A stretch of 64,000 nt of DNA, taken from positions 1,313,044 to 1,377,043 of the forward strand of contig CAVXSS010000002.1 of the NCBI GenBank assembly GCA_963764515.1. The letters run 5' to 3'. Below are positions 1 through 64,000 of this stretch, one piece after another. This stretch comes from an uncultured Chloroflexia bacterium. Its GTDB lineage: Bacteria; Chloroflexota; Limnocylindria; Limnocylindrales; CSP1-4. Below the pieces are notes generated by a model. That model saw only the letters and a program-made list of their open reading frames with translations. It searched no databases and was not told where the DNA came from. The translations under genes were made by a program, and so were the position numbers. The stretch's first letter is position 1; the number at the start of each line of letters is the position of its first letter.

Positions 1-2
1 CC

Positions 3-488
3 CTCGGTGGCCGCGCGTTCACCAAGAGCCTCGCCGACCGGCTGGACCTGCCGTTCCCGCGGGCCGAGGCACTCAAGGTGGATTACGCCCGGGACCTGCC
101 GATCGAGGGTCGCGACACCGTCGCGGCGATCATCGGCGACGACGTCCGGGTCTGGGCCGCGGGCGTGGAGCTGGTCATGGAGGAGCTCTCGGGTGGCGAC
201 CTGCTTCCGGGACGGATCTTCCTGTGCGGTGGCGGCTCACACCTCCCCGAGATCCGCGCGTCGCTCGCATCTGAGGCATTCTGGAAGAGCCTGCCGTTCG
301 CCCGACCGCCCGAGGTGACGGTGATGGCGCCTGACCAGATCGACACGATCTCCGATGCCACTGGGTTGCTCGTGGATCAGCAGGACGTGACGCCACTGGG
401 CCTGGCCTACCAGGCCATCGAGCTCCAGACGACAGAGGACGCCCTCGACGCGGCCCTCCGTCGGGTCCTGCGAGCCATGAAGGTCTGA
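3..488 (+). CDS. ftsA: FtsA-like actin-fold ATPase, C-terminal part (5' end outside window)
   Basis: Frame 3 is open from position 3. GGRAFTKSLADRLDLPFPRAEALKV matches the FtsA motif GGxxxTxDIAxxLxxPxxxAExIK. Downstream LCGGGSHLPEI resembles the FtsA C-domain glycine loop. A PilM-like alternative cannot be excluded. Confidence 0.6.
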   Translation, partial: LGGRAFTKSLADRLDLPFPRAEALKVDYARDLPIEGRDTVAAIIGDDVRVWAAGVELVMEELSGGDLLPGRIFLCGGGSHLPEIRASLASEAFWKSLPFARPPEVTVMAPDQIDTISDATGLLVDQQDVTPLGLAYQAIELQTTEDALDAALRRVLRAMKV

Positions 489-491
489 GCG

Positions 492-2321
492 ATGGCTGGC
501 GGCGTCATCTACCTCGACATCGATGATGAGATCACGTCCGCGGCGGCGCGCATCCGGGCCGTGGACGGGCGACGAGCGGCCATCGTGCTCCCCCTTGGGT
601 CGCGCGTCGCCACGTCGCGCATCAACTTCCGGTTGCTCTCGCGCGACGCGCTGACCCACGAGAAGGGGCTCTCGATCATCGCGGGCGACGCGGCCACTCG
701 AGCCCTGGCGGCATCGGCCGGCCTGCCGGTCTTCAGCTCGGTGGGAGAGTACGAAGCGTCGCTGGGACCCCGGGCTCGGGCCGACGTGCCCGCGGCCGAT
801 ACGCCGGAGCCGGCCGACCTCGCATCTGGGGCGGCTGACCTGGCCGGTGAGACCGCGCGGGTCCCGGTCGCTCCGACGTCGGACGAACCGGCCCCCGGCC
901 CGCCCGTCCAGCAGACCCTCGACGACATGGAGGCAGCCGAGCTGGCGGCCGCCGCGGCCGCGATCCGGACCCCGGTCGCGCCTGCCACGCGGACGTCGCG
1001 GCCGGTGGCCGCCACCTCCGGGACATCGATCCGCGACGTCCCACGCGGGACTTCGCCGCGGGATGCGAGGATCCAGGATGTGCCGGTCCGCGCCGGACCG
1101 GAGGGGCAGGGGATCGGTCGCCGCATCCCGAGGACCCCGTTGCTGGTCGGCCTGGGTGCCATCGCGCTCGTGGTGCTGATCGCCGGCGTCGGTGCCTACC
1201 TGGTGCTTCCGTCGGCAACGATCGTCGTGACGCCAAGGAACGAGTCGGTCGGACCGCTGACCATGACGATCGTCGCGGACCCGACCGCGACGGCCCCTGA
1301 TACGGACGCCAAGGTGATCCCCGCCGATGTGATATCGATCGACGCGACCGCCACGGACACGTTCCCGGCGACCGGCAAGCGGGTCGAGGAGACCAAGGCG
1401 ACCGGCAGCGTGCAATTCGAGAACCTGGACCCGACCTCGGCCAACACCATCGCATCGGGCAGTGTCGTGAGGACGAGTGGCGGCCTCCGCTTCGTGACGA
1501 ACGCGGCGGTGACCGTCGCGCGGGCGGACCTCGTGCCGTCCGACGGCGGGTTCGCGGTCATCCCCAAGTACGCCACCGTCGGCATCACCGCGGTCGAGCT
1601 GGGGCCGGCCAGCAACGTTGGTGCCGACCGGATCACGCAGGTCCCGCGCAATGAGAACGGACAGTTCCTGAAGGTCACGAATCCTGAAGCGACGAGTGGC
1701 GGGAAACGCGATGAGTTCCCCAGGGTCGCCCAGAAGGACGTCGACGCGGCCCTCGCGGCGCTCGAGCCCGCGCTCCAGGCGGACTTCGTGGCCCGCCTGT
1801 CCGATCCATCGATCGCACCGCCCGGTGCCACGGTCTTCCCCGCGACGGGGGTTCTCGGGGTGCCCGTGCCGACCGTCGACCCAGCCAAGCTCGTCGACCA
1901 GGAGGTCGCCACCTTCGATCTCGGCTTGAGCGCGACCGGTACGGTCACGGCTGTCGACCCGGCGCCGGCCAAGGTCATCGCCGCGGATCGGCTGCGTGCG
2001 ACCATCGACGCCGGCCATCGACTGGTCGATGGGTCGATCGAGGTGACGGTCGACCCGGCGGTGGTCTCCGGCGACCAGATCAGCTTCCCGACCAGCGTCA
2101 CGGCCACGCAGGTCGCCATCCTGGACCCGGCCGAGCTCAAGGCGCAGGTCATGGGCCGGCCGCTCGCCGAGGCACGCTCCATCCTCGAGTCGTACGGGAC
2201 CGTCCGGCTCACCGCGTGGCCGGACTGGGTCTCGACGATCCCGACGCTCGACGGGCGCGTCGAGCTGACCCTCGACGAAGCCGTGCCGGTCGAGTCGTCC
2301 GAGCCCACGGCGGCCCCGTGA
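492..2321 (+). CDS. hypothetical bitopic membrane protein (609 aa: cytoplasmic N-domain, Pro/Ala-rich linker, one TM, large extracytoplasmic domain)
   Basis: The ORF starts 3 nt after the ftsA-like stop. There is an ~85-aa N-domain, then a low-complexity P/A/R-rich linker. A TM segment reads LLVGLGAIALVVLIAGVGAYLVL. A ~370-aa C-terminal domain with ordinary composition follows. No recognisable family; it is not FtsZ. Confidence 0.6.
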   Translation: MAGGVIYLDIDDEITSAAARIRAVDGRRAAIVLPLGSRVATSRINFRLLSRDALTHEKGLSIIAGDAATRALAASAGLPVFSSVGEYEASLGPRARADVPAADTPEPADLASGAADLAGETARVPVAPTSDEPAPGPPVQQTLDDMEAAELAAAAAAIRTPVAPATRTSRPVAATSGTSIRDVPRGTSPRDARIQDVPVRAGPEGQGIGRRIPRTPLLVGLGAIALVVLIAGVGAYLVLPSATIVVTPRNESVGPLTMTIVADPTATAPDTDAKVIPADVISIDATATDTFPATGKRVEETKATGSVQFENLDPTSANTIASGSVVRTSGGLRFVTNAAVTVARADLVPSDGGFAVIPKYATVGITAVELGPASNVGADRITQVPRNENGQFLKVTNPEATSGGKRDEFPRVAQKDVDAALAALEPALQADFVARLSDPSIAPPGATVFPATGVLGVPVPTVDPAKLVDQEVATFDLGLSATGTVTAVDPAPAKVIAADRLRATIDAGHRLVDGSIEVTVDPAVVSGDQISFPTSVTATQVAILDPAELKAQVMGRPLAEARSILESYGTVRLTAWPDWVSTIPTLDGRVELTLDEAVPVESSEPTAAP

Positions 2322-2337
2322 GCCGGGGCGATCGCCG

Positions 2338-2835
2338 ATGAGCCGCCTGCTCGGGATCGACCTCGGGGAGCGCCGGGTCGGGATCGCACTGTCCGACGGC
2401 GACGCCTCGCCGGCCAGACCGCTCGTGACCCTGCGGCGGGCCCGGGACATCGCGGGCGACACGGCCGCGCTCCGAGCGCTGGCCGACGCCCATCGCATCG
2501 ACGAGCTGGTCGTCGGGCTGCCGCTCGACATGTCCGGCGGGGAGGGTTCGCAGGCGCTGCTGACGCGCGATTGGGCCGAGGCGGTCGCCGCGGAACTGCG
2601 ATTGCCGGTAACCTTCCGTGACGAGCGCCTGACCAGCCACCTCGCGGAGGATCGCCTCGGTCCCATGAAGCGCGGTCGGTCGGGCGGGCCCCCGTCGCGG
2701 GCGCAGCGTGACGCCTATCGGGCGCGCGTCGATCGCGAGGCGGCGGCCATCGTCCTGCAGGATGAACTCGACACGCGGGCCGGGATCCCTGCCTCCCTGC
2801 CCAGAACCAGCGACCAGACGGAGAACCGCGCATGA
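2338..2835 (+). CDS. ruvX: Holliday junction resolvase-like protein RuvX/YqgF
   Basis: N-terminus LLGIDLGERRVGIALSD is the RuvX/YqgF signature. 165 aa. ATGA overlap with the downstream gene. Confidence 0.85.
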   Translation: MSRLLGIDLGERRVGIALSDGDASPARPLVTLRRARDIAGDTAALRALADAHRIDELVVGLPLDMSGGEGSQALLTRDWAEAVAAELRLPVTFRDERLTSHLAEDRLGPMKRGRSGGPPSRAQRDAYRARVDREAAAIVLQDELDTRAGIPASLPRTSDQTENRA

Positions 2836-4208
2836 CGATCCGCTCCGGCGGACGCCCACGGGATGAGCGTGCTCACCAGGCGCATCCCTACGATCCCGAC
2901 GCGTATGCCACCGACATCCTCCCGCCTGCGGTCGAGCCGGCCCGGCGCGGCGGCCGGAACGGGCGTGGCCCTGGTGGTGGCGCGTTCGGGATCGTCAAGT
3001 TCCTGGTCTTCGCCCTCGTGCTGGCCACGCTCGTCCTCGTCGTGGCGCTCACGGCCCTGCGGCCCGTCGTCAACAACGCCATCCTCGGCTGGGCCGCTGA
3101 CAACCCGGCCGCCCTCTCGATGCCGTTCGTGAGCGACATCGTCCGCGAGGACCTCGGCGACTCGTTGACCGCGCCGGTCTCCAGCGACCCCACCCAGGTC
3201 GAATTCGTCGTCCAGGACGGCGACACCGCATCGACGATCGGAGCGCGCCTGAAACAGCAGGGCCTCATCCGTGACGCCCGCGCCTTCGTCTTCATCGCCG
3301 TCGAGCGCAACCTGTCGTCGCACCTGCAGCAGGGCACGTTCCTGCTCCGCAAGAACATGGTCCCCAACGACATGGCGACGGCGCTGCTCGATCCGCCCGC
3401 GGTCCCCTACGTGGACCTCGGCCTGCGCACCGGCCTGCGGCTGGAGCAGATCACGGCCAAGCTCCAGACGTTGCCCCTCCAGATGGACGTCCACGAGTTC
3501 TACGACCTGGTGACCTCGCCGCCCAAGGAGCTCATCGACGACTACCCGTGGTTGAAGAAGATCCTGAGCGACAAGAGCGTCCCGGCGCACCCCACGCTGG
3601 AGGGCTTCCTCTGGCCGGCGAACTACAAGGTGCTCCCGGACACCACGCCCGAGGAGCTCGTCCGGCTGATGCTCGACAAGTTCTACGCGAACGTCGGTGC
3701 CGACCGGATCGACGTCCCTGCCGCACGGGGCCTGTCGTTCTACCAGGTCCTCTCCCTCGCCTCGATCGTCGAGCGCGAGGCCGTGCTCGACGATGAGCGC
3801 CCGAAGATCGCCGGCGTCTACCAGAACCGCATCGACGGTCTGCCCGGCATCAAGAACAAGATCCTCAATGCCGACCCGACGGTCATCTGGGCGAACGATT
3901 CCGTCGAGCTCTCGAAGCTCGACTTCGACTTGTGGCAGAAGTACCTGTTCTGGGGGCCGCCGGGTGTCCCGATGAAGGACGTCGTCGTGCCGCCGGAGCT
4001 AGCGGGATACCAGACCTACCTGAACCCCGGGCTCATCCCGGGCCCGATCGCCACGCCGACCCTGCCCTCGATCGATGCCGCCCTCCAGCCGGACACCGCG
4101 GACAAGTACCTCTACTTCGTGGCGATCCCCGACGGCGGCGGCGCGCACTCGTTCGCGAAGGACAACGCGGCATTCCAGAAGCTCCTCAAGGAGTACGGCT
4201 ACATATGA
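2832..4208 (+). CDS. mltG: endolytic murein transglycosylase MltG (YceG family)
   Basis: N-terminal TM anchor and a YceG-like domain of ~330 aa. Conserved position after ruvX, as in actinobacteria. Confidence 0.8.
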   Translation: MTIRSGGRPRDERAHQAHPYDPDAYATDILPPAVEPARRGGRNGRGPGGGAFGIVKFLVFALVLATLVLVVALTALRPVVNNAILGWAADNPAALSMPFVSDIVREDLGDSLTAPVSSDPTQVEFVVQDGDTASTIGARLKQQGLIRDARAFVFIAVERNLSSHLQQGTFLLRKNMVPNDMATALLDPPAVPYVDLGLRTGLRLEQITAKLQTLPLQMDVHEFYDLVTSPPKELIDDYPWLKKILSDKSVPAHPTLEGFLWPANYKVLPDTTPEELVRLMLDKFYANVGADRIDVPAARGLSFYQVLSLASIVEREAVLDDERPKIAGVYQNRIDGLPGIKNKILNADPTVIWANDSVELSKLDFDLWQKYLFWGPPGVPMKDVVVPPELAGYQTYLNPGLIPGPIATPTLPSIDAALQPDTADKYLYFVAIPDGGGAHSFAKDNAAFQKLLKEYGYI

Positions 4209-5443
4209 GCGGTCGGCTGCCCGAGCCGGCTGACTTCGCCGTCGCGCCGTCGGGCGGCCAGCGCCGGGCCTGGTCGGAGTCGGACCGGGCGGCGAGGCCC
4301 CAGCGCCTGGCGCGCCTGCGGGCGCGGCTCGTCGAGGCGGGCGTCGACGCCTACTTCGGCGTCCGGCCCGAGCACATGCGCTACCTGACCGGCTTCTCAC
4401 TCGGTGAAGGTGAGGAGAAGGTGGCCGGCTCCTCTGGCCAGTTCCTCGTGAGCGGGGACGACCTGCTCGTGCTGGCTGACTCGCGCTACACGATCCAGGC
4501 CCATCGCGAGGCGCCCGACGCTCGAGTCGTCGACGTGTACCACGACCTGCCGGCGCGATGGCCCGAGCTCTTGGCCTCGCTCGGGGCACGGCGGGTGGCC
4601 CTGGAGGCGGGGTTCGTCTCGCACGCGACCTGGCGGCAGCTGTCGGCGGCCACGCCCCACGTCGAGCTGGTCCCGGTGGAGGGCTGGGTGGAGGAGGACC
4701 GGGCGACGAAGGAGCCCGCGGAGGTGGAACGCATCGAGGCGGCCTGTGCCGTCGCCGATCGCGCCCTCGCGACGCTCCTGCCGGAGATCCGGCCCGGCGT
4801 GACCGAGGCGGTGCTGGCACTCCGGCTCGAATGGCTGATCCGGACCGGCGGCGCGGAGTCGCTGGCCTTCGACGTCGCGTGCCTGTCCGGACCGGAGGCG
4901 GCCCTGCCGCACGGCACGCCTGGCGATCGTTCCGTGCTGGCGGGCGCGGTCCTGCTGTTCGACTTCGGGGCGCAGGTCGCGGGATACCGGAGCGACATGA
5001 CCCGGACGCTCTTCATCGGCGAGCCGGCGGCACGCGATCTGGACGTCTACGAGCTGGTCGCCCGCGCCCAGTCGGCGGCCATCGAAGCGCTCGAGACCGC
5101 GGTGGCCGGCGGTGCGGGTCGCGATGGCGGCCCGCTGCTCCCGAGCGGCAAGGCGATGGACGCCGTCGCCCGCGGGGTCATCGAGGCCGCCGGTCACGGC
5201 GAGCACTTCGGCCACGGGACCGGGCACGGCATCGGCCTGGCCACCCACGAATCGCCGAGCCTGGGCACGTCCGCCCCGGACACCGCCCTGCCGAGCCCGA
5301 CGGTGTTCTCGGTCGAGCCGGGCGTCTACCTCGAGGGCGAGACGGGGGTCCGCGTCGAGGACCTGATCGCGTTGGACGCGGCCGCCGGCCAGGTCCGTCG
5401 TCTCACCCAGTTCCCGCGAGAGGTCCTCGTCGTCGGGGGCTGA
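4205..5443 (+). CDS. pepP: Xaa-Pro aminopeptidase (M24 family)
   Basis: C-terminal HGTGHGIGLATHESP and EPGVYLEG...GVRVED metal-binding motifs of the M24B family. Creatinase-like N-domain. ATGA overlap with the mltG stop. The table ORF is longer; the start was chosen at the ATG overlapping the mltG stop. Confidence 0.8.
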   Translation: MSGRLPEPADFAVAPSGGQRRAWSESDRAARPQRLARLRARLVEAGVDAYFGVRPEHMRYLTGFSLGEGEEKVAGSSGQFLVSGDDLLVLADSRYTIQAHREAPDARVVDVYHDLPARWPELLASLGARRVALEAGFVSHATWRQLSAATPHVELVPVEGWVEEDRATKEPAEVERIEAACAVADRALATLLPEIRPGVTEAVLALRLEWLIRTGGAESLAFDVACLSGPEAALPHGTPGDRSVLAGAVLLFDFGAQVAGYRSDMTRTLFIGEPAARDLDVYELVARAQSAAIEALETAVAGGAGRDGGPLLPSGKAMDAVARGVIEAAGHGEHFGHGTGHGIGLATHESPSLGTSAPDTALPSPTVFSVEPGVYLEGETGVRVEDLIALDAAAGQVRRLTQFPREVLVVGG

Positions 5444-5477
5444 CATGGCCCGGACCGACCACTACGCTGTCAGCGCC

Positions 5478-6065
5478 ATGGCACGAGATCTCCTGGGCTT
5501 CGTGCGCTGGCCGGGGAGATGGTGGATCGTCGCCGCGGTCGTGCTGCTGGTCGGCGCCTGCGACTCGTCGGGTGGCAGCGCGTCGACGTCCTCCGAGCCC
5601 ACCGTGGCGTGCATCGGGGTGCCGCAGGCGCCATGCGACCAGGCGGTGGCCTCGCTGGAAGGTTCGTTCGGGGCGCCTGTCGTCCAGATCACCGTCGCGT
5701 GCACCGTCGCGGCGTGCACGCCGACCGAGGGCCAGGTCAACATCGACATGCTCCTCGCGGACGGCCGGCGCGAATCGTCGGGTTATGGCTACGGATCCGC
5801 CCAGCCCCAGCCGGTGCAGGTCGTCCCGCCGGTCCTCACCGTCGCGCCGATCTGCCTCGGCGTGCCCTTCGTCATGTGCAAGGACATGGCGGAGTCGTCG
5901 ATCCAGGACGGGGTGCCCGGCGCGGCGAGACCGCCGATCGCGAGGATCACCGTCCGCTGCACCGGCAGCTGCACGCCGACCAAGGGCGAGGGGCAGACCC
6001 GCATCGACTACGTCGATGGGACGAATTCGACCTCCTCCTGGGGCTACGAGAGCAGCGGCGGCTGA
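5478..6065 (+). CDS. putative lipoprotein with internal Cys-containing tandem duplication
   Basis: Signal peptide plus lipobox LLVGAC. Two ~60-aa repeats share C..VP..C.......ITV.C......CTPT.G......Y spacing. The start (5445 or 5478) is uncertain. Confidence 0.5.
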   Translation: MARDLLGFVRWPGRWWIVAAVVLLVGACDSSGGSASTSSEPTVACIGVPQAPCDQAVASLEGSFGAPVVQITVACTVAACTPTEGQVNIDMLLADGRRESSGYGYGSAQPQPVQVVPPVLTVAPICLGVPFVMCKDMAESSIQDGVPGAARPPIARITVRCTGSCTPTKGEGQTRIDYVDGTNSTSSWGYESSGG

Positions 6066-6167
6066 CCCGGGCCGCCTCGTCGGTCTGGTACGATCGCGGA
6101 CGAACCACCCCGACCGATCCACCGGCGTCGCCATGTCCCGCGACCGCCGTCGAGGAGCCAATCCGAC

Positions 6168-6725
6168 ATGATCAGCACCGGCGAACTCAAGAAGGGCGTC
6201 GCCATCGAGCTCGACGGTGAGCTCTGGCAGATCCTCGACTACCACCACATCAAGATGGGCCGCGGATCGGCCCAGGTGCGCATCACGCTGCGCAATATCA
6301 AGCGCGGCCAGACCGTGGAGCGCTCGTTCCAGGCCGGGACGAGGTGGCCGCGGGCCTCGATGGAGAAGCGCCCGGTCCAGTTCCTCTACCGCGACGGCGA
6401 CGACCACCACTTCATGGACACCGACACGTACGACCAGTTCATCCTGACCGGCGAGCAGCTGGGCGAGACGGCCCAGTACCTCAAGGACGGGATGACGCTC
6501 GACCGGACCAGCTACCAGGGCGAGACGATCGGCGTGGAGTTGCCGGTCACGGTGGACCTGCGGGTCGCCGAGACCGAGCCGGGCTTCGCGGGTGACACGC
6601 AGACCGGCGCCCGCAAGAACGCGACGACCGAGACGGGCCTCGTCGTGGTCGTGCCGATCTTCGTCGAGACCGGCGACACGATCCGCGTCGACACGCGGAC
6701 CGGGGAGTACCAGACCCGGGTCTGA
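6168..6725 (+). CDS. efp: elongation factor P
   Basis: MISTGELKKGVAIELDGELWQILDYHHIKMGRGSAQVRITLRNIKRGQ is canonical EF-P. 185 aa. Confidence 0.95.
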   Translation: MISTGELKKGVAIELDGELWQILDYHHIKMGRGSAQVRITLRNIKRGQTVERSFQAGTRWPRASMEKRPVQFLYRDGDDHHFMDTDTYDQFILTGEQLGETAQYLKDGMTLDRTSYQGETIGVELPVTVDLRVAETEPGFAGDTQTGARKNATTETGLVVVVPIFVETGDTIRVDTRTGEYQTRV

Positions 6726-6781
6726 CCGGCGGAGACGCGGCCCGACTCGGCCGATCGCGTCGCCTCGCTACCATCAGCGCC

Positions 6782-8131
6782 ATGGAACCGCTGCCCGCCG
6801 TCAACCCGCTCGTTCCCGGCACATTCGGCGTCCGGATCCTCGGCGTCAGCGAGGTCGCGAAAGCCGTCAGGGCCGCCGTCCGAGAGGATCCGCGCCTGGC
6901 CGACTTGTGGGTCGAGGGCGAGATCGGGCGCGTCACGATCTCGTCGGCCGGCCACGCCTACTTCGCGCTCAAGGATGAGCGCAGCCAGCTCCAGTGCGTC
7001 TGGTTCCGCGACGACCGGCTGCGCTCGGCGTTCGAGGCCCAGGTCGGGCTGCGCGTCGTCGTCCACGGCCGGATCGACCTGTTCGAACCGCAGGGCGCGC
7101 TCCAGCTGTACGTCGAATCGATCCAGCCCGCCGGCGTCGGCGATCTCGCGCTCCGCTTCGAGGAGCTCAAGGCCCGGCTCGCCGCCGAGGGCCTCTTCGA
7201 GTCCGAGCGCAAGCGCAAGCTGCCGGGCCGGCCGACCGTCATCGCGGTCATCACGAGTCCGACGGGCGCCGTCTGGAAGGACATCGCCACCGTTCTCGGC
7301 CGGCGCTGGCCGCTGGCCCGCGTGGTCCTCGTCGCGACCAAGGTCCAGGGGGCCGACGCCCCGGAGAGCATCGTCTCGGCGTTCCGCCGGCTCGAGCGCC
7401 ACTGTGAGGATCTGGTGCGAGTTGGCCGCGCGGGGGACGCGCCGCAGGTCACGATCCTCGCGCGTGGCGGCGGCTCGCTCGAGGACCTCTGGTCGTTCAA
7501 TGACGAGCGCGTCGTGCGGGCCGTCGTCGGGCACCCGATCCCGGTGGTATGCGGGGTCGGGCACGAGGTGGACGTGACCCTCGCGGACTTCGCGGCGGAT
7601 GTCCGGGCGCCTACCCCGTCCGCCGCCGCGGAGATCGTCGTGCCCGACCGGGCCGAGATGTCCGCGGCACTCCGCCGCGCGGGTGCGCGCCTGGCCTCGG
7701 TTTCGGCCGGGCGTTTGGCGGTCGCGCGCAACGAGCTCGCGGTCGAGCGCCGGGCTCTCGAGCAGGTCAGCCCTGCCGCACGGCTGGTCGCCTCCCGCGA
7801 GCAGGTCGGACTGCTGTTCGATCGAGCGACGCGCGCACTCGTCGCGCGCCTGAACCACGACCGCGCCCGCCTCGACCGCGCGGCTTCGACGTTGCCGCGC
7901 CTGACCGCGGCGACGCTCGCCGGGGCGCGCGCGAATCTCGACGCATCGGCGGCGGCGCTGGCGGTGCTCGGACCGCAGGCCACCCTCGACCGCGGCTACG
8001 CCATCGTCCGGCGCCGGGCCGACGGCGCGATCGTGCGGGGACCGTCGGATGCCCCTGGCCGGACCGGTCTCGACATCCGCGTCGCCGATGGTTCGATCGA
8101 GGCCACCGTCGACGATCAGGCCGACGGGTAA
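6782..8131 (+). CDS. xseA: exodeoxyribonuclease VII large subunit
   Basis: OB-fold N-terminus and catalytic core (VITSPTGAVWKD, ARGGGSLEDLWSFNDE). 449 aa. Confidence 0.9.
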   Translation: MEPLPAVNPLVPGTFGVRILGVSEVAKAVRAAVREDPRLADLWVEGEIGRVTISSAGHAYFALKDERSQLQCVWFRDDRLRSAFEAQVGLRVVVHGRIDLFEPQGALQLYVESIQPAGVGDLALRFEELKARLAAEGLFESERKRKLPGRPTVIAVITSPTGAVWKDIATVLGRRWPLARVVLVATKVQGADAPESIVSAFRRLERHCEDLVRVGRAGDAPQVTILARGGGSLEDLWSFNDERVVRAVVGHPIPVVCGVGHEVDVTLADFAADVRAPTPSAAAEIVVPDRAEMSAALRRAGARLASVSAGRLAVARNELAVERRALEQVSPAARLVASREQVGLLFDRATRALVARLNHDRARLDRAASTLPRLTAATLAGARANLDASAAALAVLGPQATLDRGYAIVRRRADGAIVRGPSDAPGRTGLDIRVADGSIEATVDDQADG

Positions 8132-8141
8132 GCAGCTCGCG

Positions 8142-8279
8142 ATGGAGTACGTGGTCTTCGCGCTTGTCGTGGTCGTCGTCGCGGCCGTCGGGATCCGCGT
8201 TGGTATGCTGCTGGCGCCGCGGATCGACCGAGTCGCCGACCGACTGACCGACCCGGACGACGAGGAGCCGCATGACTGA
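8142..8279 (+). CDS. small hydrophobic protein (45 aa) between xseA and xseB
   Basis: ATG at 8142 with a hydrophobic core VVFALVVVVVAAVGIRVGMLLA. Overlaps the xseB start. No homology evidence; it could be spurious. Confidence 0.25.
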   Translation: MEYVVFALVVVVVAAVGIRVGMLLAPRIDRVADRLTDPDDEEPHD

Positions 8280-8544
8280 CACCGCCGAATTGCGAGTGGA
8301 GGATCTCGCGTTCGACGACGCCCTCGCGGATCTCCAGCGGACCGTGGCCGAGCTCGAGGCGGGCGGCCACCCGCTGGAGCGCGCGCTCGCGCTCCACGAG
8401 CGCGGCACCGCGCTCATCGAGCGTTGCGACCGCCTGCTCAACGACGCCCAGCTCCGGCTCCAGCAGCTGGTCCAGCGGGCCGCGGGCGGGTCTGAGTTGC
8501 GCGACGTCAAGCCCGACGAGGCCACCGAAGAGCCGGGGGCCTGA
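8272..8544 (+). CDS. xseB: exodeoxyribonuclease VII small subunit
   Basis: ~90-aa helical protein (FDDALADLQRTVAELEAGGHPLERALALHERG) directly after xseA. Confidence 0.85.
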   Translation: MTDTAELRVEDLAFDDALADLQRTVAELEAGGHPLERALALHERGTALIERCDRLLNDAQLRLQQLVQRAAGGSELRDVKPDEATEEPGA

Positions 8545-8551
8545 CCGGCGC

Positions 8552-9091
8552 GTGACCCGGTATGTCGCCCTCCTTCGAGGGATCAACGTCGGGGGCACCA
8601 AACGCGTCGCCATGACGGACCTGCGCTCCGCTCTCGGATCGCTCGGCTTCGAGGACGTCTCGACCGTCCTGCAGAGCGGCAACGCGGTGTTCAGCGGTCC
8701 CGGCGGGAAGGCCAGTGAGTTCGAACGCTCGATCGAGCAGGTGATCGCCACACGGCTCGCGATGTCGGTGAAGGTCCTCGTCCGGACAGGCGCCGAACTC
8801 GCGGCGATCATCGAGGCGAACCCACTGCCCGAGGCGGTCGCGGAGCCGTCGAAGCTGCATGTCGCGTTCCTCTCCGCGCAGCCCGATCCCGGGCGGTTCG
8901 ATACGCTCGAGGCGGCAAGATCCGAGCGCGAGGCCGTCCGACCGGGCGAACGAGCGCTCTACATCTGGTACCGCGACGGCGCCGGCCGTTCGAAGCTGAC
9001 CAATGACCTCCTCGAACGGCGGCTCGGCGTGACCGCGACTTCGCGCAATTGGAATACCGTCACGAAGCTGTCGGACCTCGTGACCACCTGA
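8552..9091 (+). CDS. DUF1697 family protein
   Basis: YVALLRGINVGGTKRV N-terminus is typical of DUF1697. 179 aa. Confidence 0.7.
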   Translation: MTRYVALLRGINVGGTKRVAMTDLRSALGSLGFEDVSTVLQSGNAVFSGPGGKASEFERSIEQVIATRLAMSVKVLVRTGAELAAIIEANPLPEAVAEPSKLHVAFLSAQPDPGRFDTLEAARSEREAVRPGERALYIWYRDGAGRSKLTNDLLERRLGVTATSRNWNTVTKLSDLVTT

Positions 9092-9249
9092 GCTCCGATG
9101 CACGGCAAGCGTCGGAACCAACGGACCGTGCCCGTCGCGCCGGCGGTCCGTGGAGCGTCACAGGATGGACCCGAGACTCCGAACCCCCGAAAACACGCGA
9201 CCTGCAGGGAACAGGTTTACACTCCGCGAGACGCGCAGAAGGGAGTCCG

Positions 9250-11295
9250 TTGACCTTGCCGATCCTGCCGAACCTCCATGGGCCTGCCGACCTGCGTGGC
9301 CTGTCGGAGGTCCAGCTCGCCCAGCTCGCCCTGGAGATCCGCGAGACGATCATCTCGACCGTCTCGGTCACGGGCGGCCATCTGGGCTCGTCGCTCGGCG
9401 TCGTCGAACTCACGCTCGCGCTGCACCGGCTGCTGGAATCGCCACGCGATCGCATCGTCTGGGACACCGGGCACCAGGCCTACCCGCACAAGCTCTTGAC
9501 CGGGCGCTTGGAACGCTTCGGGACGCTGCGCCAGCTCGACGGGGTCGGCGGGTTCCCACGCCGCTCCGAATTGCTGCATGACGTGTTCGATGGCGGCCAT
9601 GCCGGCACTGGCCTCTCGATCGCCGAGGGCCTGGCCGAGGCGCGCGACGTCCGGCACGGTCTCGAGCGCATCGCGGTCGTCGTCGGCGACGCGGCCCTGA
9701 TGAGCGGCCTCTCGCTCGAGGCCCTCAACGACATCGGCCAGCGCAAGACCCAGATGCTCATCGTCGTCAACGACAACGAGATGTCGATCAGCCCGACGGT
9801 CGGTGCCTTCTCGAAATACCTGAGCCAGATCAAGCTTTCGAGCGCGTGGCGCCAGGGCAAGAGCGCGTACGACCGGACGGTCGAGCGGATCCCTGTGGTC
9901 GGTCCATCGGTGCTCGAGCTCTCGAAGCGCCTCCGCCAGTCGGTCGTCAAGTTCGCCCAGCCGGGCCAGCTGTTCGAAGACCTTGGGATCACCTACATCG
10001 GTGTCGTGCCCGGTCACGACCTCCATGCATTGCTCGGGACGCTGGCTGCGGCGCTGGCCAATCCCGGTCCGACGATCGTGCACGTTCGGACGCAGAAGGG
10101 TCGCGGCTATCGGCCGGCCGAGGCCGACCAGGTCGGCTTCCATGGGGCGGCGCTGCCGCCGATGGCGCCGCCGGTCAACGGCGCCGATGGCGGCGGGACG
10201 GCGGCCGCTGGCAGCGGGGATGCCCCGGTCCTTCCCATGCCCACCGAGTCGATAGCCGACGACGCCGCACCACCGACGCGGGCCTTCGAGGCGCCGACGA
10301 AGCACCCGAACTACACGGCCGTCTTCGCGGCCGAGCTGATCGAGGCGGCTCGAGAAGACCGGCGCATCGTCGGGATCACGGCCGGCATGCCGACCGGGAC
10401 CGGCCTCTCGAAGTTCCAGGCCGAGTTCCCCGACCGCTTCTTCGATGTCGGCATCGCGGAACAGCACGCGGTGACGTTCGCGACCGGGCTCGCGCTGGGC
10501 GGCCTGCGACCGGTCGTCGCCATCTACTCGACGTTCCTGCAGCGGGCATTCGACCAGACCGTGCACGATGTCTGCCAGAACGATCAGCCGGTCCTGATCG
10601 CCGTGGATCGTGCGGGGCTCGTCGGCGAGGACGGCACCAGCCACCAGGGGATGTTCACGTTGTCGGCTCAGCGACAGCTGCCCAACCTGGTGGTCGCCTC
10701 TCCCCGTGATGAGCAGGAGCTGCGCTCGATGGTCCGGACGGCGTTCAGCCAGGATCATCCGTTCGCGCTGCACTACCCGCGCGACGCGGGCTTCGGGCTG
10801 CCATCCGTGGAGCCTGAGATCCTGCCGATCGGCCGCGGCGAGGTCCTTCGGGAGGGCCACGACCTGTTGTTCGTCGGCTTCGGGCCGATCGTCGCACGGG
10901 CGGTGGAGGCCGCGGACGCACTCGAGGCCGAGGGCTGGTCGATCGGGGTCATCAACGCCCGGTTCGCGAAGCCGCTCGACGGTCAGCTCATCCTCGACCA
11001 GGCCCGCGGTAAGCGACTCCTTGTCACGTTCGAGGAGAGCGTCGCGATCGGGGGCTTCGGCAGCGGCGTCCTCGAGGCGCTCGAAGAGGCGCGACTCACG
11101 GACCCGGCCCTGCGCGAGCTGGCCGTGCGGGTCATCGGCATCCCGGGCGATCGATTCGTCGACCACGGCTCGGTGGCGGACCTGCGCCGCGTCCTCCGCC
11201 TGGACGCCGCGGGTCTCACCTCACAGGTCCGCGACACGCTCGCGGTGCTCCAGGCCACGCCGGCCGCGCGTGAGGCGCCCAGCGCCGGCCGGTAG
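9250..11295 (+). CDS. dxs: 1-deoxy-D-xylulose-5-phosphate synthase
   Basis: TPP-binding GGHLGSSLGVVELTLALH, transketolase-like pyrimidine and C-terminal domains. TTG start at 9250 after an AAGGGAG RBS. The table ORF from 9049 carries an implausible N-extension. Confidence 0.9.
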   Translation: MTLPILPNLHGPADLRGLSEVQLAQLALEIRETIISTVSVTGGHLGSSLGVVELTLALHRLLESPRDRIVWDTGHQAYPHKLLTGRLERFGTLRQLDGVGGFPRRSELLHDVFDGGHAGTGLSIAEGLAEARDVRHGLERIAVVVGDAALMSGLSLEALNDIGQRKTQMLIVVNDNEMSISPTVGAFSKYLSQIKLSSAWRQGKSAYDRTVERIPVVGPSVLELSKRLRQSVVKFAQPGQLFEDLGITYIGVVPGHDLHALLGTLAAALANPGPTIVHVRTQKGRGYRPAEADQVGFHGAALPPMAPPVNGADGGGTAAAGSGDAPVLPMPTESIADDAAPPTRAFEAPTKHPNYTAVFAAELIEAAREDRRIVGITAGMPTGTGLSKFQAEFPDRFFDVGIAEQHAVTFATGLALGGLRPVVAIYSTFLQRAFDQTVHDVCQNDQPVLIAVDRAGLVGEDGTSHQGMFTLSAQRQLPNLVVASPRDEQELRSMVRTAFSQDHPFALHYPRDAGFGLPSVEPEILPIGRGEVLREGHDLLFVGFGPIVARAVEAADALEAEGWSIGVINARFAKPLDGQLILDQARGKRLLVTFEESVAIGGFGSGVLEALEEARLTDPALRELAVRVIGIPGDRFVDHGSVADLRRVLRLDAAGLTSQVRDTLAVLQATPAAREAPSAGR

Positions 11296-11563
11296 CGCCC
11301 GCGGCGCCCGCCGGGCGGCCCCCCGGCGTCTTGGTGCGCCCCACGCACCGAAACCTGCGCCGCACTCGGCGGCCGCTTCGCCACAACAGGGTCGTTGCGC
11401 CCGATGCACCGAATCCTGCGCCGCGGCAGCGTTTGTGCCCGGAGGGAGCCGTTTGAGCAAGAATCGTTGCGCACCACGCATCGAACATGCCTCGACGGCC
11501 CTACCCGGGGGTGCGCGGGCACCCGGCAAGCACGAATCCGTGCGTCCGACGCAGCACCGCACG
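11296..11563. repeat. cluster of degenerate GC-rich palindromic repeats (locus a of a dispersed family)
   Basis: Three or four imperfect units, e.g. TTGGTGCGCCCCACGCACCGAAACCTGCGCC and TTGCGCCCGATGCACCGAATCCTGCGCC. Core inverted repeat GGTGCG-N5-CGCACC. Related to repeats at 25.9, 32.7 and 46.6 kb. Confidence 0.5.
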
Positions 11564-12322
11564 TCACCGTCCGAGGCGAACACCAGGTGGCGGGTGTCGC
11601 ATCAACGTCGCCATGGTGCCGTGGACGTTCATCCAGACGATGCCGGCTCCGGGCCATGGCGCGTCGGGTGACGTCAGGGCCGCGATGACCTCGCCGGTGC
11701 GAGCCGGATAAGCAGCGGCCAGCGTGGCCTCGAACTGACGGGCAAGATCACGCGTCGTTGTCGTGGTACGCAGGATCAGGAGCCGCGAGACCTCCCGTGA
11801 ACCCTCGCCTCGGTCCTTGGAGGCAAGCTGCTCCCGAAGCCCGTCCGCCTTCTCGGCGCTCCACCGGATCTGCTGCTCCAGGCGTCGGAGGTCCGAGTAG
11901 GCCTCGCTCGCGACGTTGACCGCAGCACCTTCGTCGGTCAGCACGAGGTCGATGACGCCGCGCGCCGGATGGCTGATGGGGACCTCGAGATCGACACGCC
12001 ATCGCGGGTCGAGCGCACGCAGGAACGCCTCGACCATCGGCGCCTGGAATCGATCGTGAAGACGCGGTCCAGCGCCTGCGAAGTATCTCAGGCTCAGGTC
12101 GGCACCGAGCGCGATACCGATGGCGATGAGGCGCTCGAGCGACGGCTGCAGGAGACCTGCTTCGATCCGGCTGATCGTTGACGGATCGACGTCGACGACG
12201 GCGGCAAGGGCCCTCATGGAGACGTTAGCATCGACACGCAGCCGACGAACGTCCTCTCCGACCTGCAGGGTGAGCCGCCTCGACCGGCGGGCCGTCTCGA
12301 TCGTGACCTGGGTGGGGGTGGT
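11564..12322 (-). CDS. XRE-family helix-turn-helix transcriptional regulator
   Basis: N-terminal HTH (LRVDANVSMRALAAVVDVDPSTISRIEAG) plus a C-terminal domain, as in actinobacterial XRE/DUF5753-type regulators. Start MTTTPTQV chosen. The C-terminal tail runs into the repeat cluster. Confidence 0.6.
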   Translation of the reverse strand, partial: TTPTQVTIETARRSRRLTLQVGEDVRRLRVDANVSMRALAAVVDVDPSTISRIEAGLLQPSLERLIAIGIALGADLSLRYFAGAGPRLHDRFQAPMVEAFLRALDPRWRVDLEVPISHPARGVIDLVLTDEGAAVNVASEAYSDLRRLEQQIRWSAEKADGLREQLASKDRGEGSREVSRLLILRTTTTTRDLARQFEATLAAAYPARTGEVIAALTSPDAPWPGAGIVWMNVHGTMATLMRHPPPGVRLGR

Positions 12323-12450
12323 CGTCATCGACCGATGACACCATAGGCCGCTTAGCTGCGAGTTGCGGCGAGCGCCAGCATCGTGAACCGCAAGCCGCTG
12401 ACCGCACTTGAGGTGAGCCCGGGTGAAGCGGGCTGTGCCACGATAGGCGG

Positions 12451-12630
12451 GTGAGTCCGGCCGACAGCGCGACGACGAACGCAAAGACCAGGCGGGTCCG
12501 GCTCGACCAGTTGCTCGTGGAGCGGGGGTTGGTCGAGTCGCGCAGCCGCGCCCAGGCGCTCGTGCTGGCCGGCAAGGTCCGGGTGGGGGGGGCGACGCCG
12601 CCCGTCACGACCGCAAGCCCGGCGACCTGA
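12451..12630 (+). pseudogene. tlyA: tlyA 5' segment (S4 RNA-binding domain) in a different frame from the methyltransferase domain
   Basis: Frame 1 encodes [32 protein letters not shown] (TlyA S4 domain) and ends at TGA 12628-12630 after a G8 run at 12586-12593. The methyltransferase domain continues in frame 3. Confidence 0.55.
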
Positions 12631-12653
12631 TCGCGACGACCACCGACATCGAC

Positions 12654-13352
12654 GTGGACGAACCCGAGCCCTTCGTCAGCCGGGGCGGCCACAAGCTCGC
12701 GGCCGCGCTCGATGCCTTCGGGATCGATCCGGCCGGGCTCGTGTGCCTCGACGTCGGCGCCTCGACCGGCGGCTTCACGGATGTCCTGCTGCAGCGCGGT
12801 GCGAGCCGCGTCTACGCGCTCGACGTGGGACGCGGGCAGCTTGCCGAACCGCTGCGCCGCGAGCCGCGCGTCGTCTCGATGGAGCGCACGAACGCACGCA
12901 CCCTGACCTCGACGACGCTTCCCGAGCCGATCGCGCTCGCCACGATCGACGTCTCGTTCATCTCCCTGGACCTCGTCCTCAAGCCGGTCCTCGCGACGCT
13001 GGCCCATGCGGGCCACATCGTCGCGCTCGTCAAGCCGCAGTTCGAGGCGGGACGCGGCCGCACCGATCATGGCGTCGTCCGCGACCCGGCCGTGCACGCA
13101 GAGGTCCTGGAACGCATCGTGGATCGCGCCCAGGCGCTCGGTCTCGGGACCCGTGACGTCATCGCCTCGCCGCTCCTGGGGCCGCAGGGGAACCGCGAGT
13201 TCTTCGTTCACCTCGCGCCCGGACCCGGTTGTGCCGATGCCCCCAAGCGGATCGCGACCGTCACGACGCCACCGGAAGGCACGCCACCAGAAGGGACGCA
13301 ACGAGAAGGGACGCAACGAGAAGGCACGCAACGTAAAGGCACCCACACATGA
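12654..13352 (+). CDS. tlyA: 16S/23S rRNA (cytidine-2'-O)-methyltransferase TlyA, FtsJ-like methyltransferase domain portion
   Basis: VSRGGHKLAAALDAFGID...CLDVGASTGGFTDVLLQRGASRVYALDVGRGQL is the TlyA SAM-methyltransferase signature. ATGA overlap with nadK. Confidence 0.75.
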   Translation: MDEPEPFVSRGGHKLAAALDAFGIDPAGLVCLDVGASTGGFTDVLLQRGASRVYALDVGRGQLAEPLRREPRVVSMERTNARTLTSTTLPEPIALATIDVSFISLDLVLKPVLATLAHAGHIVALVKPQFEAGRGRTDHGVVRDPAVHAEVLERIVDRAQALGLGTRDVIASPLLGPQGNREFFVHLAPGPGCADAPKRIATVTTPPEGTPPEGTQREGTQREGTQRKGTHT

Positions 13353-14194
13353 CCGTCCAGCGGATCGGTTTCGCCTACAACCCCACGATCGAGGCAGCCG
13401 TCGAACTGAGCGCACGGGCGACGGGCTGGTGCCAGATGCGCGACATCGACGAGTGGCAGGCGCCGGCCGACGACATCGACGTCCTGCTGCGCGAGCTGCC
13501 CACGACCGACGCGCTCGTCGTCCTCGGCGGCGACGGCACCTTCCTGCGGGCGGTCCGCGCCGTGGCCGAGGTCGATGTCCCCATCCTCGGCATCAACCTC
13601 GGCAAGGTCGGCTTCCTCTCGAAGGCGGAGGCCGGCGACCTGGGGGCCGTGCTCGAACACATCCGAACCGGCGAGTACCAGATCTCCGAGCGGATGGCCC
13701 TCGAGGGGGTCATCCTTCGGGACGGCCATCCGATCGACGGCGAGCGCCACGTCGCGCTCAACGATTTCGTCGTGGCGCGCGGTTCGCTGGCGCGCGTCTG
13801 CCGGTTCGATGTCGCGATCGACGACTCCCATCTCGCCACGTTCATCTCGGACGGCCTGATCATCGCGACGCCGACGGGCTCGACCGGCTATTCGTTCTCG
13901 GCCGGCGGTCCGATCGTCGATCCGGTCAGCCGGAACATCGTGGTCACGCCCATCGCCGCCTACCTCTCGGCCATTCGCTCGGTCGTCGTGAGCCCGCAAC
14001 AGGTCGTGCGCTGTCGCGTCGTCGACGCGCACGAAGCCCTCGTCTCGATCGACGGTCGCGTCGACATCCCGATCAAGGTCGGCGATCTCGTGGAGGTCCG
14101 GGCCGTGGAACGGCCGATCCGCCTCATCGAACCGACGGGCGCGCAGCCCTTCTGGGACCTGCTGCGCCACAAGGTCGCCCTGCTGCCGTCGTGA
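13349..14194 (+). CDS. nadK: NAD kinase
   Basis: GGDGTFLRA motif and NAD-kinase fold. 281 aa. GTGA overlap with recN. Confidence 0.9.
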   Translation: MTVQRIGFAYNPTIEAAVELSARATGWCQMRDIDEWQAPADDIDVLLRELPTTDALVVLGGDGTFLRAVRAVAEVDVPILGINLGKVGFLSKAEAGDLGAVLEHIRTGEYQISERMALEGVILRDGHPIDGERHVALNDFVVARGSLARVCRFDVAIDDSHLATFISDGLIIATPTGSTGYSFSAGGPIVDPVSRNIVVTPIAAYLSAIRSVVVSPQQVVRCRVVDAHEALVSIDGRVDIPIKVGDLVEVRAVERPIRLIEPTGAQPFWDLLRHKVALLPS

Positions 14195-15915
14195 TCGGGC
14201 GACTTCTTGAGCTCGCGGTCACCGACCTGGCGCTCATCGAGCGCCTGCGGCTCTCGCTCGAGCCGGGCTTCAACGTCCTCACGGGGGAGACCGGCGCTGG
14301 CAAGAGCCTGATCATCGATGCGCTCGGGCTCGCGCTCGGGGCACGGGCGGATACGTCGCTCGTGCGGCACGGCGCCGAGATCGCACGGGTCGAGGCACTC
14401 TTCGATCGCCTGCCGGAGCCGCTCATCGCGGTTCGCGAGGTGGCCGCGGGCGGACGCTCGACGGCACGCGTCGACGACGAGACGGTCACCGCGGCCCGCC
14501 TGGCCGACGAGGTCGGGCCGCTCGTCGAGATCCACGGCCAGCACGACCAGCAGCGGCTCCTCGACGAGCGCTGGCAGCGCGACCTCCTCGACGGGTTCGG
14601 CGGGCACGCAAGCCTGCGGACGGCCATGGCCGATGCCGTGGAGGCGTGGCGAGCCAACCGGGCTGCCCTCGCCGAGCTCATCGGCGATCCCCGTGAGCTT
14701 GCCCGCCGCCTCGAGCTCCTCGAGTACGAGGCCGGGGAGATCGCCTCAGCCCGCCTCCGCCCCGGCGAGGCCGACGAGATCCGCGCCCGTCTCGCGGCCG
14801 CCCAGCACGGGGAGGCCATCGCGCGGGGCTCGGCGGCCGTCCACGAGGCCCTGACCGCGGAGAATGGGGGAGCGCGCGATGGGATCGCGGTCGCCCTGCG
14901 CGAGGCGCGGGTCGTCGCACGGGTGGACCCACGGTACGAACCGCTGGCGGAACGGCTGGCCGGCCTCGAGGCGGAGCTGACCGATGTGGCCGCCGAGGCC
15001 CGGGCGCTCGCCGAGACCGTCGAGCACGATCCGGCCGCGCTGGCCGCGCTCGAGGAGCGCCTCGGGACGATCTACTCGCTCGAACGCCGCTACGGCGACG
15101 GGGAGGCCGCGGTCATCGCCCACGGCGAACGCGCCCAGGCCGAGGCCGAGCGCCTGCATGGGCTCGATGGCGAACGGGCGCGACGCGATGCCGACGATGC
15201 CCGCCTGCTCGGTGCGATCGGGCGAGCGGCCGACGCCCTGTCCGCGGCTCGTCGCACGGCCGCGGGCGCGATGACCGCCGCTGTCGGCGCGGCGCTCGCG
15301 GACCTGGGCTTCGCCGAGGGCGTGTTCGAGGTCGCCCTGGGCCGCCGGATCGCCGGTCCCGCGGAGCCGGCGGTGGAGCTCGACGGCGACGCGGTCGCGT
15401 TCGATGCGGCGGGGGTCGATGAGGTCGTCTACCGATTGGCCCCGAACCCGGGAGAGCCGCCGCGTGCGCTGGCCAGGATCGCGTCGGGTGGCGAACTGTC
15501 CCGGGTCGCACTCGCCATCAAGCAGGTCCTTGCCGAGGCCGACGAGACGCCCACGCTCGTGTTCGACGAGGTCGATTCGGGCATCGGTGGCCGGAGCGCC
15601 GACCCGGTCGGACGGAGCCTCTGGACGCTGGCCCGCCGCCACCAGGTCCTGTGCGTCACGCACCTGCCCCAGATCGCCGCCCACGCCGATGCCCAGTTCC
15701 GCATCACGAAGCGAGAACGCGACGGCCGCACGGTCACCGAGGTCGAGCGCCTCGATCGCGAAGGCCGGATCGTCGAGCTTGCCCAGATGCTGGGGAGTGG
15801 CACGACCGGCCCCGACGGGACCGCCGGCCCGACGGGCGCGGCCGGCCTCGCCGCCGCACGCGAACTCCTCGACCGGGCCGAGGCATGGCGCGGCGGGGTG
15901 GCGACGGCCGGCTGA
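14191..15915 (+). CDS. recN: DNA repair protein RecN
   Basis: N-terminal Walker A (FNVLTGETGAGKSLIIDAL), long coiled coil, C-terminal signature/Walker B (FDEVDSGIGG). GTG start overlapping the nadK stop. Confidence 0.9.
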   Translation: MIGRLLELAVTDLALIERLRLSLEPGFNVLTGETGAGKSLIIDALGLALGARADTSLVRHGAEIARVEALFDRLPEPLIAVREVAAGGRSTARVDDETVTAARLADEVGPLVEIHGQHDQQRLLDERWQRDLLDGFGGHASLRTAMADAVEAWRANRAALAELIGDPRELARRLELLEYEAGEIASARLRPGEADEIRARLAAAQHGEAIARGSAAVHEALTAENGGARDGIAVALREARVVARVDPRYEPLAERLAGLEAELTDVAAEARALAETVEHDPAALAALEERLGTIYSLERRYGDGEAAVIAHGERAQAEAERLHGLDGERARRDADDARLLGAIGRAADALSAARRTAAGAMTAAVGAALADLGFAEGVFEVALGRRIAGPAEPAVELDGDAVAFDAAGVDEVVYRLAPNPGEPPRALARIASGGELSRVALAIKQVLAEADETPTLVFDEVDSGIGGRSADPVGRSLWTLARRHQVLCVTHLPQIAAHADAQFRITKRERDGRTVTEVERLDREGRIVELAQMLGSGTTGPDGTAGPTGAAGLAAARELLDRAEAWRGGVATAG

Positions 15916-15945
15916 CCCGGCCCGTCGACGACCGCCCGTCACGAT

Positions 15946-16893
15946 ATGGCCACCAGATCGACCCTCGACACCGCCATCGACGACTATCTCGCCTATCTCG
16001 CGCTCGAGCGCGGCCTCGCGCCGGCCACGATCCGCGCCTACCGGGGTGACCTCGCCGATTTCGCGGCCAGCCGCGGGACGACGGCCGATTGGGCCCGTTC
16101 GCCGGATGCGGTGGTGGGTTACCTGGCCGCCAGGACGCGACGCGGGCGCCCGCACGACCCCGGGCTCGCCCCGACGAGCCTCCGCCGCCGCGCCGCGGCG
16201 CTCAAGGGGTTCTACCGGTTCGCGTACGGCGAGGGCCTGATCGGGACCGACATCGCGGCCCACCTCGACCTGCCTCGCCAGTCACGCCTGCTGCCGGAGA
16301 CCCTCACGGTCGAGGAGACCGACCGCCTCCTCGTGGCGGCGGGCGGCGACGATCCCGACGAACGCGATCACGACCGTCGCCTGCGCGACCGGGCCCTGCT
16401 CGAGCTGCTCTATGCGGCAGGCCTGCGCATCAGCGAGGCCCTTCGCCTCGACGCGGAGGACCTCTCGACCGATGGCGGGTTCGTGCGCGTCATCGGCAAG
16501 GGCGACAAGGAGCGGCTGGTACCGGTCGGCGACGTGGCCCTCGACTGGCTCGCTCGCTGGTCCGAGGGGCCGCGGCAACCTCTCCTGGCGCTCGGGCACG
16601 CCGGGTCCGCGCGTGGCGGCCCCGTGTACCTGGGGGATCGCGGCCGACGGCTGGCTCGGCAGCAGGCGTGGACCGCGGTCAAGGCCGCAGCCCGGACGGC
16701 CGGGCTTGCCGACCGCGTCAGCCCGCACACGCTTCGCCACTCATTCGCGACGCATCTCCTGGAGGGCGGAGCCGACCTGCGCATCGTTCAGGAGTTGCTC
16801 GGACATGCGAGTATCAGCACGACTCAGCTGTACACGCATCTGACCGGAGAGCGGATCCGCGACGTGTACCGTCGCGCCCACCCGAGGGCCTAA
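15946..16893 (+). CDS. xerD: site-specific tyrosine recombinase XerD
   Basis: Catalytic C-terminus HTLRHSFATHLLEGGADLRIVQELLGHASISTTQLYTHL. 315 aa. Confidence 0.9.
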   Translation: MATRSTLDTAIDDYLAYLALERGLAPATIRAYRGDLADFAASRGTTADWARSPDAVVGYLAARTRRGRPHDPGLAPTSLRRRAAALKGFYRFAYGEGLIGTDIAAHLDLPRQSRLLPETLTVEETDRLLVAAGGDDPDERDHDRRLRDRALLELLYAAGLRISEALRLDAEDLSTDGGFVRVIGKGDKERLVPVGDVALDWLARWSEGPRQPLLALGHAGSARGGPVYLGDRGRRLARQQAWTAVKAAARTAGLADRVSPHTLRHSFATHLLEGGADLRIVQELLGHASISTTQLYTHLTGERIRDVYRRAHPRA

Positions 16894-16910
16894 AGGGAGG
16901 CACACGCCAG

Positions 16911-17738
16911 ATGGGCTTCGCCGAATCCTTGATGTCGACCGGTGAACGGATCACGCATCGCGAGAAGCAGCACTGGTTCGTGTTCGTGTGGGGAGCGCGC
17001 TTCACGATCCTGGCGCTGATCGTCGGCCTGATCCTGGCCTTCATCGGCGCGGGCATGGCGCAGGACGGCTTCTCCGGTAGCGTCCGGACCATCCTCACCT
17101 GGGTGGTCGTGATCATCTTCGTCGTCGGGCTCGCGGTGCTGGTCTGGACCGTGCTCCACTACCTGAACCAGGAATACATCATCACCAACCGCCGCGTGCT
17201 CCAGGTGAGTGGGGTCCTCAACAAGGCCTCGAGCGACAGTTCGCTCGAGAAGATCAACGACGCACGCCTCGAGCAGTCGCTCGTCGGGCGGATGTTCGGG
17301 TTCGGAGACCTCGACGTCATGACCGCCGCCGAGGTCGGCATCGAGCGCTTCCGCATGATCAAGGATCCGATCGGGTTCAAGAAGGCGATGCTCGACGCCA
17401 AGCACGAGTTCGAGATCGACATGGAGCGGCAGAGTTGGCCGCCGAGCCCGCCCGCCCGCGCGCCGGGCGATGGATCCTCAGCAAGCCCCGACAGTCCGAC
17501 GACGACCACACCGCTGCCCGGTGGCGCGCCGGCGGCCGTCGCCGCGGCCCCGATGGTCGCGCCGGCCCCGGCCGCCCCGCCGGCCCAGCCCGCCGCGCCG
17601 GCCCAGCCCGCGCCGCGCGACCTGAGCCCCGACGAGGTCACGCGGACGCTCGCGAGCCTCGCCGACCTTCGCGATCGAGGCGCCATCAGCGCCGAGGAAT
17701 ATGAGACGAAGAAGGCCGACCTGCTCGGACGACTCTGA
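16911..17738 (+). CDS. membrane PH-domain (bPH_2/YdbT-like) protein with C-terminal SHOCT domain
   Basis: Two TM helices flank a PH-like domain (YIITNRRVLQVSG). P/A-rich linker. C-terminal SHOCT-like LASLADLRDRGAISAEEYETKKADLL. RBS AAAGGGAGG upstream. Confidence 0.7.
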   Translation: MGFAESLMSTGERITHREKQHWFVFVWGARFTILALIVGLILAFIGAGMAQDGFSGSVRTILTWVVVIIFVVGLAVLVWTVLHYLNQEYIITNRRVLQVSGVLNKASSDSSLEKINDARLEQSLVGRMFGFGDLDVMTAAEVGIERFRMIKDPIGFKKAMLDAKHEFEIDMERQSWPPSPPARAPGDGSSASPDSPTTTTPLPGGAPAAVAAAPMVAPAPAAPPAQPAAPAQPAPRDLSPDEVTRTLASLADLRDRGAISAEEYETKKADLLGRL

Positions 17739-17801
17739 CCGGTCGCGGCCGCACGTGTCGGTCGCGGCTACGATACGCAGGACTCGCTTGCTGAGGACCC
17801 A

Positions 17802-18446
17802 TTGAACCAGATCGCGGAATTCGTCTCGCCCGACAAGGTCATCCTCATCGCCATCTTCCTGCTCATCGGCTTCCCGGTCCACGAGTTCTCCCACGCCTTC
17901 GTGGCCTACCGGCTCGGAGACGCCACGGCGAAGCTGTTCGGACGGCTGACCCTCAATCCGGCCGCCCACTTCGACCCGATCGGCGGCCTCATGCTCGTCG
18001 TGTCGGTGCTGGCCGGTGGCGTCGCCTTCGGTTGGGCCAAGCCGACGCCCGTCAACCCGAGCAACCTCATCGACCGACGCAACGGCGAGGTCGCGGTGTC
18101 GCTCGCCGGCCCGGCCTCGAACCTGATCATGGCCGCGGTCGTGGCGCTCGTGATCCGCGCCCTCGTGGCCACCGGCGTGATCTTCGATGTCCCCGATCTC
18201 GTGCAGCAGGTGCTCTTCTCGTTCGTGGTGTACAACGTCGCCCTGGCCATCTTCAATCTCATCCCGGTGCCACCGCTCGACGGGTCCGCGCTGCTGTTCC
18301 GTCTGATCCCGCTCCGATACGCCTGGCAGGTCCGACCGCTCCTCCAGCAATACGGGTTCTTCATCCTGATCGCGATCATCCTGTTCGGTGGTCGCATCAT
18401 CTCCCCCCTCATCATCAATGTCGCGCGCTTCCTGGTGGGCCTGTAA
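17802..18446 (+). CDS. site-2 protease family (peptidase M50) membrane protein
   Basis: HEFSHA zinc motif (HExxH) in a TM helix. Polytopic. 214 aa. TTG start assumed. Confidence 0.7.
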   Translation: MNQIAEFVSPDKVILIAIFLLIGFPVHEFSHAFVAYRLGDATAKLFGRLTLNPAAHFDPIGGLMLVVSVLAGGVAFGWAKPTPVNPSNLIDRRNGEVAVSLAGPASNLIMAAVVALVIRALVATGVIFDVPDLVQQVLFSFVVYNVALAIFNLIPVPPLDGSALLFRLIPLRYAWQVRPLLQQYGFFILIAIILFGGRIISPLIINVARFLVGL

Positions 18447-18480
18447 GGTCCGCCAGTTCCGGACGCACCTGCGGGCCCGC

Positions 18481-18915
18481 GTGACCCCCGAGGAGCGGTC
18501 GGCGCTGGCGGCCTGGACGGCACCGCCCCAACTGGCGCTCTTCGATGCGATGCACGTCGCCGATCGGCGGCACGGTCTCGACGTCGTCGCGTCGCTGCGG
18601 GCGGCCGGGGTGACCGAGCCGGACGTCCTCCGTGCCGGGTTACTCCACGACGCGGGCAAGGGCGATGCTGGCGTCTGGCCCCGGGTCGCGTACTCACTGG
18701 GGCAGGCGTACGGCTCGTGGGTCTGGCGAGTGGCGCGATTCCTGCCAGGCTTCACGGCCGCCCTGGACCGGCTGGCGACCCACGCGGAGACGTCGGCTGC
18801 CCTCGCAGCGCAGGCGGGTTGCAGCACCCGGGCCGTGGACCTGATCCGTCACCAGGACGCGCCACGCGACCCCGAATTCGGAGAGCTGCTGCGCCTCGCC
18901 GACGAGGCGAACTGA
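18481..18915 (+). CDS. HD-domain phosphohydrolase-like protein
   Basis: H...HD motif (AMHVADRRHG...AGLLHDAGK). The table ORF starts at 18388 but overlaps the M50 gene, so GTG 18481 was chosen. Start uncertain. Confidence 0.55.
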   Translation: MTPEERSALAAWTAPPQLALFDAMHVADRRHGLDVVASLRAAGVTEPDVLRAGLLHDAGKGDAGVWPRVAYSLGQAYGSWVWRVARFLPGFTAALDRLATHAETSAALAAQAGCSTRAVDLIRHQDAPRDPEFGELLRLADEAN

Positions 18916-19784
18916 TGACCGGCATCCCGGTCATCGCCCTCGAACCCGCTGTGCGCTTCGGCGCGGGCCGGCGGCCGGAGACCGCGACCCAGGTGCAGAT
19001 GGCCGAGTTCGAGGGGCCGCTGGGCCTGCTGCTGTCACTTATCGAGGCGCGGAAGCTCGACGTGCTGACCGTGCCGCTCGGCGCGCTCGCGGACGCCTAT
19101 CTCGATGCCCTCGCCACTCTGGAGGCCGATCGTCTCGGGAACGTGAGCGCCTTCGTCGCGGTGGCGGGCCAGCTGATCCTCATCAAGAGCCGGGCGATGC
19201 TGCCCCGGTCGCCGGTCGTCGATCCGTCCCTTGGCGACGAGGAGGCGCTGGACCCCGAGGCCGAACTCCGCCGCCGGCTCATCGTCTACCGTGCTCATCG
19301 CGATGCCGGTCTCCGGCTTGCCGAAGTGGCCCTCACCCGGATCGGGCTGTTCCGGAGGGAGCCGTCGGCGGCGCTGGCGACGGCACTCGCCGGAGCGCAA
19401 CCGCTCGACTCCGCCCCGATGGACCCGGAGGGCCTGGTCCGTGCCCTCGACCGCCTGGCCGCGATCACGCCGCCGCTGGAGCCACCGCCCGGGGTCCTGC
19501 CGTCGGTCATCACCCTGACCGAGCGGGCCGAGATCATCCGGTCGGCACTGCGCGACGCGCCGACGATCGTGCTCCAGGAATTGCTGGTGGGCGTGCGCGA
19601 CCGGGTCGTCATCGCGGTGACGTTCCTCGCGCTGCTCGAACTCATGAAGCGGCGTGAGATCGTCGTCTCGCAGGCAGCCCCGTGGGGCCCGATCGTCGCT
19701 CGGGCCACGACCGACGAGGAGCGCGCCGCCGCCGGGTTCGCCGCCGATGCGCCGATCGACGAGTCGCTGGAGTCGTTCGCGTGA
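18915..19784 (+). CDS. scpA: segregation and condensation protein A
   Basis: FEGPLGLLLSLIEARKLDVLTVPLGALADAYL is the ScpA N-terminal signature. Start overlaps the HD-gene stop. Confidence 0.85.
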   Translation: MTGIPVIALEPAVRFGAGRRPETATQVQMAEFEGPLGLLLSLIEARKLDVLTVPLGALADAYLDALATLEADRLGNVSAFVAVAGQLILIKSRAMLPRSPVVDPSLGDEEALDPEAELRRRLIVYRAHRDAGLRLAEVALTRIGLFRREPSAALATALAGAQPLDSAPMDPEGLVRALDRLAAITPPLEPPPGVLPSVITLTERAEIIRSALRDAPTIVLQELLVGVRDRVVIAVTFLALLELMKRREIVVSQAAPWGPIVARATTDEERAAAGFAADAPIDESLESFA

Positions 19785-20533
19785 CCGAGGAGCTGGTTCG
19801 CGCGATCGAGGCGACCGAGGCGAAGGAGTCGGACAAGGCCGCGAACGTGGCGGCGCCCGACGAGCCCGATGGCGCCCATGTGGAGGCGGCCGAGGACCGG
19901 CCGCCCATCGAACTGACCGAGGCGGCCCTGGAGGCACTCCTGTTCGTCGCGGAACGGCCATTGTCACGCCGCGAGATCGCGGCGCTCGCGGTCACCGATC
20001 GCGAGACCGTCGACTCCCGCCTCGGCGATCTCGAGGTGTCGCTGCGCGACCGGGGCATCCGGCTGCTGCTGGACGGGGATCGCGTCGAGCTTGCGACCGC
20101 GGCGGAGGGCGGTGCCCTGGTCGCTCGCTACGTCGGCGCGGACGCCGTCCGCCTGTCACCGGCCTCGCTCGAGACACTGGCGATCGTCGCGTACCGACAG
20201 CCGATCACGAAGTCTGCGGTCGAACGCATCCGCGGTGTCGACTCCGACTACACGATGCGCTCGTTGCTGCATCGGCGCCTCATCGTGGAACTTGGCCGGG
20301 CGGAGACGCCGGGGCGTCCGTTCCTGTACGGGACGGGTTTCGAGTTCCTGGAGCGGTTCGGGATGACCAGCCTGGACGGACTGCCGCCGCTCGACGTCGA
20401 TGTCGCGGCGCGCCTCGCGGAGGAAGGTGGCGAGGGCGTCCAGGCAAGCTTCGCGCTCGACAGCGCCACGTCCCCCGACGGCGCCGCGTCTGCCGATGAT
20501 GCCTCGTCCGCCGATCTGGACCCGTCCGACTGA
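19781..20533 (+). CDS. scpB: segregation and condensation protein B
   Basis: Winged-helix repeats (LEALLFVAERPLSRREIA; LETLAIVAYRQPITKSAVERIRGV). GTGA overlap with scpA. Confidence 0.85.
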   Translation: MTEELVRAIEATEAKESDKAANVAAPDEPDGAHVEAAEDRPPIELTEAALEALLFVAERPLSRREIAALAVTDRETVDSRLGDLEVSLRDRGIRLLLDGDRVELATAAEGGALVARYVGADAVRLSPASLETLAIVAYRQPITKSAVERIRGVDSDYTMRSLLHRRLIVELGRAETPGRPFLYGTGFEFLERFGMTSLDGLPPLDVDVAARLAEEGGEGVQASFALDSATSPDGAASADDASSADLDPSD

Positions 20534-21360
20534 TGCCCGCCGAGCGGCTCCAGAAGGTCCTGGCCGCCGCCGGGGTCGCCTCCCGACGGGCGAGCGAGTC
20601 GCTCATCGCGGAGGGACGCGTGACGGTCGATGGCAAGGTCGCCGGGCTCGGGGCGCAGGTCGATCCGGAGCGTTCGGTGGTGGCCGTGGACGGTCGGGTC
20701 GTCGGCGGAGCGTCCACCCATGCCTACCTCCTCCTGCACAAGCCGGCCGGCGTCACCTCGACCACCCACGATCGTCACGCGGATCGGACCGTCCTCGACC
20801 TCCTGCCGACCGCTCTCGTACCCGAAGGTGCACGGCTCTATCCGGTCGGCCGCCTCGACCAGGATTCGGAGGGGATGCTGCTGCTCACCAACGACGGGGC
20901 GTGGTCGGAGCGCGTGCTGCATCCGCGCTTCGGCGTCGAGCGTGAGTACGCGCTCGGCCTGCGCTCGCCGCTGGTTGCCGACCAGGTCGGCGCCCTCCGC
21001 GCCGGGATCGAGCTCGATGAAGGCCTGGCCGAGCTCACCGGTCTCCGCGCGATGACCGCCCTTGAGGTCGACCGGCTCGTCGCCCTGATGCGGCCGACGC
21101 CGCCCGAGCTCACGTGGTACCGCGCGACCCTCGCCCAGGGCTGGAAACGCCAGCTCCGACGGATGTTCGGGGCTGTCGGTGCACCTGTCGAGCGACTCGT
21201 GCGGGTCCGAATCGGCCCCGTCCGGATCGACGGCCTGCACAGCGGCGCCGTGCGTCCCTTGAAGGCTCCCGAGATCCGCGGCCTCGCCGGCGGCGGCGGT
21301 CGGAGCCGGGACCCGTCCGCCCAGAGGCGGCCTCCCAGTCGCAAGCCGGCGGGCTCGTAG
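20533..21360 (+). CDS. rluB: rRNA pseudouridine synthase (RsuA/RluB family)
   Basis: S4 domain (RLQKVLAAAGVASRRASESLI) plus catalytic YPVGRLDQDSEGMLLLTNDG. TGATG overlap with scpB. Confidence 0.85.
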   Translation: MPAERLQKVLAAAGVASRRASESLIAEGRVTVDGKVAGLGAQVDPERSVVAVDGRVVGGASTHAYLLLHKPAGVTSTTHDRHADRTVLDLLPTALVPEGARLYPVGRLDQDSEGMLLLTNDGAWSERVLHPRFGVEREYALGLRSPLVADQVGALRAGIELDEGLAELTGLRAMTALEVDRLVALMRPTPPELTWYRATLAQGWKRQLRRMFGAVGAPVERLVRVRIGPVRIDGLHSGAVRPLKAPEIRGLAGGGGRSRDPSAQRRPPSRKPAGS

Positions 21361-21377
21361 CGGCTATCCTGCCGCGG

Positions 21378-22076
21378 ATGGATGGTTCGTCGGAGCGGCG
21401 CCGTGGGCTCGTCGTGGCGCTCGATGGGCCCGGGTCGTCGGGCAAGAGCAGCGTCGGGGCCGCGGCGGCGGCCGAACTCGGCTATCGCTTCTGCGACACG
21501 GGCCTGCTCTACCGGGCGGTGACGTGGCTGGCGGAGCATCGTGGCGTCGAGGTCGATGACCCGGTGGCCCTGAGCGCACTCGTCGACGAAGTCGAACTCG
21601 CCGCGGACGAGAAAGGTCGGCTGTCGCGGGTGCTGGTCGATGGCGTGGATCACACCGACGACGCGCGCGGCCCGGCGGTCGATGCCGCCGTCTCCACGGT
21701 CTCGGCCGTGCCCGAGCTTCGGACGGCGCTCCTGGCTCGACAGCGGGACCTCGCCGAAGACGGAGGGATCGTGATGGCCGGCCGGGACATCGGGACGGTG
21801 GTGCTGCCGCATGCCGACCTCAAGATCTTCCTCGACGCATCGGTGGAGGAGCGGGCCCGCCGGCGAACCCATGAGCGCGGCCTCGACCTCGATGGGCCCG
21901 AGGCCGAGGAGATCGAGGCGGCGTTGCGCCGCCGCGACGAGCTGGACCGCAACCGCGCGGTGGCGCCGCTTCGGCCGGCGACGGACGCGCGGATCATCGT
22001 GACCGACGGCAATCGCTTCCAGGACACGGTCGCGGCGGTCGCCAACGCGATCCGCGACGTGGAGGCCCGCCGGTGA
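21378..22076 (+). CDS. cmk: cytidylate kinase
   Basis: P-loop VVALDGPGSSGKSSVGAAAAAELGYRFCDTGLLYRA is the classic Cmk N-terminus. Confidence 0.9.
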   Translation: MDGSSERRRGLVVALDGPGSSGKSSVGAAAAAELGYRFCDTGLLYRAVTWLAEHRGVEVDDPVALSALVDEVELAADEKGRLSRVLVDGVDHTDDARGPAVDAAVSTVSAVPELRTALLARQRDLAEDGGIVMAGRDIGTVVLPHADLKIFLDASVEERARRRTHERGLDLDGPEAEEIEAALRRRDELDRNRAVAPLRPATDARIIVTDGNRFQDTVAAVANAIRDVEARR

Positions 22077-22840
22077 CCGGCCAGGGTGACGGCGCCGACG
22101 GCCGCACGAGGCACACTGACTCCGCCCCCGGTCCTGAACCGATCGATGGCTCGACGACCCCGCTCATCAGGACGATGGCCTTCGGGGCGCGCCTCTTCGC
22201 CCGGGGCATGTCGCGGATCCGGATCGAGGGGCCGATCGACGAGATCCCGCGCGATGGCCCGCTGATCATCGCGTCGAATCACGCCTCCAACTTCGACGCG
22301 GTCGTGCTGGGTGCATGGCTCACGCCGGCGCTGGGCCGGCGGATCCACTGGCTCGGCAAGCGGGAGCTGTTCGACTGGCCGGTGGTCGGCTGGATGGCGC
22401 GGAACGGCGGGGTCCATCCGGTCGATCGCGATGCCGCGGACGTCGAGGCCTTCCGGCTGGCCAAGCGCATCCTGGACGAGGGCAACGTCCTGTTCGTCTT
22501 CCCCGAGGGGACGCGGAGCCCCGACGGCGCGCTCCAGGCGGCCCGCGACGGGGTGGCCCTGCTGGCCCTCCGGACCGGCGCGCCGATCGTGCCGATCGGG
22601 ATCGGCGGATCGAACGAGGTCTGGCCACGAGGCCAGCGGCTGCCGCATCCTGGTGGCCGGGTCACCGTCCGCGTCGGTCGCCCGTTCCGCGTCGCCGACG
22701 AGGTCCCGCCCGGGACGGACCGTCGAACGGCCAAGGGTCTCGCCACCGAGATCATCATGCGCCGGATCGCGGAGCTCCTGCCGCCCGGCCAGCGCGGCCT
22801 ATACGGCACCCCGCCGACCGTCCCGAAGCCCGCGCGCTGA
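22073..22840 (+). CDS. plsC: 1-acyl-sn-glycerol-3-phosphate acyltransferase
   Basis: Acyltransferase HxxxxD (ASNHASNFD) and FPEGTRS motifs. GTGA overlap with cmk. Confidence 0.8.
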   Translation: MTGQGDGADGRTRHTDSAPGPEPIDGSTTPLIRTMAFGARLFARGMSRIRIEGPIDEIPRDGPLIIASNHASNFDAVVLGAWLTPALGRRIHWLGKRELFDWPVVGWMARNGGVHPVDRDAADVEAFRLAKRILDEGNVLFVFPEGTRSPDGALQAARDGVALLALRTGAPIVPIGIGGSNEVWPRGQRLPHPGGRVTVRVGRPFRVADEVPPGTDRRTAKGLATEIIMRRIAELLPPGQRGLYGTPPTVPKPAR

Positions 22841-22887
22841 CCGGCCGCCGGGGAGGGCTGACGAGGGTCCCGTGTGATAATCGATGC

Positions 22888-23868
22888 ATGGGAACCGTTC
22901 AGGAAGTCCGCATCGCCAGGCGAACCGGCTTCTGCTATGGCGTGCGCGAGGCGATCGACAAGGCGAAGGAATCCGCGGCCGCGGGCAAGTCGACGCACAC
23001 GCTCGGGCAGGTCGTCCACAACGACGGCGTCGTGCGCGAGCTCCAGGACCTGGGGATCGAGACGGTCGATACGCTCGACGACGTCGACCACGGCGCCGCG
23101 GTCGTCATCCGCGCCCACGGCGTTCGCCCGGACGTCCTCGATCGCGCCGAGGCCAAGGGTCTCGAGGTCATCGACGGGACGTGCACCTGGGTCATCGCCG
23201 AACAGCGGGAGCTGCGCAAGCTCGTCGACGAGGGCTACACGATCGTCCTCCTGGGCACGCCCAACCACCCCGAGGTCGTCGGCCTCCTGGGCTTCGCGCC
23301 GGAGGTCATCGTGGTCGACGAGGAAGAGGAGTGGGACACCGCAGTCCCGCGGCGCAAGAAACTCGCCCTCATCAGCCAGTCGACCCAGCCGCCCTGGAAG
23401 TTCGAGCGGCTCGCGGCCCTGATGGTCGGGCGGTCCCACGAGCTCAAGATCGTCAACACGGTCTGCCCCGTCACGATCCGGCGCCAGGAGGACACGATGG
23501 AGCTGGCGCACGAGGTGGACCTGATGGTCGTCGTCGGCGGCCGCTCGAGTGCGAACACGAAGGAGCTGACGCGCCTGTGCGAGATCGCCGGCAAGCCCGC
23601 GATCCAGATCCAGGGCGTGGCAGACCTCTCCGACGGCACGGACTTCCATGGCGCCAGGTTGGTCGGTGTCACCGGCGGCACCTCGACCCCGATCGAGGAC
23701 CTGCGCGAGGTGGCGTACTGGATCCTGGCCCACGCGGGTACCGCGGCCGCACAGGCTGACGCCGCGAACCTCGCCGATGCCGCGCTGGCGGGCGCCGCGA
23801 CACCGGCGGGACGGACGACCTCGTTGCCCGACCTCTCGCGCGCCGTCACCACGTCCGGCGCCGCCTGA
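22888..23868 (+). CDS. ispH: 4-hydroxy-3-methylbut-2-enyl diphosphate reductase
   Basis: [10 protein letters not shown], conserved Cys ligands, SSANTKEL and VTGGTSTP motifs of IspH/LytB. The table ORF has a long spurious N-extension. Confidence 0.9.
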
Positions 23869-23872
23869 CCCG

Positions 23873-25483
23873 GTGGCCGCGCATTCGGGCGGGCTCCCGG
23901 TCGTCGCCGTCGTCGGCCGACCGAACGTCGGCAAGAGCACGCTCTTCAACCGGATCGTCGGCGGCCGCACGGCAATCGTCGAGGATCGCGCCCACACGAC
24001 GCGCGACCGCCTCTACGGCGACGCCGAGTGGAACGGCCGGCGTTTCGTGCTGGTCGACACGGGCGGCCTGGAGCTCGACCCGGACGACCTGATCGAGGCG
24101 GCGGTCCAGGACCAGGCCAGACTCGCGATCGCCGAGGCGGACGTCATCGTGCTCGTGGTCGATGCCGTGGTGGGGCTGACCCCGCCCGACGAGGAGGCGG
24201 CCGACATCCTGCGCCGCGCCAAGGCCCCGGTCATCGTCGCGGTCAACAAGGCCGACAACGAGAAGCGCGAGCTCGAAGGGGCCGAGTTCCATGCTCTCGG
24301 CTGGGACGAGACCTACGCGATCTCCGCGACCCACGGCCGGGGCACCGGCGACCTGCTCGATGCGATCGTCTGGGCCCTGCCGCCCGAGAGCGAGCAGGAG
24401 CTCGCCCGCAAGGCGCGCGAGGCCGAGGCCGACGCCTGGGCCGATGAGGTCGCGGCCGGGCGGCTCGAGCCGTACGTCGTGGGCGACGCCGACGCGGACG
24501 AGACCGACGGTGACGACGCCGAGCCCGATATCGACCTCGCCGCCGTGGACCCAGAGGCGGCTCGCTGGGACGCCGCGATGGCCGCCGAGTCCGAGCAGGA
24601 GCCCGCCGCGATCGCGTTCGTCGGGCGCCCGAACGTCGGCAAGTCGAGCCTGCTCAACGCGCTCCTGGGCGAGGAGCGGGTCATCGTGTCGGAGATCCCG
24701 GGCACGACGCGCGACTCGATCGATACGCGCCTTGCGTGGGGTCGCAGCGAGATCGTCCTCATCGACACGGCCGGCATCCGTCGTCGAGGGAAGGTGGCGG
24801 GCGGTCCGGCAGCCGAGCGCTACTCGACGCTGCGCGCGCTCCACGCCCTCACCCGCGCGGACGTCGCGGTGCTGGTCATCGATGCGGTCGAGGGGCTGAC
24901 GTCGCAGGACGCCCACGTGGCGGGCTACGTGGTGGAGGAGGGGAAGGGCCTGGTCATCGCGGTCAACAAGTGGGACCTCGTGGCCGACAAGACCGACCGC
25001 ACCTTCGACCAGTACACCGAGTGGATCCGCAACGAGGTCCCGTTCCTCGACTTCGCCCCGATCCTCTCGATCAGCGCCAAGACCGGCCAGCGCGTGGGAC
25101 GCGTCCTCGAGGCCGCGGTCGACATCTGGGCCGAGCGCCGCAAACGCGTCTCGACCGGCGAGCTCAACCGCATGCTGATGACCGCCACGGAACGGACGCC
25201 GCCACCGCCCGTGCGTGGCCGGCGACCGAAGATCTTCTATGCCACGCAGGCGGCCGTGGCCCCGCCGACGTTCGTGTTCTTCGCCTCGGACGGGTCGGCC
25301 GTCCACTTCAGCTATCGCCGATACCTCGAGAACCAGCTGCGCGAGACGTTCGGCTTCGACGGGACGCCGATCAAGCTCGTGTTCCGCGACCGGTCGTCGG
25401 TCAAGCTGCCTCGGCGCAAGAGGCGGGCTCCGGCGAAGCCCGCACGGCGCGCCAGCGCGGGGAAGACCCGCCGCTCCCGCTGA
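23873..25483 (+). CDS. der: ribosome biogenesis GTPase Der (EngA)
   Basis: Two GTPase domains ([12 protein letters not shown] and [12 protein letters not shown]) and a KH-like C-terminus. An acidic insertion lies between the G-domains. GTG start. Confidence 0.9.
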
Positions 25484-25570
25484 TGGCCGGCCCGCGGGTC
25501 GCGGGTGGTCGGCGCGGGGTAGGGAGGCCCCGAGGGCGGTTCAGGTGGGGTGCTAGACTTCGCGGTCTGG

Positions 25571-25647
25571 CGGGGCGTGGCGCAGTCTGGTAGCGCACCA
25601 GTCTGGGGGACTGGTGGTCGTCGGTTCAAATCCGGCCGCCCCGACCA
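25571..25647 (+). tRNA. tRNA-Pro (anticodon GGG)
   Basis: Cloverleaf: acceptor CGGGGCG/CGCCCCG, D-arm GCGC..GCGC, anticodon stem CCAGT/ACTGG, loop CTGGGGG, T-arm GTCGG-TTCAAAT-CCGGC, 3' ACCA. Confidence 0.9.
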
Positions 25648-25662
25648 TTCGTACACATCACG

Positions 25663-25818
25663 ATGAAGCGACTGATCTCCGCGATCGTGATCGCCCTGCT
25701 GCTTGCGGCTTGCACGGCGCCCCCAGGCGCGACGCCCCTGGCGCCAGCATCGGCCGCACCCGCAGCCTCGGGCGCACCCGCCTCGGGCGCACCAGCCCCA
25801 ACGAAAGCAGGCTATTAG
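25663..25818 (+). CDS. putative small lipoprotein (51 aa)
   Basis: ATG 15 nt after the tRNA. MKRLISAIVIALLLAAC has a lipobox. The remainder is an A/P/S-rich tail. Not in the ORF table (below size cut-off). Speculative. Confidence 0.3.
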   Translation: MKRLISAIVIALLLAACTAPPGATPLAPASAAPAASGAPASGAPAPTKAGY

Positions 25819-25859
25819 CCCTCCCGTCGCGATCGCTCACTCCCGGAGCGCCAGCGACG

Positions 25860-26112
25860 CAGAGGTAGGGCCTGCCGGCCGCATCCAGGTTGCCCATGGT
25901 TGGCGCTGCAGAACGACGCCTCAGGGGTTGCCCCGATGACTGCCAGTCACGAATCACTGTATGGCGAACCTTCAGGCGGCACTCCGGGACCGTTCGTGCG
26001 AGAGGGCGCGACTGTCAGTCACCAAACCCTGCGTCGGACGTCCTCCAAGGGCCGCGTCTTCGATCCGGCGCACGAAACCGTGACTGCTGGTCACGCCACT
26101 CGGGCGGCGACG
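25860..26112. repeat. cluster of palindromic repeats (locus b of the dispersed family)
   Basis: Three units with cores TGACTGcCAGTCA, GACTGtCAGTC and GTGACtgctgGTCAC, each followed by GAAWC. ORFs predicted here translate to repetitive T(A/V)SH peptides, so the region is taken as non-coding. Confidence 0.5.
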
Positions 26113-26120
26113 GTGAGTGG

Positions 26121-26540
26121 CTACTCCTTGCCCTCGGGATCGAGCGCCAGGGCCGCCGAATTGATGCAGTAGCGGAGGCCGGTCGGGTTCGGACCATCGT
26201 CGAAGACGTGGCCGAGATGGCCGCCGCAGGTCGCACACATCGCCTCGGTCCGGGTCATGAAGAAGGAGCGATCGGTCTCGGTCGCCACGGCGCCCGGGTC
26301 CGCGGGCGCGAAGAAGCTCGGCCAGCCCGTGCCGGACTCGAATTTGGTCTCGGAACGGAACAGCTCCGTCCCGCAGCCGGCGCATCGATACGTGCCGGCT
26401 CGATGTTCGTCCCACAGGTCCCCGCTGAAGGCGCGTTCGGTGCCCTTCTGGCGAAGCACCCGGTACTGCTCGGGAGTGAGTTCGGCACGCCATTCGGCGT
26501 CGGTCTTGTGCTGCGCTGACTCGCGCTTGGTGTCTGTCAT
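26121..26540 (-). CDS. msrB: peptide-methionine (R)-S-oxide reductase
   Basis: Two CxxC pairs (CAGCGTELF and [12 protein letters not shown]) with RYCINSAAL. Start taken at MTDTKRE. Confidence 0.9.
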
Positions 26541-26593
26541 GGGCACATGATGGCATCGGACTGTGGCGCCCTGATGACGGCGCTCCACGCCGC

Positions 26594-27793
26594 ATGCAGT
26601 GTTTTCATCGATTGCGGCGTTTCGCCGCTGCAGGTAGCGTCGGGTCGGAGCCCCGCCGTGGCCCCATGCGTCGTGGCGATGGGCGGGCGATGTCGCACGA
26701 GGGGACCACGTGGCTGGGGAAGAACCGAATGACGACGGCTCTCGGTCCGGTCAGCGACCGGAGGGCTCCGGCGAGCCGTCAGGTCGTCGATCCCGGACGA
26801 GCGCTGAGGTCCGATCAGGCCGCCGCCGACATGGATCAGACGTCCTCGGATGCGGATCAGACATCGTCCGATGCCGACCAGGCAGCCTCGGCGACGGATC
26901 AGCGGAGTGCCGATCGGGACCAGCAGGCGTCGGACCGTGACCAGGCAGCGGCCGACCGCGATCACGGTGCCGGGACTCCGACGGCCCTTGGCGAACGCGC
27001 CTACCTCGCGTCGCGCGAGGAGCGAGAGACCGTCACGGTCGAACGTCAGGGCAACGAGCTCCAACGCCAGGCAACGACACGGGACCGGGAGGAGACGGCA
27101 CGGGACCGTGATCGGGTCGCCGACGCACGGGACGAGGCCGCTCGCGATCGCGACAAGGAGACGGCTCGCCTGATCGGGGACGCGGCTGAACCTGGGTCGT
27201 CGCTCATCGATCAGCTGGAGCGCCTCAGTACGGAAGCAGCTGCCGATCGGGCGCGCGCGGCGGGAGATCGGGCGCGGGCCGCGCGTGATCGGCTGAACGC
27301 TGCCCGCGAGCGGCAGCGGCTCGAAGCCGAGCTGCAGGCGGTCCACCTCGACGAGCTGACCGGTGCGTACCGCCGCGAGCTGGGCCAGCTGGCACTCACC
27401 CACGAGATCGACCGGGCGCGACGCTCGGACGGCCGATTCATCCTGGTGTTCGTGGACGTGGACCGGCTCAAGGCCGTGAACGACCGCGAAGGCCATGCCG
27501 CGGGCGATCGTGTGCTGCAGGTGGTGGCCCACGCGCTCCAGACGAGGCTGCGCTCGTTCGACCCGATCGTCCGATACGGGGGCGACGAGTTCGTGTGCGG
27601 GCTGGGCGGCGCGGACATCGCCGAGGTGTCGCGGCGCTTCGATTCGATCGTCGAGGCGATCCAGGCGGAGGTCCGCGGCGGGATCAGTTTCGGCATGGCG
27701 ACGCTCGCGGCCGACGACACGCTCGAACAGCTGATCGATCGCGCAGATGTGGCGATGCTCCAGGCGAGAGCCGACCGCCAAGCTCGCGACTGA
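26594..27793 (+). CDS. diguanylate cyclase (GGDEF domain) with N-terminal charged heptad-repeat/coiled-coil region
   Basis: C-terminal GGDEF domain ([11 protein letters not shown], with [16 protein letters not shown] upstream). The N-terminal ~180 aa is D/R/Q/A-rich, with seven DxDQxxS heptads. The start may be at 26690. Confidence 0.8.
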
Positions 27794-27835
27794 CGCGGCG
27801 CGACGTCGCGGATTCTCGCGACGTAGCATGGCCCG

Positions 27836-29335
27836 ATGAGCGACGAACCCCCGGACAGCCCGCCCCGGACCACTCATCCCGAGCTCGGCGACATGTCCGT
27901 CGCCGACTTCCGCGCCGCCGCGCACACGGTCGTGGACGTGATGGCGGACTACCTCGGGTCCATCGAGGATCGGGCCGTCTTTCCCGGCATCGAACCCGGC
28001 TCGTTGCGACCGCTGTTCCCGACCGCCGCGCCCGAGCACTCCGAACCGCTCGAGGCCATCCTCGACGATTACCGGCGCCTGGTCGAACCCAACGCCACAC
28101 ACTGGCAGCATCCGGGGTTCCTGGCCTATTTCGCGACGAGCGCGTCCGGACCCGGGATCCTGGGCGAGATGCTCACCGCGACCCTGGGGCAGAACCCGAT
28201 GCTGTGGCGCACCTCGCCGATCGGCACGGAACTCGAGGAGGTCGTCGTCGACTGGCTACGCCAGGCGCTGGGCCTCCCTGACACGTTTGGCGGGCTGCTC
28301 ACCGACACGGCCTCGACCTCATCTCTGATCGCGCTTGCGGGCGCCCGGCAGGCGGCGGGCGTTGACGCCGCGGCCCTGGGCCTGACCGGGCGACCGGACC
28401 TCCCCGCGCTCCGCGTCTACGCCTCGACCGAAGCCCACAGCTCGATCGAAAAGGCGTGCATGACCCTCGGCCTGGGTCGGGCCGCGCTCGCTCGCGTCGC
28501 GGTCGACGACGACTACGAGATGCGGCCAGACGCGCTTGCGGCTGTCATCGCCGCCGATCGTGCCGCCGGACACCGGCCCATCGCGATCGTCGCGACGGTC
28601 GGGACCACCTCATCGACGTCGGTCGACCCCGTCAACGCCATCGCCCGGATCGCCGAGCGCGAAGGGCTCTGGCTGCACATCGATGCGGCGTACGCGGGAG
28701 TCGTCGCCCTGCTGCCGGACCGTCGCTCGCCGTTCGCCGGCTGGGAGCGCGCGGACTCGATCGTCATCAACCCCCACAAGTGGCTGTTCACGCCGCTCGA
28801 CGCGTCCCTCCTGCTCAGCCGGCGGATGGACGTGCTGCGGGCGGCGTTCAGCCTGGTCCCGGAGTACCTGCTCACGCTCGACCGGACGACGCCGGTCCAC
28901 GACTACAACGAGTACACGCCGCAGCTGGGTCGCCGCTTCCGGGCCCTGAAGCTCTGGATCCAGCTCCGATGGTTCGGCCTCGAGGGGCTCCGGCGGCGCA
29001 TCGAGCGGCACCTGGAGCTCGCGCAGTGGTTCGCCGGGCAGGTCGACGCCGCGGCGGACTGGGAGCGCCTGGCACCGGTCCCGTTCTCGACCGTGTGCTT
29101 CCGCTGGCACCCGCCGGGCTGGGGAGGCACCGAGGAGGCGTTGGATGCGGCCAACGCCACGATCATGGATGCCGTCAACCGGACGGGCGAGGTCTTCCTC
29201 TCCCACACGCGGCTGGGCGGCCGGTTCACCATCCGCGTCTCGATCGGTAACCTCCGCACCGAGGCGCGGCACGTCGAACGGGCGTGGGAGCTGCTTCGCG
29301 CCGCGGCGGCGACGGTGGAGGCCGGCACCGCGTGA
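27836..29335 (+). CDS. pyridoxal-dependent decarboxylase (group II, aromatic-L-amino-acid decarboxylase-like)
   Basis: NPHKWLFTPLDASLLL (PLP-lysine region) and overall group II decarboxylase architecture. 499 aa. Confidence 0.85.
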   Translation: MSDEPPDSPPRTTHPELGDMSVADFRAAAHTVVDVMADYLGSIEDRAVFPGIEPGSLRPLFPTAAPEHSEPLEAILDDYRRLVEPNATHWQHPGFLAYFATSASGPGILGEMLTATLGQNPMLWRTSPIGTELEEVVVDWLRQALGLPDTFGGLLTDTASTSSLIALAGARQAAGVDAAALGLTGRPDLPALRVYASTEAHSSIEKACMTLGLGRAALARVAVDDDYEMRPDALAAVIAADRAAGHRPIAIVATVGTTSSTSVDPVNAIARIAEREGLWLHIDAAYAGVVALLPDRRSPFAGWERADSIVINPHKWLFTPLDASLLLSRRMDVLRAAFSLVPEYLLTLDRTTPVHDYNEYTPQLGRRFRALKLWIQLRWFGLEGLRRRIERHLELAQWFAGQVDAAADWERLAPVPFSTVCFRWHPPGWGGTEEALDAANATIMDAVNRTGEVFLSHTRLGGRFTIRVSIGNLRTEARHVERAWELLRAAAATVEAGTA

Positions 29336-29928
29336 CCCTCGAGCCCCACGACGTCATCTTCTTCGAGACACCGGGCGCGCTCCGCGACTGGTTCGATGCC
29401 AACGGCGAGACCGCCGACGAGCTCTGGGTCGGCTATCACCGCAAGGCGACCGGCAAGCCGAGCCTGACGTGGTCGCAGGCCGTCGACGAGGCCCTGTGCG
29501 TGGGCTGGATCGACGGCATCCGCAAGAGCATCGACGGGACCAGCCACGTCCAGCGGTTCACGCCGCGCCGAAAAGGGAGTACCTGGAGCGCCATCAACGT
29601 CGCAAAGGTCGCTGCCCTGGCCGCCGAAGGCCGGATGCGACCGGCCGGCATCGCCGCGTTCGCGGCCCGCACCGAGGCCAACACGGCGATCTACTCGTAT
29701 GAGCGGGAAGCGACCACCTTCGCAGACGAGGAGCTCGAGCGTTTCCGGGCCGTGCCGGCTGCCTGGGCCGACTGGGAGGCCCGGCCGCCGTCGTACCGCA
29801 AGGCGGTGACGAACTGGGTCACGAGCGCCAAGGGGGCGGAGACGCGGGCCCGACGCTTCGAGGCGCTCATCGCGGACTCCGCGGCCGGCGAGCGGGTGAA
29901 GCCGATGCGCGTCTCGCGCGACCGATGA
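29332..29928 (+). CDS. YdeI/OmpD-associated family protein (DUF1801-like)
   Basis: Conserved ELWVGYHRKATGKPSLTWSQAVDEALCVGWIDG block. GTGA overlap with the decarboxylase. Confidence 0.65.
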   Translation: MTLEPHDVIFFETPGALRDWFDANGETADELWVGYHRKATGKPSLTWSQAVDEALCVGWIDGIRKSIDGTSHVQRFTPRRKGSTWSAINVAKVAALAAEGRMRPAGIAAFAARTEANTAIYSYEREATTFADEELERFRAVPAAWADWEARPPSYRKAVTNWVTSAKGAETRARRFEALIADSAAGERVKPMRVSRDR

Positions 29929-30089
29929 CGCCAGAGACGACCCGTGCCGGGGCGTGACGACAGGACCGAAACGGCCGGCTGAACGCCGTGCCGTGCGCGC
30001 ATCGTAGCGACGGGTGGTTCGCCGGCGGCCGTCGCCGGGGCACGCGCTAGACTCGCCCGACGAGTCCGTCACGCGCAGGAGGCCGTGCC

Positions 30090-31610
30090 ATGGCCGTCGA
30101 GGTCACCACCGATTTCGCGATGTTCATCGATGGCGCATCCGTGCCGTCATCGAGCGGTCGCTGGCTGGAGGTCCGCAGCCCGGCCACGCGCGCGCTGGTC
30201 GGCCGAGTGCCGGATGGGACGTCGGAGGATGTCGATCGGGCCGTTGCCGCGGCGAGGGCGGCATTCCGCGACGGCCGCTGGCACCGGATGGCGATGCCGG
30301 AACGGGTCACGATCATGAACCGCCTGGGCGACCTGCTCGACCGCGACGCGGACGAGCTCGCCCGCCTCGAGACGCTCCAGACGGGGACCGCCTACAAGCT
30401 CCGGCGCGAGTCCGATTTCGCGTTCGCGAGCGACAACCTGCGCTTCTTCGCGACGCAGATCCGCAATCTCGAGGGCAAGGCGGCGTACGAGTACACGGGG
30501 TCGCACACGAGCTTCGTCCGGCGCGAGCCGATCGGGGTCGTGGGCCAGGTCAGCCCATGGAACTACCCGATGTGGATGGCGATCTGGAAGATCGGCCCGG
30601 CGCTGGCGGCGGGCAACTCGATCGTGTTGAAGCCCGCGTCGGCGACGCCGTTGACGACGGTTCGACTCGCGGAGCTCGCCAGGGAGGCGGGCGTGCCGGA
30701 TGGGGTGCTCAACGTGGTGACCGGGCGCGGCGAGGTGGTCGGTGCGGCGCTGGCGGCGCACATGGACGTCGACCTCATCTCACTCACGGGCGACACGGAG
30801 ACCGGCAAGAAGATCCAGGCCCTCGCGTCGGCGAACCTCAAGCGCGTCCACCTCGAGCTCGGTGGCAAGGCGCCGTTCATCGTGTGCGCGGACGCCGACA
30901 TCGAGGCCGCGGCCCGGGGCGCGACCGCGGGCGCGCTCATCAATGGCGGCCAGGACTGCACGGCGGCCACGCGCGCCTACGTCCATCGCAGCGTCTACGA
31001 GCCGTTCCTGGCGCGAACGGCGGAGCTGTTCGATGGCGTGCGGGTCGGCGATCCGTTCGATCCCACGACGGACCTCGGCACGTTGATCTCCGACGCGCAG
31101 GTGGCCCGCGCGGCCGGGTTCGTGGAGCGGGCGAGGGCCGCCGGCGCGCGAGTCGTGGCCGGGGGCTTCGCTCCCGACGTTCCGGGGCTGCCCGACGGCG
31201 CCTTCTACCGCCCGACCATCGTCGCCGATTGTGCCCAGGACAGCGAGATCGTCCAGGACGAGATCTTCGGGCCGGTACTCGCGGTCCTGCCGTTCGACAC
31301 GCTCGAGGAGGCGCTCGAGAAGGCCAACGACACCCGCTACGGCCTTGCGGCCTCGATCTGGACGAGCAACGTGTTCACCGCCATGGAGGCGGCCCGCACC
31401 CTCAACTTCGGGCACGTCCAGGTCAACGACCACCTGATGGTGACCTCCGAGATGCCGCACGGCGGCTTCAAGCAGTCCGGGTCCGGCAAGGACATGTCGA
31501 CGTACTCGTTCGAGGAGTACACGCAGGTCAAGCACGTCATGCTCGAGCTGACCGGCGAGCCCGAAAAGGGCTGGCACTACACGGTCTTCGGCGATAAGCC
31601 CGTCGGGTAG
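30090..31610 (+). CDS. NAD-dependent aldehyde dehydrogenase
   Basis: VSPWNYP, GNSIVLKPA, ELGGKAP and catalytic GQDCTAATR motifs. 506 aa. Confidence 0.9.
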   Translation: MAVEVTTDFAMFIDGASVPSSSGRWLEVRSPATRALVGRVPDGTSEDVDRAVAAARAAFRDGRWHRMAMPERVTIMNRLGDLLDRDADELARLETLQTGTAYKLRRESDFAFASDNLRFFATQIRNLEGKAAYEYTGSHTSFVRREPIGVVGQVSPWNYPMWMAIWKIGPALAAGNSIVLKPASATPLTTVRLAELAREAGVPDGVLNVVTGRGEVVGAALAAHMDVDLISLTGDTETGKKIQALASANLKRVHLELGGKAPFIVCADADIEAAARGATAGALINGGQDCTAATRAYVHRSVYEPFLARTAELFDGVRVGDPFDPTTDLGTLISDAQVARAAGFVERARAAGARVVAGGFAPDVPGLPDGAFYRPTIVADCAQDSEIVQDEIFGPVLAVLPFDTLEEALEKANDTRYGLAASIWTSNVFTAMEAARTLNFGHVQVNDHLMVTSEMPHGGFKQSGSGKDMSTYSFEEYTQVKHVMLELTGEPEKGWHYTVFGDKPVG

Positions 31611-31623
31611 GCAGCCGCGCGCG

Positions 31624-32022
31624 ATGAGCCTCCGATATGGCTGGCGCGACCCGTTCGACAACGCGGCCGTCGACGCGCTGCATGCGGAGGCATTCGGCCA
31701 TCCGGTGCTCGGCGACGATTGGGTGGGACAGGTCGAGGGCCACAGCCTTGGCTGGGTCTGTGCGTGGGACGGCGATGAGCTCGTCGGATTCGTCAACGTC
31801 GCCTGGGATGGCGGCGTCCATGCCTTCATCCTCGACACGATGGTCCTCGCGAGGGCCCAGCGACGCGGCATCGCGACCGGGTTGGTGGCGCTGGCGGTGC
31901 AGCGAGCACGGGCCGCCGGGTGCGAGTGGCTACACGTCGACTTCGAGGACCATTTGCAGACCCTCTATTTCGATGCCTGTGGCTTCGTCCCGACGAATGC
32001 CGGCCTGATCAGGCTCGATTGA
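31624..32022 (+). CDS. GNAT family N-acetyltransferase
   Basis: Acetyl-CoA motif A QRRGIATGLVALAV and a GNAT-sized (132 aa) fold. Confidence 0.75.
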   Translation: MSLRYGWRDPFDNAAVDALHAEAFGHPVLGDDWVGQVEGHSLGWVCAWDGDELVGFVNVAWDGGVHAFILDTMVLARAQRRGIATGLVALAVQRARAAGCEWLHVDFEDHLQTLYFDACGFVPTNAGLIRLD

Positions 32023-32195
32023 CGGCCGCGTCCGACGGTGCTCGCCGTGCACGGCCGTGCACGAGGGCGGCGCGGCCGCGCCGCCCTCGTGAGATCTGCC
32101 CGGGGCGAACGCCGATCGCCAGGCAGATGCGTGCCGGATCCCGGCCCGAGCCGCCGACACCGGCCGGTCAGCGGCATGCCGCGGGTGCCCCGATA

Positions 32196-32630
32196 ATGGC
32201 CGCCATCGCCGAGCACATCGATGGAGGCCTACAGAGACCCGTGCCACCGATCGACGAACTGACCCGCATCGAGCCCGTCCACCTGGCGCGGCTCGACCAC
32301 CACGGCATCTTCACGACCGGCCTCCTGCTCGAGGTGTCCGAGACGCCGACCCGTCGCCAGACCCTGGCCGACCAGGTCGTCGCGACCACGAACGACGTGC
32401 TCGAATGGCGGGACGAAGCATTGATGCTCAACCTGGCCAGCTTCGGGCCCGATGAGCACCAGCTCTTCATCCAGGCCGGCATCGAGGGGCTACGCGGCAT
32501 CCTGGCCCTCGATGCAGACGCCTTCCGCCTCCGGATCCACGCTGCAGCGGCTGAGCTCGGGGTCGACCCACCGAGCGATCTGACGCTCCACGGCTGGTGG
32601 GAACAGGCCCAGACCCTCGAGGAGGAGTAG
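32196..32630 (+). CDS. DUF4332-like helical protein
   Basis: 144-aa ORF from ATG 32196. The family assignment is tentative. The table ORF from 31920 overlaps the GNAT gene and is rejected. Confidence 0.5.
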   Translation: MAAIAEHIDGGLQRPVPPIDELTRIEPVHLARLDHHGIFTTGLLLEVSETPTRRQTLADQVVATTNDVLEWRDEALMLNLASFGPDEHQLFIQAGIEGLRGILALDADAFRLRIHAAAAELGVDPPSDLTLHGWWEQAQTLEEE

Positions 32631-32639
32631 CGGGGAAGA

Positions 32640-33072
32640 GCCGCATCGGGCTCTCAAGGTGGGTTGGTGCGTGGTGCGCACCATTTCCTGCGTGGGCCGC
32701 GCTCGACCGGGCCGTCGGGCGCCCTCGGGCGCGTTCTGGTGCGTGGTCCGCACCGTGTCCTGCGCCGGGAGGTCGGGACCGGACCGCAGCGGGTCCTGGC
32801 GCAGGTATTGGTGCGTGCCACGCACCGGGATCCTCCGGACCGTGGCCACGCCCGTGACGGTCAGTCACGAGTCGCTGCACGACGGCCAGCGAAGGCCCGC
32901 CAGATCGCCTCACATGCAGGATTCCGTGACTCACGGGCACCGGATACTGCCCCGACAGCCCGCGATCGAGGGCGAAGGCCGCTCTGGCGGGCCGCCATGC
33001 AGGAAACCGAGACTGCGAGTCACGGCTCGGGCGACGGCCCGAGTCGTCCCGGCCGCGGAACGGGCTAGGATG
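32640..33072. repeat. cluster of palindromic repeats (locus c, largest copy array of the dispersed family)
   Basis: Three units TGGTGCG-N5-CGCACC...CCTGCG (N5 = TGGTG/TGGTC/TGCCA), then three units with GTGAC-N-GTCAC or GACTgcgAGTC cores, two of which are preceded by CATGCAGGAWWCCG. Many nested GC hairpins. Confidence 0.5.
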
Positions 33073-33077
33073 GCGCC

Positions 33078-33776
33078 GTGAGCAGTCTCGGCGGTCGCCT
33101 CGCCTCCATCGCGGTCGGGCTCGCTACCGCGATCGTCATCGTCGCGGTGGCGATCGTGCCGTTCCTGACGCCGGCCTGGGTCGGCTTCGAACAGGGACGC
33201 GCGCAGGCCCAGGCGTGGACCGGCTATGGCGCCGCGGACCTCCAGACCGCCACGAACGCCATCCTCGCCGACCTGGTCATCGGGCCGCCCGATTTCGATG
33301 TCGCGGTCGCGGGTGCTCCCGTCCTCGACGAACGCGAGCGCGATCACATGCGTGACGTCCGGACGGTGTTCGGGGGTCTGGCCATCGCGGCCGCGATCTC
33401 GGTGGTCCTGCTCCTCGTGGTGGCCGTGCGCCGTCGCGATCCCACCGCGACGTGGCGAGCCGCGAGGCGCGGCGCGACCGGCCTGGCCGTCGCGGTGGTC
33501 AGCCTCGGAGTCGTCGCACTGGTCGCGTTCGATACCCTGTTCGAGGTCTTCCACGAGGTCCTGTTCCCGGCCGGTTCCTACGACTTCGACCCGGCCACGG
33601 AACGGCTCGTCCAGCTCTTTCCGTTCCAGTTCTGGCAGGAGTCGGCGATCGCGGTGGGCGTCGTCATCGTGGTGATCTCGGCGCTGGTGGCGATCGTCGC
33701 CCACCGGCGCGAGGTCCGGCCATCCGCACGGACCTCGACCGACCCGAGCGCGGCACCGGTCGCGGAGCCCGGATGA
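33078..33776 (+). CDS. integral membrane protein, DUF1461/TIGR01906 (Lit-like) family
   Basis: Two TM segments flank a conserved domain. 232 aa. GTG start. Confidence 0.7.
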   Translation: MSSLGGRLASIAVGLATAIVIVAVAIVPFLTPAWVGFEQGRAQAQAWTGYGAADLQTATNAILADLVIGPPDFDVAVAGAPVLDERERDHMRDVRTVFGGLAIAAAISVVLLLVVAVRRRDPTATWRAARRGATGLAVAVVSLGVVALVAFDTLFEVFHEVLFPAGSYDFDPATERLVQLFPFQFWQESAIAVGVVIVVISALVAIVAHRREVRPSARTSTDPSAAPVAEPG

Positions 33777-34927
33777 GCGCGTTCCCGGTCGGCCGGCTGG
33801 CCGGCCTCGAGATTCGGATCCACGTCTCGTGGGCGATCATCCTCGCCGTCATCGTCGTGTCGGCCGGTGCCCAGGTCGGGAACCTCGATCCCAGCTCACC
33901 GATGCCGGTCCGATGGGGGATCGGGGTGGTCGTGGCGGTCCTCTTCCTCGTTTCGGCGATGGCCCACGAGCTGGGCCACGCCCTGGTCGCCCGCCAGCGG
34001 AGCGTGCCGACCGAGGCGGTCGTCGTCTACTTCCTTGGCGCGCCGGCCTCGCCCGACCTCATGACCGTGAGGCCGCGTGACGAAGTGGCGATCGCCGTCG
34101 CCGGCCCGCTCGTGAGCATCGGGATCGGGATCGGTTTCATCGGCATCGCGGTCATCGCGGCTGCGCTGGGTGACTCGGGCCCGGCCATGATCGTCGGCCG
34201 AGTGGCGCTCGTCGTCGGGACCCTGGACCTGGCGCTCGGCGTGCTCAACCTGATCCCCGCCTTTCCGCTCGACGGCGGCAGGGTCGTCCGCGGCCTGGCC
34301 TGGGCGCGGTCCGGCGACGCACGGGCCGGATTGCGAACCGCGGCGCGCGTCGGCCGTCTCGTCGGCTTGTTCCTGGCCGGGCTCGGCATCGTCGGGATCC
34401 TGGTCGCCGACCTCCTGCCGGTCGATCCGATCGACGGGTTCATGGTCGCCCTGTGCGGCTGGTTCCTGACCACGGCCGCCCGCACCGTCGAGCACCGGGC
34501 CGACCTCGACCAGCTGCTCGACGGGCTCAATGTCGGCGATGTCATGGACCGTGATGTCGCCGGCATCCCTCCGGGATTGACGCTCGATACGTTCGCGAGC
34601 CAGGTTCTCGATGGCAGCTCCTCGATGGCCCTGCCCGTCACCCGCGGCACGGAGCTGCTGGGCGTCATCGGTGCGTCCCAGCTCCGACGCGTGCGCCGTG
34701 ACCGCTGGGCGACGACTCGCGTCGAGGACCTGATGATCTCGCCGTCGGCCATGCTGATCGTGTCGCCCGAGACCACGATCCGGGCCGCGCTGGTCGGCCT
34801 CGCCCGCGCCGGCATCGATGCGCTGCCGGTCATGGAGGGTGGCACGTTCACGGGCCTGCTCACGCGCCGCGACGTGGCGGCGGCGATCCGGGGTCGCGCC
34901 GAGCTTGCCGGCGTTACCCCGTGGTGA
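33773..34927 (+). CDS. site-2 protease family zinc metalloprotease (M50) with tandem CBS domains
   Basis: HELGHALVA HExxH motif and the second zinc-ligand region LIPAFPLDGGRV. C-terminal CBS pair. ATGA overlap with the upstream gene. Confidence 0.8.
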   Translation: MSAFPVGRLAGLEIRIHVSWAIILAVIVVSAGAQVGNLDPSSPMPVRWGIGVVVAVLFLVSAMAHELGHALVARQRSVPTEAVVVYFLGAPASPDLMTVRPRDEVAIAVAGPLVSIGIGIGFIGIAVIAAALGDSGPAMIVGRVALVVGTLDLALGVLNLIPAFPLDGGRVVRGLAWARSGDARAGLRTAARVGRLVGLFLAGLGIVGILVADLLPVDPIDGFMVALCGWFLTTAARTVEHRADLDQLLDGLNVGDVMDRDVAGIPPGLTLDTFASQVLDGSSSMALPVTRGTELLGVIGASQLRRVRRDRWATTRVEDLMISPSAMLIVSPETTIRAALVGLARAGIDALPVMEGGTFTGLLTRRDVAAAIRGRAELAGVTPW

Positions 34928-36270
34928 GCGGCACGGCCGCCGGGCCCGGGCTCCTGAGCGTGGAAGCGGCGCGGGACGCCGTGCTCGCCGCGGCTCGCGC
35001 GACCGGCACGGAACGGATCGGTCTCGACGGCGCCCTGGGCCGCGTCGTGGCCGAGACGGCCGTCGCACGGACCTCGCTCCCGCCATGGCCGAACTCGGCG
35101 ATGGACGGATACGCGATCCGCGCCGCCGACACGCACGCGGCCGGTGAGGGCGCACCGGCGAGACTCGAGGTCATCGGGGAGGTGCGGGCTGGCTTCGCGC
35201 CCGAGGTCGAGGTCCGCCCGGGCACGGCCGTGCGCATCGCCACGGGGGCCCGCCTCCCGGACGGTGCCGATGCCGTGGTCCCGGTCGAGGCCACGACGCC
35301 ACTCGACGGGGCCGGCCGCCCCGGCGCGCGCGGCCGCGACGCGACCGGGCCCGTGCCCGCCGCGATCGATGTCCACGAGGTCGTCGGCCTCGGCGGGTCG
35401 GTCCGCGCGGCCGGCAGCGATCTCCGTGAGGCGGCCCCGCTCGTCGAACGGGGGACCGCGATCGGCGCGGCGACCATCGCCCTCCTGGCGGGTGCCGGCG
35501 TAGAGGCGGTCACCGTGTTCCGCAAGCCGCGTGTCGCGGTCCTCGCGACGGGCGACGAGGTCCGCTCTCCCGGTGAGCCGCTCGGACCTGCCGGCATCCC
35601 CGACGCGAACGGCCCGGGCCTGCGCGCCCTGGCCACGGCCGCGGGCGCCGACGTCATCGACCTTGGCATCGCGACCGACGTGCTCGACGACGTGCTGATC
35701 CGCCTGCGACGGGGCCTGGACGACGGGGCGGACCTCCTGATCGTCGCGGGTGGCGTCTCGGTCGGGCCGTTCGACGTCGTCAAGGCCGCGATCGAGGCCG
35801 TGGGCACGATCGATCTGTGGCGGGTCGCCGTCCAGCCCGGCAAGCCGTTTGCGTTCGGCACGGCCGAACGACCCGGTGGAGGTTCACCGGTCCTCATCGT
35901 CGGCTTGCCCGGCAATCCGGTGTCGGGCGCTGTGACGTTCGAACTGTTCGTTCGCCCGGCGATCCGCCAGATGGCCGGACGACGCGACGTGCTTCGGCCC
36001 GTCGATCGCGCAGTGCTCGGTGACGCCGTGACCAAGAGCGAAGGTCGCCGGGCGTTCGTTCGCGTCGTCGCCGAAGACGATGCGAACGGTGCGCCGATCC
36101 GCGACGAGCGGGGTCGCGTTCGCGTCAGACTGGCGGGCGGCACCGCCGGCCAGGGCAGCCACGTCATCTCGGCCCTGGCCGTCGCCGATGGGCTGGCGGT
36201 GATCCCCGAGGGTGTGCCCGGTGTGGCGGCCGGCGCCGAGGTGGACCTGTGGTGGCTCGACCGGGCCTGA
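34921..36270 (+). CDS. moeA: molybdopterin molybdotransferase MoeA
   Basis: MoeA N-domain (PPWPNSAMDGYAI) and MoCF-biosynthesis domain (GDELV-like LATGDEV, LLIVAGGVSVGPFDVV). Start overlaps the upstream stop. Confidence 0.85.
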   Translation: MVSGTAAGPGLLSVEAARDAVLAAARATGTERIGLDGALGRVVAETAVARTSLPPWPNSAMDGYAIRAADTHAAGEGAPARLEVIGEVRAGFAPEVEVRPGTAVRIATGARLPDGADAVVPVEATTPLDGAGRPGARGRDATGPVPAAIDVHEVVGLGGSVRAAGSDLREAAPLVERGTAIGAATIALLAGAGVEAVTVFRKPRVAVLATGDEVRSPGEPLGPAGIPDANGPGLRALATAAGADVIDLGIATDVLDDVLIRLRRGLDDGADLLIVAGGVSVGPFDVVKAAIEAVGTIDLWRVAVQPGKPFAFGTAERPGGGSPVLIVGLPGNPVSGAVTFELFVRPAIRQMAGRRDVLRPVDRAVLGDAVTKSEGRRAFVRVVAEDDANGAPIRDERGRVRVRLAGGTAGQGSHVISALAVADGLAVIPEGVPGVAAGAEVDLWWLDRA

Positions 36271-36290
36271 TGCAGACCCGCGATGATCCG

Positions 36291-36908
36291 ATGAGCGGAG
36301 GACCGATGGACCAGAAACCGTCACGTGACGATCGCCCGCGATCGGAGCGGCGCCGGCTGACGCACGTCGACCGCAGCGGCCGGCCGCGCATGGTCGATGT
36401 CTCGGCGAAGCCCGCGACGGCGCGTCGGGCGGTCGCGGAGGCCCTCGTCGCGGTAGCGCCCGAGACGATGAGCCTGGTCATCGACGGTGGCGGACCCAAG
36501 GGCGACGTCCTGGGCGTCGCCGAGCTGGCGGGCGTCATGGGCGCCAAGCGAACCAGCGATCTCATCCCGCTCTGCCACCCGCTCGCCTTGACCGACCTGG
36601 TCGTGGCGATCACCCCGGATCGGGCGGCGGGAGTCCTTCGCATCCGGGCGGAGGCCGCCACCACCGGCCCGACGGGCGTCGAGATGGAAGCGATGACCGC
36701 GGCCTCCGTCGCGGCGCTCACCGTGTACGACATGGTCAAGGGCGTGGAGCGTGGCGTCGAGATCCGGTCGGTCCGGCTCGTCTCCAAGACGGGCGGCAAG
36801 AGCGGGACGTGGGAAGGCTCCGCCGCAGGCGCCCTGCCCGTGCCGGCTCGTCCCCGTCCCGGCGCCCGGGTGGCCGGGCGGATCGGCAAGAAGAGGCGCC
36901 AGGGTTGA
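36291..36908 (+). CDS. moaC: cyclic pyranopterin monophosphate synthase accessory protein MoaC
   Basis: LTHVDRSGRPRMVDVSAKPATARRA and GVEMEAMTAASVAALTVYDM are MoaC signatures. Confidence 0.85.
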   Translation: MSGGPMDQKPSRDDRPRSERRRLTHVDRSGRPRMVDVSAKPATARRAVAEALVAVAPETMSLVIDGGGPKGDVLGVAELAGVMGAKRTSDLIPLCHPLALTDLVVAITPDRAAGVLRIRAEAATTGPTGVEMEAMTAASVAALTVYDMVKGVERGVEIRSVRLVSKTGGKSGTWEGSAAGALPVPARPRPGARVAGRIGKKRRQG

Positions 36909-37408
36909 GCGGCCGGGACCGGACGGCGCTCGTCCTGACCGCGAGTGACGGCGTGACCGCCGGCGTCCGCGACGACGCGTCGGGTGATGCCCTGACCGCG
37001 CGTCTCGAGGCGCTCGGGTTCGCGGTCGCGCGCTCCGTCCTGCCCGATGACCAGCCCCGGATCGAGGATGCGCTGCGCGCCGGCGCCGATGCCGGGCGGT
37101 CCCTCATCGTGACGACGGGTGGCACGGGGTTGACGCCTCGCGACGTCACGCCGCAAGCGACCCAGGCCGTCCTGGATTACGAGGTGCCCGGCCTCGCGGA
37201 GGCGATGCGTGCCACCGGCCGCGCGATCACGCCGTTCGCCGACCTGTCGCGCGGGGTCGTTGGGGTCATGGGGCGTTCGCTGGTCGTCAACGTCCCCGGC
37301 AGCCCGAAGGCCGCGCTCGAATCGTTCGATGCCATCGTGCCCGTCCTCGAGCACGCCCTCGAGACCATCGCGGGCCCGTTCGACCACGATGAGCGGACGC
37401 CGTCGTGA
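36905..37408 (+). CDS. mog: molybdenum cofactor biosynthesis protein MogA/MoaB
   Basis: LIVTTGGTGLTPRDVTP and VPGLAEAMR motifs of the MogA/MoaB fold. TTG start overlapping the moaC stop; start uncertain. Confidence 0.7.
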   Translation: MSGRDRTALVLTASDGVTAGVRDDASGDALTARLEALGFAVARSVLPDDQPRIEDALRAGADAGRSLIVTTGGTGLTPRDVTPQATQAVLDYEVPGLAEAMRATGRAITPFADLSRGVVGVMGRSLVVNVPGSPKAALESFDAIVPVLEHALETIAGPFDHDERTPS

Positions 37409-39537
37409 CGTTCATCTCGCCCTTCGACGTCGTGCCCGCCTACCCGCTGGTCTTCGCCGTGTTCTGGGGTGCCGCCGCGTTCTTCGTGCTCGCGATGGCC
37501 CGCCACCTGCGCGTGTTCGCCGCGGTCCGAGCCACCGGCCCGAGCCCGTTTGCCGACATCCCGACGCGCTTCGTCGGGCTGATCCGGTACGCTTTCATGC
37601 AGACGAAGATGTTCAAGGACCCGCGCGCGGGGCTCATGCACGCCGGCATCTTCTGGGGCTTCGTGCTGCTGACCATCGGGACCGCGAACGTGGTCACCGG
37701 CGGGATCATCCAGCAGGTGCTCTCCATCCCGTTCGGCGGCGTCATCTGGTCCGCCGTCAGCGCGATGCAGAACGTCGTCGCGGTCATCGTGCTGGTATCG
37801 ATCGGCTGGGCATTCGTGCGCCGGCTCGTCATCAAGCCCAAGCGGCTCACACTCAACCGCGACGCCCTGATCACCCTCGCGATGATCGGTGGCGTGGTTG
37901 GTAGCGAGCTGCTTGCGCAGGTGTTCGAGGCGGCTCATGCCAAGGACGTCCCGGGAGCGTTCGTTGCCGATGCCCTGGCGGTCCCACTTCGGGCCGTGTT
38001 CGGGCCCGACGCGCTCGCGGTCGGCTTCGCCGTGTGCTGGTGGGCGCACATGGCGCTCGTCGCGGCATTCCTCGTCTACCTGCCGTCCAGCAAGCACCTG
38101 CACATGGTCACCGCCTTCCCGAACATCTGGTTCCGCAAGCTCGCGTCGCGCGGTCAGCTGCCGGCGATGGACCTCGAGGCTGACGATCCCCAGTTCGGGC
38201 TGCGGACGCTCCAGGACCTCGGCTGGAAGGACCTGCTCGACGGCTTCACCTGCACCGAGTGCGGCCGCTGCCAGGAGGCGTGCCCGGCGTACAACACCGG
38301 CAAGCCGCTGAACCCCAAGACCTTCATCATGGGCATCCGGGAGATGTCGGTCGAGGCGGAGCACGGCATCGACCTGATCCCGAACTCGCCGATCGTGCGC
38401 GAGACCTACGGTCTCCAGGACACACATCCGTCCGCGGCCGCGCTCGCCGCGCCCATCGTCGACGCGGCCATCCCGTTCGACGCGGTCTGGGATTGCGTGA
38501 CGTGCGGCGCGTGCGTGGAGGCCTGCCCGGTGCTGATCGAGCACGTCGACAAGATCGTCGGGCTGCGCCGGAACCTGGTCCTGGAGGATTCACGGTTCCC
38601 GGCCGAGCTGACCGGCGCGTTCCGGGCCATGGAGAACCAGGGCAATCCGTGGGGCCAGCCCGCGGCGGCGCGACTCGACTGGGCGAAGCCGCTCCCGTTC
38701 AAGGTCGAGTCGGTGGCGGACGTGGCGACCGCAGGCCGGCTCGACGAGCTCGAGGTCCTGTACTGGGTCGGGTGCGCGGCGGCGTTCGACCCGCGCAACC
38801 AGAAGGTCGCCCGGGCCGTGGCGACGTGCCTGCATGCCGCGGGCGTGCGGTTTGCCGTGCTCGGCCAGGAGGAGTCGTGCACGGGCGACCCGGCGCGCCG
38901 GATGGGCAACGACTACGTGTTCCAGATGCTGGCGTCGGGGAACGTCGAGACGCTGGACCGGTATCGGATGGGCGAGCGGACGATCGTGACCGCCTGTCCG
39001 CATTGCTTCAACACGCTCGGCAACGAGTACGGCCAGCTCGGCGGCTCGTACCGGGTGGTGCACCACTCGACGTATCTCGCGGGGTTGCTCGCATCCGGGC
39101 GGCTCACGACGGTGCCGGAGGATGCGGCGGCTTCGACCGGGGATCACCGCCCGGGGAGCGTGACCGTGCACGACTCGTGCTATCTGGCCCGGTACAACGG
39201 GGTCGTCTCGGCGCCACGTGACGTGCTTGGCGCCGCGGGCGTGTCGGTCACCGAGATGGCCAAGTCGGGCAAGAACACGTTCTGCTGCGGGGCCGGGGGC
39301 GGCCGCATGTGGATGGAGGAGGACCGCGGCACGCGCATCAATGCCGAGCGGACCCGCCAGGTGCTGGAGACCGGCGCCTCGACCGTGGCCACAGCGTGCC
39401 CCTTTTGCATGGTCATGCTGAGCGACGGGATCGCCGCCTCCGATGGCGCGGGCCGCGTCGCCGCACAGGACATCAGCGAGGTCCTGGCCGCCAGGATCGC
39501 GTCAATCCCCGACGATCGCCGCTTGCCCGTCGTCTAG
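37405..39537 (+). CDS. membrane-anchored (Fe-S)-binding oxidoreductase, HdrD/GlcF-like (EtfD-like, similar architecture to M. tuberculosis Rv0338c)
   Basis: N-terminal polytopic membrane domain. Two 4Fe-4S ferredoxin motifs (CTECGRCQEACP; CVTCGACVEACP). Two CCG-type cysteine-rich domains (YWVGCAAAF; NTFCCGAGGG). GTGA overlap with mog. Confidence 0.75.
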   Translation: MTFISPFDVVPAYPLVFAVFWGAAAFFVLAMARHLRVFAAVRATGPSPFADIPTRFVGLIRYAFMQTKMFKDPRAGLMHAGIFWGFVLLTIGTANVVTGGIIQQVLSIPFGGVIWSAVSAMQNVVAVIVLVSIGWAFVRRLVIKPKRLTLNRDALITLAMIGGVVGSELLAQVFEAAHAKDVPGAFVADALAVPLRAVFGPDALAVGFAVCWWAHMALVAAFLVYLPSSKHLHMVTAFPNIWFRKLASRGQLPAMDLEADDPQFGLRTLQDLGWKDLLDGFTCTECGRCQEACPAYNTGKPLNPKTFIMGIREMSVEAEHGIDLIPNSPIVRETYGLQDTHPSAAALAAPIVDAAIPFDAVWDCVTCGACVEACPVLIEHVDKIVGLRRNLVLEDSRFPAELTGAFRAMENQGNPWGQPAAARLDWAKPLPFKVESVADVATAGRLDELEVLYWVGCAAAFDPRNQKVARAVATCLHAAGVRFAVLGQEESCTGDPARRMGNDYVFQMLASGNVETLDRYRMGERTIVTACPHCFNTLGNEYGQLGGSYRVVHHSTYLAGLLASGRLTTVPEDAAASTGDHRPGSVTVHDSCYLARYNGVVSAPRDVLGAAGVSVTEMAKSGKNTFCCGAGGGRMWMEEDRGTRINAERTRQVLETGASTVATACPFCMVMLSDGIAASDGAGRVAAQDISEVLAARIASIPDDRRLPVV

Positions 39538-39588
39538 CACTGCCACCGCGACAGGCGGGCCGGCCACCGCCACGGGGAGAGCCGCGCT

Positions 39589-39813
39589 TCAGCCGGGCAG
39601 CTGTCCTCCGCATGCCGAGCACGTGTCGGAGGTCACGAGATTGCCGATCCCGCACGACGGGCAACGCTTCATCCCCTCGGTGGCGATGGCGAACGGACTC
39701 TCGCGTCGGAGAGCCTCGAGGGCGCGTCGCTGCCTGCGCATGATGACGATGCTGCCGACGATGCCGACAGCGGCGGCCACGATGATGAGCAGAAGCGCGG
39801 TGGTCGTATCCAC
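39589..39813 (-). CDS. small membrane protein with C-terminal zinc-ribbon (74 aa)
   Basis: TM helix ALLLIIVAAAVGIVGSIVIM, then CPSCG...CSACGG. GTG start. Embedded in a longer, implausible 271-aa table ORF. Confidence 0.35.
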   Translation of the reverse strand: MDTTTALLLIIVAAAVGIVGSIVIMRRQRRALEALRRESPFAIATEGMKRCPSCGIGNLVTSDTCSACGGQLPG

Positions 39814-39934
39814 GTGTGGCCCCCTCGGACTGGGTGGCGCCGGCTCCCCTGATCCGGGCCCCGCCGCAAGCGTAGCGGCCGTCCGGTAGACGCGCCAACG
39901 GTCGCCGTCGCGTGCCGGTGCGCCCTCGCACCAA

Positions 39935-41143
39935 GTGCGACACCCCGCTACGATGGGCCATGTGACCGCCTCACCCGAGCCGAGCGGGTCGCCAACGTAC
40001 CGCCTCACTGAGGCGCAGCGCGACCTCCGCGACGCGGTCAGGATCGTCGCCGACGAGATCGTGGCGCCACGCGCCGCCGAGATCGACCGAACGGCCGAGT
40101 TCCCGCAGGACCTCCGGCGACTCCTTGCCGCGCAGGACATCCTGGCGCTCCCGTTCCCGGTCGAGCACGGCGGCCTCGGCGGGGAGCTGCTCAACGTCTG
40201 CCTCGCGGTCGAGCAACTGAGTCGCGCGTGTGCCACGACCGGGCTGATCCTCGCCGTCCAGGAGCTGGGCTCTCTGCCGCTGCTGCTCGCGGGCACCCCG
40301 GACCAGCAGGCGCGCTGGTTCCCGGCCCTGGCATCGGGCGAGCACCTCATCGCGTTTGCCCTGACCGAGGCCGAGGCGGGCTCCGATGCCGCCGCGGCCC
40401 GCACGACGGCCGTCCCAGACGGCGACGACTACGTCATCACCGGTTCCAAACGCTTCATCAGCCAGGGTTCCGTGGCGGATCTCATCACGGTCTTCGCCGT
40501 CACCGACCCCGCGGCTCCGCGCCACGGTCGGCTCTCATGCTTCATCGTCGAGGTGCCAACCGAGGGTTTCAGCGTCGCGCGCGTCGAGCACAAGATGGGT
40601 ATCCGTGGCAGCCCCACCGCCGAGCTCGCGTTCGATCGCGTCCGCGTCCCGGCAGCGAATTGGGTCGGTGCGGAAGGCGACGGCTGGGATCTCGCCATGC
40701 GCACGCTCGATCGCAGCCGGCCGGCGATCGCAGCCCAGGCCGTCGGGATCGCGCAGGGCGCCCTCGAGGTCGCCACCGCCTACGCCCGCGAGCGCAAGCA
40801 GTTCGGCCAGCGCATCGGCGATTTCCAGCAGGTCGGGGCGATGCTCGCCGACATGGACGCGGGAACCGAGGCCGCGCGGCAGCTGCTCTACAAGGCCTGC
40901 ACCGAGATCGATGCCGGGGCGCCGGACGCCGGGCGATGGTCGGCGATGTGTAAACTCGTCGCCGGTGACAACGCCATGCGGGTCACGACCGACGCCGTCC
41001 AGGTGATGGGCGGTTATGGCTATATCGATGAGTTCCCCGTCGAGCGGATGATGCGCGACGCGAAGATCACCCAGCTCTACGAGGGAACACAGCAGATCCA
41101 GCGCCTCGTGCTGGCCCGGGCGATGCTCGGCAAGGGCGGCTGA
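39935..41143 (+). CDS. acyl-CoA dehydrogenase
   Basis: ACAD three-domain layout with a catalytic base region (YEGTQQIQRLVLARAM) and FAD-binding motifs. 402 aa; the start may be at 39953. Confidence 0.9.
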   Translation: MRHPATMGHVTASPEPSGSPTYRLTEAQRDLRDAVRIVADEIVAPRAAEIDRTAEFPQDLRRLLAAQDILALPFPVEHGGLGGELLNVCLAVEQLSRACATTGLILAVQELGSLPLLLAGTPDQQARWFPALASGEHLIAFALTEAEAGSDAAAARTTAVPDGDDYVITGSKRFISQGSVADLITVFAVTDPAAPRHGRLSCFIVEVPTEGFSVARVEHKMGIRGSPTAELAFDRVRVPAANWVGAEGDGWDLAMRTLDRSRPAIAAQAVGIAQGALEVATAYARERKQFGQRIGDFQQVGAMLADMDAGTEAARQLLYKACTEIDAGAPDAGRWSAMCKLVAGDNAMRVTTDAVQVMGGYGYIDEFPVERMMRDAKITQLYEGTQQIQRLVLARAMLGKGG

Positions 41144-41180
41144 ACGATCGGGGAGGGTTCACGTCCTGTTACGCATCGTC

Positions 41181-41960
41181 GTGTTCACGAAGCCAGTGCC
41201 CGATCCGGCATCCGCAGGCGAGCGGCTGGGCGCCGACGGCCGACTTGATCGCGCCGCCGTGCCGGCCGTCATCAACGGCAACGACGAATATGCGCTCGAA
41301 GCGGCGCTCAAGCTCGTCGAGGCAGCCGGTGAGGGCGAGGTGACGCTCCTGACGATGGCCCAGGCGAACGCGCCCGAGACGATCCGGAAGGCGCTCGCGA
41401 TGGGTGCGACGCGGGGCGTGCTGGTCACGGACCCGGCCCTGGCAGGCTCCTGCGTCGTCTCGACCACCCAGGTCCTCGCGGCGGCGCTCAAGACGCTCGA
41501 ATTCGATCTCGCGATCGCCGGGGTGGACACGTCCGATGGGGTCGCGGGCGTCGTGCCGGCCGGGATCGCGGCGCTCAACGGGCTCCCGTATCTGTCCTAT
41601 GCCGCCAGGATCGAACCGGACGTGGCATCACGGACGGTCCGGGTGCGACGGATCACGCCGACCGGTTACGACCTGCTCGAGGCACCGATGCCCGCGCTGA
41701 TCAGTGGGACACAGGCGCTCGGAGAGCCGCGATACCCGTCGCTCAAGGGGATCATGGCGGCGCGTTCCAAGGAGATCACGACGCTCTCCCTCGTGGATCT
41801 CGGCCTCGATGCCTCGACGGTCGGCGGCGCCGCCGCAACGACGAAGCTCGTCGATTCGCGGCCGCCCGAGGCTCGTGCCGCGACGCGTGTCGTTCGTGAG
41901 CCGGCCGACGAGGCCGCCCGCCAGATCGTCGCGTTCCTCGCGGAACGGAGGCTGGTCTGA
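41181..41960 (+). CDS. etfB: electron transfer flavoprotein beta subunit
   Basis: N-terminus IVVFTKPVPD and ETFB architecture. GTG start; it may lie 18 nt upstream. Confidence 0.85.
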   Translation: MFTKPVPDPASAGERLGADGRLDRAAVPAVINGNDEYALEAALKLVEAAGEGEVTLLTMAQANAPETIRKALAMGATRGVLVTDPALAGSCVVSTTQVLAAALKTLEFDLAIAGVDTSDGVAGVVPAGIAALNGLPYLSYAARIEPDVASRTVRVRRITPTGYDLLEAPMPALISGTQALGEPRYPSLKGIMAARSKEITTLSLVDLGLDASTVGGAAATTKLVDSRPPEARAATRVVREPADEAARQIVAFLAERRLV

Positions 41961-42925
41961 TGTGGCGCCTGCTCGTGGTGGGCGAGGTCGCTCCCGACGG
42001 CACGCTCACGAAGCTCTCCACCGAGGTGGCGACGCTCGCTCGGGCGCTTGCCGAGGCGGCCGGCATCACGGTATCCGGTGTCGTCCACGGCGCGGATGCA
42101 GACGCGGCCGCCGGGGAACTGGCGCGGTTCCTTCCCGCGGTCCAGGTCGATCGGCGGCTCGACCGCGCCGCGTCGGCCGCGACGATCGCCGCCGCGCTCT
42201 CGACGATGGTCGACGTCGGCGATGTCGTGCTGCTCGGGGCAAGTCCGAATGGCCGTGATATCGCGGGAACGCTGTGCGGCCTGGTCGGGATGGGTGTCCT
42301 CGCCAACGCCGTCGGCGCCCGTTGGACCGACGACGGACCGGTCGTGGAGGTCAACGCATTCGGCGGAAAGCTCATCACCGAGAGCGCGTTTACGAGAGAG
42401 GGCGGCATCATCACGGTCCGTCCGAATGCGGTGACCGCCGAACCGCTCGCGACGGGCGGTGCCACGAAGGACGTTGCACCGAACGACATCCCAGCGATGC
42501 GCGAGGTCCGGGTCGTGGAGCATGTCGACGAGGCAGGCGTCGCGGTCTCGATCGACGACGCGCGGATCATCGTGGCCGGAGGTCGCGGGGTCGGTGGGCC
42601 GGACGGGTTCAAGCTCATCGAGGACCTGGCCGAAGCGCTGGGTGGCGCGGTCGGGGCGACGCGCGCGGCGGTCGATTCGGGTTGGATCCCCTACGGCCAG
42701 CAGATCGGGCAGACCGGCAAGATCGTGAAGCCGCAGCTGTACCTCGCACTCGGGATCAGCGGCGCGATCCAGCACAAGGTCGGGATGCAGACGTCGGAGA
42801 CGATCGTGGCGATCAACCGCGACCCGGATTCGCCGATCGCCGACTTTGCTGACCTCTTCGTCGTGGGCGATCTGTTCGAGGTGGGTCCGGCGCTCCTGGC
42901 GGAGCTCCGGTCACGCCCCGGCTGA
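41960..42925 (+). CDS. etfA: electron transfer flavoprotein alpha subunit
   Basis: FAD-binding C-domain (IVAGGRGVGGPDGFKLIEDLAEALGGAVGATRAAVD, AINRDPDSPI). TGATG overlap with etfB. Confidence 0.9.
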   Translation: MWRLLVVGEVAPDGTLTKLSTEVATLARALAEAAGITVSGVVHGADADAAAGELARFLPAVQVDRRLDRAASAATIAAALSTMVDVGDVVLLGASPNGRDIAGTLCGLVGMGVLANAVGARWTDDGPVVEVNAFGGKLITESAFTREGGIITVRPNAVTAEPLATGGATKDVAPNDIPAMREVRVVEHVDEAGVAVSIDDARIIVAGGRGVGGPDGFKLIEDLAEALGGAVGATRAAVDSGWIPYGQQIGQTGKIVKPQLYLALGISGAIQHKVGMQTSETIVAINRDPDSPIADFADLFVVGDLFEVGPALLAELRSRPG

Positions 42926-42946
42926 GCGCGACAGGTACCCGGACAC

Positions 42947-43486
42947 ATGACCGTCGACTGGATCGACCTGCTGCCGATCCTCGCGTTCGTCGCCCTGGCA
43001 GCGGGCCTCGCGGTCGTGTTCCGCCGGACGGGATCGATCGTCGCCCGCACGCGAGAGGCGGAAGGCTTCCGATCCTCCGTCCGTGACCTCGCGGCACGCA
43101 TCGACGTCTCGCTCGCCGGCGCGTCGAGCCGTATCGACCAGGTCCGACACCACCAGCTGACGCCCGAGGACATCTCCGACACGCTCGTGGTCGCTTCCGA
43201 TGCGGTGGATCGCTATCTTGCCGAAGCGCGCGCCCTGCACGCGCCCGCGGCCGCGGTCGAGATCCGCGATGCCCTCATCGCGCAGCTGGAGCGGGCAGGC
43301 CGGGCGCTCGCGACGGTCGAACACGGGGCCGCGATCATGTCCACGGTCCGAGGTGGGGCGCGCCAATCGGAGGCGCAGACCTCCATCAAGCGAGGCTACC
43401 TGAATCTCCTCCACGCCAGGGAGGCGATCGCCACCGAAGCGAGTCGTGCCGACGACCTCGCGACCCGCCGCGACCACACCATGTAG
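42947..43486 (+). CDS. hypothetical membrane-anchored protein
   Basis: N-terminal TM (LLPILAFVALAAGLAVVF) followed by a helical soluble domain. No family assignment. Confidence 0.5.
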   Translation: MTVDWIDLLPILAFVALAAGLAVVFRRTGSIVARTREAEGFRSSVRDLAARIDVSLAGASSRIDQVRHHQLTPEDISDTLVVASDAVDRYLAEARALHAPAAAVEIRDALIAQLERAGRALATVEHGAAIMSTVRGGARQSEAQTSIKRGYLNLLHAREAIATEASRADDLATRRDHTM

Positions 43487-43498
43487 TGGTATGCTCGG

Positions 43499-43527
43499 GT
43501 CACACCACAACAGCTAGTGGTGGTGAC
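43499..43527. promoter_or_regulatory. imperfect inverted repeat upstream of nrdR (candidate operator)
   Basis: GTCACACCAC-aacagctagt-GGTGGTGAC lies 17 nt upstream of the nrdR ATG. It is not AT-rich like canonical NrdR boxes, so its identity is unknown. Confidence 0.3.
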
Positions 43528-43543
43528 CGACCGAAGGAGCGCG

Positions 43544-44023
43544 ATGCGTTGCCCCCAGTGCGGCGAGCGCGAGACCCGCGTGGTCGACTCCCGCGACCTC
43601 GATGACTCCGCCACGATCCGTCGTCGACGCGAGTGCTCGTCCTGTGCGATGCGATTCACGACCTACGAGCGCGTCGAGGCTGCCCGCCTCGTCGTCATCA
43701 AGCGTGACGGATCGCGCCAGGAGTTCGACCGCGACCGGCTCGTCTCCGGTCTTCGCAAGGCGCTGACTCGCCGGCCGGTGCCCTCGGGCGCGGCCGAGGC
43801 GGCCGCGGACGCGATCGAGGCCGAGCTGCGCTCGTCGGGTACGAGCGAGGTGCCGTCCTCGAAGGTCGGCGCGATGGCGATGGATCAGCTGCGCGCCATC
43901 GACCAGATCGCCTACATCCGCTTCGCCAGCGTCTACGAGAGCTTCGAGGATCTCGAGGCGCTCAAGCGCGAGGTCGACAACCTGTACGAAGAGCGAGGCT
44001 CGCCCGGAGCCCTCGAGCCATGA
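43544..44023 (+). CDS. nrdR: transcriptional repressor NrdR
   Basis: MRCPQCGERETRVVDSRDLDDSATIRRRRECSSCAMRFTTYERVE zinc ribbon plus ATP-cone. The ATG at 43544 is preferred over the table start at 43517. Confidence 0.9.
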   Translation: MRCPQCGERETRVVDSRDLDDSATIRRRRECSSCAMRFTTYERVEAARLVVIKRDGSRQEFDRDRLVSGLRKALTRRPVPSGAAEAAADAIEAELRSSGTSEVPSSKVGAMAMDQLRAIDQIAYIRFASVYESFEDLEALKREVDNLYEERGSPGALEP

Positions 44024-45657
44024 GCGTCCTCTCGGATCGCGACATCCGCGCCGAGCTCGAGAGCGGTCGCGTCGTCATCCGCCCGTACGACTCGCACGAC
44101 CTGCAACCATCGTCGGTGGACCTGCATCTCGACCACAGCTTCCGTGTCTTCCGAAACAACCGCTATCCGTACATCGATGTCCGGGCGCCGCAGCCGGACC
44201 TGACCGAGCTGCTGACCGTCGAGGAAGACGAGCAATTCATCCTGCACCCCGGCGAGTTCGTGCTCGGACAGACCCACGAATGGGTGGAATTGCCGGACGA
44301 CCTTGTGGCCCGGCTGGAGGGCAAGGCGCTTGCCCTCGATACGCCGATCCCGACGCCATCCGGCTGGCGAACGATGGGCGACCTGGCGCCGGGCGACCAC
44401 GTCTTCGACGAGACCGGTGCCCCGACGGCCGTGGTGGCAGCAACGCCCCGGATGGTCGGCCGCCCGTGCCGCGAGGTGGTGTTCTCGGATGGGACGCGCA
44501 TCGTCGCCGATGCCTCCCATCAGTGGGTGACCGTCGACAAGAACGGTCGACATCAGGGACGCTCGCGGGCCGCGATCCGGACAACGGACGAGATCGCCCG
44601 ATCGCTGCGGATCCGTGGCGAGATGAACCATCACGTCCAGCTCGCCGGGCCGGTCCAGTACCCGCCGCGCCTGGACCTGCCGATCGAGCCGTACACCTTC
44701 GGCGCCTGGCTCGGTGACGGGACGACGACAAAGGCGGAGATCACATCGGTCGATGAGGAGGTTCTCGAACAGATCAGCGGGGACGGGTTCACGGTCAGAC
44801 GGCTGTCGTATGCGCCGCATGCCTATCGGATCGGAGAGGCTGGCCACACTCGCGATCTGGCCACGGGCCGCTATGCGCGGAATTCGTCCCTCTCGAGCCG
44901 GCTGCGATCCATGGGCGAGCTCGACGGCAAGTTCGTGCCCCGCCCGTATCTCGAGGCCGGCGTCGCTCAAAGGCTGGCGCTGCTCCAGGGACTCATGGAC
45001 ACCGACGGCTTCGTCGACGATATTGCCGGGCGCTGCGAGTTCACGAACACGAATGAGGGCATCGCCGACGCGGTCGTCGAACTAAGCGCGAGCCTTGGCT
45101 TCCGCCCGGTCAAGTCGATCGGACGGGCGACGTTGAATGGCGTCGACCACGGCCCGAAGTATCGAGTGAAGTTCACGCCGGATCGACCCGTCTTCCGACT
45201 CCCGAGGAAGCTGGCGCGCCAGAAGCCGGCCGACGCTCGGTATCACCGGTTCCGCGCCATCGACGTCGTTCTCGATGTGCCCTCGGTCCCGGTCCGCTGC
45301 ATCCAGGTCGCCGCACCCAGCGGCATGTTCCTCGCCTCGAGGTCGTTCATCCCGACGCACAACAGCTCACTCGGCCGGCTGGGCCTGCTCATCCACTCGA
45401 CGGCGGGCTACGTGGATCCCGGTTGGAAGGGCAACCTTACGCTCGAGCTGTCGAACGTCGCGAACCTGCCGATCGCCCTATACCAGGGGATGCGCATCGG
45501 CCAGATCTCGTTCTTCCGCATGTCGTCCCCGGTGGAGCGGCCATACGGATCGCCCGAGCTCGGGTCGAAGTACCAGGGGCAGTCGGAGCCGACGGCATCT
45601 GCCTTCCATCGCGATTTCGACGCCGGTCGCAAGACCGGGGAGCCGTCGCGGAACTAG
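44020..45657 (+). CDS. dcd: dCTP deaminase (Dcd) interrupted by an in-frame intein (545-aa precursor; exteins 102 + 97 aa)
   Basis: N-extein MSVLSDRDIRAELESGRVVIRPYD...HPGEFVLGQTHEWVELPDDLVARLEGK and C-extein SSLGRLGLLIHSTAGYVDPGWKGNLTLELSNVANLPIALYQGMRIGQISFF are collinear with Dcd (EGK|SSLxRLGL junction). The intervening 346 aa have intein blocks. ATGA overlap with nrdR. Confidence 0.85.
   Translation: MSVLSDRDIRAELESGRVVIRPYDSHDLQPSSVDLHLDHSFRVFRNNRYPYIDVRAPQPDLTELLTVEEDEQFILHPGEFVLGQTHEWVELPDDLVARLEGKALALDTPIPTPSGWRTMGDLAPGDHVFDETGAPTAVVAATPRMVGRPCREVVFSDGTRIVADASHQWVTVDKNGRHQGRSRAAIRTTDEIARSLRIRGEMNHHVQLAGPVQYPPRLDLPIEPYTFGAWLGDGTTTKAEITSVDEEVLEQISGDGFTVRRLSYAPHAYRIGEAGHTRDLATGRYARNSSLSSRLRSMGELDGKFVPRPYLEAGVAQRLALLQGLMDTDGFVDDIAGRCEFTNTNEGIADAVVELSASLGFRPVKSIGRATLNGVDHGPKYRVKFTPDRPVFRLPRKLARQKPADARYHRFRAIDVVLDVPSVPVRCIQVAAPSGMFLASRSFIPTHNSSLGRLGLLIHSTAGYVDPGWKGNLTLELSNVANLPIALYQGMRIGQISFFRMSSPVERPYGSPELGSKYQGQSEPTASAFHRDFDAGRKTGEPSRN
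44326..45363 (+). mobile_element. intein (class-3-like, WCT motif) with LAGLIDADG homing endonuclease, inserted in dcd
   Basis: Block A ALALDTPIPTPSGW (Ala1). Block B RIVADASHQW (W at B12). Endonuclease motifs YTFGAWLGDGTT and LALLQGLMDTDGFV. Block F VPVRCIQV (Cys at F4). Block G FIPTHN followed by Ser+1. Confidence 0.8.
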
Positions 45658-45661
45658 CGCC

Positions 45662-46522
45662 ATGGCCATGAACGACGCGGTCGACTGGCGGGCGGACCTG
45701 GGCGGCGGCGTCCATGTCGCACTCGTGCAGGCGGGTGTCTTCCGCTCCGACGCCGGCACGCTGTTCGGGCCGGTGCCGTGGGTCCTGTGGGGCGGGCTCG
45801 TCGAGGACGAGGTCGACGACAAGCGACGACTGCTCCAGGCGCTCAACTGCCTGCTCATCGAAACCACGGGCGGCCGGGTGCTCGTCGAGACGGGCATCGG
45901 CGAACGCGTCGACGACAAGACCCGCGCGATGCGGGCCTACGAGGGCCCATGGATCGTGGCCGCGCTGGAGACGGCCGGGTTCCTGCCGGAGACCGTGAAC
46001 GTCGTGGCGATGAGCCATCTCCATTTCGACCATGCCGGCGGGCTCTTGCGAGCCGACGGATCGCGCGCCTTCCCGCACGCGAAGATCGTCGCCCAGAAGG
46101 CGGAGTGGGAGGTGGCCCTCGGCGACAATCCACGCCTCGTCGCCTCGTACGTGCAACCGGAACTCGAGCTCGTGAAGGATTGGGGCGCGCAGGGCTGGGC
46201 CGACGGCGAGCGCGAGATCCTGCCCGGGGTATCGGTCATCCCGACCGGCGGCCATTCCACGGGCCACCAGGCGATCGTCGTGCGCGCACCGGGCGGCCGG
46301 ACGCTGGGCTTCTTCGGGGACCTGCTGATGCGGCCGTGGGCGGCGAACCCGCGCTGGGTGACGGCATTCGACGACTTCCCGCTCGATTCGGTCGCCCGCA
46401 AGGTCGAGCTTTTCGCGCAGGCCGTCGATGAGGACTGGACGATCGTGCTATCGCACGAGCAGCGGCACCCGATCGGTCGCCTCGTGCGTGACCGGGACCG
46501 GTTCCGCTTCGAACCCGAGTAG
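45662..46522 (+). CDS. MBL-fold metallo-hydrolase
   Basis: HxHxDH motif (SHLHFDHAGG) and downstream His/Asp ligands (GGHSTGH). 286 aa. Confidence 0.8.
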   Translation: MAMNDAVDWRADLGGGVHVALVQAGVFRSDAGTLFGPVPWVLWGGLVEDEVDDKRRLLQALNCLLIETTGGRVLVETGIGERVDDKTRAMRAYEGPWIVAALETAGFLPETVNVVAMSHLHFDHAGGLLRADGSRAFPHAKIVAQKAEWEVALGDNPRLVASYVQPELELVKDWGAQGWADGEREILPGVSVIPTGGHSTGHQAIVVRAPGGRTLGFFGDLLMRPWAANPRWVTAFDDFPLDSVARKVELFAQAVDEDWTIVLSHEQRHPIGRLVRDRDRFRFEPE

Positions 46523-46559
46523 GGCGGGCGGCCAGCCCGCCGGGCCCGCCGTTTCCTCC

Positions 46560-46760
46560 CAGATGTTCTTCAGGCGGTCACTCGACAGGGGATTCGTGTC
46601 AGATGTGCGCCCCACGGATCATCTGACAGATCCTTCGCCGCGACCCGAGCGTGGGCCGTGCTCAAGCTGCCGATGAAAGCGCCGCTCGCCCTGTCCAATG
46701 ACCGTGTGAGTGTCATTTGACAGAAACTTCGGGCACGTGTCGGACCCCGCGGGGCCTGTC
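46560..46760. repeat. palindrome-rich intergenic region between convergent genes (locus d, related to the dispersed repeat family)
   Basis: GTCAGATG-N14-CATCTGAC (containing TGCGCCCCACGG, as in locus a) and TGTCA-TT-TGACAGAAAC. It may double as a bidirectional terminator. Confidence 0.4.
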
Positions 46761-47468
46761 CTACCCGGTGGGACCCGGGGAGGGGACCGAGGTCGAGGGC
46801 GACCCAGGCGGCAGCATCGATTCGATCAGCGCAGCCGCGCCGGCCTCGTCGACCGGGCCGTTGACGACCTGCCGGACGATCCCATCGGTCCCGATGAAGA
46901 ACTGGGTCGGCAGGGCATAGACCCGGTAGGTGTGGAACACGTCGCCCGACGCGTCGAAACCGATCGTGTAGTGGAGCTGGTAGCGCTCGGCATACGCGGC
47001 GATGTCGGTCGGGGTGGTCTCCTGGACGCTGATGCCGACGATCTCCAGCCCTCGGTCGCGGTACCGCTCAGAGAGGTCGCGCAGGACCGGCGTTTCGTGC
47101 TGGCACGGCGGGCACCAGCTCGCCCAGAAGTTGAGCCAGACGACCTTGCCGCGCAGGTCGGCCAACCGGATCGGGTGACCGTCCAGGTCGGTCAGCTGGA
47201 AGGTGCCCCCGTCCTGGAGCGGGACCGCCAGCTCCGGCGCGAGACTGCCCGGTCGCAGGCCCTCGGTGGGAGCGCCGATGAGAAACGGCGTGGCGCGTGG
47301 ATCGGTCAGGACGGTGCCACCGGTCGTTCCGAGAGGCGTCGTGATGCCGACCAGCACGACGACGGCAAAGACGATCGCCACGAACGCGGCCAGGAGCTGC
47401 CGCCCGCTGAATGGACCGACGAGGCCATGACGCTCCCGTTGATGGGTGAACCCCGGTCGCTCGGACAA
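46761..47468 (-). CDS. thiol-disulfide oxidoreductase, TlpA/ResA-like (thioredoxin fold)
   Basis: Membrane anchor plus WASWCPPC active site. 235 aa. Confidence 0.8.
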   Translation of the reverse strand: MSERPGFTHQRERHGLVGPFSGRQLLAAFVAIVFAVVVLVGITTPLGTTGGTVLTDPRATPFLIGAPTEGLRPGSLAPELAVPLQDGGTFQLTDLDGHPIRLADLRGKVVWLNFWASWCPPCQHETPVLRDLSERYRDRGLEIVGISVQETTPTDIAAYAERYQLHYTIGFDASGDVFHTYRVYALPTQFFIGTDGIVRQVVNGPVDEAGAAALIESMLPPGSPSTSVPSPGPTG

Positions 47469-47469
47469 C

Positions 47470-48288
47470 CTAGATCGCCGTGTTGAAGTTGAACCATTGA
47501 GGCATCAGCGCCAGCCAGTCGAAGACCATCGCGACCCCGATGAACGCGACCAGCAGCCCGCCGATCAGCGAAACGGCGCGCCCGTGGCGGACGAGCGGGC
47601 GGAGCAGCCCGGGTGCGCGGTCGTAGACCAGCGCGATCGCGAGGAACGGGAGCCCGAGGCCCAGCGTGTACGCGACCAGCAGGATCGTGCCCTGGAGCAT
47701 CGTGGACGAGGTCGCCGCCATCGTCAGGATGCCGCCGAGGATGATCCCGATGCACGGCGACCAGCCGACCGCGAAGATCGCCCCGAGCCCGAACGACGCC
47801 AGCCAGCCCCCACGCGCACTGACGAGTCTCCCGCCGAGGCGGTCGGCGGCGGTCGGGCCGGCTCCCGAGCCCGCGAGCGAGATCGAGCCTGTGGCGGTCG
47901 CGAGGGACCCGGCGGCACCGGCATCCAGCGGCCGCCAGGTCCGCTCGAGGGCCGAGATGCGCAGGATGCCCGCGAGATTCAAGCCCAGCACGATGAGGAT
48001 GACCCCGCCGACCGTGCGCAGCGGGTCGAGGTAGTCGACCAGCGGGCCCGCGAGGAACGTGGCGGTCACCCCGAGGAACGTGAACACGGCGCCGAACCCG
48101 GCGACATAGGCGAGAGCGTGCCGCATGGCGGTCCATCTCGACGGCGTTCGGCCCTCGGCCGACGACGCGACCGCGATCGCGGTCAGCTGGCCGAGGTAGG
48201 CCGGCACCAACGGCAGCACGCACGGCGACAGGAAGCTGATCACCCCCGCGGCAAGGGCGACCAGGATCGTCAGGTCCGTCCCGTTCAT
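47470..48288 (-). CDS. ccdA: cytochrome c-type biogenesis protein CcdA (DsbD family)
   Basis: Six TM helices with the two conserved Cys (FLSPCVLPLVP; GWSPCIGIILG). Start taken at MNGTDL; the table N-extension is rejected. Confidence 0.85.
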   Translation of the reverse strand: MNGTDLTILVALAAGVISFLSPCVLPLVPAYLGQLTAIAVASSAEGRTPSRWTAMRHALAYVAGFGAVFTFLGVTATFLAGPLVDYLDPLRTVGGVILIVLGLNLAGILRISALERTWRPLDAGAAGSLATATGSISLAGSGAGPTAADRLGGRLVSARGGWLASFGLGAIFAVGWSPCIGIILGGILTMAATSSTMLQGTILLVAYTLGLGLPFLAIALVYDRAPGLLRPLVRHGRAVSLIGGLLVAFIGVAMVFDWLALMPQWFNFNTAI

Positions 48289-48292
48289 GCGG

Positions 48293-48571
48293 TCAGGCGT
48301 CCAGGACGTCGGAGAGGAGCCGGCGCAGCTTGGAGAGGCTGGTCGCGAGCTCGAGTCGGCGGTCGCCGAGCTCGACGACCGGGATCGACGCGAAATACGC
48401 GCGCTCGAGCGTCGGATCGGCTTCGATGTCCCGCTCGACGATGGCCGGATGCGGAAGGTCGGCGGAAGCACGCTCGGCCAGGAGGGCGGTCAGCAGGGTT
48501 CGCGCCTCGTCGCAGAGGCCACAGCCGGGGCGTGAGTAGAGGATGAGGTCGGGGAGGGGAGTGACGGTCAT
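48293..48571 (-). CDS. glutaredoxin-like protein
   Basis: ILYSRPGCGLCDEAR CxxC motif in a thioredoxin-like 92-aa protein. Sits 4 nt upstream of ccdA. Confidence 0.6.
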   Translation of the reverse strand: MTVTPLPDLILYSRPGCGLCDEARTLLTALLAERASADLPHPAIVERDIEADPTLERAYFASIPVVELGDRRLELATSLSKLRRLLSDVLDA

Positions 48572-48709
48572 CTCGCACGGGATTGTAGCGAGGGACTCAT
48601 TCGAGCCCCTTGGACGTCACAGGCCGCCGCAGGGAGGTGCGGCGGCCATGGGCCCCGTGACGTTCGGCCGGTGGGTGATGTTCCCGGCTCGGGGTACGAT
48701 GGAGTCCGC

Positions 48710-48785
48710 GCCCCCGTAGCTCAGTGGACAGAGCGAGGCCGTCCTAAGGCCTGCGTCGGCGGTTCGAGTCCGTCCGGGGGCGCCA
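48710..48785 (+). tRNA. tRNA-Arg (anticodon CCU)
   Basis: Acceptor GCCCCCG/CGGGGGC, D-arm GCTC..GAGC, anticodon stem AGGCC/GGCCT with loop GTCCTAA, T-arm GGCGG-TTCGAGT-CCGTC, 3' GCCA. Putative -10 TACGAT upstream. Confidence 0.85.
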
Positions 48786-48841
48786 CACTAACGGCAGGAG
48801 CGGCCGCGGCACACGTCAGGTTGCCGGGTAAGGTTGCGCGC

Positions 48842-49519
48842 ATGAGCGACTCGATCCGCGTGATGGTCGAACGCGGCAAGAAGAAGCGCGTCGTGGCCTG
48901 TGCGTTCGACTGGCCTGGCTGGGACCGGAGCGCGAAGACCGAGGACGACGCGGTCCGGGTGCTGGACGCCTACCGACCGCGATACGCGACGGTGGCGGCG
49001 CTGGCCGGCCTCGCCGACGAGTTCGACGCGACCGGCGAGCTGGCCGTCGTCGAGCGGGTCGCGGGCAACGGCATGACCGACTACTACGGGGTCTCGGGCA
49101 GGGCGGCCCAGCCCGAACTGGAGCAGATGAGCGAGGCCGCGTGCGAGCGGAAGATCGCCCTGCTCCGAGCCTGCTGGACGACGTTCGACGACGTGGCCTC
49201 GCGGGTCTCAGCGGAACTCCGCAAGGGTCCGCGCGGTGGAGGACGCGATCGGGACGAGATCGTCCGCCACGCCAACGGCGCCGAGATCTACGAGCACGCG
49301 ACGAAGGTCGGGGTGCGCACGCCGCTCGAGGCCCGGCGGGACCCGGTCGCTCTCGGCGCCCACCGCGAGGCGTTCTGCGCGGCGATCCGCGAGTTCAACG
49401 CCCGCGGCCCGTCGGCCGGGAAGTGGTGGACCGTCCAGTTCCTGATCCGGCGCTGTGCCTGGCACATGCTCGACCACGCGTGGGAGATGGAAGACCGGGA
49501 CCTGTCCAGAGGCTCCTGA
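48842..49519 (+). CDS. hypothetical protein
   Basis: ATG at 48842 after the tRNA. 225 aa with ordinary composition. The table ORF 48671-49519 would include the tRNA and is rejected. Confidence 0.55.
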   Translation: MSDSIRVMVERGKKKRVVACAFDWPGWDRSAKTEDDAVRVLDAYRPRYATVAALAGLADEFDATGELAVVERVAGNGMTDYYGVSGRAAQPELEQMSEAACERKIALLRACWTTFDDVASRVSAELRKGPRGGGRDRDEIVRHANGAEIYEHATKVGVRTPLEARRDPVALGAHREAFCAAIREFNARGPSAGKWWTVQFLIRRCAWHMLDHAWEMEDRDLSRGS

Positions 49520-49561
49520 CGGGACCCGGCACCTCCCCTCCGACGCCCACAAGGGCCGAGC

Positions 49562-49983
49562 CTACGACCCGGAGCGTCGGCCCGCCCGAACCTCCTCGGA
49601 GTAGATCTGCACCGGGACCCGGCCGTCCTCCCCTGGGACGCCGATCAGCATGTCGCGGATGATCCGGCCATCGTCGAGGTTCGCGCTCGCAATGCCCTCG
49701 AGACAGGCGTGGAGCGCCCCCGGCGCGTTCTCGAGCCAGCACACGGTGAGCTCGGGATCGACGCCGTCCTCCAGGACCCTGTAGTGATACTCCGGCTCCG
49801 CGTCCAGGGCCGCCTTCGCACGCTCCTCGTGACCGTCGTCGACGGCGAACGCGAACTCGCCGCCGAACTCGACGTCGCTCCCTCCGACGCCGCGCAGGTT
49901 CACGTTCGCCTCCTTCAGACGGCGGAGCAGTCGCTCGACGTCCGGCGGTGACGTTGCCGGCTTGAGCCTGACCTGCAGGTGCA
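49562..49983 (-). CDS. hypothetical protein (140 aa)
   Basis: Start MHLQVRLKP preceded by a GGGAGG RBS. No family recognised. Confidence 0.45.
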
Positions 49984-50148
49984 TCGCCCATTCCTCCCAC
50001 AGTCCCGTGCGTCGCGCCGCGGGCCGCGGCGGGGCGGACACGACGATCGTACGCGCCCGCCAGTCGAAGATGTGCCTCGAACGTCAGCGTTCGCGGGCAT
50101 TGGTTCACGACGAATGAAACGGCCGCCACCCGATGGCGCCCACGACCG

Positions 50149-50602
50149 TCAGGCGTAGATCGCGTCGAGGGTGATCCGCCGGGCGTGGATCCGGCAGATG
50201 ACCCGCGTCTCGCGCGCCCGCCGCGCAACCGGGTAGACGTGACCGTAGTAGGTCGGATGTCGTGTGTACATCCGGGTGAGCGCGTCGAGGTGCTCGAGCG
50301 CGCCGTCGGTGACCAGCTAAGCATCGCCCCGGATCTGGATGAAACCGCCCGGTGTCGTCAGGATGGACCACGAGCAGGCTGACCTTTGGGTCGGCGAGCA
50401 GGTTTCGGCCCTTCTGTCGCTCGAGCGTGGTGTTGCCCCGGGCGCATTCGCCGTCGACATCGACCCAGACGGCGCTCGATTGCGGCTGACCGTCCCGCCC
50501 GATCGTCGTCAGCACGCCGCAGATCGGGCGCGTCAGCAAGGGTCGATGGTCACGATTTCGACGGGTCGGAAGGCTTTCCCGCGGGAGCCTGAGCCGGCCC
50601 AC
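50149..50602 (-). pseudogene. PPOX-class F420-dependent enzyme family (pyridoxamine 5'-phosphate oxidase fold), disrupted
   Basis: N-half LTRPICGVLTTIGRDGQPQSSAVWVDVDGE...RNLLADPKVSLLVVHPDDTGRF is typical of the family. The C-half continues only after a 1-nt frameshift in a TTT run (IQIRGDA*LVTDGALEHLDALTRMYTRHPTYYGHVYPV...) and contains an in-frame TAG where Glu is expected. Confidence 0.5.
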
Positions 50603-50666
50603 GCTCGCGGAATCGAAGGACCCGGCGCCGGTGCGCCGGGTCCTCCTCGTTGCGGGTCCGGGAGGC

Positions 50667-51467
50667 TCAGCCGGCGCGGACCTGCGTGGCGGTCAGGGTG
50701 AGCTTGCCCACCACGGAGTGGTAGTAGCGGCTCTTGCCGGACGGGTCCATCCAGACGGTGGCCCCGGGGGTCTTCCTCGATGAGAACTTGAAGTCACGGT
50801 TGCCCGTGAAGGACCGATCGTCCTGGAAGATCCGAGCGACGGCCTTGTCGCTCTTGAAGAGGTCGAAGAGGACCGACGTCAGGCTGCCGTTACCGGTCGC
50901 GAACACGGCCTTCGCGCCGGTGCGCAGGAACCCCGTGGCGTACCCGTCCGCGCGCTTCATCGCGGTGGCCTTGCTCGGGAGCGCCCGGCCCGGCTCGGAA
51001 TTGCCGGACGCGTAGCACAGATGATTGAGCAGGACGACCGAGTTCCGGGCGAGATCGAGACCGGTCCGCATCAGCGTCTGACCGTAGTACTTGACGTTCG
51101 AGTTGCCGTGGCGGTACGAGGAGTTGAGGCCCATGCCGTTGCGCCGACTGGCGGCGAACGGTCCATACGGGCTGGGATAGCCATTGCCGTGGCCGAGGTA
51201 GATCAAGATGTTCGCGCCCTTGGCGGCGGCCCTCACCTTGGCCCACGTGGCCCTGGGGCTGTAGACCTCGAGGACCTTGGCGCCGTAGGAGCGTGCCAGC
51301 TTGGCGTACTCCCTGGCGTGTCGGATGTACTTGGCCGTACTGCCCTCGACGGGCCCGACCACGATCACGACCTTGACCTGCGTCGCGGCTTCCGCCGGTG
51401 CCGGGTTGGCCGCGAAGCCGCCGAATCCGACGACCAGCGCGAGGATCGGGAGCGCCACCAGGCGCAT
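50667..51467 (-). CDS. secreted protein with caspase-like His/Cys dyad (clan CD peptidase-like)
   Basis: Signal peptide MRLVALPILALVVGFGGFAANPAPAEA. ILIYLGHGNG and VVLLNHLCYASG resemble the catalytic His-Gly and Cys motifs of clan CD (C11/C13/C25-like) peptidases. Assignment tentative. Confidence 0.5.
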   Translation of the reverse strand: MRLVALPILALVVGFGGFAANPAPAEAATQVKVVIVVGPVEGSTAKYIRHAREYAKLARSYGAKVLEVYSPRATWAKVRAAAKGANILIYLGHGNGYPSPYGPFAASRRNGMGLNSSYRHGNSNVKYYGQTLMRTGLDLARNSVVLLNHLCYASGNSEPGRALPSKATAMKRADGYATGFLRTGAKAVFATGNGSLTSVLFDLFKSDKAVARIFQDDRSFTGNRDFKFSSRKTPGATVWMDPSGKSRYYHSVVGKLTLTATQVRAG

Positions 51468-51956
51468 GGTTCGAGTGCTGGACGCCCGATGGGCGCCGTT
51501 CGTGGGGGACTGCAAACTGTTGCCTCCTGCCTGTCCGAACGCCGTGCGGAGGCGCGGCGAACGGTGGTCTGGCCGCCGGCGGCGAAGGGAAGATCGGGGG
51601 ATGAGGGCGGGCAGCGCCGACTCGAACCATGAACGGTGAGCCGGGGCCGGTGGACCGGGTGAGCCGATCCGAGAGCCGTCGAGTGTCGAGCACCCGACGC
51701 GATGACAGGTGTCCTGCCGTGGGGGCGGCGATTCTTCTGTTCAGCCTGTCTTGTGAGCGCTGTAGTCGAGCCCCAGCATGTCAGAGGAAGCCGTCCTTGC
51801 CGAGCCCGACCATCAGGTGGACCCTCGGCGGCGAATGGGTCAGGGCGCCGATGCACCACGGGTTCGGAGATGGGCGCGACGGGCCGCCGGAGGTCCCCAG
51901 GAAGGCAGCCGTATTGTCCATGGCGGTCCGCTGCCGTGGCGGGGAGACTGGGGCAG

Positions 51957-54287
51957 ATGGGTACCCATGGCCCGCGAGTCCTGGTCGGACCCCGGTTCAT
52001 CGCGTTGCGAACCGGGTTGGGGCGTCTGCGCTCACGAGCGTGGCTGGCGTTCCTCGTCGTCGGATTCGCCCTGAGCGCCGGCGCGGCGTTCGATGGAGAC
52101 CGACAGGCCGTGGCTCCGATCCTGACCGTCATGGGGTTGGCCGCCACGGCGGCGATCGTCATCGGGGTTCGGATGAACGGCCCCGCTCGGCGCCTTCCAT
52201 GGGGCCTGCTCGCTATGTGCATGCTGGTCACCACGATCGGTGCCACGTTCGACCACGCGGCCGAAGGGCTCGCCCTCCCGAGCCAGGTGCTCACCGGTAT
52301 CGGATCCCTGCTCGGTGTCCTCGGCCTCGCCATCCTGATCCGCGGTCGGATCCCCGGCGGCGATCGAGCGGCGATCCTCGATGCCGCGATCCTCGCAGCC
52401 GGAGCCGGCGCGCTCATCTGGGCGATCGGATTCGGCCCCTTCGTGGCCGCCGCCGGGCAGAGCTCGCTCGCCCTCACCGCCTTCTTCTACCCGGCCCTCA
52501 TCGCGCTGGCCGCGGTCACCCGGATGTGGGTCCTCCCCGGCGCGCACCGGCCGGCCACGCGCCTCATCGTCCTGTTCGTCCTCGCCTCCAATCTCGTCAT
52601 CATCGTCGACATGCTCAAGGGCCTGGTCGACGAGGGCGACTTCGCTGCGCCGTACCTGTTCGTCGCTTTCGCGGTGCTCACACTCGTCGGTGCGGCCGCG
52701 CTGCACCCCTCGATGGCGATCTCGCCCGAGCGCCAACGCGTTGACCTGCGCCCGGTCAGCCGCCGGCGGATCCTCGCGCTGACCATCGCGCTGCTCGTCA
52801 ACCCGGCGACCCTCGCGATCGAGGTCCTCGTCGGTCGCCAGATCGACCCGGCGCCGTACCTCATCGGTGGCGTCGTGGTCGGGCTCCTCGTCATCGGTCG
52901 TCTGGGTGACGCCCTGCGGCAGCTCGGCGAGAGCCTCCACGAGCGGGACTCGCTCATGGAGCTGCTCCGTCGCCAGGCGCTCTATGACACCCTGACCTCG
53001 CTGCCCAACCGGGGTCTCTTCGCGGAACGCCTTGCGGCGGACTTCGCGAACCGATCCGACGAGCACACCCTGGCGGTCCTGCTCGTCGACCTCGACGACT
53101 TCAAGGCGGTCAACGACAGCTTCGGACACGAGGCGGGCGACGCCCTCCTGATCGCCGTCGGCCAGCGGCTACGAACCGCGATCCGCGACGGCGACATCGC
53201 CGCCCGCCTGGGTGGCGACGAGTTCGTCATCGCCTTGCCGGCCTGCGCCGACAAGCACGTCCCGGCGCGCGTCGCGGATCGGATCCTGGCGTCGCTCAGT
53301 GAGCCGTTCGACGTTGGCGGTCATCGGCTGACCGCGCGGGCCAGCATCGGCGTGGCCGTGGCTACGGGCGAAGACCGGACCGCCGACGACCTCGTGCGAA
53401 ACGCCGACGTTGCGATGTACCTCGCCAAGAGCCGGGGCAAGGGCCGCATCGAGGTCTACGAGCCGTCGATGCAGGCGGCTGCGATGTCCCGGCTCCAGCT
53501 CCGGAGGGACCTCGAGGTCGGCATGGCCCGCGGCGACCTTCGGCTCCACTATCAGCCCATCGTCGACCTGCGAACCGGTCGGACCATCGGCTACGAGGCG
53601 CTCGTTCGATGGCTACACGATGGACGGCTCGTCCCGCCGGGCGAATTCATCCCGACGGCGGAATCGAGCGGCCTGATCGGCCCCCTGACGGACTGGGTCG
53701 TCGACGAAGCCTGTCGGACGACGGTGGAGTGGGGGACACCGGGCGCTCGCCCGTGGGTCAGCGTCAACCTGTCGTCGAGCCAGCTCGTCCGCCCGGACAT
53801 CGTCGCTCAATTCGGGAAGAGCCTCGCCGCGAGCGGTTTCGCGGCCGATCGCCTGGTGATCGAGATCACCGAGTCGGCACTCCTCGAGATCGAGGTCGCC
53901 AAGCCGGCCGTGGAACGGTTGAGCGAGCTCGGCGTGCGTGTGGCGATCGACGATTTCGGGATCGGCTACTCGACGCTGAGCTACCTCGCCAGGCTGCCGA
54001 TCGACATCGTCAAGATCGACCGATCCTTCGTGGTCGCGCTCCAGCACGCCGGTCCCGAGGAGGCGATCGCCTCGGCCATCATCGCGCTCGCCAAACGGCT
54101 TGATCTGGTCACGATCGGCGAGGGGATCGAGACGGCGGCGCAGCTCGATCAGCTGGCCGGGCTCGGATGCGATCTCGGCCAGGGATACTATCTCGGGCGG
54201 CCGGGTCCGGACGAGGACCGGCGCCATTCACCGCTGCCCCACGGCCATCGGCTGCGCCTGCCCAACCTCGCGAGCCTCGGCGCGTAG
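51957..54287 (+). CDS. membrane-anchored GGDEF/EAL domain protein (c-di-GMP turnover)
   Basis: ~330-aa polytopic N-terminal domain. GGDEF (RLGGDEFVIAL, with LLVDLDDFKAVND upstream). EAL (YEALVRW, EITES, DDFGIGYS, KIDRSFV). The table ORF from 51702 is longer; the ATG at 51957 was chosen. Confidence 0.85.
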   Translation: MGTHGPRVLVGPRFIALRTGLGRLRSRAWLAFLVVGFALSAGAAFDGDRQAVAPILTVMGLAATAAIVIGVRMNGPARRLPWGLLAMCMLVTTIGATFDHAAEGLALPSQVLTGIGSLLGVLGLAILIRGRIPGGDRAAILDAAILAAGAGALIWAIGFGPFVAAAGQSSLALTAFFYPALIALAAVTRMWVLPGAHRPATRLIVLFVLASNLVIIVDMLKGLVDEGDFAAPYLFVAFAVLTLVGAAALHPSMAISPERQRVDLRPVSRRRILALTIALLVNPATLAIEVLVGRQIDPAPYLIGGVVVGLLVIGRLGDALRQLGESLHERDSLMELLRRQALYDTLTSLPNRGLFAERLAADFANRSDEHTLAVLLVDLDDFKAVNDSFGHEAGDALLIAVGQRLRTAIRDGDIAARLGGDEFVIALPACADKHVPARVADRILASLSEPFDVGGHRLTARASIGVAVATGEDRTADDLVRNADVAMYLAKSRGKGRIEVYEPSMQAAAMSRLQLRRDLEVGMARGDLRLHYQPIVDLRTGRTIGYEALVRWLHDGRLVPPGEFIPTAESSGLIGPLTDWVVDEACRTTVEWGTPGARPWVSVNLSSSQLVRPDIVAQFGKSLAASGFAADRLVIEITESALLEIEVAKPAVERLSELGVRVAIDDFGIGYSTLSYLARLPIDIVKIDRSFVVALQHAGPEEAIASAIIALAKRLDLVTIGEGIETAAQLDQLAGLGCDLGQGYYLGRPGPDEDRRHSPLPHGHRLRLPNLASLGA

Positions 54288-54346
54288 GGGCCTTCTCGGC
54301 CGGTCAGTCTGGTCCCGATCATCGGTCGCCCGACTATCCTGCCCCG

Positions 54347-55327
54347 GTGACCAGAGCCTTCGTCCCCGACGAGATCCTCACCCTCGCCCACGAGCGAGCC
54401 AGGGCGCGCGCGGCGCGCGACTGGGCCGAGGCCGATCGCCTCCGAGCAGCGATCGAGGCTGCCGGCTGGAAGATCGCCGACAGGGGCACCGATTTCGCCC
54501 TGACGCCCGCCACGCCCCCGGACCTCGTCGAGGGGGAGCAGATCCGATACGGCGCCAGCCGGAACGTGCCGTCGCGGCTCGATGAGCCGCCGGCCGGTCT
54601 CGCGACGGTCATCCTGATCGCCACGGACTGGCCGGATGACCTGGCGCGGACCTTCGCCGGGCTGCGTGCGTGGGCGCCGGAGGGCACATCGGTCGTCATC
54701 GTCGCCGACGCCCCATCTAGCGAGCAGGCGACCGCCCTCCAAGCCCTCGAAGCCCACGTCGCCGATGACGCCGGATCCGGGCTGCCCGTCGAGATCGTCT
54801 GGACCAGCGAGCGCCTGGGTCAAGGCGCGGCGATCAATGCCGGGATCCGTCGGGCGAGCGGGCCGACGGTCGTCGTCATGGACACGAGCGTCGAGCCAGC
54901 GGGCGACTTCGTGACGCCGCTCGCCGACATGCTGCAGGACCCGACCGTCGGCGTGGCAGGTCCGTGGGGCATCGTCTCACGCGACCTGCGCAAGTTCGAG
55001 GACGCGCCGCCGGGCGACGTCGATGCCATCGGCGGCTACGCCCTGGCCTTCCGGCGCGCGGACTACACCGAGCGCGGGCCGCTCGACGAACGCTTCCGGT
55101 TCTATCGCAACCTCGATATCTGGTGGAGCCTCGTGCTCCGCGACGAGGGGGAGGGGAGCCCTCCGCGGCGGGCCGTCAGCGTGGACGGACTGCCCCTCGT
55201 ACGCCACGAGCACCGCGGTTGGACGAGCCTGCCCGACGACGAGCGCGACCGCCTCTCGAAGCGAAACTTCTACCGGATCATCGATCGGTTCGGGTCTCGC
55301 CGCGACCTGCTGATGCGGTCCGCCTGA
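54347..55327 (+). CDS. family 2 glycosyltransferase with N-terminal CysRS C-terminal-like helical segment
   Basis: N-terminal LAHERARARAARDWAEADRLRAAIEAAGWKIADRG parallels the C-terminus of the adjacent cysS (ARTVARAARDYARADALRAGIEAAGWTVTDG). It is followed by a GT-A fold (LATVILIATDWPDD...TVVVMDTSVEP). GTG start. The 3' end overlaps the convergent cysS by ~50 nt. Confidence 0.7.
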   Translation: MTRAFVPDEILTLAHERARARAARDWAEADRLRAAIEAAGWKIADRGTDFALTPATPPDLVEGEQIRYGASRNVPSRLDEPPAGLATVILIATDWPDDLARTFAGLRAWAPEGTSVVIVADAPSSEQATALQALEAHVADDAGSGLPVEIVWTSERLGQGAAINAGIRRASGPTVVVMDTSVEPAGDFVTPLADMLQDPTVGVAGPWGIVSRDLRKFEDAPPGDVDAIGGYALAFRRADYTERGPLDERFRFYRNLDIWWSLVLRDEGEGSPPRRAVSVDGLPLVRHEHRGWTSLPDDERDRLSKRNFYRIIDRFGSRRDLLMRSA

Positions 55328-56852
55328 CCGTCGAACCGTCGGGGCCGTCGGTCACCGTCCACCCGGCGGCCTCGATCCCGGCGCGGAGCGCGTCGGCCCG
55401 GGCATAGTCCCTGGCCGCTCGGGCGACCGTTCGAGCTTCGACGAGCGCGGCGACGTCGCCCGGGATCTCGTCGCCCTCGGGCGCGGACTCCCAGACCGCG
55501 TGTAGGCCCAGGCCGAGGACCGCGTCCGCGTCGAGCACCAGCCAGCGCCGCTCGTCGGCGGGCAGGTCCGCACGCAGGATCTCGCGGATGACCGCGAGCC
55601 CCGTCGAGAGGTCCAGGTCGTCATCGATCGCGTCGACGAACCGTTGGTGGAGCGCCAGCCCGGCCCCCGACAGCGGCGCGACGGGTGCGTGCGCGCGATC
55701 GATCAGGGTCCATGGTCCGCCATCGCCGTGACCGCCCACGCCATCGGCGATGCCCAGCGGCCGGTCGCCGGCAGCGCCGGCACGCAGCGGCGTCGGGGCA
55801 GCCCACGGACCGTCGAGGGGCGCGGGGCCAAGGCCCCGCAGCCTCGATCGAAGCGACGTCAGCGCGGAGGCTGCCGCGGCGATCGACGCGTCCGAGTACT
55901 CCAGCTTGTGGCTGTACCGCGAGGTCATCGCGAGGTACCGCAGCGCCAGCGGGTCGACGCCCCGGTCCGCGAGCTCGGTCACGCGCTGGAAGTTGCCCGC
56001 GGACTTGGCCATCTTCTTGCCGGACATGAGCAGGAACTCGCCGTGGACCCAGTGGTTGGCCGGCGGTCCGCCCACGAGCGGCGCCGACTGCGCGATCTCG
56101 TCCTCGTGATGGGGGAAGACGTTGTCGATGCCGCCCGTGTGGATGTCGAACCGGTCGCCGAGATAGCGCATGGCCATCGCCGAGCATTCCAGGTGCCAGC
56201 CGGGATAGCCATCGCCCCAACGCTCCGTCGGCCACTTCAGGATCCGTCCCTCGCCGGCCGCCTTCCAGAGCGCGAAATCCGCTGGGTCGCGCTTGTCCGG
56301 CTCGACCTCGCCGCGATGCCCCGCGCGCAGCTCATCGAGCGTGTTGCCCGACAACCGACCGTAGCCCTCGAACGCTCCGACGGCGTAGTACACGTTGCCC
56401 GCCGACGAGGCGTACGCATAGCCCGCATCCTGGAGGCGCTCGGCGAGGGCGACCATCTCGACGATGTGCTCGGTGGCCCGCGGAAAGACGTTGGCGGGCA
56501 GGATGTTGACGGCCGCCTCGTCCGCGTGGAACGCCGCCTCGTACGCGGCGGCGATCTCGGCCGGGGTCTTGTCCTCGAGGCCGGCCCCGATGAGCATCCG
56601 GTCCTCGCCTCGATCGAAGCGCTCGTCGCGCAGGTGGCCGACGTCGGTGATGTTCTTGACGTGGAAGACCGTCAGGCCGTGGTACAGCAGGACCCGGCGG
56701 ATGAGGTCCGCGAGCAGGTAGCTGCGCAGGTTGCCGACGTGCGCGTAGCGGTAGACCGTGGGGCCGCACGTGTACATCCGGACGCGACCGGGTTCGATCG
56801 GCTCGACCGGTCGCACCGAGCGGCTGAGGGTATCGCGCAGGTGGAGGGTCAC
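55278..56852 (-). CDS. cysS: cysteine--tRNA ligase (CysRS-type class I synthetase; possibly a paralog)
   Basis: YTCGPTVYRYAHVGN (HIGH variant HVGN), Zn ligands WHLECSAM and FPHHEDEIAQS, KMSKS variant KKMAKS. A ~60-aa Gly/Pro/Ala-rich insertion in the anticodon-binding region. 524 aa. Confidence 0.8.
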   Translation of the reverse strand: MTLHLRDTLSRSVRPVEPIEPGRVRMYTCGPTVYRYAHVGNLRSYLLADLIRRVLLYHGLTVFHVKNITDVGHLRDERFDRGEDRMLIGAGLEDKTPAEIAAAYEAAFHADEAAVNILPANVFPRATEHIVEMVALAERLQDAGYAYASSAGNVYYAVGAFEGYGRLSGNTLDELRAGHRGEVEPDKRDPADFALWKAAGEGRILKWPTERWGDGYPGWHLECSAMAMRYLGDRFDIHTGGIDNVFPHHEDEIAQSAPLVGGPPANHWVHGEFLLMSGKKMAKSAGNFQRVTELADRGVDPLALRYLAMTSRYSHKLEYSDASIAAAASALTSLRSRLRGLGPAPLDGPWAAPTPLRAGAAGDRPLGIADGVGGHGDGGPWTLIDRAHAPVAPLSGAGLALHQRFVDAIDDDLDLSTGLAVIREILRADLPADERRWLVLDADAVLGLGLHAVWESAPEGDEIPGDVAALVEARTVARAARDYARADALRAGIEAAGWTVTDGPDGSTVRRTASAGRGETRTDR

Positions 56853-56939
56853 GGGAAGGGCTCACGGGCGGGTGGGGTCCGGTCATCGTACCCGGGCCTT
56901 CGAAGGGCCATCCCGTCGGTCGCCCGTATACTCCCGCCG

Positions 56940-58508
56940 ATGCGCCGCCCCTCGTCCCGCGCCGCCGCCCTCGGCCTGTTCGTCTCGCTATCGCTGCTGG
57001 GTGGCACCGCGGGTGTCCGGGCCGCCGATGCGCCGGTTCGCATCTTCACCGGCTCGGCGTTGACGCTCGACCCGGCGGTGCAGGGCGACGTGACCAGCGC
57101 GTCGATCACGGCCCAGCTGTTCGAGACCCTGACGACGTTCGACGCCAACCTCCGGCTGCAGCCGGCGCTCGCCGAGTCCTGGCGGACCGACGAGGGCGGC
57201 AGCCGCATCGTCTTCCATCTCCGACCGGGTCTCACCTTCTCCGACGGAAACCCGTTGCGCGCCAGCGACGTCGTTCGGAGCTGGCTCCGGCTCATCGACC
57301 CGACGACGCCGTCGCCGCTGGCGTCGCTCATGCTCGACGTCACGGGTGCGACCGCCTACCTCCAGGGCGCCTCGGACGCCTCCTCGGTCGGCCTGCACGC
57401 GGACGACGCCGACGGCGAGGTGACGGTCACCATGGTCCAGCCCGCATCGGATTTCGCGGACGTGGTGTCCGGCCCGTCGTTCGGGATCGTGCCTTCGGGC
57501 GTCGATCGGCCGGGCGCCTTCACGCCGGGTGCGGACTTCGTCGGTAGCGGCGGGTACGTCGCGACCGATGCGTCCGCCACAGGCCTGACGCTCCATGCCA
57601 ACGAGCGCTACTGGGCCGGTCGTCCGGCCATCGGCACGATCGAGCTCGTCGGGGACCTGGGCGGCCGCAGTGAGGTCGAGGTGTTCGAGGCCGGCGACCT
57701 CGATTACGCGCCGATCTCCTCGTCCGACGCCACCTGGATCGCCTACGACCCGACGCTCGGTCCGCAGCTGCGCGAGGTCCCGTCGATGGCGGTCGAGTAC
57801 TACGGGTTCGACACCACACGTCCGCCGTTCGATGACGTCCGGGTGCGTCGCGCGTTCGGGATGGCCGTCGACTGGCGCCGGATCGCGCGACTCGGCTCGT
57901 CCGACGGCGAGTCGGCCGTGGCGACCTCGATGGTGCCGCCGGGCGTGCCCGGCCGGTCGAGTCGCGACTTCCTGCCCCCCTACGACCCCGAAGCCGCCCG
58001 GACCCTGCTGGCCCAGGCTGGGTATCCAGGCGGTGCGGGCTTCCCGGCTGTCACGATGCAGACCAACGGTGGTTCGCACGACGAGGCGATCGTCAGCGAG
58101 GTCCGACGCGAGCTGGGCATCGACCTCGCCTACGAGACGATGGACTTCGAGACGTACTTCGAGCGACTCGCCGACGACCCGCCCGCGATCTGGTCACTCA
58201 GCTGGGTCGCCGACTACCCGGGGCGCAACGACTTCCTGGGCGTCCTGCTCGGCCGCGGATCCACGAACGACTACGGCCACTGGTCCTCCGACGAGTTCGA
58301 CGCCGCGATCGCGGACGCCGCCTCCGCGGGCGATATCGCGACGACCACCGCCGCGTACGACCGGGCGGAGGGCATCGTCGGCCGCGACGTGCCGGTCGTG
58401 CCCGTGTCGTACGGCACCGGCTGGGCCCTCTCTCGCGACGGCCTGCTGGGCGCCGGCCAGAACGGTCTCGGCATCATGCGCATGGCGGGGCTGGCATGGG
58501 CGCCGTGA
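56940..58508 (+). CDS. ABC transporter substrate-binding protein (family 5, peptide/nickel type)
   Basis: Signal peptide (AAALGLFVSLSLLGGTAGVRA). SBP_bac_5-like composition and length (522 aa). The table ORF starting at 55644 is antisense to cysS and rejected. Confidence 0.85.
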   Translation: MRRPSSRAAALGLFVSLSLLGGTAGVRAADAPVRIFTGSALTLDPAVQGDVTSASITAQLFETLTTFDANLRLQPALAESWRTDEGGSRIVFHLRPGLTFSDGNPLRASDVVRSWLRLIDPTTPSPLASLMLDVTGATAYLQGASDASSVGLHADDADGEVTVTMVQPASDFADVVSGPSFGIVPSGVDRPGAFTPGADFVGSGGYVATDASATGLTLHANERYWAGRPAIGTIELVGDLGGRSEVEVFEAGDLDYAPISSSDATWIAYDPTLGPQLREVPSMAVEYYGFDTTRPPFDDVRVRRAFGMAVDWRRIARLGSSDGESAVATSMVPPGVPGRSSRDFLPPYDPEAARTLLAQAGYPGGAGFPAVTMQTNGGSHDEAIVSEVRRELGIDLAYETMDFETYFERLADDPPAIWSLSWVADYPGRNDFLGVLLGRGSTNDYGHWSSDEFDAAIADAASAGDIATTTAAYDRAEGIVGRDVPVVPVSYGTGWALSRDGLLGAGQNGLGIMRMAGLAWAP

Positions 58509-59887
58509 TGCGCCGGGTCGTCGCGGCGATCATGGCGGCCGGATGGCTGGTCGCTGCCGTCGCGGCCCCTGCCTCGTCCGCCTCCGGGTTCGCCGACTTC
58601 GGAACGCCCAGCGCGATCGGTTCGTTCGGCGACGACATCGTCTTCCAGCAGCCGGTGACGGTCGACCGTCCGATCGCGCGCGCCGAGCTGCTGGTGACCG
58701 TCGCCGGTGCCCTCGGTCCGACCGTGTTCCCGATCCCGGCGCCGTCGGGTTCGGGCACGATCAGGCTGACCTACACGCTGTCACCGGCCGACGAGGGCCA
58801 CATCCTGCCCAATACCCCGATGCGGGCCAGCTGGCGGATCACCGCCGCGGCCGCCGGCGGTTCCGCGACCGACGCGGCCGACGTCGCGATCGGTCCCGAG
58901 GCGAGCCTCGTCTATGCGGATGCCCGGTTCGACTGGAAGACCGTGTCGGGCGACATCGTCCGCGTGCACTGGTACGAGGGCGGGGACGCGTTCGGGCAGG
59001 GCGCCCTGAAGATCGGCGAGGGGGCTGTGGAGCAGGCGGCCAGGCTCCTCGGCGTGCAGGAGACGAAGCCGGTCGATTTCTTCATCTACGCGGATCAGAC
59101 CGCCTTCTACGACGCCCTCGGTCCGGGGACCCGCGAGAACGTCGGTGGGGAGGCCGATGCCGACATCCGCACGCTGTTCGCGCTCATCCTGCCATCCGAG
59201 ATCGACCAGGCCTGGGTGAAGACCGTGATCCCGCATGAGCTGACCCACCTCGTCTTCGACACGGCGGTCCACAATCCGTACCACTTCCCGCCGCGCTGGC
59301 TGAACGAGGGCTTGGCCGTGTACGAGAGCGAGGGCTACGGTTCGGGCGACCGCGGGGCCGTCGCGGACGCCGCTCGCAGCGGCTCGCTCATCCCGCTGCC
59401 GGGCCTGGCCGGGCAGTTCCCGACGAGCGGGGACCGCTTCCGCCTCGCGTACGCCGAGAGCGTGTCCGCGATCGACTTCCTCGTCCGCACGCACGGTCAG
59501 GATGCCCTTGTCGCACTCATCGGTTCGTACGCCGACGGCGAGACGGACGACGAGGCATTCACGGCCGCGATCGGGCAGGACGTCGCGGCGTTCAATGCGG
59601 CATGGCTGGTCGACCAGGGTGCGGAGCCACCCACCTCGTTCGGTCCGGTGCCCGCTCCCGCCGGCCCCTTGCCGGCGGGCTGGGGGCTCGCGCCCGGTGC
59701 GAGCATCGCCCCGGGCGGGTCGACCCGCCCGGGCCCGACGGCCGCTGTCGTGCCCCCGACCTCGCCGAGCCCGCGCCAGGGCGACTCGATGGTAGCGGCC
59801 GTCGTCATCGTGGCCGTCCTCATGATCCTCGGCGTGGCCGGCCTCGCCGGGTACGCGGCTCGTCGCCGGCGGGGCGCCGACGAGTGA
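58496..59887 (+). CDS. putative secreted zinc metallopeptidase (peptidase MA-like) with C-terminal TM anchor
   Basis: Signal peptide. HELTHLVFD HExxH motif with downstream WLNEGLAVYESE. C-terminal TM helix plus RRRR stop-transfer. 13-nt overlap with the upstream gene. Confidence 0.6.
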   Translation: MGAVMRRVVAAIMAAGWLVAAVAAPASSASGFADFGTPSAIGSFGDDIVFQQPVTVDRPIARAELLVTVAGALGPTVFPIPAPSGSGTIRLTYTLSPADEGHILPNTPMRASWRITAAAAGGSATDAADVAIGPEASLVYADARFDWKTVSGDIVRVHWYEGGDAFGQGALKIGEGAVEQAARLLGVQETKPVDFFIYADQTAFYDALGPGTRENVGGEADADIRTLFALILPSEIDQAWVKTVIPHELTHLVFDTAVHNPYHFPPRWLNEGLAVYESEGYGSGDRGAVADAARSGSLIPLPGLAGQFPTSGDRFRLAYAESVSAIDFLVRTHGQDALVALIGSYADGETDDEAFTAAIGQDVAAFNAAWLVDQGAEPPTSFGPVPAPAGPLPAGWGLAPGASIAPGGSTRPGPTAAVVPPTSPSPRQGDSMVAAVVIVAVLMILGVAGLAGYAARRRRGADE

Positions 59888-60672
59888 CCGTCCTCGGGCG
59901 AATCCGCAACGTCCCGAGCTGGCAGGTGACCCTCGGGGCGGCCCTGCTCGGTCTGGGCTTCCTCATCGCCGCCCAGCTCGCGTCGGAAGGGCCCCGCGTG
60001 CGCTACACGACCCAGGAACGGACACCGCTGGTCGAGACCGCGAACGGGCTCCAGGCCCAGCAGGACGCGCTCAAGGATCGGCTGCTGGCGCTTCGTACCC
60101 AGATCGGCCAGCTCGAGGGCGCCGGTCACGGCTCGGCCGACCTGGTCCGCGAGCTCAACGACGAACTGGAGCAGGCACGGATCGCGGCCGGCCTGATCCC
60201 GCTGACCGGAACGGGCATCGTCCTCCAGCTCGAGGATTCCCTGCAGCCGGTGCCCGTCGACGCGAGCCAGGACGATTATCTCGTCGGGGCACGCGACATC
60301 CGCTCCGTCGTCGAGCAGCTGTGGCTGGCCGGGGCGGAGGCCGTCGCCGTGAACGGCGAGCGGATCACCCCGACCACGTCGGTCATCGACATCGGAACGT
60401 CCGTCCTGGTCAACGCGGCCTATCTCGCGCCCCCATACCAGCTCACGGCCCTGGGGCCGGTGGACCTGTACGACCGTCTCTCGGCGGCCCCCGGCTTCAT
60501 CGACTTCGTCCGAGCGCGGGCTGAGGGCTATGGGATCCGCCTCTCGTTCGCGGAGCCGTCGACGGTGGACGTCCCGGCCTTCGCGGGGACGGTCTCGTTG
60601 CGCTACTCCCGGCCACTGGCCTCACCATCGCCGACGCCCGGCCCGGGTCCCGGCGCGAGTCCTCCCGGCTGA
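59884..60672 (+). CDS. DUF881 domain-containing membrane protein
   Basis: N-terminal TM, coiled coil, C-terminal DUF881 block (VVGPG-like GTGIVLQLED...VAVNGERI). GTGA overlap with the upstream gene. Confidence 0.7.
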   Translation: MTVLGRIRNVPSWQVTLGAALLGLGFLIAAQLASEGPRVRYTTQERTPLVETANGLQAQQDALKDRLLALRTQIGQLEGAGHGSADLVRELNDELEQARIAAGLIPLTGTGIVLQLEDSLQPVPVDASQDDYLVGARDIRSVVEQLWLAGAEAVAVNGERITPTTSVIDIGTSVLVNAAYLAPPYQLTALGPVDLYDRLSAAPGFIDFVRARAEGYGIRLSFAEPSTVDVPAFAGTVSLRYSRPLASPSPTPGPGPGASPPG

Positions 60673-60677
60673 CCGCG

Positions 60678-61352
60678 ATGCGCGTTCGACGCAACCAGCT
60701 GACGCTCGCGGCCGTGGCATTCGTGCTCGGCGTGCTGGTCGTGGTCCAGCTGCGAGCCCAGGCCGGGAGCTCGGGGCTCGCGGCGCTCTCCACCCAGGAC
60801 CTCACGGTCTTCGTCGCGAGCGTGAACGAGCGGAACGACCAGCTGCGGGCGGAGATCGCGTCGCTCGACCGGGAGCTGGCCACGCTGACCTCGAACCAGG
60901 ACCGCGGCGAAGCCTCGATCGACGAGATCCGGGCCGACCTCCGTCGCGTGCGGGCCTACGCCGGGCTCGACCCGGTCGTGGGACCCGGCGTGACCATCAC
61001 GGTCAGCGGCCCCATCGACGGCCACGGTCTGGAGGACCTGATCAACGAACTGCGCGACGCGGGGGCCGAGGCGATGGCCTCGGGCGACGTGCGGCTGGTC
61101 CCAGCCGTCGTGGCGGTCGGGCCTCCCGGTGGCGCTACCCTGGACGGGACCAAGCTCGAGGACACATTCACGCTCGATGCCATCGGCGCATCGGAGCAGC
61201 TGACAGGGTCGCTGACGCGTTCGGGCGGCGTCATCGCACAGCTCGCCGCGACGCAACCGGAGGTCGTGGTCACGGTGACCCCGATGGACCACCTGGAGCT
61301 GCCCGCCACGAAACGGTCCCTGGTCCCGGTCAACGGTCATCCGCGGCTTTGA
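60678..61352 (+). CDS. DUF881 domain-containing membrane protein (second paralog)
   Basis: Same architecture (TM, coiled coil, VVGPGVTITVSGP, DVRLVPA). A tandem DUF881 pair occurs in actinobacterial and Bacillus division clusters. Confidence 0.7.
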   Translation: MRVRRNQLTLAAVAFVLGVLVVVQLRAQAGSSGLAALSTQDLTVFVASVNERNDQLRAEIASLDRELATLTSNQDRGEASIDEIRADLRRVRAYAGLDPVVGPGVTITVSGPIDGHGLEDLINELRDAGAEAMASGDVRLVPAVVAVGPPGGATLDGTKLEDTFTLDAIGASEQLTGSLTRSGGVIAQLAATQPEVVVTVTPMDHLELPATKRSLVPVNGHPRL

Positions 61353-61368
61353 TACCCTGACCGGCCCG

Positions 61369-61620
61369 ATGCACCAATCAGACGTCCTTCAGCTGTACCT
61401 GGGCGACATCGTCCGTCTCCGGCGCGCCCATCCGTGCGGGACCGACACGTGGCTCGTCGACCGCCTCGGCGCGGACATCGGCCTGCGCTGCCAGGGATGC
61501 GGGCGCCACGTGATGGTGGAGCGGCGGCACCTGGAGCGGCGGTTCGCGGGCTTCGTCGAGCGTGGCGATCCGGATCTCAGTGCCGCGCTGACGCCAACCG
61601 GCCCCGAAGGGTCTCCGTGA
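61369..61620 (+). CDS. small conserved Cys-containing protein (83 aa, DUF951-like)
   Basis: HPCGTD...CQGCGRH is a possible zinc ribbon. Sits between the DUF881 pair and a transporter, like the small protein in similar clusters. Family tentative. Confidence 0.45.
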   Translation: MHQSDVLQLYLGDIVRLRRAHPCGTDTWLVDRLGADIGLRCQGCGRHVMVERRHLERRFAGFVERGDPDLSAALTPTGPEGSP

Positions 61621-63110
61621 CGGCCGGGACGACCTCGACCGACGCCGGCGCGCTGGCCGTCTTCCGCAACGCAGGATTCCTTCGTCTCTGGCTCTCGCAG
61701 GCCGCCACCCAGATCGGCGGCAACATGGTCCTCTACGGGCTGACGGTCATCGTCGTCGAGTCGACCGGCTCGAAGACGGCGGTCAGCCTGCTGATCCTCA
61801 CGTTCCTGGTCCCGGCCGTCATCTTCTCGGCGGTGGCCGGCGTCTACGTCGACCGGATCGAGCGACGGACGATCCTGGTCGCGACCAACATCCTGCGCGG
61901 CGCGGCCTTCGTCGCCCTCTGGCTCATCGGGACGAACCTCGCGCTGATCCTCGTGCTGAACGTGCTGGTTTCGACGGTCACGGTGTTCTTCGCGCCCGCC
62001 GAAGCCGCGATGATCCCGAACCTCGTCGATCGGCGCCAGCTGCTGGCCGCGAACGGGATCTTCACGTTGACCCTCAACGCGGCGTTCGCGCTTGGGTTCG
62101 CCCTGCTCGGACCATTGGTGGTGAACATCGCCTCGCCCGAGGCCGTGATCCTTGTCGTGGCCGCGCTCTATTTCCTCGCCGCGGTCTTCTGCTTCACGCT
62201 GCCGTCGGCGCCGCCCCCCAAGGATGATCATGCCGGTCGCGTGGTGACCGAGGCCGAGCTCGCGATGACCTCCACGTTCTCCCTGTTCCGGGAGGGGCTC
62301 GCCTTCATCCGCTCGAACCGCTCGATCGGTTGGTCGCTGCTCTACCTGGGCATCACGGCATCGCTCGTCGGGGTCCTTGGCGTCCTTGGGCCGGACTTCG
62401 CGCAGGGGACCCTTGGCCTCGCAGCCAAGGACTTCGCGGTCGTCGTTCTGCCGCTCGGATTCGGGGTCGTGACCGGCATCCTGCTGCTCAACACCTACGG
62501 ACAGTACGTGCCTCGCCGGCGCGTCATCGAGGGCGGGCTCATCGCCCTCGGGGCGTTCCTCGGAGCGCTGTCGGTCTCGGGGCCGATCAGCCGCATCCTC
62601 CAGCGGACCGACGGGCCGGGCGGTTTCGACCTTTCGGGCATCACGTCACTGCTCGCGGTCGTCGTGTTCATCGCGCTGGGCGCGGGCATCGCCTATGCCT
62701 GCGTGGCCATCCCATCGCAGACCCAGCTGTCGGAGGACCTGCCGGAGGACGTCCGTGGGCGGGTCTTCGGAATCCTGAACATGCTCGTGTCGGTGGCCAG
62801 CTTCCTGCCGATCATCGTCGTCGGGCCGATCGCCGACCTGATCGGCACGACATGGGTCCTGTTCGCGGTCGCGGTGGTCGTGATGGTCTCGGGCATCGCG
62901 TCGGTGGTCCTGCGGGGGCCGCTCGGCGTCCTGGAGGCGCACTCCGCGGCCGACCCGCACACCGTCGATCCGATCGCCGCTGCCCTCGGCGCGGACCGAC
63001 CGACCTGGCAGGAGCACCACGAGCCGACCGCGGCGGACGGCGTCGAGGAACGGGCAGACACCGTCGATGTCGCCCTGGCCGGGCCGGCCGATCCGGCCGA
63101 CCGCGCCTAA
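61617..63110 (+). CDS. MFS transporter
   Basis: 12-14 predicted TM helices with an MFS motif (VDRIERRTILVATN). GTG start overlapping the upstream stop. The table ORF from 61434 is a longer variant. Confidence 0.8.
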   Translation: MTAGTTSTDAGALAVFRNAGFLRLWLSQAATQIGGNMVLYGLTVIVVESTGSKTAVSLLILTFLVPAVIFSAVAGVYVDRIERRTILVATNILRGAAFVALWLIGTNLALILVLNVLVSTVTVFFAPAEAAMIPNLVDRRQLLAANGIFTLTLNAAFALGFALLGPLVVNIASPEAVILVVAALYFLAAVFCFTLPSAPPPKDDHAGRVVTEAELAMTSTFSLFREGLAFIRSNRSIGWSLLYLGITASLVGVLGVLGPDFAQGTLGLAAKDFAVVVLPLGFGVVTGILLLNTYGQYVPRRRVIEGGLIALGAFLGALSVSGPISRILQRTDGPGGFDLSGITSLLAVVVFIALGAGIAYACVAIPSQTQLSEDLPEDVRGRVFGILNMLVSVASFLPIIVVGPIADLIGTTWVLFAVAVVVMVSGIASVVLRGPLGVLEAHSAADPHTVDPIAAALGADRPTWQEHHEPTAADGVEERADTVDVALAGPADPADRA

Positions 63111-63114
63111 GGCG

Positions 63115-64000
63115 ATGCCGCTCGATGTGCTGGTCACCGGCCGGATCGCCACGCTGGCCGGGCGGGCCGGATTCGGCTGGGTCGAGGCGATCGGCATCCG
63201 CGCGGGTCGGATCGCGTTCGCCGGCTCGGAGATCGAGCTCGAGACCCGGGCGGACCCCTTTACGATGCGGATCGCGCTGGAGCCCGACGAGGTCGCGATC
63301 CCCGGCCTGACCGATGCGCATCTCCACCTGGCACAGGCCGCGCGGGCCCTTCGCCAGGTGGACCTCTCGAACACCTCGACGCTCGAGGCGGGCATGGCCT
63401 GCGTCGGCGCCGCGCACGAAGCCACGACGGACCCCGAGGCCTGGCTCGACGGGCACGGCTGGGACCCGGATCGGTGGGGCCGATGGCCGACTGCGGACGA
63501 CCTCGAGCGGGTGGCACCGGGACGCCGCGTGATGCTCTGGGCACACGATCACCACGCCCTCCTCGCGAGTGTCGCCGCGCTCCGGACGGCCGGCGTCACG
63601 GCCGCGACGCCCGACCCACCGGGCGGCCTCGTCCGGCGAGCCCGGGACGGATCACCGGAGGGTGTCCTGTACGAGAGCGCGACGCGCCTCATCTCGGTGC
63701 ACCTCCCGGTGCCCGATCTTGCCGAGCTGGAGGCCGCCATCGCGATCGTCGGGCGGGAGCTGGTCTCGCTTGGCGTGGTCGCCTGTCACGATCCCGGTGC
63801 GCTGGCGCCCGACCCCGACCTCGCGTTCTCGTTCCCGGCGGTCGCCCACCTGGCCGACACGGGGCGGCTGCCCCTGCGCGTCCATGCAAGCCTGCGCGAC
63901 GACGCGCTCGAGACCGCGATCTCGCGCGGCCTGCGCAGCGGGGCTCCGCTTGGCGACGACCCCCACGGCCGAGCCCGCGTCGGCTGGCAGAAATGCTTCG
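63115..64000 (+). CDS. amidohydrolase family protein (3' end beyond window)
   Basis: Open frame from ATG 63115 to the window end. Metal-binding PGLTDAHLHL (HxH) is typical of the amidohydrolase superfamily. Confidence 0.6.
   Translation, partial: MPLDVLVTGRIATLAGRAGFGWVEAIGIRAGRIAFAGSEIELETRADPFTMRIALEPDEVAIPGLTDAHLHLAQAARALRQVDLSNTSTLEAGMACVGAAHEATTDPEAWLDGHGWDPDRWGRWPTADDLERVAPGRRVMLWAHDHHALLASVAALRTAGVTAATPDPPGGLVRRARDGSPEGVLYESATRLISVHLPVPDLAELEAAIAIVGRELVSLGVVACHDPGALAPDPDLAFSFPAVAHLADTGRLPLRVHASLRDDALETAISRGLRSGAPLGDDPHGRARVGWQKCF

Follow-up and report, generated by a model that had tools for sequence, protein, structure and literature searches.

Is the tlyA gene at the head of a tlyA-nadK-recN cluster broken in the bacterium that carries it, or only in the assembly through which it became known? 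The question arises in a 64-kb window (the whole stretch of DNA analysed here, 64,000 nt long with a G+C content of 70.8%) from an uncultured, Limnocylindria-like member of the Chloroflexota, where the coding sequence of tlyA leaves its reading frame at a run of eight G. Judged by its sequence, the locus is an otherwise intact tlyA, which would encode an S4-like N-terminal domain (NTD) and an FtsJ-type 2'-O-methyltransferase domain and stands first in the cluster. We consider it probable (roughly 0.6) that the one-base deficit at 12585-12592 is a consensus error of long-read metagenome assembly, in which case the cell would possess a base that the assembly lacks.

A tlyA gene interrupted at a G8 run

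The 5' piece of the gene (ORF1; 12451-12630, plus strand) is an open reading frame in frame 1 whose translation, from GTG 12451 to TGA 12628-12630, comprises 59 residues, the first 46 of them native to the S4-like NTD and the last 13 out of frame. Residues 16-47 match positions 1-32 of the 48-position Pfam S4 profile (PF01479, E 3.8e-9), positions 1-30 of the TlyA model TIGR00478 are matched as well, and both the GTG start and the N-terminal MSPAD... are common to related database proteins (P0002-P0016). The frameshift site is the G8 run itself (12585-12592, plus strand), at which relatives read GGGGG-A-GGG (codons GTG GGG GAG GGC). Beyond it, the 3' part of the gene (12593-13352, plus strand) lies in frame 3 and contains the S4 remainder, the linker (EPFV), the class I, FtsJ-type methyltransferase domain and a C-terminal tail, terminating at TGA 13350-13352. 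As encoded, this part yields ORF2 (12654-13352, plus strand), a 232-aa product counted from the first available start, a GTG located 24 nt past the ORF1 stop; ORF2 retains the linker and the entire FtsJ domain (PF01728, profile 1-179 of 181, E 5e-40).

The coding signal takes no account of that start codon. By codon-usage segmentation, frame-3 coding begins at 12585, exactly at the homopolymer and 69 nt upstream of any start, so that the stretch between the G run and GTG 12654 evolved as coding sequence; in keeping with the change of frame, GC3 switches phase across the run, being 0.88 in one phase before it and 0.93 in another after it. With one base inserted at the run, translation yields a protein of 300 residues, which covers all of TIGR00478 (positions 1-228 of 228) at 232.2 bits, compared with a cut-off of 185.8 bits and with as-encoded scores of 28.5 for ORF1 and 185.1, just below the cut-off, for ORF2. 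This repaired protein aligns end to end with Mycobacterium tuberculosis TlyA (7S0S_B, E 1e-57) and was aligned with 5KS2 too, and in tblastn its residues 46-300 map to 12585-13349 in frame 3. Its score against the equivalog model NF049952 is 168 bits, under the cut-off of 250.

Because adding a single base yields a full-length TlyA match, the split is confirmed: the ORF and frame-3 layout, together with the 232-bit repaired match, bears out the initial annotation in its claim that a single nucleotide is missing at the G run. The open reading frames and Pfam matches likewise agree with its description of an ORF1 that starts at GTG 12451, carries the S4 motif and ends at TGA 12628, and of a methyltransferase part in frame 3; the run, which it had placed at 12586-12593, is shifted by one position, the actual G8 being 12585-12592. 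An uninterrupted reading frame, which is a feature of the TlyA family, is absent here, as coding passes from frame 1 to frame 3 at 12585-12592, and no paralogous tlyA was found by tblastn within the 64-kb window.

The break lies within the S4-like domain

In the cryo-EM structure of M. tuberculosis TlyA, the NTD spans residues 1-59 and the interdomain linker residues 60-63, with helices at 6-14 and 20-28 and a second beta-strand at 52-54; the first strand is printed as '32 to 24', presumably 32-34 (PMC9168844). The frameshift aligns to approximately residue 36 of that protein (7S0S), after helix 2 and strand 1 and about 24 residues ahead of the linker (residues 60-63 in M. tuberculosis numbering). 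This alignment and the published domain map (PMC9168844) put the break inside the S4-like domain, at about residue 36 of 59, and not between the S4 and methyltransferase domains as had been annotated. ORF1 thereby lacks strand 2, the counterpart of Lys41 and, overall, around 40% of the S4 fold.

Which base is missing

The closest relatives at the DNA level are three loci whose TlyA is 81-85% identical in protein sequence (L081-L083) and four JGI metagenome contigs (L084-L087), the latter retrieved with a metagenome search pattern that accepted either GAG or any tract from G7 to G11 at this position. The seven sequences share the reading ...GGC AAG GTC AGG GTG GGG GAG GGC GAC GCC GCC CG..., with flanks otherwise near-identical to the window; within the metagenome scan, each of the 4 matching contigs had G5-A-G3 despite the latitude of the pattern, and no G8 or G9 allele was encountered. 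Most simply, then, the missing base would be the A of a Glu GAG codon, G5-A-G3 having become G8; alternatively, a GAG>GGG substitution may have produced G9, from which one G was subsequently lost (G9>G8). Since the seven relatives read G5-A-G3, the G8 run arose with the lesion, or through a substitution specific to this lineage, and does not represent a conserved tract. Residue 47 differs among relatives (E, D, G, A, T, I or Q, with VGGGD in locus L003), so that either repair, to GAG or to G9, gives a plausible protein. The extra G by which the initial annotation proposed to mend the gene does restore TlyA, but it is only one option, the GAG of the relatives making a missing A the simplest.

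The same picture extends to more distant homologs. When the repaired protein was searched by tblastn against 83 related loci, the primary tlyA was in a single frame in all 82 that span the break site (the other, L042, covers residues 110-286 only), and neither a G tract nor a frameshift was present at this site in any of the 82 loci or the four metagenome contigs. Among the matches listed in a scan of GTDB genomes, no tlyA copy exceeded 75% identity, and the protein collection held no second sample of the same species, its next-best match to the ORF2 fragment being 85% identical.

One of the related loci (L075; CAVZAM010000042.1, MFD01872.bin.1.196) harbours two tlyA copies, at 5001-5750 and 9622-10372, 4.6 kb apart, a pair that may have arisen in assembly or reflect a true duplication. 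Its second copy was considered as an instance of a recurrent break point and rejected, as its frameshift sits elsewhere.

An otherwise pristine gene in an intact neighbourhood

Both genes downstream are intact. nadK, for NAD kinase (13349-14194, plus strand; Pfam NAD_kinase and NAD_kinase_C), is 89% identical to its relatives over 281/281 residues, and recN (14191-15915, plus strand), which starts with GTG, is 91-92% identical over 574/574. The tlyA stop and the nadK start overlap in an ATGA (13349-13352), the nadK stop and the recN start in a GTGA (14191-14194), and the order tlyA-nadK-recN is the same in relatives, whose coordinates imply 4-nt overlaps; the annotated cluster, with its overlapping stops and starts, is therefore indeed conserved. 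Upstream lies a divergent gene for an XRE-type HTH regulator (11600-12328, minus strand; Pfam HTH_3 and HTH_31), the position of which is taken in L082 by a 283-aa minus-strand gene between dxs and tlyA. On a larger scale, xseB, dxs, nadK, recN and xerD are collinear with those of L082 and L083 and 87-92% identical over their whole length, and xseA, dxs, nadK, recN and xerD have full-length Pfam domain matches. Codon-usage segmentation of the 64-kb window detected no other split gene among about 61 coding segments. Suspected splits at 17766, 33719, 50074 and 60606 turned out to be ordinary gene boundaries, explained by an ATGA overlap, a TTG start, and complete DUF881, Peptidase_M50 and DUF951 genes.

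Several of these regions have features of their own. A complete DUF1697 gene (8552-9088; PF08002, 1-137 of 137) sits between xseB and dxs, and the corresponding gap is only about 130 nt in L082 and L083, which makes it a lineage-specific insertion. By analogy with the gene calls of L081 and L083, 16911-18446 would encode a bPH_2/SHOCT-type membrane protein; behind it, without a change of frame, comes a Peptidase_M50 gene that probably starts at TTG 17802. Visual inspection of its translation suggests that the gene at 33719-34927, which overlaps its upstream neighbour through an ATGA, is for an M50 peptidase of the site-2 protease-like type whose C-terminus carries CBS-like repeats. Both members of a tandem pair of DUF881 genes (59884-60672 and 60678-61352) are complete, with a first junction that looks like a frameshift in coding-potential plots, and the pair precedes a small Cys-rich ORF (61369-61620) and a large membrane-transporter-like gene.

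Within tlyA itself, the SAM motif DVGASTGGF is retained and the K/D/K/E positions (HKL, DVSF, VKPQFE, NREF) are conserved relative to M. tuberculosis TlyA. Ka/Ks between the window gene and its relatives is 0.18-0.23, compared with 0.12-0.15 for the intact relatives among themselves and 0.08-0.14 for the neighbouring genes. With its catalytic motifs kept, a Ka/Ks of about 0.2 and all of its neighbours intact, the gene carries a lesion that is either very recent or artefactual.

At its other end, tlyA bears a 15-nt tandem repeat of about 4.5 copies (13266-13342, plus strand; TRF), encoding a C-terminal tail of roughly 26 residues (PPEGT-PPEGT-QREGT-QREGT-QRKGT) that is missing from the 81-85% identical relatives, which end in ...TVSTP. 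Its sequence suggests that a tandem array has recently expanded, in frame, at the 3' end of the gene. The codons of the tail are mostly A-ending, atypically for a 71% GC genome, and the coding-potential segment ends at 13268. The repeat has left the ATGA overlap with nadK in place.

The only long homopolymer of the window

The G8 at 12585-12592 is the sole run of at least seven identical bases in the 64 kb, in which only five runs reach six. Dinucleotide shuffles predict 6.7 +/- 3.2 G8/C8 runs in the window, compared with the one observed; such runs are thus avoided here, and the single one falls on the frame break. Among the 87 related loci, G7 and G8 runs also occur in frame inside intact genes, and some G7 runs were flagged with GC3-phase shifts, so that G/C runs of seven or more, tried as markers of frame breaks in that set, proved uninformative.

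Consensus error as the leading explanation

If the deficit arose in the assembly, either the lone A of GGGGG-A-GGG would have been dropped or a true G9 (GAG>GGG, Glu>Gly) would have been called as G8. The true site would read GGGGGAGGG or G9, the gene would be intact, and in the organism it would encode a normal rRNA cytidine-2'-O-methyltransferase.

The provenance of the sequence is consistent with such an error. ORF2 is 100% identical to a database protein (P0001) that is found in NCBI and ENA, with a longest contig of 1,443,977 bp; from its location on a 1.44 Mb MAG contig of an uncultured soil lineage we infer a long-read assembly, and with it the platform. The relatives are uncultured Chloroflexota (Limnocylindria/Limnocylindrales), and among the GTDB matches listed many are Microflora Danica MAGs, which derive from Nanopore-only data assembled with Flye and polished by one round of Medaka (PMC12313526). 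Nanopore consensus sequences are known to remain weakest at long G/C runs. In Nanopore assemblies, gene calls are fragmented chiefly by homopolymer indels; accuracy at the read level varies at homopolymer lengths of 8-9, for C especially, and a coverage of about 40x is needed to reach a near-finished consensus without polishing (Sereika et al., PMC9262707).

Apparent frameshifts are indeed common in the long-read contigs of this lineage, to judge from two of the closest relatives, L081 and L083, which were classed as long-read by the style of their contig names. L081 (ENA ERZ25039555 contig_32004, 1-8831) has at least six one-base frameshifts in 8.8 kb, affecting xseA (twice), dxs, recN (twice) and xerD, and L083 (ERZ25039555; 240-300) has one, in xseA; L082, a 7.9-kb JGI contig whose assembly type is not established, has none. 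Where the L081 and L083 errors were inspected, the contig has one nucleotide more than the window, in a short GC context, a mode other than that of the tlyA deficit. As a point apart, L081 indicates that some public long-read contigs of this lineage are heavily affected by indel error.

A consensus error explains why a lone lesion, in an otherwise pristine and constrained gene, coincides with the only long G/C run of the window, and why relatives show neither a frameshift nor a tract at the site; it also accords with the long-read provenance deduced above, and one residual indel per 64 kb, at the worst homopolymer, fits a well-covered long-read consensus. Other considerations pull in the opposite direction. 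A genuine knock-out is biologically plausible, as tlyA is dispensable in several bacteria; should the truth be G5-A-G3, the loss of a non-homopolymer A is less typical than a miscounted run length; the cleanness of the rest of the window implies a low indel rate of the assembly, and hence a small prior for any given error; and the errors of L081 and L083 are of another mode, while R10.4 consensus sequences resolve the vast majority of homopolymers shorter than 11 (Sereika et al., PMC9262707).

A possible genuine and very recent loss of function

The principal alternative, possible although distinctly less probable than a consensus error, is a genuine and very recent loss of function, in which the A of GAG, or one G after GAG>GGG, was truly lost in the population. 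The S4 domain would then be truncated after 46 residues, leaving the cell without TlyA-dependent rRNA 2'-O-methylation, which, by analogy with mycobacteria, could lower its sensitivity to the tuberactinomycins (capreomycin/viomycin-type peptides) of soil actinomycetes. Given the G8 tract, the loss would in principle be reversible, as slippage to G9 could restore the frame. The deposited sequence does have the lesion, and the 232-aa product is called as such in both databases; the window contains no indel errors elsewhere, which makes its consensus generally trustworthy; the variability of position 47, exemplified by the VGGGD of L003, renders a G9 intermediate with Gly plausible; and Ka/Ks is slightly raised in the comparisons that involve the window (0.18-0.23 versus 0.12-0.15). 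There is also a precedent, since M. tuberculosis is known to become capreomycin-resistant through loss of function of tlyA, frameshifts included (PMC9168844, PMC8767347 and PMC4076439).

Set against this, the gene has no second lesion, its catalytic motifs are undecayed and its Ka/Ks is far below 1, so that any inactivation would have to be extremely young. The lesion falls on the one long G/C homopolymer present, which is precisely the kind of place at which long-read consensus goes wrong, and a stop this early in the first gene of a translationally coupled tlyA-nadK-recN cluster might carry a cost. The lack of a G tract or frameshift in the 82 loci and four metagenome contigs, moreover, gives no sign of a maintained contingency tract. 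An improbable extension of the loss-of-function reading would make the G8 allele a reversible TlyA switch of a soil Chloroflexota population, off at G8 and on, with Glu47Gly, at G9. Were this true, a subpopulation lacking the ribose methylations of H69 and h44 would tolerate tuberactinomycin-type peptides made by neighbouring actinomycetes, in an environmental counterpart to the homopolymer phase variation of M. tuberculosis. Sequencing error, phase variation and inactivation, which the initial annotation offered without ranking them, were thus the right candidates, but the evidence favours a consensus error among them and lends no support to a maintained phase-variable tract.

Improbable alternatives: recoding or a functional split gene

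Programmed recoding, in the form of a -1 ribosomal frameshift at the heptamer G_GGG_GGG (12585-12591) or of transcriptional slippage along the G run, would produce full-length TlyA from the G8 allele and make the 59-aa product a regulated alternative. The run is divided in frame 1 as G GGG GGG G, on which tRNA-Gly in both the P and the A site would re-pair perfectly after a -1 slip to give ...VRVGGGDAAR..., that is, the G9 protein. The slippery site is, however, not conserved, relatives being single-frame with GGG GAG GGC in the closest seven, and no stimulatory RNA structure, which would be expected 5-9 nt downstream of a slippery site, was detected in the 80 nt that follow the run (12593-12672); these fold worse than shuffled sequences (MFE -15.3, compared with an average of -20.0 for the shuffles; z = +1.64). 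G/C-only heptamers are, besides, poor -1 slippery sites in bacteria, and known cases of transcriptional slippage rely on long A/T runs. All of this makes recoding very improbable.

Even less credence attaches to a functional split gene, in which a truncated S4 fragment and a methyltransferase domain re-initiated at GTG 12654 would act as two polypeptides: the GTG does lie close behind the ORF1 stop (24 nt), with the linker and the whole FtsJ domain in ORF2, but ORF1 is without the second beta-strand, is short of some 40% of the S4 fold and ends in 13 unrelated residues, no Shine-Dalgarno-like sequence can be read 5' of GTG 12654, the frame-3 coding signal already sets in 69 nt ahead of that codon, and no relative is split. 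Taken together, recoding and a functional split would account for the locus with only a very slight probability.

Relation to known systems and significance

In domain architecture, the window gene agrees with the TlyA family (TIGR00478), represented by the M. tuberculosis (7S0S/5KYG) and S. thermophilus (3HP7) proteins: it has the same S4-like NTD, short linker and class I FtsJ-type methyltransferase, and it occupies the same place, heading the tlyA-nadK-recN cluster, as the tlyA genes of its Chloroflexota relatives. It is set apart by the -1 nt frameshift within the NTD and by the 26-aa C-terminal tail that stems from the 15-nt tandem repeat. At the level of sequence it is accordingly a member of the TlyA family in all features except the continuity of its reading frame. 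TlyA enzymes target C1920 of 23S rRNA and, in the case of type II enzymes, also C1409 of 16S rRNA; what the initial annotation says of these two sites and of capreomycin is mycobacterial knowledge.

Both leading explanations invoke phenomena that are already well known. In comparison with the homopolymer indels of long-read (Nanopore/PacBio) assemblies, the lesion is the same single-base error at the longest G/C run of its region, on a megabase MAG contig (PMC9262707), but it departs from a typical homopolymer miscount in that the run may stem from loss of an interrupting A, and the platform is here a matter of deduction. With the tlyA null alleles of M. tuberculosis it shares a frameshift in tlyA at a G/C homopolymer, which would leave the cell without the enzyme and might be undone by slippage, as in the homopolymer-tract phase variation exemplified by the C7 tract of M. 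tuberculosis glpK (PMC6667613). It differs from those alleles, and from glpK C7, in belonging to an uncultured soil Chloroflexota, in the lack of conservation of the tract among relatives and in showing no evidence of drug selection or of polymorphism in tract length.

In summary, neither a long-read homopolymer artefact nor a tlyA null allele opens a new question, and the biological weight of the locus is small. If the deficit is an artefact, it provides a routine case for frameshift-aware annotation of gene calls in long-read MAGs, and the public 232-aa 'FtsJ-only' protein would really be a whole TlyA; if it is real, it would add another natural tlyA null allele, of modest interest for the intrinsic tolerance of soil bacteria to tuberactinomycins.

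Follow-up and report, generated by a model that had tools for sequence, protein, structure and literature searches.

The DNA analysed here (the window, a stretch of 64 kb) has a G+C content of 71%, and its Der protein is 70-94% identical to the Der of 80 GTDB Limnocylindria-group species. At the locus of interest, der (+ strand, ending at 25483) is followed by a tRNA-Pro(GGG) gene (25571-25647, +), a 51-aa lipoprotein-like ORF (25663-25818, +), a cluster of palindromic repeats termed array b (25915-26120, +) and the convergent gene msrB (26121-26540, -; SelR, E 1e-51). The tRNA gene is an upstream neighbour and lies outside the repeat. A second version of the locus is provided by L201, a metagenome contig (ENA ERZ1700618) recovered through lit homologues, whose Lit and MsrB proteins share 82% and ~94% identity, respectively, with those of the window. 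The 51-aa ORF, another upstream neighbour of the array, starts 16 nt after tRNA-Pro. Its signal peptide is of the lipoprotein type (Pfam LPAM_1, lipobox LAAC), and its tail, rich in Ala and Pro, is encoded by 15-18-nt tandem repeats (25745-25797). Since it has no clear GC3 bias and is absent from L201, its coding status is doubtful.

The gpsA gene is missing between der and tRNA-Pro in the window (25484-25570), where its first dozen or so codons are fused to its last few bases, and tblastn over the whole 64 kb detected no GpsA. The gene sits between der and tRNA-Pro in L201, L203 and L205 (cf. L205:173-1222, L201:1-724), and other der loci show a der-tRNA gap of ~1.1 kb, leaving room for it. 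Its absence reflects either a true deletion, with gpsA located elsewhere in the genome, or an assembly artefact. Elsewhere in the window, 4.5 copies of a 15-nt tandem repeat (ACGCAACCAGAAGGC) occupy positions 13266-13342, at the 3' end of an FtsJ/TlyA-like methyltransferase gene (12654-13352). No leading-strand assignment was obtained from GC skew.

Array b comprises three modules at 72-nt intervals and two linkers, and ends at the msrB stop codon, which lies 27 nt from the end of the third palindrome. Unit b1 (25924-25963, +; 25.7 bits against the covariance model described below) contains the palindrome ATGACTGCCAGTCAC at 25936-25950, followed by GAATCACTG. Its perfect core is TGACTG-C-CAGTCA, the 13-nt core TGACTGCCAGTCA occupying 25937-25949, and GACTGNCAGTCACGAWTCRCTG is kept both in the b1 orthologue (L201:1304-1343) and in the paralogous unit d1. 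Unit b2 (25996-26035, +; 32.8 bits) carries the palindrome GCGACTGTCAGTCAC at 26008-26022, with the core GACTGTCAGTC at 26010-26020, and then CAAACCCTGCG. Unit b3 (26068-26107, +; 34.3 bits) opens with GCACGAAACC, continues with the palindrome GTGACTGCTGGTCAC at 26080-26094 and closes with the tail CTCGGGCGGCGACGG; it is ~90% identical to L201:1447-1486 and similar to d3. From start to start, the palindromes are exactly 72 and 72 nt apart, and each linker opens with CTG(C/T) and closes with GC(A/G). The three cores named in a preliminary description of the locus were all recovered, at 25937-25949, 26010-26020 and 26080-26094. Its statement that each core is followed by GAAWC applies to b1 (GAATC) only: CAAAC follows the core of b2, and in b3 GAAAC stands before it. 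The array signal comes from exact matches, clustering and spacing, and not from the count of loose 13-mer matches, which over the whole window (12, with 6.1 expected) is not above chance.

Pattern, profile and covariance-model searches found 13 units in three intergenic regions of the window, all on the + strand, at 11.32-11.57, 25.92-26.12 and 32.65-33.04 kb. The sequence available for a unit count, 64 kb for the source genome and 16 kb for L201, gives a density of 13 units per 64 kb in the former. Array a (11322-11567, +) consists of four GTGCG..CGCAC units at 11333, 11394, 11466 and 11538, with spacings of 61, 72 and 72 nt, and takes up the spacer that separates dxs from a convergent XRE-type HTH gene. 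This latter gene (11564-12484, -), which abuts the array, encodes a ~170-aa C-terminal domain without a Pfam match and may be acquired DNA, because its GC3 is lower than that of its neighbours. Array c (32655-32838, +) has three GGTGCG-N5-CGCACC units at 32666, 32738 and 32810 (spacing 72 and 72 nt) and abuts array d (32842-33036, +), the paralogue of array b, whose units at 32854, 32926 and 33009 (spacing 72 and 83 nt) lie directly upstream of lit. Together, arrays c and d fill the 447 nt that separate a DUF4332 gene from lit. Counted within and between adjacent arrays, the spacing is 72 nt in seven of the ten intervals.

The likeness of array b to the region at 32.8-33.0 kb, first put at roughly 70% by eye, survives formal alignment: in a blastn comparison within the window, 25932-26109 and 32851-33036 share 62% identity across 192 nt (E 2e-5). 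When array b was used as an nhmmer query against a 0.92-Mb database, the d arrays of the window and of L201 were the best non-orthologous matches, at an E value of only 0.1 each. The kinship of array b with the other loci is real. The covariance model (R1) describes a 40-nt unit. It gives the 13 units 22-34 bits and everything else in the 64 kb at most 16.4 bits; as these units form its training set, the informative result is only that nothing else comes close and that there are no solitary units. Likewise, the + orientation of all 13 units is a weak observation, the model having been built in that orientation.

Two stem types can be distinguished, G-GTGCG-N5-CGCAC-C in arrays a and c and C-GTGAC-N5-GTCAC-G in arrays b and d; they differ at three stem positions by paired changes. 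In the 19 units compared (13 from the window and 6 from L201), 85% of stem cells pair, compared with 17-39% when the pairing partners are slid. The covariation score over the same units is 0.415, against 0.144 in shuffled alignments, with none of 500 shuffles reaching it and double changes in four of the six pairs, although the existence of only about two stem types, or alleles, means that few independent events lie behind this covariation. Within the b/d type alone, 84% of the proposed pairs form (27-41% when slid), and the compensatory changes seen in three pairs are not significant. The A/T-rich motif GAAWC flanks the stem on its 5' side, its 3' side or both, always as a direct copy, and the outer flanks are GCA(G/C) on the left and CTGC on the right. 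With the GAAWC and GCAG/CTGC flanks included, the module is thus an imperfect palindrome of ~40 nt. Because the flank motifs are asymmetric, every array can be oriented, and all point along the + strand. Each module has an apical stem of 5-7 bp and a nominal 5-nt loop, and 47-nt modules fold as extended imperfect stem-loops.

Both b and d have counterparts in L201. Array b occupies the orthologous site, abutting the msrB stop codon, with units at 1316, 1387 and 1459 (spacing 71/72 nt), and matches the array b of the window with an nhmmer E value of 8e-14. Array d precedes lit; its units start at 9783, 9855 and 9938, and its spacing of 72/83 nt is that of the window. The four b/d arrays are colinear over ~210 columns, units corresponding 1-1, 2-2 and 3-3, with a mean column identity of 72%. 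In this four-way alignment the modules of paralogues are 64-70% identical and their linkers 37-57%, and both d arrays share a ~10-nt indel in linker 2 relative to the b arrays. The colinear units and the shared indel place the b/d duplication before the split between the window and L201 lineages. The duplicated block of ~200 nt consists of three distinct modules in 72-nt phase and exists in two paralogous copies older than the genome split; judged from the alignment, it was copied whole between sites b and d before the two genomes separated.

The rate of change differs along the arrays. Identity between the orthologues is 88% over the three 15-nt palindromes, compared with 65% over the remainder (Fisher p 3e-5); for the wider modules it is 79%, and for the linkers 59%. 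Four-fold degenerate sites of lit and msrB, compared between the window and L201, are 65-70% identical. The remainder of the arrays therefore stands at about the level of four-fold sites: linker drift is about neutral, and the palindromes are preserved. As far as the comparison of these orthologues reaches, the palindromes are under purifying constraint.

The wider taxonomic distribution is narrow and discontinuous. No unit was found in any of 80 GTDB der loci, and 855 kb from ~95 other Limnocylindria loci contained zero GTGCG-N5-CGCAC or GTGAC-N5-GTCAC hairpins outside L201; profile and covariance-model searches of the 855 kb of relatives also found units only in L201. A 25.5-bit match in L036 was rejected as a unit, being a single unrelated 9-bp hairpin. 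This contig, from another Limnocylindrales MAG, also carries GC-rich tandem repeats upstream of tRNA-Pro (CCGCCGGGCCCCGCCGG... and GGGCGTCGGGC..., at L036:5830-5960 and 6170-6235), whose sequence is unrelated to the window units. Scans of viral contigs for the repeat gave nothing, or single chance matches inside genes only.

Close relatives differ in which arrays they possess. In L002, L047 and L072, msrB lies downstream of tRNA-Pro and there is no b array; in L047 and L072 the interval contains other DNA, including small ORFs, and in L002 the spacing is larger. Other msrB contigs (L227-L229) have no array. In L202-L205 and L219-L226, the DUF4332-lit spacer measures only 52-58 nt and is free of units. 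L201, unlike the window, has no array c. Conversely, L201 carries a third hairpin type, GATCC-TTGCATC-N3-4-GCAAG-GATCC, as four head-to-tail units (L201:740-985) spaced at 70, 61 and 63 nt; this array lies between gpsA and tRNA-Pro, an interval in which the window has none, and model R1 is blind to it. As far as these loci can be compared, arrays have been gained or lost between close relatives. Such presence and absence differences, together with the relatives that have no units, mean that the family is young or confined to a narrow clade, and that it is dynamic.

A 90-aa ORF (25900-26172, +) runs through array b and overlaps msrB by 52 nt. Its reiterated peptides had been regarded as an artefact of a non-coding repeat, and the available evidence agrees. 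Over 25860-26120 the G+C content is 0.62-0.68 in all three codon phases, the GC3 of the neighbouring genes being 0.93 for der and 0.82-0.84 for msrB. The translated product matches no Pfam family, and a search of 5.8 billion proteins returned no homologue. Substitutions between the window and L201 orthologues fall evenly on the codon phases (24/24/25 in array b, 17/24/20 in array d) and are not 3-periodic; moreover, the 71-nt spacing in the L201 array b puts a stop codon in the frame. Conservation as a protein, which would have told against a non-coding element, is thus not apparent, and array b was rejected as a coding sequence; the ORF is considered spurious. The opposite view, that the frame encodes a repeat protein, could draw on the 72-nt period, a multiple of three, and on the peptide T-x-S-H-E/D-S-L, which is common to the first units of b and d with some third-position differences. 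It is hardly credible against the tests just described, and these negative results make the divisibility of 72 by three a coincidence. No more credible is a chance resemblance among the loci, which is excluded by the orthologous conservation of array b and by the gap in covariance-model scores.

Proximity to a tRNA gene had also been taken to point to an integration or insertion hot spot. In related genomes this is partly borne out: the interval varies, and L022 and L044 carry partial copies of the 3' half of tRNA-Pro (L022:9454-9502, L044:5367-5409; 43-54 nt, 88-91% identical) ~2.7 kb downstream of the gene, a signature of integrated elements that marks this tRNA as a hot spot of integration in the group. 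The repeat itself, however, is not explained thereby. There is no duplicated, att-like tRNA-Pro 3' end in the window, and tRNA-linked integration of array b was rejected on this ground. Furthermore, array b abuts the msrB stop codon and not the tRNA, and the other arrays of the window, after dxs and between the DUF4332 gene and lit, have no tRNA nearby. The position of array b next to a tRNA is, for these reasons, incidental. An 11/13 match of b3 to the tRNA anticodon arm was discounted as within chance by our own estimate.

Taken together, these observations make one reading of array b moderately probable: that this non-coding array is one copy of an intergenic hairpin-repeat family specific to the lineage, REP/BIME-like and untagged, although not a demonstrated member of REP/BIME. 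On this view the palindromes would function as stem-loops, whether in RNA transcripts or in single-stranded DNA. A start 30-47 nt past a + strand stop codon is seen in four of six arrays, namely a and the c/d pair of the window and, in L201, d and the third type; the two b arrays start further downstream of the + strand stop than the other four. With these positions, and with a and b lying in convergent spacers, a role as 3'-end barrier or terminator is the most economical reading: hairpins downstream of + strand genes could stabilise transcripts, or end them, where genes are closely packed or converge. The arrays may have grown by tandem duplication of an ancestral unit of ~72 nt, possibly with the help of a putative trans-acting enzyme. 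Some properties sit less easily with this reading. As RNA, the b hairpins are weak (-3.5 to -8.2 kcal/mol) and have no U-tract. Taken over its full length, array b folds no more stably than shuffled sequence, with z scores of -1.1 (+ strand) and -1.8 (- strand), and a globally structured RNA over the array was rejected on these values. Within a stem type, moreover, the sequence itself is conserved, and not just the pairing, mismatches being inherited unchanged, so that recognition by a protein fits as well as a hairpin. A cis-regulatory role towards lit or msrB was rejected, the orthologous spacers in relatives being empty.

Protein recognition leads to a different view, in which a dimeric protein binds the palindromes as duplex DNA, each stem type having its own protein or paralogue, and sites phased at 72 bp would make up an array comparable to an operator, a centromere or a nucleoid-organising element. 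The half-site GACTG/CAGTC occurs in 11 of the 12 b/d modules and GTGCG/CGCAC in the 7 a/c modules with a few mismatches; in several cores the palindrome is perfect around a 1-nt centre and could not close as an RNA hairpin. The weak folding energies of the b hairpins and the maintenance of spacing while the linkers drift would also be understandable, and symmetric double changes are expected for such sites too. However, the direct GAAWC copies and the CTGC/GCAG flanks are strand-asymmetric, and the arrays share one orientation; they are placed at the 3' ends of genes and within a convergent spacer, not at promoters. Close relatives do without the arrays, and no candidate binding protein is linked to them. 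Dimer sites are the leading alternative, though an unlikely one. An RNA function of the whole ~200-nt three-module block, either as a family of small RNA genes represented by two paralogues or as a cis-acting UTR element, seems rather improbable. The block is colinear in two paralogues and two genomes with constrained modules and a consistent strand, and closing stems between linker ends (CTGC...GCAG) are possible, with three compensatory pairs. On the other hand, Rfam gives no match, the fold is no better than shuffles and covariation is not significant on four sequences. No promoter-like site was found, and conservation between the window and L201 does not extend into the upstream flank. The b array has a 3' convergent context, whereas that of d is 5', and the orthologous genes of relatives lack the block.

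The two paralogous copies of the block could also be taken as a functional unit of an undescribed kind, a phased protein-binding platform (on DNA or RNA) or a modular RNA, in which case the GTGCG arrays would represent a second specificity of one system and the family as a whole would be no passive REP-like repeat; this, too, is quite unlikely. Decayed orphan CRISPR arrays would account for the layout in another manner, 72 nt being repeat plus spacer and the hairpin with GAAAC the 3' end of the repeat. The likeness lies in the ~72-nt period, in the alternation of conserved, partly palindromic modules of ~35-40 nt with variable linkers of ~32-37 nt, and in the GAAAC or GAATC that adjoins the hairpins. 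The pattern of variation is nevertheless the opposite of that of CRISPR: repeats within one array are only 60-85% alike and position-specific, matching position by position between paralogous or orthologous arrays, and the linkers are vertically inherited and drift at a neutral rate instead of being replaced. For both of these reasons a CRISPR remnant was rejected, and it must be regarded as very improbable. In addition, there are three to four mini-arrays of only 3-6 units in housekeeping spacers, no CRISPR leader, and no cas gene in the window ORFs scanned or in the gene tables of relatives.

Array b is accordingly best filed as a real, non-coding and lineage-restricted palindromic repeat array, REP-like in nature, but untagged, head-to-tail, with a 72-nt period and organised as a three-module block. 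The Limnocylindria (Ellin6529) belong to the Chloroflexota, abound in soil and freshwater and are known from metagenomes only; no account of their repeat content was found. The family offers a clean case of untagged, head-to-tail palindromic repeats with a measurable constraint on the hairpins and with gain and loss between close relatives, and it bears on the spread of REP-like elements without a recognisable GTAG tag or RAYT. If abundant genome-wide, it would mark transcript ends and could serve as a strain marker; gene callers could also be confused by the 90-140-aa ORFs that run through the arrays. Current understanding is not overturned, and the function proposed here is an inferred one.

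Several known kinds of element resemble the arrays in part. Bidirectional intrinsic terminators share with them GC-rich stem-loops placed right after stop codons, including those of a convergent pair, and on the - strand b3 reads as a hairpin followed by GGUUUCG. The arrays differ in lacking a real U-tract, in aligning three to six hairpins in series and in the weakness of the b hairpins; a terminator scan of the window did not pick the array hairpins, its sole terminator-like site lying elsewhere. A known RNA family was rejected for array b, since Rfam returned nothing credible even at permissive thresholds (E<=10 for b, E<=1 for a, c and d) and only two tRNAs reach the gathering score. The MIRU of mycobacteria are head-to-tail intergenic units of ~50-100 bp in a high-GC genome, their number varies, and open frames run through them and end on the start codon of the next gene, with translational coupling of these small ORFs to the neighbouring genes. 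The present arrays have the same head-to-tail tandem layout between genes and differ in unit number between relatives, and the frame through array d ends in the GTGA of lit in both genomes, with no coding signature in the substitutions. A stop overlapping the lit start is, however, also present at the empty site of relatives without the array. Unlike MIRU, the units are far more diverged, with linkers near random, they are centred on a conserved palindrome, and their frames bear no sign of translation.

The closest comparison is with REP sequences, which typically bear an unpaired GTAG or CGTC tetranucleotide at one side of the stem base, reach tens to thousands of copies in a genome and flank a cognate RAYT gene. 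These are short palindromes of 20-40 bp, often clustered, with GTAG- and CGTC-tagged super-families; inverted dimers dominate and head-to-tail pairs are rare, GTAG REPs are associated with RAYT transposases, and untagged REP-like families exist (Di Nocera et al. 2013; PMC3733652). In the present family the flanks of all 19 units are G-W-W-W-Y / GAAWC, with no GTAG, CTAC or CGTC in register. Every unit is head-to-tail where REPs usually form inverted pairs, the regular 72-nt spacing keeps one orientation instead of alternating as in BIMEs, and a fixed three-module block has been copied whole. No Y1_Tnp/RAYT or other transposase was found among ~38 window ORFs or in the gene tables of L201-L205, RAYTs being single-copy and 64 kb a small sample. 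A metagenome scan for two GGTGCG-N5-CGCACC hairpins 50-62 nt apart returned, among the matches listed, mostly classical REPs of the form GTAGG-GTGCG-N5-CGCAC-C, usually alternating and from unrelated bacteria, and no Limnocylindria arrays. This classical REP is very widespread in metagenomes and occurs at many G+C contents (L081-L200, e.g. L162:2328-3131, L093:3481-4013 and L166:950-1215); long tandem arrays of it are frequent and have periods of 33-39 or 66-78 nt, that of L162 consisting of 12 units of 73 nt, each an inverted REP pair. The stem and loop of arrays a and c, GGTGCG-N5-CGCACC, are those of this very common REP. With 5-7-bp stems, a 5-nt loop and an intergenic location for all 13 units, the family agrees with REPs in size and extragenic position. 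Like REP/BIME elements, it is made up of short GC-rich imperfect palindromes, mostly just past gene ends, that are regularly spaced in clusters, fall into several sequence classes per genome, and are gained and lost between relatives.

Follow-up and report, generated by a model that had tools for sequence, protein, structure and literature searches.

In the 64,000-nt stretch of DNA analysed here (the window), a DUF4332 gene and a Lit/DUF1461 gene are separated by a gap of 447 nt (32631-33077). The original prediction had put the gap between a DUF4332-like and a DUF1461 gene at about 440 nt and placed in it at least six related palindromic units; both statements hold. We found exactly six units, hereafter array A, which score 29.6-38.5 bits with a covariance model run on the window (R1). 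Array A and the features around it are given below in window coordinates, the tag being the motif that follows each hairpin.

32241..32630, + strand: DUF4332 gene, 129 aa, Pfam PF14229; its stop codon is the left border of array A
32636..32656, + strand: unrelated hairpin GAGCC-GCATCG-GGCTC, read from the sequence; not a family unit
32663..32696, + strand: unit A1, TGGTGCG-TGGTG-CGCACCA then tag TTTCCTGCG; R1 35.7 bits
32735..32768, + strand: unit A2, GGTGCG-TGGTC-CGCACC then GTGTCCTGCGCC; R1 33.3 bits
32796..32829, - strand (inverted): unit A3, GGTGCG-TGGCA-CGCACC then AATACCTGCGCC on the minus strand; R1 38.5 bits
32850..32883, + strand: unit A4, CGTGAC-GGTCA-GTCACG then degenerate tag AGTCGCTGCA; R1 30.7 bits
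32911..32944, - strand (inverted): unit A5, CCGTG-AGT-CACGG then AATCCTGCATG; R1 29.6 bits
32994..33027, - strand (inverted): unit A6, CGTGACT-CGC-AGTCTCG then GTTTCCTGCATGG; R1 34.6 bits
33078..33776, + strand: Lit/DUF1461 gene, Pfam PF07314; right border of array A

The DUF4332 protein is 91% identical over its full length to protein P0001. The unrelated hairpin lies immediately 3' of the DUF4332 stop codon and forms the first helix in both folds of the gap.

Each unit is about 34 nt long and consists of a 17-nt hairpin, with a GC-rich stem of 5-7 bp and a loop of 3-5 nt, and of a conserved tag that follows the hairpin on one side, N-WWW-CCTGCG(CC). There are two versions of the stem, GGTGCG-N5-CGCACC (type I) and GTGAC-N5-GTCAC (TGAC/GTCA type), and TG...CA is invariant across both. 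The type-I hairpins of the gap lie at 32666, 32738 and 32810, with spacings of exactly 72 and 72 nt; the TGAC/GTCA-type hairpins lie at 32853-32869, 32922-32938 and 33009-33025, and two of these three are preceded by CATGCAGGAWWCCG, as had been reported. When single units are folded, a check proposed with the original prediction, the 10-12-nt tag is left unpaired (A1, for example, gives a 7-bp hairpin with a free tag). A symmetric 40-nt palindrome with a tag on both sides was considered and rejected, a weak second tag being found only in A2, A3 and C3 (a unit of a second array, described below); the tag is essentially one-sided. Compensatory changes occur at three of the six stem pairs between the two stem types, and 86% of cells are paired overall, against 11-42% when the partner columns are slid, in a comparison that is based on two stem types only and on units partly picked for being hairpins. 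Conservation is limited to the hairpin and the tag. Likeness between units is some 60-85%, and from one array to another the spacers show no conservation, so that the earlier description of the unit types as near-identical was overstated.

The units of array A are not all in the same orientation. Three type-I units with a CCTGCG tag had been predicted; their hairpins stand, and the third (hairpin 32810-32826) has its good tag on the minus strand, which makes it an inverted unit and gives the array the orientations + + - + - -. A2 repeats A1 in tandem at a period of 72 nt (identity to the A1 segment 71% over 101 nt, E 9e-8). A2 and A3 are tail-to-tail, with 46-nt inverted arms that are 72% complementary, and fold together as one long hairpin (z -4.9). 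A4 and A5 form another tail-to-tail pair, detected as inverted repeat I6 (fold z -2.1), and the tag of A6 is complementary to that of A1, which makes these two the outermost inverted pair (repeat I11, 12 nt at 92%).

Seven further units were found outside the gap, four in array C (11.33-11.56 kb) and three in array D (25.93-26.10 kb). They were scored with R1 and with a second model, R2, trained on the six gap units only.

11330..11363, + strand: unit C1, GGTGCG-CCCCA-CGCACC then GAAACCTGCGCC; R1 38.2, R2 29.7 bits (E 1e-5)
11391..11424, + strand: unit C2, decayed stem GTTGCG-CCCGA-TGCACC then GAATCCTGCGCC; R1 32.2, R2 16.0 bits
11463..11496, + strand: unit C3, GTTGCG-CACCA-CGCATC, tag decayed; R1 25.5 bits
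11525..11558, - strand (inverted): unit C4, TGCGT-CGG-ACGCA then CGGATTCGTGC; R1 27.9 bits
25932..25965, + strand: unit D1, TGACT-GCC-AGTCA then CGAATCACTG; R1 30.3, R2 19.1 bits
26004..26037, + strand: unit D2, GACT-GTC-AGTC then ACCAAACCCTGCG; R1 30.5, R2 18.4 bits
26065..26098, - strand (inverted): unit D3, CGTGAC-CAGCA-GTCACG then GTTTCGTGCGCC; R1 32.8, R2 25.4 bits
46585..46645, no strand: decayed relative, doubtful; stem of 9 bp, TGTCAGATG/CATCTGACA, between tag-like GGGGATTCG and GATCCTTCGCC

Recurrence of the units at 11.3, 25.9 and 46.6 kb had been predicted. It was found at the first two sites, where it is cross-validated by R2, and not at the third: the 46.6-kb candidate, whose loop includes GTGCGCCCCACG (identical to part of C1), was missed by both models, and its short collinear matches are no stronger than those of 176 random control segments. 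Array C, with orientations + + + -, lies between the convergent dxs and XRE-type HTH genes. C1 begins 35 nt past the dxs stop codon, C4 adjoins the 3' end of the HTH gene (on the minus strand), and the pair C3/C4 folds with z -1.3. Array D, with orientations + + -, lies between a lipoprotein ORF and a convergent msrB; D3 adjoins the 3' end of msrB and is tail-to-tail with D2 (pair fold z -1.6). All 13 units are thus extragenic, spread over three intergenic gaps and located downstream of gene 3' ends, and two of the three arrays (C and D) lie between convergent 3' ends, array A following the DUF4332 stop codon.

The family is real and specific. With R1, the 13 units score 25-38 bits in three intergenic stretches of about 250-450 nt, and the next independent match in the window has 16 bits. 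The best matches of R2 outside its training set are C1, D3, D1, D2, C3 and C2, and the first unrelated match has 15.8 bits. The window contains four exact matches to GGTGCG-N5-CGCACC; with one mismatch allowed, five were observed against 1.2 expected, a number reached in one of 100 shuffles. For the tag alone, 11 occurrences compare with 3.25 expected, and five of the 11 lie inside arrays. A loose pattern of a hairpin plus CCTGC was rejected as a marker (matches per kb: 0.25 in the window, up to 1.3 in control loci): it is non-specific in GC-rich DNA, and specificity therefore resides in the full unit together with clustering. No comparable unit was found in the rest of the window or in 15 kb of flanks from the same contig, and none in 20 kb of a 98%-identical contig or in 66 kb from relatives (ENA contig_18905 shows 5 mismatches to the window in 21.3 kb). 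An exact-match query, GGTGCG-N5-CGCACC-N4-CCTGCG, gave single matches in unrelated GC-rich genomes; across 736 kb of these control loci, each picked for one exact match, a second unit was never present among the loci listed. The 13 units and three arrays found in the approximately 79 kb of genome covered all lie inside a 22-kb span.

The gap is non-coding. The original prediction had named a conserved protein in this region as evidence against it: the four overlapping ORFs (119-157 aa) have no Pfam match, the region is absent in relatives, and GC by codon position is not gene-like (0.81/0.68/0.68, against 0.75/0.41/0.88 in the flanking gene).

The history of array A can be read from the presence/absence comparison that had been proposed for these loci. 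In relatives with a DUF4332 protein 88-91% identical to the one studied here, the units are lacking and Lit starts only 34-54 nt past the DUF4332 stop codon, a distance of 447 nt in our window, which indicates that array A is a lineage-specific gain. The junction sequences are conserved in relatives on both sides of the array; the GGAACGGGCTAGGATGGCGC-GTG upstream of the Lit gene is among them, and array A was thus inserted upstream of that gene. It was in this lineage that units were acquired by the intergenic DNA that follows gene 3' ends.

Within arrays, units were amplified locally by tandem duplication of segments of roughly 62-87 nt that comprise hairpin, tag and spacer. Centre-to-centre spacings are 69-73 nt in six of ten intervals, and units form head-to-tail runs that end in an inverted unit. 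The inverted pairs are all tail-to-tail, and for at least one of them the fold into one long hairpin is clearly better than that of shuffles. Between arrays, the matches A3-C1 (83% over 29 nt) and A6-D3 (80% over 40 nt) are as good as those within arrays, and both stem types are present in more than one array, which argues for transfer between loci. Judged from presence and absence between species, the units are probably mobile.

We therefore favour, with a probability of roughly 0.6, the reading that three clusters of lineage-specific, short, tagged palindromic repeats are present, the largest of them in the gap, with an organisation that resembles REP/BIME (REPIN-like) elements. The original prediction had offered a REP-like structured intergenic repeat among its readings, and this is the best-supported one, given the clusters of tagged extragenic palindromes, the regular spacing, the inverted pairs and the gain in this lineage. 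Transfer of the copies from locus to locus may have gone through single-stranded DNA folded into hairpins, on which a dedicated protein would have acted; the analogy is with a RAYT-type HUH tyrosine transposase, which recognises stem and tag. Recombination or gene conversion could also have spread the copies. REPs are described as 3'-end stabilisers or termination barriers, and by the same analogy the resident hairpins could act in this way in the transcripts of the flanking genes. RAYTs are Y1 HUH transposases (Pfam PF01797). The window and its flanks contain no gene for a transposase, whether RAYT/Y1 or other. In the cited portion of the literature, RAYTs are typically single-copy (PMC5581495), so that their absence from 79 kb says little.

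A more specific version of the REP-like reading seems to us tentative. The units would represent a third kind of tagged REP, hosted by an uncultured soil lineage of Chloroflexota (probably Limnocylindria), in which a GGTGCG/CGCACC stem is combined with CCTGCG 4-5 nt off the stem in place of GTAG or CGTC. Their cognate single-stranded DNA enzyme would then have a different specificity and might be a divergent RAYT or an unrelated protein, and the phasing of about 72 nt could reflect the measuring or duplication of units by the enzyme machinery or by a bound host protein. As to the lineage, hints come from Dxs, with an 82% match labelled 'Candidatus Limnocylindrales bacterium', and from a DUF4332 match labelled 'Chloroflexota bacterium'.

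The strongest competitor of the REP-like reading, which we nevertheless regard as rather improbable, is that the units are ordinary hairpins of transcript 3' ends (terminators lacking a U-tract or 3'-UTR stabilisers), immobile and served by no dedicated protein. Slippage or unequal recombination would have multiplied them on the spot, and shared constraints would account for their likeness. That all arrays follow gene 3' ends, and that two have convergent genes on either side, fits this account, as do the GC-rich stems, the tandem duplication evident inside arrays and the presence of only three loci in 79 kb. Yet a terminator hairpin has no need of an unpaired tag of 10-12 nt, common here to loci 7-21 kb apart, and one hairpin would suffice where we find three to six per site. 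Against it also stand the same two stem types in different arrays, at the 80-83% identity over 29-40 nt given above, and relatives that keep the same genes with gaps of 4-54 nt. A search for intrinsic terminators (hairpin plus T-run) between 32200 and 33400 returned no site.

The original prediction also considered an operator set for a regulator recognising TGAC/GTCA. In its broader form, the palindromes would be duplex-DNA binding sites for a dimeric regulator or nucleoid-associated protein, and the phasing of about 72 bp (about 7 helical turns) would put the sites on one face of the helix. The two-fold symmetry of the cores with their invariant TG...CA fits such sites, as do the spacings of 69-73 bp in six of ten cases and the XRE-type HTH gene that adjoins array C. 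However, half of the units have the other stem (GGTGCG/CGCACC) with compensatory changes, and half-sites that are wholly different between stem types while base-pairing is preserved are the signature of a folded single strand rather than of a duplex recognition site. The conserved tag, moreover, is one-sided. The operator reading also lacks support because convergent 3' ends, with no promoter there, enclose two of the three arrays, because no sigma-70-like promoter was found in the gap, and because relatives with the same flanking genes do not have the sites. We consider binding sites of either kind quite unlikely.

Less likely still is a role of the gap as the source of structured small RNAs (one or several) or as a cis-regulatory leader for Lit. 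As RNA, the gap does fold better than shuffles (z -3.7), and its hairpins covary. Yet only two tRNAs reach the gathering score when the whole window is compared with Rfam, the few matches to arrays A and C at E <= 10 have 11-17 bits against gathering scores of 38-197, and signals for a promoter or a terminator are absent. A single array contains units of both orientations, relatives lack the whole region, and the Lit gene retains a conserved -10 box and a probable leaderless start downstream of array A. A decayed orphan CRISPR array made of the three type-I units, suggested by a 19-nt palindromic repeat present three times at an exact 72-nt spacing, is effectively refuted: these repeats are just 84-89% alike over 19 nt, the third is inverted by its tag, the would-be spacers are related to each other (71% over 101 nt), related units with other stems form two more mini-arrays, and there is no cas gene among the window ORFs scanned or the called flank genes, when CRISPR arrays have near-identical direct repeats of 23-47 nt in a single orientation, unrelated spacers and usually cas genes.

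The REP-like reading explains the unusually long gap by a recent repeat expansion instead of a hidden gene or regulator, and the three loci are likely to be strain-variable markers. If confirmed genome-wide, the units would constitute a REP-like family whose terminal motif is new, from a phylum with few described repeats of this type, and would enable a concrete search for a protein recognising the hairpin plus CCTGCG. They bear on the question, raised in the REP literature, of whether tagged and 'untagged' palindromic repeats are related. No established concept is changed.

Among known families, the MIRU-like alternative that had been paired with the REP-like one does not fit, since the units are palindromic hairpins in mixed orientation and not direct tandem minisatellite units. 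MIRU-type minisatellites are non-palindromic direct tandem repeats of 40-100 bp, and Tandem Repeats Finder detected no array in the gap whose period is close to 72.

The closest likeness is to REPs. The units are short stem-loop palindromes in the 20-40-bp range, and in the portions of the sources cited, GTAG/CGTC REPs and their BIME clusters share with them GC-rich palindromes of 20-40 nt with a conserved unpaired motif at one end, the extragenic location, the dimers and tandem clusters and the patchy distribution between related genomes (Di Nocera 2013, PMC3733652; Nunvar 2010, PMC2817692). The same portions describe REP dimers (HH, TT, HT) with 20-100-bp spacers and clusters arising by tandem reiteration with flanking DNA, and report clustered REP blocks in a species of Chloroflexi, T. 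roseum (PMC3733652, PMC2817692). Judged by its sequence, the type-I stem is the canonical REP stem, as in hundreds of GTAG-tagged metagenomic units. A metagenome query for two type-I hairpins 40-70 nt apart gave, among the matches listed, mainly classical GTAG-tagged REP/BIME arrays, in which 310 of the 388 units with a GGTGCG-N5-CGCACC stem carry GTAG and no CCTGCG-tagged relative was found. In contrast, GTAG or CTAC abuts the stem in none of our 13 units (in C1 a CGTC occurs at 2 nt from the stem, very probably a coincidence), and the CCTGCG core lies 4-5 nt off the stem where the tetranucleotide of GTAG/CGTC REPs abuts it directly. Head-to-tail runs are common here and, in the account available of GTAG/CGTC REPs, rare (PMC3733652). 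BIMEs are composite clusters in which regularly spaced REPs alternate in orientation; the spacing of our units is regular and their orientation is not strictly alternating. REP copies per genome usually exceed 100, although some described families have 20-100 or fewer.

REPINs (PMC3116915, PMC3337134) resemble the pair A2/A3 in that two inverted units with a short spacer fold as one hairpin, a property that is weaker in A4/A5 and D2/D3, and our units, like them, are non-coding and appear to be lineage-specific gains. They differ in that the doublets found here are not repeated whole with their spacers, that no RAYT is present in the window or its flanks, and that no population of near-identical copies was seen in about 79 kb. 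The GTAG-23 elements of T. roseum, as described in the part of the source cited, have a different tag, GTAG, and are inserted within CCGSSCC...GGSSCGG palindromes (PMC3733652). The same part mentions 'untagged' stem-loop families in M. tuberculosis, D. radiodurans, Bordetella, Brucella and Cyanobacteria, and there mentions no cognate transposase for them (PMC3733652); like the units studied here, these families do not belong to the GTAG/CGTC scheme and consist of short stem-loop repeats in intergenic DNA, and by these descriptions the conserved terminal motif sets our units apart. Taken with these families, what we describe looks like a REP/BIME-type intergenic repeat, ordinary in kind, with an unusual tag and in a little-studied lineage of Chloroflexota.

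The region that houses array A in the window (about 70% GC) and the genes that border it are as follows.

32241-32630, + strand: DUF4332 gene, 129 aa, left border of array A (homologues 91% identical over the full length)
32631-33077: gap of 447 nt housing array A (units A1 to A6), after the DUF4332 stop codon
33078-33776, + strand: Lit (DUF1461) gene, right border of array A

The original prediction placed at least six related units in this gap, and six were found. Three carry the type-I hairpin GGTGCG-N5-CGCACC, with start-to-start distances of exactly 72 and 72 nt; these are the three that had been described, except that the third lies on the minus strand. The other three are of the TGAC/GTCA type, and CATGCAGGAWWCCG does precede two of them. 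The motif N-WWW-CCTGCG(CC) comes after every array A hairpin when read on the fitting strand. This conserved motif gives the palindromic core a direction, so that units A1 to A6 read + + - + - -.

We ruled out that the gap is coding: its codon-position GC is 0.81/0.68/0.68 (vs 0.75/0.41/0.88 in the neighbouring gene), the ORFs overlapping it have no Pfam match, and the region is missing in relatives. A CRISPR array was also ruled out, given the short and degenerate repeat, the mixed orientation, the mutual relatedness of the spacers and the lack of a cas gene among the scanned ORFs and called genes. The gap matches no Rfam family, whether the gathering score or a limit of E = 10 is applied, and neither a sigma-70-like promoter nor a hairpin-plus-T-run terminator was found in the gap region. 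The scanned ORFs of the window and the called genes of its flanks include no transposase of any kind. The Lit gene starts at GTG, and TAGGAT lies 6 nt 5' of this start (33066-33080); relatives keep TAGGAT or TACGAT, which suggests that the Lit transcript may be leaderless, with its promoter preserved downstream of the inserted array.

Seven further units occur in the window, in two other arrays.

11330-11558: array C (units C1 to C4), between the stop codons of dxs (+) and of an XRE-type HTH gene (-)
25932-26098: array D (units D1 to D3), flanked by a small lipoprotein ORF (+) and the msrB stop codon (-)

The alignment of the 13 units shows that the conserved part is limited to about 34 nt, i.e., the hairpin and its tag, with an invariant TG...CA inside the stem. 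At three of six base pairs, the two stem types are set apart by double changes that compensate each other, and 86% of alignment cells are paired overall (vs 11-42% with the partner columns shifted), although this covariation amounts to two variants, in units partly picked as hairpins, and thus counts as description rather than independent proof. A covariance model of all 13 units (R1), run across the whole window with filters off, scored them at 25.5-38.5 bits, those of array A included; what followed were echoes of these palindromes on the reverse strand, down to the first independent site at 16 bits. The model trained solely on the six units of array A (R2) had as best non-training matches C1 (29.7 bits, E ~1e-5), D3 (25.4 bits), D1, D2, C3 and C2, and its first unrelated site scored 15.8 bits. 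Since R2 had been trained on array A only, this confirms without bias that the family recurs at 11.3 and 25.9 kb, as predicted. The tag RWWWCCTGCGCC, with at most one mismatch, occurs 11 times where 3.25 are expected; five of these occurrences are inside arrays and the others are at chance level. Together with the separation of scores in both models, this excess shows that the family exceeds chance within the window. The loose pattern of a hairpin plus CCTGC is common in any GC-rich DNA, and it is the complete unit, occurring in clusters, that is specific.

The recurrence predicted at 46.6 kb is not supported.

46585-46645: 9-bp stem TGTCAGATG/CATCTGACA, whose loop holds GTGCGCCCCACG (12 nt identical to C1), flanked by the tag-like GGGGATTCG and GATCCTTCGCC

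This locus, between convergent metallo-beta-lactamase-fold and AhpC/TSA genes, was recovered by neither model. It has several short collinear matches to the units, including 12/12 nt with C1, none of them above those of 176 random control segments, and it may, doubtfully, be a decayed or rearranged member of the family.

Five of the six gene ends bordering the three arrays are 3' ends. Units are regularly spaced: the centre-to-centre distances of array A are 72, 72, 43, 69 and 87 nt, those of array C 61, 72 and 73 nt, and those of array D 73 and 71 nt. Hairpin, tag and spacer were duplicated in tandem within arrays, as seen between the segments of A1 and A2 (71% identity across 101 nt, E 9e-8). 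The last unit of each array is inverted, which produces tail-to-tail pairs whose tags face each other across 35-45 nt. The pair A2/A3, with 46-nt arms, folds as one long hairpin (z -4.9); A4/A5 (z -2.1), D2/D3 (z -1.6) and C3/C4 (z -1.3) fold more weakly. The outermost tags of array A (A1 and A6) are complementary, making the arrangement nested. The arrays do not share conserved spacers. Between-array matches (A3-C1, 83% over 29 nt; A6-D3, 80% over 40 nt) equal those within arrays and both stem types are present in more than one array, which suggests that units may have been exchanged between loci.

Other repeats and a putative insertion were observed in the window. A 15-nt tandem repeat (ACGCAACCAGAAGGC, ~4.5 copies, 88-90% identity, 13266-13342) at the 3' end of an FtsJ/TlyA-like gene (~12654-13352) would encode a repeated pentapeptide tail. 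Tandem repeats of in-frame length are found at 17533-17616 (9/18/36 nt, CGCCCGCCC-type, probably inside a bPH_2/SHOCT gene) and at 26833-26958 (21 nt, close to the 5' portion of a GGDEF gene). A dCTP deaminase-like gene (44020-45657, +) has its DCD N- and C-terminal domains split by a LAGLIDADG_3 domain (residues ~317-361), suggesting a putative intein or homing-endonuclease insertion.

We compared the window with relatives, i.e., long contigs of ENA assemblies with DUF4332 homologues of 88-91% protein identity. The distance from the DUF4332 stop to the Lit start is 34-54 nt in these relatives (vs 447 nt in the window), and both junctions are conserved (the DUF4332 end, and GGAACGGGCTAGGATGGCGC-GTG just upstream of Lit), so about 400 nt of array were added in the lineage of the window. 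Over 66 kb of sequence from four relatives, R1 gave no significant match (best 17.9 bits, E 0.05). Upstream of DUF4332, relatives carry DUF4396 and CHRD genes (loci L120-L122 and L124) or CHRD only (L123); a rough length estimate suggests that in the window the stretch from the acetyltransferase-like ORF (31624-32022) to DUF4332 would be too short for the two genes. This stretch has a perfect palindrome of 14 bp around a 4-nt loop (CACGAGGGCGGCGC-ggcc-GCGCCGCCCTCGTG, 32060-32091).

The contig ena:ERZ25039539:contig_18905 (130 kb) has only 5 mismatches to the window over 21.3 kb (99.98% identity), with a Dxs 100% identical, and has no further units in the 7.6-kb flank on either side of the window; none were found in 20 kb of contig_5156 (same sample, 98% identical over 7.5 kb). 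Hence, ~79 kb of this genome hold 13 units in three arrays, all inside a 22-kb span. The identity with contig_5156 is confined to window positions 55864-63342, with complete divergence beyond both ends, a pattern that indicates co-assembled related strains or rearrangement. RuvX, DUF881 and DUF951 proteins are identical on a contig of >1 Mb. Dxs is 82% identical to a 'Candidatus Limnocylindrales bacterium' protein, and one DUF4332 match is labelled 'Chloroflexota bacterium'.

The arrays are a lineage-specific gain at gene 3' ends, their units were duplicated locally (in tandem and inverted), and the hairpin is preserved across two stem variants with a conserved one-sided tag. We give the REP/BIME-like reading as a whole a probability of about 0.6. 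Units would have spread among loci as hairpin-forming single strands, recognised by a dedicated enzyme through stem plus tag, or else by recombination or gene conversion. By analogy, the best precedent for such an enzyme would be a RAYT-type HUH transposase, and the involvement of a RAYT specifically is considerably less probable than the reading as a whole. Once inserted, units would act in transcripts as 3'-end hairpins, stabilising or terminating. The main rival holds that ordinary 3'-end hairpins multiplied in place, without mobility; we consider it unlikely, as separate loci share the tag and both stem types recur at them. It is very improbable that the arrays are binding sites for a nucleoid protein or, as originally proposed, operators of a TGAC/GTCA regulator, because half-sites vary with pairing kept and two of the arrays are enclosed by convergent 3' ends.

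PMC3733652 and PMC2817692 describe most REPs as falling into GTAG- or CGTC-tagged super-families, with dimers (HH, TT, HT) separated by 20-100-bp spacers, clusters formed by tandem reiteration with flanking DNA, and families of <20-100 up to thousands of units; they also mention REP blocks clustered at few loci in T. roseum (Chloroflexi) and REP-like families outside the GTAG/CGTC scheme, of which 'many more likely occur'. We scanned metagenomes for pairs of type-I hairpins 40-70 nt apart, and found at least 120 loci (L125-L244). Among the matches listed, GTAG or CTAC stands directly at the stem in 310 of 388 type-I hairpins, on contigs of 37-77% GC; these are classical, very widespread GTAG-tagged REP/BIME arrays, so the type-I stem is a canonical stem of REPs. 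GTAG/CTAC is absent from the stem end of all 13 window units, and this sharing of one stem with different tags may reflect convergence or common ancestry. The window family thus differs from GTAG/CGTC REPs in lacking their defining tag, and from REPINs (doublets of inverted REPs that RAYTs presumably mobilise; PMC3337134, PMC3116915) in that the doublet as a whole is not what recurs. It resembles REPs in size, palindromy, one-sided conserved motif, extragenic clustering, dimers and patchy distribution, which supports in kind the REP-like repeat originally predicted, and it is best filed as a variant of this known sort of repeat.

Follow-up and report, generated by a model that had tools for sequence, protein, structure and literature searches.

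The nrdR-dcd locus

The window analyzed in this study is a 64-kb stretch of DNA. It contains an nrdR gene with a zinc ribbon and an ATP-cone, whose stop codon overlaps the start codon of dcd by 4 nt (ATGA). The true start of nrdR is probably the ATG at position 43544 (MRCPQCG). Two NrdR-box-like palindromes precede this start at a distance of 31 bp from each other, and they are the only two consensus matches in the window, with 0.25 expected from shuffles. At least one such box was found upstream of nrdR in 52 out of 67 related loci (background: 3 matches in 450 kb), and in 20 related loci two boxes stand in tandem exactly 31 bp apart. The first-pass annotation had placed dcd under NrdR control, which the gene overlap and the tandem boxes make plausible. 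The host of the split dcd gene is a soil or freshwater Chloroflexota bacterium (Limnocylindrales). The features of the region are listed in Table 1.

Table 1. Features of the nrdR-dcd region; positions are counted from the first nucleotide of the window and intein residues from Ala1.
Feature	Position	Strand	Evidence
NrdR-box-like palindrome 1, CCACACCATGTAGTGG	43474..43489	+	consensus match
NrdR-box-like palindrome 2, CCACAACAGCTAGTGG, 31 bp from box 1	43505..43520	+	consensus match
nrdR (zinc ribbon and ATP-cone)	43517..44023	+	Zn_ribbon_NrdR 1.6e-18, ATP-cone 1.2e-18 (Pfam)
dcd precursor ORF (N-extein, intein, C-extein)	44020..45657	+	545 aa and stop
N-extein, Dcd residues 1-102, ending in RLEGK	44020..44325	+	Pfam DCD over residues 3-102; gapless 2qxx alignment
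Predicted class 3 intein, Ala1 (ALALDTP...) to ...PTHN, 346 aa	44326..45363	+	
N-terminal half of the splicing domain (blocks A and B), aa 1-100 with an approximate boundary	44326..44625	+	~70% identity to Msm/Mch DnaBi1 over 1-70
Cys48 codon, counterpart of DnaBi1 Cys48	44467..44469	+	phmmer alignment
Block B core DASHQW: Asp62, His65 (B:10), Trp67 (B:12)	44509..44526	+	
Nested homing endonuclease domain of the LAGLIDADG type, aa 101-300 with approximate boundaries	44626..45225	+	LAGLIDADG_3, PI-SceI match, Foldseek
LAGLIDADG motif 1, YTFGAWLGDGTT, intein 123-134, predicted catalytic Asp131	44692..44727	+	
LAGLIDADG motif 2, LALLQGLMDTDGFV, intein 217-230, predicted catalytic Asp227	44974..45015	+	
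C-terminal half of the splicing domain (blocks F and G), aa 301-346 with an approximate boundary	45226..45363	+	314-346 aligned to DnaBi1 107-139
Cys325 codon, block F:4, predicted initiating nucleophile	45298..45300	+	aligned to DnaBi1 Cys118
Thr344-His345-Asn346, block G positions 5-7	45355..45363	+	
C-extein, residues 449-545 (SSLGRLGL...) and stop codon	45364..45657	+	
Ser+1 codon (AGC), predicted C-extein nucleophile	45364..45366	+	E. coli Dcd Ser111 by alignment

The dCTP deaminase exteins

Both Pfam DCD and TIGR02274 match the 545-aa ORF in two pieces, breaking off after residue 102 and resuming at residue 448/449, so that the insert comprises residues 103-448. The TIGR02274 score is 203.7 bits, with a curated cut-off of 92.8. 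Joined into 199 aa, the exteins give a gapless alignment to residues 3-187 of the Dcd of Mycobacterium tuberculosis (2qxx, E=1.3e-69), and both proteins read RLEGK↓SSLGRLGLL at the junction (the arrow marks the insertion point). In the ungapped alignment with 1xs1, Ser+1 and the following Arg and Glu correspond to S111, R115 and E138 in E. coli numbering. Ser111, Arg115 and Glu138 are catalytic residues of Dcd. Judged by these alignments, the host protein is a dCTP deaminase (Dcd or Dcd:dut, dUTPase superfamily), and the insertion point is located between Lys102 and the active-site Ser.

The first-pass annotation had described a Dcd ORF interrupted by 346 aa, and the two-piece domain matches reproduce its boundaries exactly. 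Each motif it quoted was found in place, and the junction it proposed for the joined exteins is contiguous. Its C-extein (aa 444-545) has to be corrected to aa 449-545, and its description of this dNTP-pool enzyme as essential is unsupported here.

Anatomy and class of the insert

The insert begins at EGK↓ALALDTP and ends at PTHN↓SS. Position 1 is an Ala, so the Cys, Ser or Thr nucleophile of that position is absent. The block B His65, the C-terminal His345-Asn346 pair and Ser+1 are all present; the HQW motif occupies intein positions 65-67, and the motif VRCIQV places a Cys at position 325. When PDB sequences were searched with phmmer, two stretches of the intein (residues 1-86 and 314-346) matched the solved class 3 DnaBi1 (DnaB-b) inteins of Mycobacterium smegmatis (Msm DnaBi1; 6bs8, E=4e-31) and M. 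chimaera (Mch DnaBi1; 6rix/6riy, E-value of about 1e-30). Residues A1, C48, D62, H65, W67, C(F:4), T, H and N of the insert all align with those of DnaBi1, the WCT residues W67, C325 and T344 being the counterparts of W67, C118 and T137 in Msm DnaBi1. The roles of the aligned splicing residues are known from studies of DnaBi1 and of the DnaB intein of mycobacteriophage Bethlehem, MP-Be DnaB (PMC6195587, PMC2807308). In addition, the insert contains Ile326 and Phe335, counterparts of Ile321 and Phe330 of MP-Be, which are both required for splicing (PMC2807308).

The Hint-domain HMM scan that the first-pass annotation had suggested gave only sub-threshold matches in Pfam/NCBIfam (13.7 bits for Hint_2 and 12.3 bits for intein_Cterm). 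Given the decisive result of the search against PDB sequences, we attribute these low scores to poor coverage of class 3 inteins and not to absence of a HINT domain. The AlphaFold2 model, built on a shallow alignment of 46 sequences that are 76-88% identical to the query, is poor (mean pLDDT of 59), and residues 296-356, including the C-terminal splicing segment, are unmodelled (pLDDT <35); the class 3 active-site geometry, a HINT fold in which the block F Cys would lie beside both splice junctions, is therefore derived from sequence homology alone.

We collected 121 homologues of the Dcd intein with 79-89% identity. The class 3 residues, Ser+1 and both LAGLIDADG Asp residues (D131, D227) are invariant in all 121, with the exception of Ala1, which is replaced by Ser in a single homologue. 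Cys48 is likewise found in 121/121 Dcd inteins and in 146/191 members of the wider family. In the latter, conservation is also high for H65 (191), W67 (189), C325 (191), T344 (189) and N346 (190). Every feature of the class that can be read from sequence is thus present, and these data support the class 3 (WCT) assignment already made in the first-pass annotation. By analogy with its relatives, the Dcd precursor would be expected to splice.

The nested endonuclease

Between the two splicing halves, LAGLIDADG_3 matches with 29.2 bits (cut-off 22.5), and intein residues 122-286 match PI-SceI in the phmmer search against PDB sequences (E~7e-4). The core of this domain has a pLDDT of 70-88 within the overall low-confidence model, and Foldseek with that model retrieved PI-SceI (8e-12) and I-DmoI (TMt of 0.55), along with TliVMA and DnaBi1. 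The domain match, the sequence match to PI-SceI and the two invariant Asp residues bear out the embedded two-motif LAGLIDADG endonuclease of the first-pass annotation, and support an intact-looking enzyme of the monomeric type. PI-SceI (VMA1 intein) and I-DmoI are the closest solved endonuclease folds. PI-SceI has the same nested two-motif arrangement but belongs to a class 1 intein (Cys1) and shares only about 15-18% identity, whereas I-DmoI is free-standing and intron-encoded.

The NG86 dN/dS ratio is 0.17 for the exteins, 0.15 for the intein and 0.13 for the endonuclease; purifying selection acts on the endonuclease and, in occupied alleles, on the exteins. An actinobacterial copy (L042) has an in-frame deletion of 192 nt within the endonuclease. 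Single-base frameshifts within the intein were found in four related loci, all of them in MFD MAG assemblies. MFD bins are long-read assemblies, and these frameshifts may be sequencing errors.

Distribution and sequence evolution

In GTDB genomes, 46 loci carry the intein and 32 do not. The intein-free dcd genes are 561-598 nt long, mostly exactly 597 nt, and 31 empty alleles read EG[K/R]↓SSLGRLG (30 EGK, one EGR); compared with them, the boundaries of the insert are exact. The Dcd intein occurs in two phyla, Chloroflexota and Actinomycetota. Within Limnocylindrales it is common yet patchy, other species of the order having a precise empty site, and occupied and empty loci share the gene order up179-nrdR-dcd-MBL. 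On a host tree built from nrdR and MBL the two states are interleaved, and the basal Limnocylindrales lineages are all intein-bearing. Vertical inheritance combined with repeated losses is able to account for much of this patchy pattern. The correlation with host identity is 0.41 for the intein vs 0.75 for the exteins. At the DNA level, the +1 Ser codon is AGY in 39/39 occupied Limnocylindrales alleles vs 15/31 empty ones.

Synonymous divergence (pS) is not lower in the intein (0.60) than in the exteins (0.47), which gives no indication of a recent sweep, and intein and flanks have equal GC content. A metagenome scan with a 23-mer of the intein-less flank join found no near-identical empty allele of the window's lineage and no within-species occupied/empty polymorphism; its 28 matches are all distant dcd genes (70-81% nt identity), none of which has nrdR or MBL next to it. 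The window contains no second intein copy. That the element is potentially still mobile, as the first-pass annotation proposed, is indirectly supported by the purifying selection on the endonuclease, the patchy presence and absence, and the linkage between +1 codon and occupancy.

Related inteins and known systems

The relatives of the Dcd intein number in the thousands (17,950 cluster representatives), and the usual location is a Walker A P-loop, at GK↓S/T. In a set of 190 related inteins, the -1 residue is Lys in 148, GK occupies -2/-1 in 122, Ser or Thr follows at +1 in 186, and 144 start with Ala1. The host proteins of the relatives are AAA_25, DnaB, TerL, TraG and FtsK, with DCD as the sole non-P-loop host seen. 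The Dcd site EGK↓SS copies the GK↓S/T junction of the P-loop hosts. A ‘classic’ P-loop (Walker A) insertion was nevertheless rejected, since the junction reads GK↓S but the host is a deaminase of the dUTPase fold that has no P-loop domain. The DNA shared between the Dcd site and the phage P-loop sites is limited to GGN AAR↓WSN, and the resemblance is therefore one of the protein junction.

In IMG/VR, every relative found lies in the P-loop of a primase-helicase or terminase gene; the Dcd genes there are intein-free, and no phage Dcd with a related intein was found. Among cultured phages, identity to the Dcd intein reaches at most 40%, in TerL. All five Dcd inteins grouped together in a first neighbour-joining tree. 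Bootstrap support is 63/100 for the four core members and 30/100 when the divergent P0152 is added, which gives only moderate support to a single origin. A proposed route would be transfer from a P-loop ATPase site to the Dcd site with the same GK↓S junction.

The closest solved relatives are the DnaBi1 inteins of Msm and Mch (6bs8, 6rix, 6riy), whose identity to the window intein is ~70% across residues 1-70 and 50-60% across the final 33-35. They share Ala1, Cys48, Asp62, His65, Trp67, the Cys at F:4 and Thr-His-Asn with the window intein. Msm DnaBi1 also has Ser at +1 and sits in the P-loop of DnaB, where related inteins have Lys at -1 (Kelley 2018). However, the crystallized forms are mini-inteins and Msm DnaBi1 naturally has no endonuclease, whereas the window intein has retained its LAGLIDADG domain in full; its host, unlike DnaB, is a dUTPase-fold enzyme and not an ATPase. 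The MP-Be DnaB intein (the founding class 3 member) and the mycobacteriophage TerL inteins have the same WCT residues, no N-terminal nucleophile and Ser or Thr at +1. They are likewise full-length with an endonuclease and of similar size; in MP-Be DnaB the block F Cys is residue 320, but this intein begins with Pro1 after Gln-1. Mycobacteriophage Cluster E terminase inteins show 40% identity across all 346 aa of the window intein. These elements reside in phage helicase and terminase ATPases, in contrast to the window element, which is chromosomal and bacterial.

A dCTP deaminase intein that splices in E. coli has been published for cyanophage vB_AphaS-CL131 (ORF069; PMC6293099). It differs in having HintN and an HNH_3 endonuclease (aa 133-483 of a 555-aa protein) and was not described as class 3. 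Its C-extein is 72 aa long, which implies an insertion site different from that of the window intein. The novelty and interest claimed in the first-pass annotation were thus overstated, as the mechanism and the architecture are well known and a different phage Dcd intein is published. This type of element is well known; the host gene together with this insertion site appears to be undescribed.

Splicing, homing and alternative explanations

Our preferred reading, which we regard as highly probable, is a class 3 intein with a nested two-motif LAGLIDADG endonuclease, inserted between Lys102 and the active-site Ser of dcd in the nrdR-dcd operon of a Limnocylindrales bacterium. A splicing pathway can be proposed from the homologous inteins MP-Be DnaB and Msm DnaBi1. 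The 545-aa precursor should be inactive, because its active-site loop GK↓SSLGR is split. Cys325 (F:4), aided by His65, Trp67 and Asp62, would attack the Lys102-Ala1 peptide bond and form a branched thioester, from which the N-extein would be transferred to the hydroxyl of Ser+1. Cyclization of Asn346 with the help of His345 would release the intein, and an O-N shift would yield the 199-aa Dcd next to a free intein of ~38 kDa. For homing, the endonuclease is predicted to cleave intein-free dcd alleles site-specifically at ...GAG GGC AAG↓AGY TCN CTN GG..., after which repair would copy the intein in.

Instead of splicing, the insert might be an insertion domain that stays in the protein, or the gene a pseudogene. 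The sub-threshold Hint_2 and intein_Cterm scores and the four frameshifted loci would fit this, but those loci are all MFD MAGs with possible sequencing errors, the homology to solved inteins is strong, the boundaries are exact against the empty alleles, purifying selection acts on the exteins in occupied alleles, and the active site would otherwise remain split at Ser111; we find this hardly credible. Another mechanistic class is very improbable, be it class 1 using a cryptic nucleophile or class 2 of the KlbA type, where the +1 residue attacks the N junction directly. Ala1 also occurs in class 2 KlbA inteins, and one homologue out of 121 has Ser at position 1. Class 2 inteins, however, have no WCT residues and carry Asp at F:4 and Cys at +1 (PMC2807308), so the KlbA type was rejected for an intein with Cys at F:4, Ser+1 and the Trp and Thr in place; the nearest solved relatives are, moreover, proven class 3 inteins.

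A rather unlikely history, which concerns mobility and leaves splicing intact, is that of an immobile relic: ancestral in Limnocylindrales, inherited vertically and precisely lost in several derived lineages, with an endonuclease that is inactive or otherwise retained. It is consistent with the intein-bearing basal lineages, the saturated synonymous divergence of the intein (at least that of the exteins), the fully ameliorated GC content and the deletion in the L042 endonuclease. But an unused nuclease ought to decay, and this one combines a dN/dS of 0.13 with catalytic Asp residues kept in all 121 homologues. The relic would also demand many independent precise deletions, and it accords poorly with an intein tree that follows the host tree weakly, with a DNA-level signal linking AGY to occupancy, and with presence in two phyla. 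A further proposal adds to the preferred reading a co-opted redox switch, in which an oxidative Cys48-Cys325 disulfide would pause splicing and the Dcd-dependent dUTP/dTTP supply. The two residues align with the Cys48-Cys118 pair of DnaBi1, whose reversible disulfide prevents splicing (PMC6195587); Cys48 is conserved as described above, and the host gene belongs to a likely NrdR-regulated dNTP operon. The argument is nonetheless one of analogy. Since Cys48 is required for DnaBi1 splicing itself (PMC6195587), its conservation needs no sensor role, and many sister species have no intein, which is therefore dispensable. We consider the switch unlikely. Equally doubtful is a composite scenario in which a P-loop-specialized class 3 lineage jumped ectopically into Dcd and was then cycled by homing among Limnocylindrales and Actinomycetota, bringing along a Cys48-Cys(F:4) redox trap that would gate the dUTP/dTTP supply; the jump would be possible because the EGK↓SS loop copies the GK↓S/T junction that suits P-loop-adapted inteins.

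Implications

At the time class 3 was defined, every member seen was in a helicase-like ATPase, in most cases in the P-loop (PMC2807308); the Dcd intein adds a host protein and an insertion site. The GK↓S junction common to Dcd and the P-loop sites offers a testable rule for the landing sites of this intein family. The dozens of occupied and precisely empty alleles within one bacterial order and a conserved gene order form a data set that lends itself well to work on the homing cycle and also includes an endonuclease under purifying selection, one decaying copy and an occupancy-linked codon marker. If the Cys48-Cys325 trap worked as in DnaBi1, Dcd maturation would couple the synthesis of dTTP precursors to oxidative stress. 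A full-length class 3 intein that is naturally flanked by Lys at -1 and by Ser at +1 may also serve protein engineering. In databases, the intein-bearing proteins are named plainly ‘dCTP deaminase,’ with no indication of the intein.

The split dCTP deaminase and its intein

The dCTP deaminase (Dcd) model of NCBIfam, TIGR02274, scores 203.7 bits on the precursor ORF (cut-off 92.8), and both this model and Pfam DCD match in two pieces, with a break at residue 102 and a restart at 448/449. The insert thus lies exactly where the first-pass annotation had placed it, and every motif quoted there for it is found at its position; the only slip concerned the C-extein, which comprises residues 449-545 instead of 444-545. 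The joined residues 1-102 and 449-545 form a 199-aa protein that aligns to M. tuberculosis Dcd (2qxx, E=1.3e-69) without gaps, contiguously across the junction as had been predicted, and with identity at RLEGK/SSLGRLGLL (the slash marks the insertion point). The alignment to E. coli Dcd (1xs1) is ungapped as well and pairs the residue preceding the insert with R110, the first Ser of the C-extein with S111, the next Arg with R115 and the Glu of TLELSN with E138. Since the insert falls right before S111, and S111, R115 and E138 are the catalytic residues of the E. coli enzyme, it splits the Dcd active-site loop, for which reason the precursor should be inactive.

Coordinates of the dcd locus features in the window
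Feature	Position	Strand	Remarks
NrdR-box-like palindromes	43474-43489, 43505-43520		Directly upstream of nrdR, 31 bp apart
Region of the nrdR start	43517-43564		Mechanical GTG start (43517) overlaps second palindrome
Probable true nrdR start (ATG)	43544		MRCPQCG
dcd precursor ORF	44020-45657	+	545 aa
Intein insert	44326-45363	+	346 residues between two Dcd match pieces
Intein Cys48 codon	44467-44469
Codons +1 and +2 (first of C-extein)	45364-45369
MBL-fold gene	45662-46522		Begins 4 nt past dcd stop

A PDB sequence search with the insert matched the class 3 DnaBi1 inteins of M. smegmatis (Msm; 6bs8, E=4e-31) and M. chimaera (Mch; 6rix, 6riy), with the DnaBi1 match spanning intein residues 1-86 and 314-346. 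The functional residues of Msm DnaBi1 are the class 3 hallmark WCT (Trp67, Cys118 and Thr137), Asp62-x-x-His65 in block B, the terminal His138-Asn139, and Cys48, which splicing requires and which also pairs with Cys118 in a reversible disulfide (Kelley et al., 2018, PMC6195587). The DnaBi1 counterparts are all present in the window intein (Ala1, Cys48, Asp62, His65, Trp67, Cys325, Thr344, His345, Asn346, then Ser+1), and the alignment to these solved inteins bears out the class 3 hallmarks proposed earlier (Trp67, Cys325, Thr344, Ala1 and Ser+1). In addition, Ile326 and Phe335 are the counterparts of Ile321 and Phe330 in the DnaB intein of mycobacteriophage Bethlehem (MP-Be), two residues that splicing of that intein requires (PMC2807308).

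The generic Hint and intein models of Pfam and NCBIfam all scored under threshold on the ORF, which we read as a weakness of these models for class 3 inteins. Of the HMM matches anticipated for the insert, only that of the nuclease was thus obtained (Pfam LAGLIDADG_3, 29.2 bits, cut-off 22.5), the splicing domain being matched by the PDB search with DnaBi1 instead. Together with the match of residues 122-286 to the endonuclease part of PI-SceI (E~7e-4, PDB sequence search), this supports the call of an embedded LAGLIDADG endonuclease. The AlphaFold2 model is of low quality (shallow alignment, mean pLDDT 59), with pLDDT 70-88 in the endonuclease core and the C-terminal splicing segment left unmodelled; Foldseek matches of this low-confidence model (PI-SceI, 8e-12; TliVMA intein; DnaBi1 structures, ~1e-6; I-DmoI, TMt 0.55) are at most consistent with the sequence evidence.

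The splicing pathway that we infer from the homologous MP-Be DnaB and Msm DnaBi1 inteins would begin with an attack of Cys325 on the Lys102-Ala1 bond, forming a block F branched thioester. The N-extein would then be transferred to Ser+1, cyclisation of Asn346 would release the intein and an O-N shift would give mature Dcd. Homing would involve cleavage of empty (intein-free) dcd alleles, either by the free intein or by the precursor, and a repair step that copies the intein in.

Class 3 inteins that contain a LAGLIDADG endonuclease are already well characterised as a type of element; new here are the host and the insertion site, in an informative evolutionary setting. The one Dcd intein reported before is that of cyanophage CL131, which, unlike the window intein, has a HintN domain with an HNH endonuclease and another insertion position (PMC6293099). 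Our literature search found no published class 3 Dcd intein and no inteins in Limnocylindria; Novikova et al. (2016) list a ‘deaminase’ category.

Conservation and selection

More than 120 cluster representatives, each of 536-572 aa, are 79-89% identical to the full-length protein; they come from Chloroflexota or Candidatus Limnocylindrales and bear only the name ‘dCTP deaminase’ in their sources. Among 121 aligned sequences, Cys48, Asp62, His65, Trp67, Cys325, Ile326, Phe335, Thr344, His345, Asn346 and Ser+1 are invariant, as are both LAGLIDADG catalytic Asp residues (D131, D227); position 1 is Ala in all but one, which has Ser. Nei-Gojobori dN/dS, computed for the 31 intein-bearing loci whose intein is 1038 nt long, is 0.17 for the exteins, 0.15 for the whole intein and 0.13 for the endonuclease domain, while intein dS exceeds 1 (deep divergence). 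The low values in exteins and endonuclease therefore indicate purifying selection on both host enzyme and nuclease. At the sequence level, this conservation argues for a splicing-competent intein and for a nuclease in use now or until recently. With a GC content of 0.65-0.70, the insert does not differ from its flanks, and therefore it is no recent arrival from a compositionally different donor.

Occupied and empty dcd alleles

When GTDB was scanned with one genome for each species, 78 loci were obtained. The intein-bearing ones (L001-L046) are in majority from Limnocylindrales MAGs, the remainder being one Gaiellales and three Acidimicrobiia/Acidimicrobiales MAGs at 58-61% identity. The others (L047-L078) are intein-free Limnocylindrales dcd genes of 561-598 nt, mostly exactly 597 nt, with the empty-site sequence ...CTC GAG GGC AAG/(TCN or AGY) TCN CTN GGC.... 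Occupied and empty Limnocylindrales loci share the gene order 179-aa ORF - nrdR - dcd - MBL-fold gene, which is not present at the actinobacterial loci.

In a tree of nrdR and the MBL-fold gene, the intein is present in every basal lineage, and derived lineages either have it or lack it; vertical inheritance of the intein, with several losses, is possible. The four closest neighbours of the window in this tree (L047-L050) are all intein-free, and the Spearman correlation with host identity is 0.41 for the intein and 0.75 for the extein. The window intein is nearest to those of L003 (host identity 0.73) and L005 (0.68) and less near to that of L001, although L001 is the closest intein-bearing host (0.85); since these differences are small, the mismatch is only suggestive. 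The patchy distribution, the weak host tracking and a deletion in one actinobacterial intein fit a long homing cycle in which the intein is gained, becomes fixed, decays and is lost. This in-frame 192-nt deletion (L042, Acidimicrobiales; intein nt 345-509) removed part of the first endonuclease half and left the splicing blocks intact, so that the intein looks like one on its way to a mini-intein. Four other inteins (L030, L035, L041, L044) are 1039-1040 nt long, their frame broken by single-base insertions or deletions. All are from MFD MAG assemblies, which are long-read, and the frameshifts may therefore be sequencing errors and not true decay.

The codons after the intein are AGY TCN in 39/39 occupied Limnocylindrales alleles. 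Among empty alleles, the +1 codon is AGY in 15 and TCN in 16, and the +2 codon is AGY in 9 of 31; the association between codon and occupancy is limited to nt +1 to +5 (Fisher p=1.2e-7). Because AGY and TCN both encode Ser, protein splicing cannot explain this link, and three candidate causes remain: the endonuclease may prefer certain targets, bases next to the site may have been co-converted during homing, or the codon may be frozen, a single allele having been invaded whose Ser codon was unable to change family. The +1 codon of the actinobacterial occupied alleles is TCY in three of four. The exact 23-mer GAGGGCAAGAGCTCACTCGGCCG, which joins the window flanks without the intein, is found in 28 metagenome contigs (L088-L115) whose dcd genes are only 70-81% identical to that of the window; distant bacteria therefore contain identical potential target sites.

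Related inteins and proposed origin of the Dcd intein

In an exhaustive HMMER search, 1.84 billion cluster representatives were screened for relatives of the window intein; 17,950 had E<=1e-3 and 4,254 had E<=1e-30. Within the best 150 proteins, 190 inteins were delimited, of which 148 are preceded by Lys at -1 (122 by Gly-Lys at -2/-1) and 186 followed by Ser or Thr at +1, while 144 begin with Ala and 142 end with PTHN. When these are aligned with the window intein (191 sequences), H65 and C325 are invariant, N346 is found in 190 and W67 and T344 in 189. Cys48 is present in 146 of the 191 and in 121/121 Dcd inteins, whereas Kelley et al. (2018) termed the DnaBi1 Cys48 ‘non-conserved’.

A Pfam scan of 56 host proteins gave AAA_25 (12), DnaB (9), several terminase large-subunit families (4-7 each), TraG-type coupling proteins, FtsK and Toprim-helicases. 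All host families are P-loop NTPases except DCD (4), the sole non-P-loop host, and the phage relatives are located in P-loops as well. This agrees with the literature, as class 3 inteins were at first known only from helicase-like proteins, mostly in P-loops (PMC2807308), and Lys/Thr is the ‘classic’ P-loop insertion site (PMC5050341). Dcd has 26 Ser/Thr positions, and the single one after Gly-Lys is the occupied site. Since the same splice junction is on offer, we infer that an intein moved into the Dcd site from a P-loop site; the DNA shared with the phage P-loop sites is just GGN AAR/WSN. Bootstrap support for a group of the four core Dcd inteins is 63/100, and 30/100 when the divergent P0152 protein is added, so that by sequence a single origin of the Dcd inteins is likely, but not secure.

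Two proteins from the family search should be mentioned separately. P0159 is a Dcd fragment with the same class 3 intein and a second insert directly after LLIHS (SLPASEQLLVLDDHG...VRVTAGHNLF, following ...SSLGRLGLLIHS), which looks like a class 1-type intein at another position in Dcd (HS/T). P0149 (652 aa), an apparent nrdR-dcd-intein fusion, was rejected as a gene-calling artefact, a frameshifted read-through from another assembly.

NrdR-box-like palindromes and probable operon context

nrdR and the start of dcd overlap by 4 nt. The two palindromes upstream of nrdR are the sole NrdR-box-like matches in the 64-kb window, where 0.25 are expected by chance. Among 67 related loci, 52 have at least one such match upstream of nrdR, and the pair is spaced at exactly 31 bp in 20 loci; the background is only 3 matches in 450 kb, with a search pattern derived from the window's own boxes. 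The tandem putative boxes and the gene overlap therefore make the proposed control of dcd by NrdR plausible, and the arrangement suggests an autoregulated nrdR-dcd operon. The second box overlaps the GTG that was mechanically called as the nrdR start; the true start is probably the downstream ATG, which gives the usual NrdR N-terminus. The MBL-fold gene occupies the same place in almost every Limnocylindrales locus and is probably part of the dcd operon.
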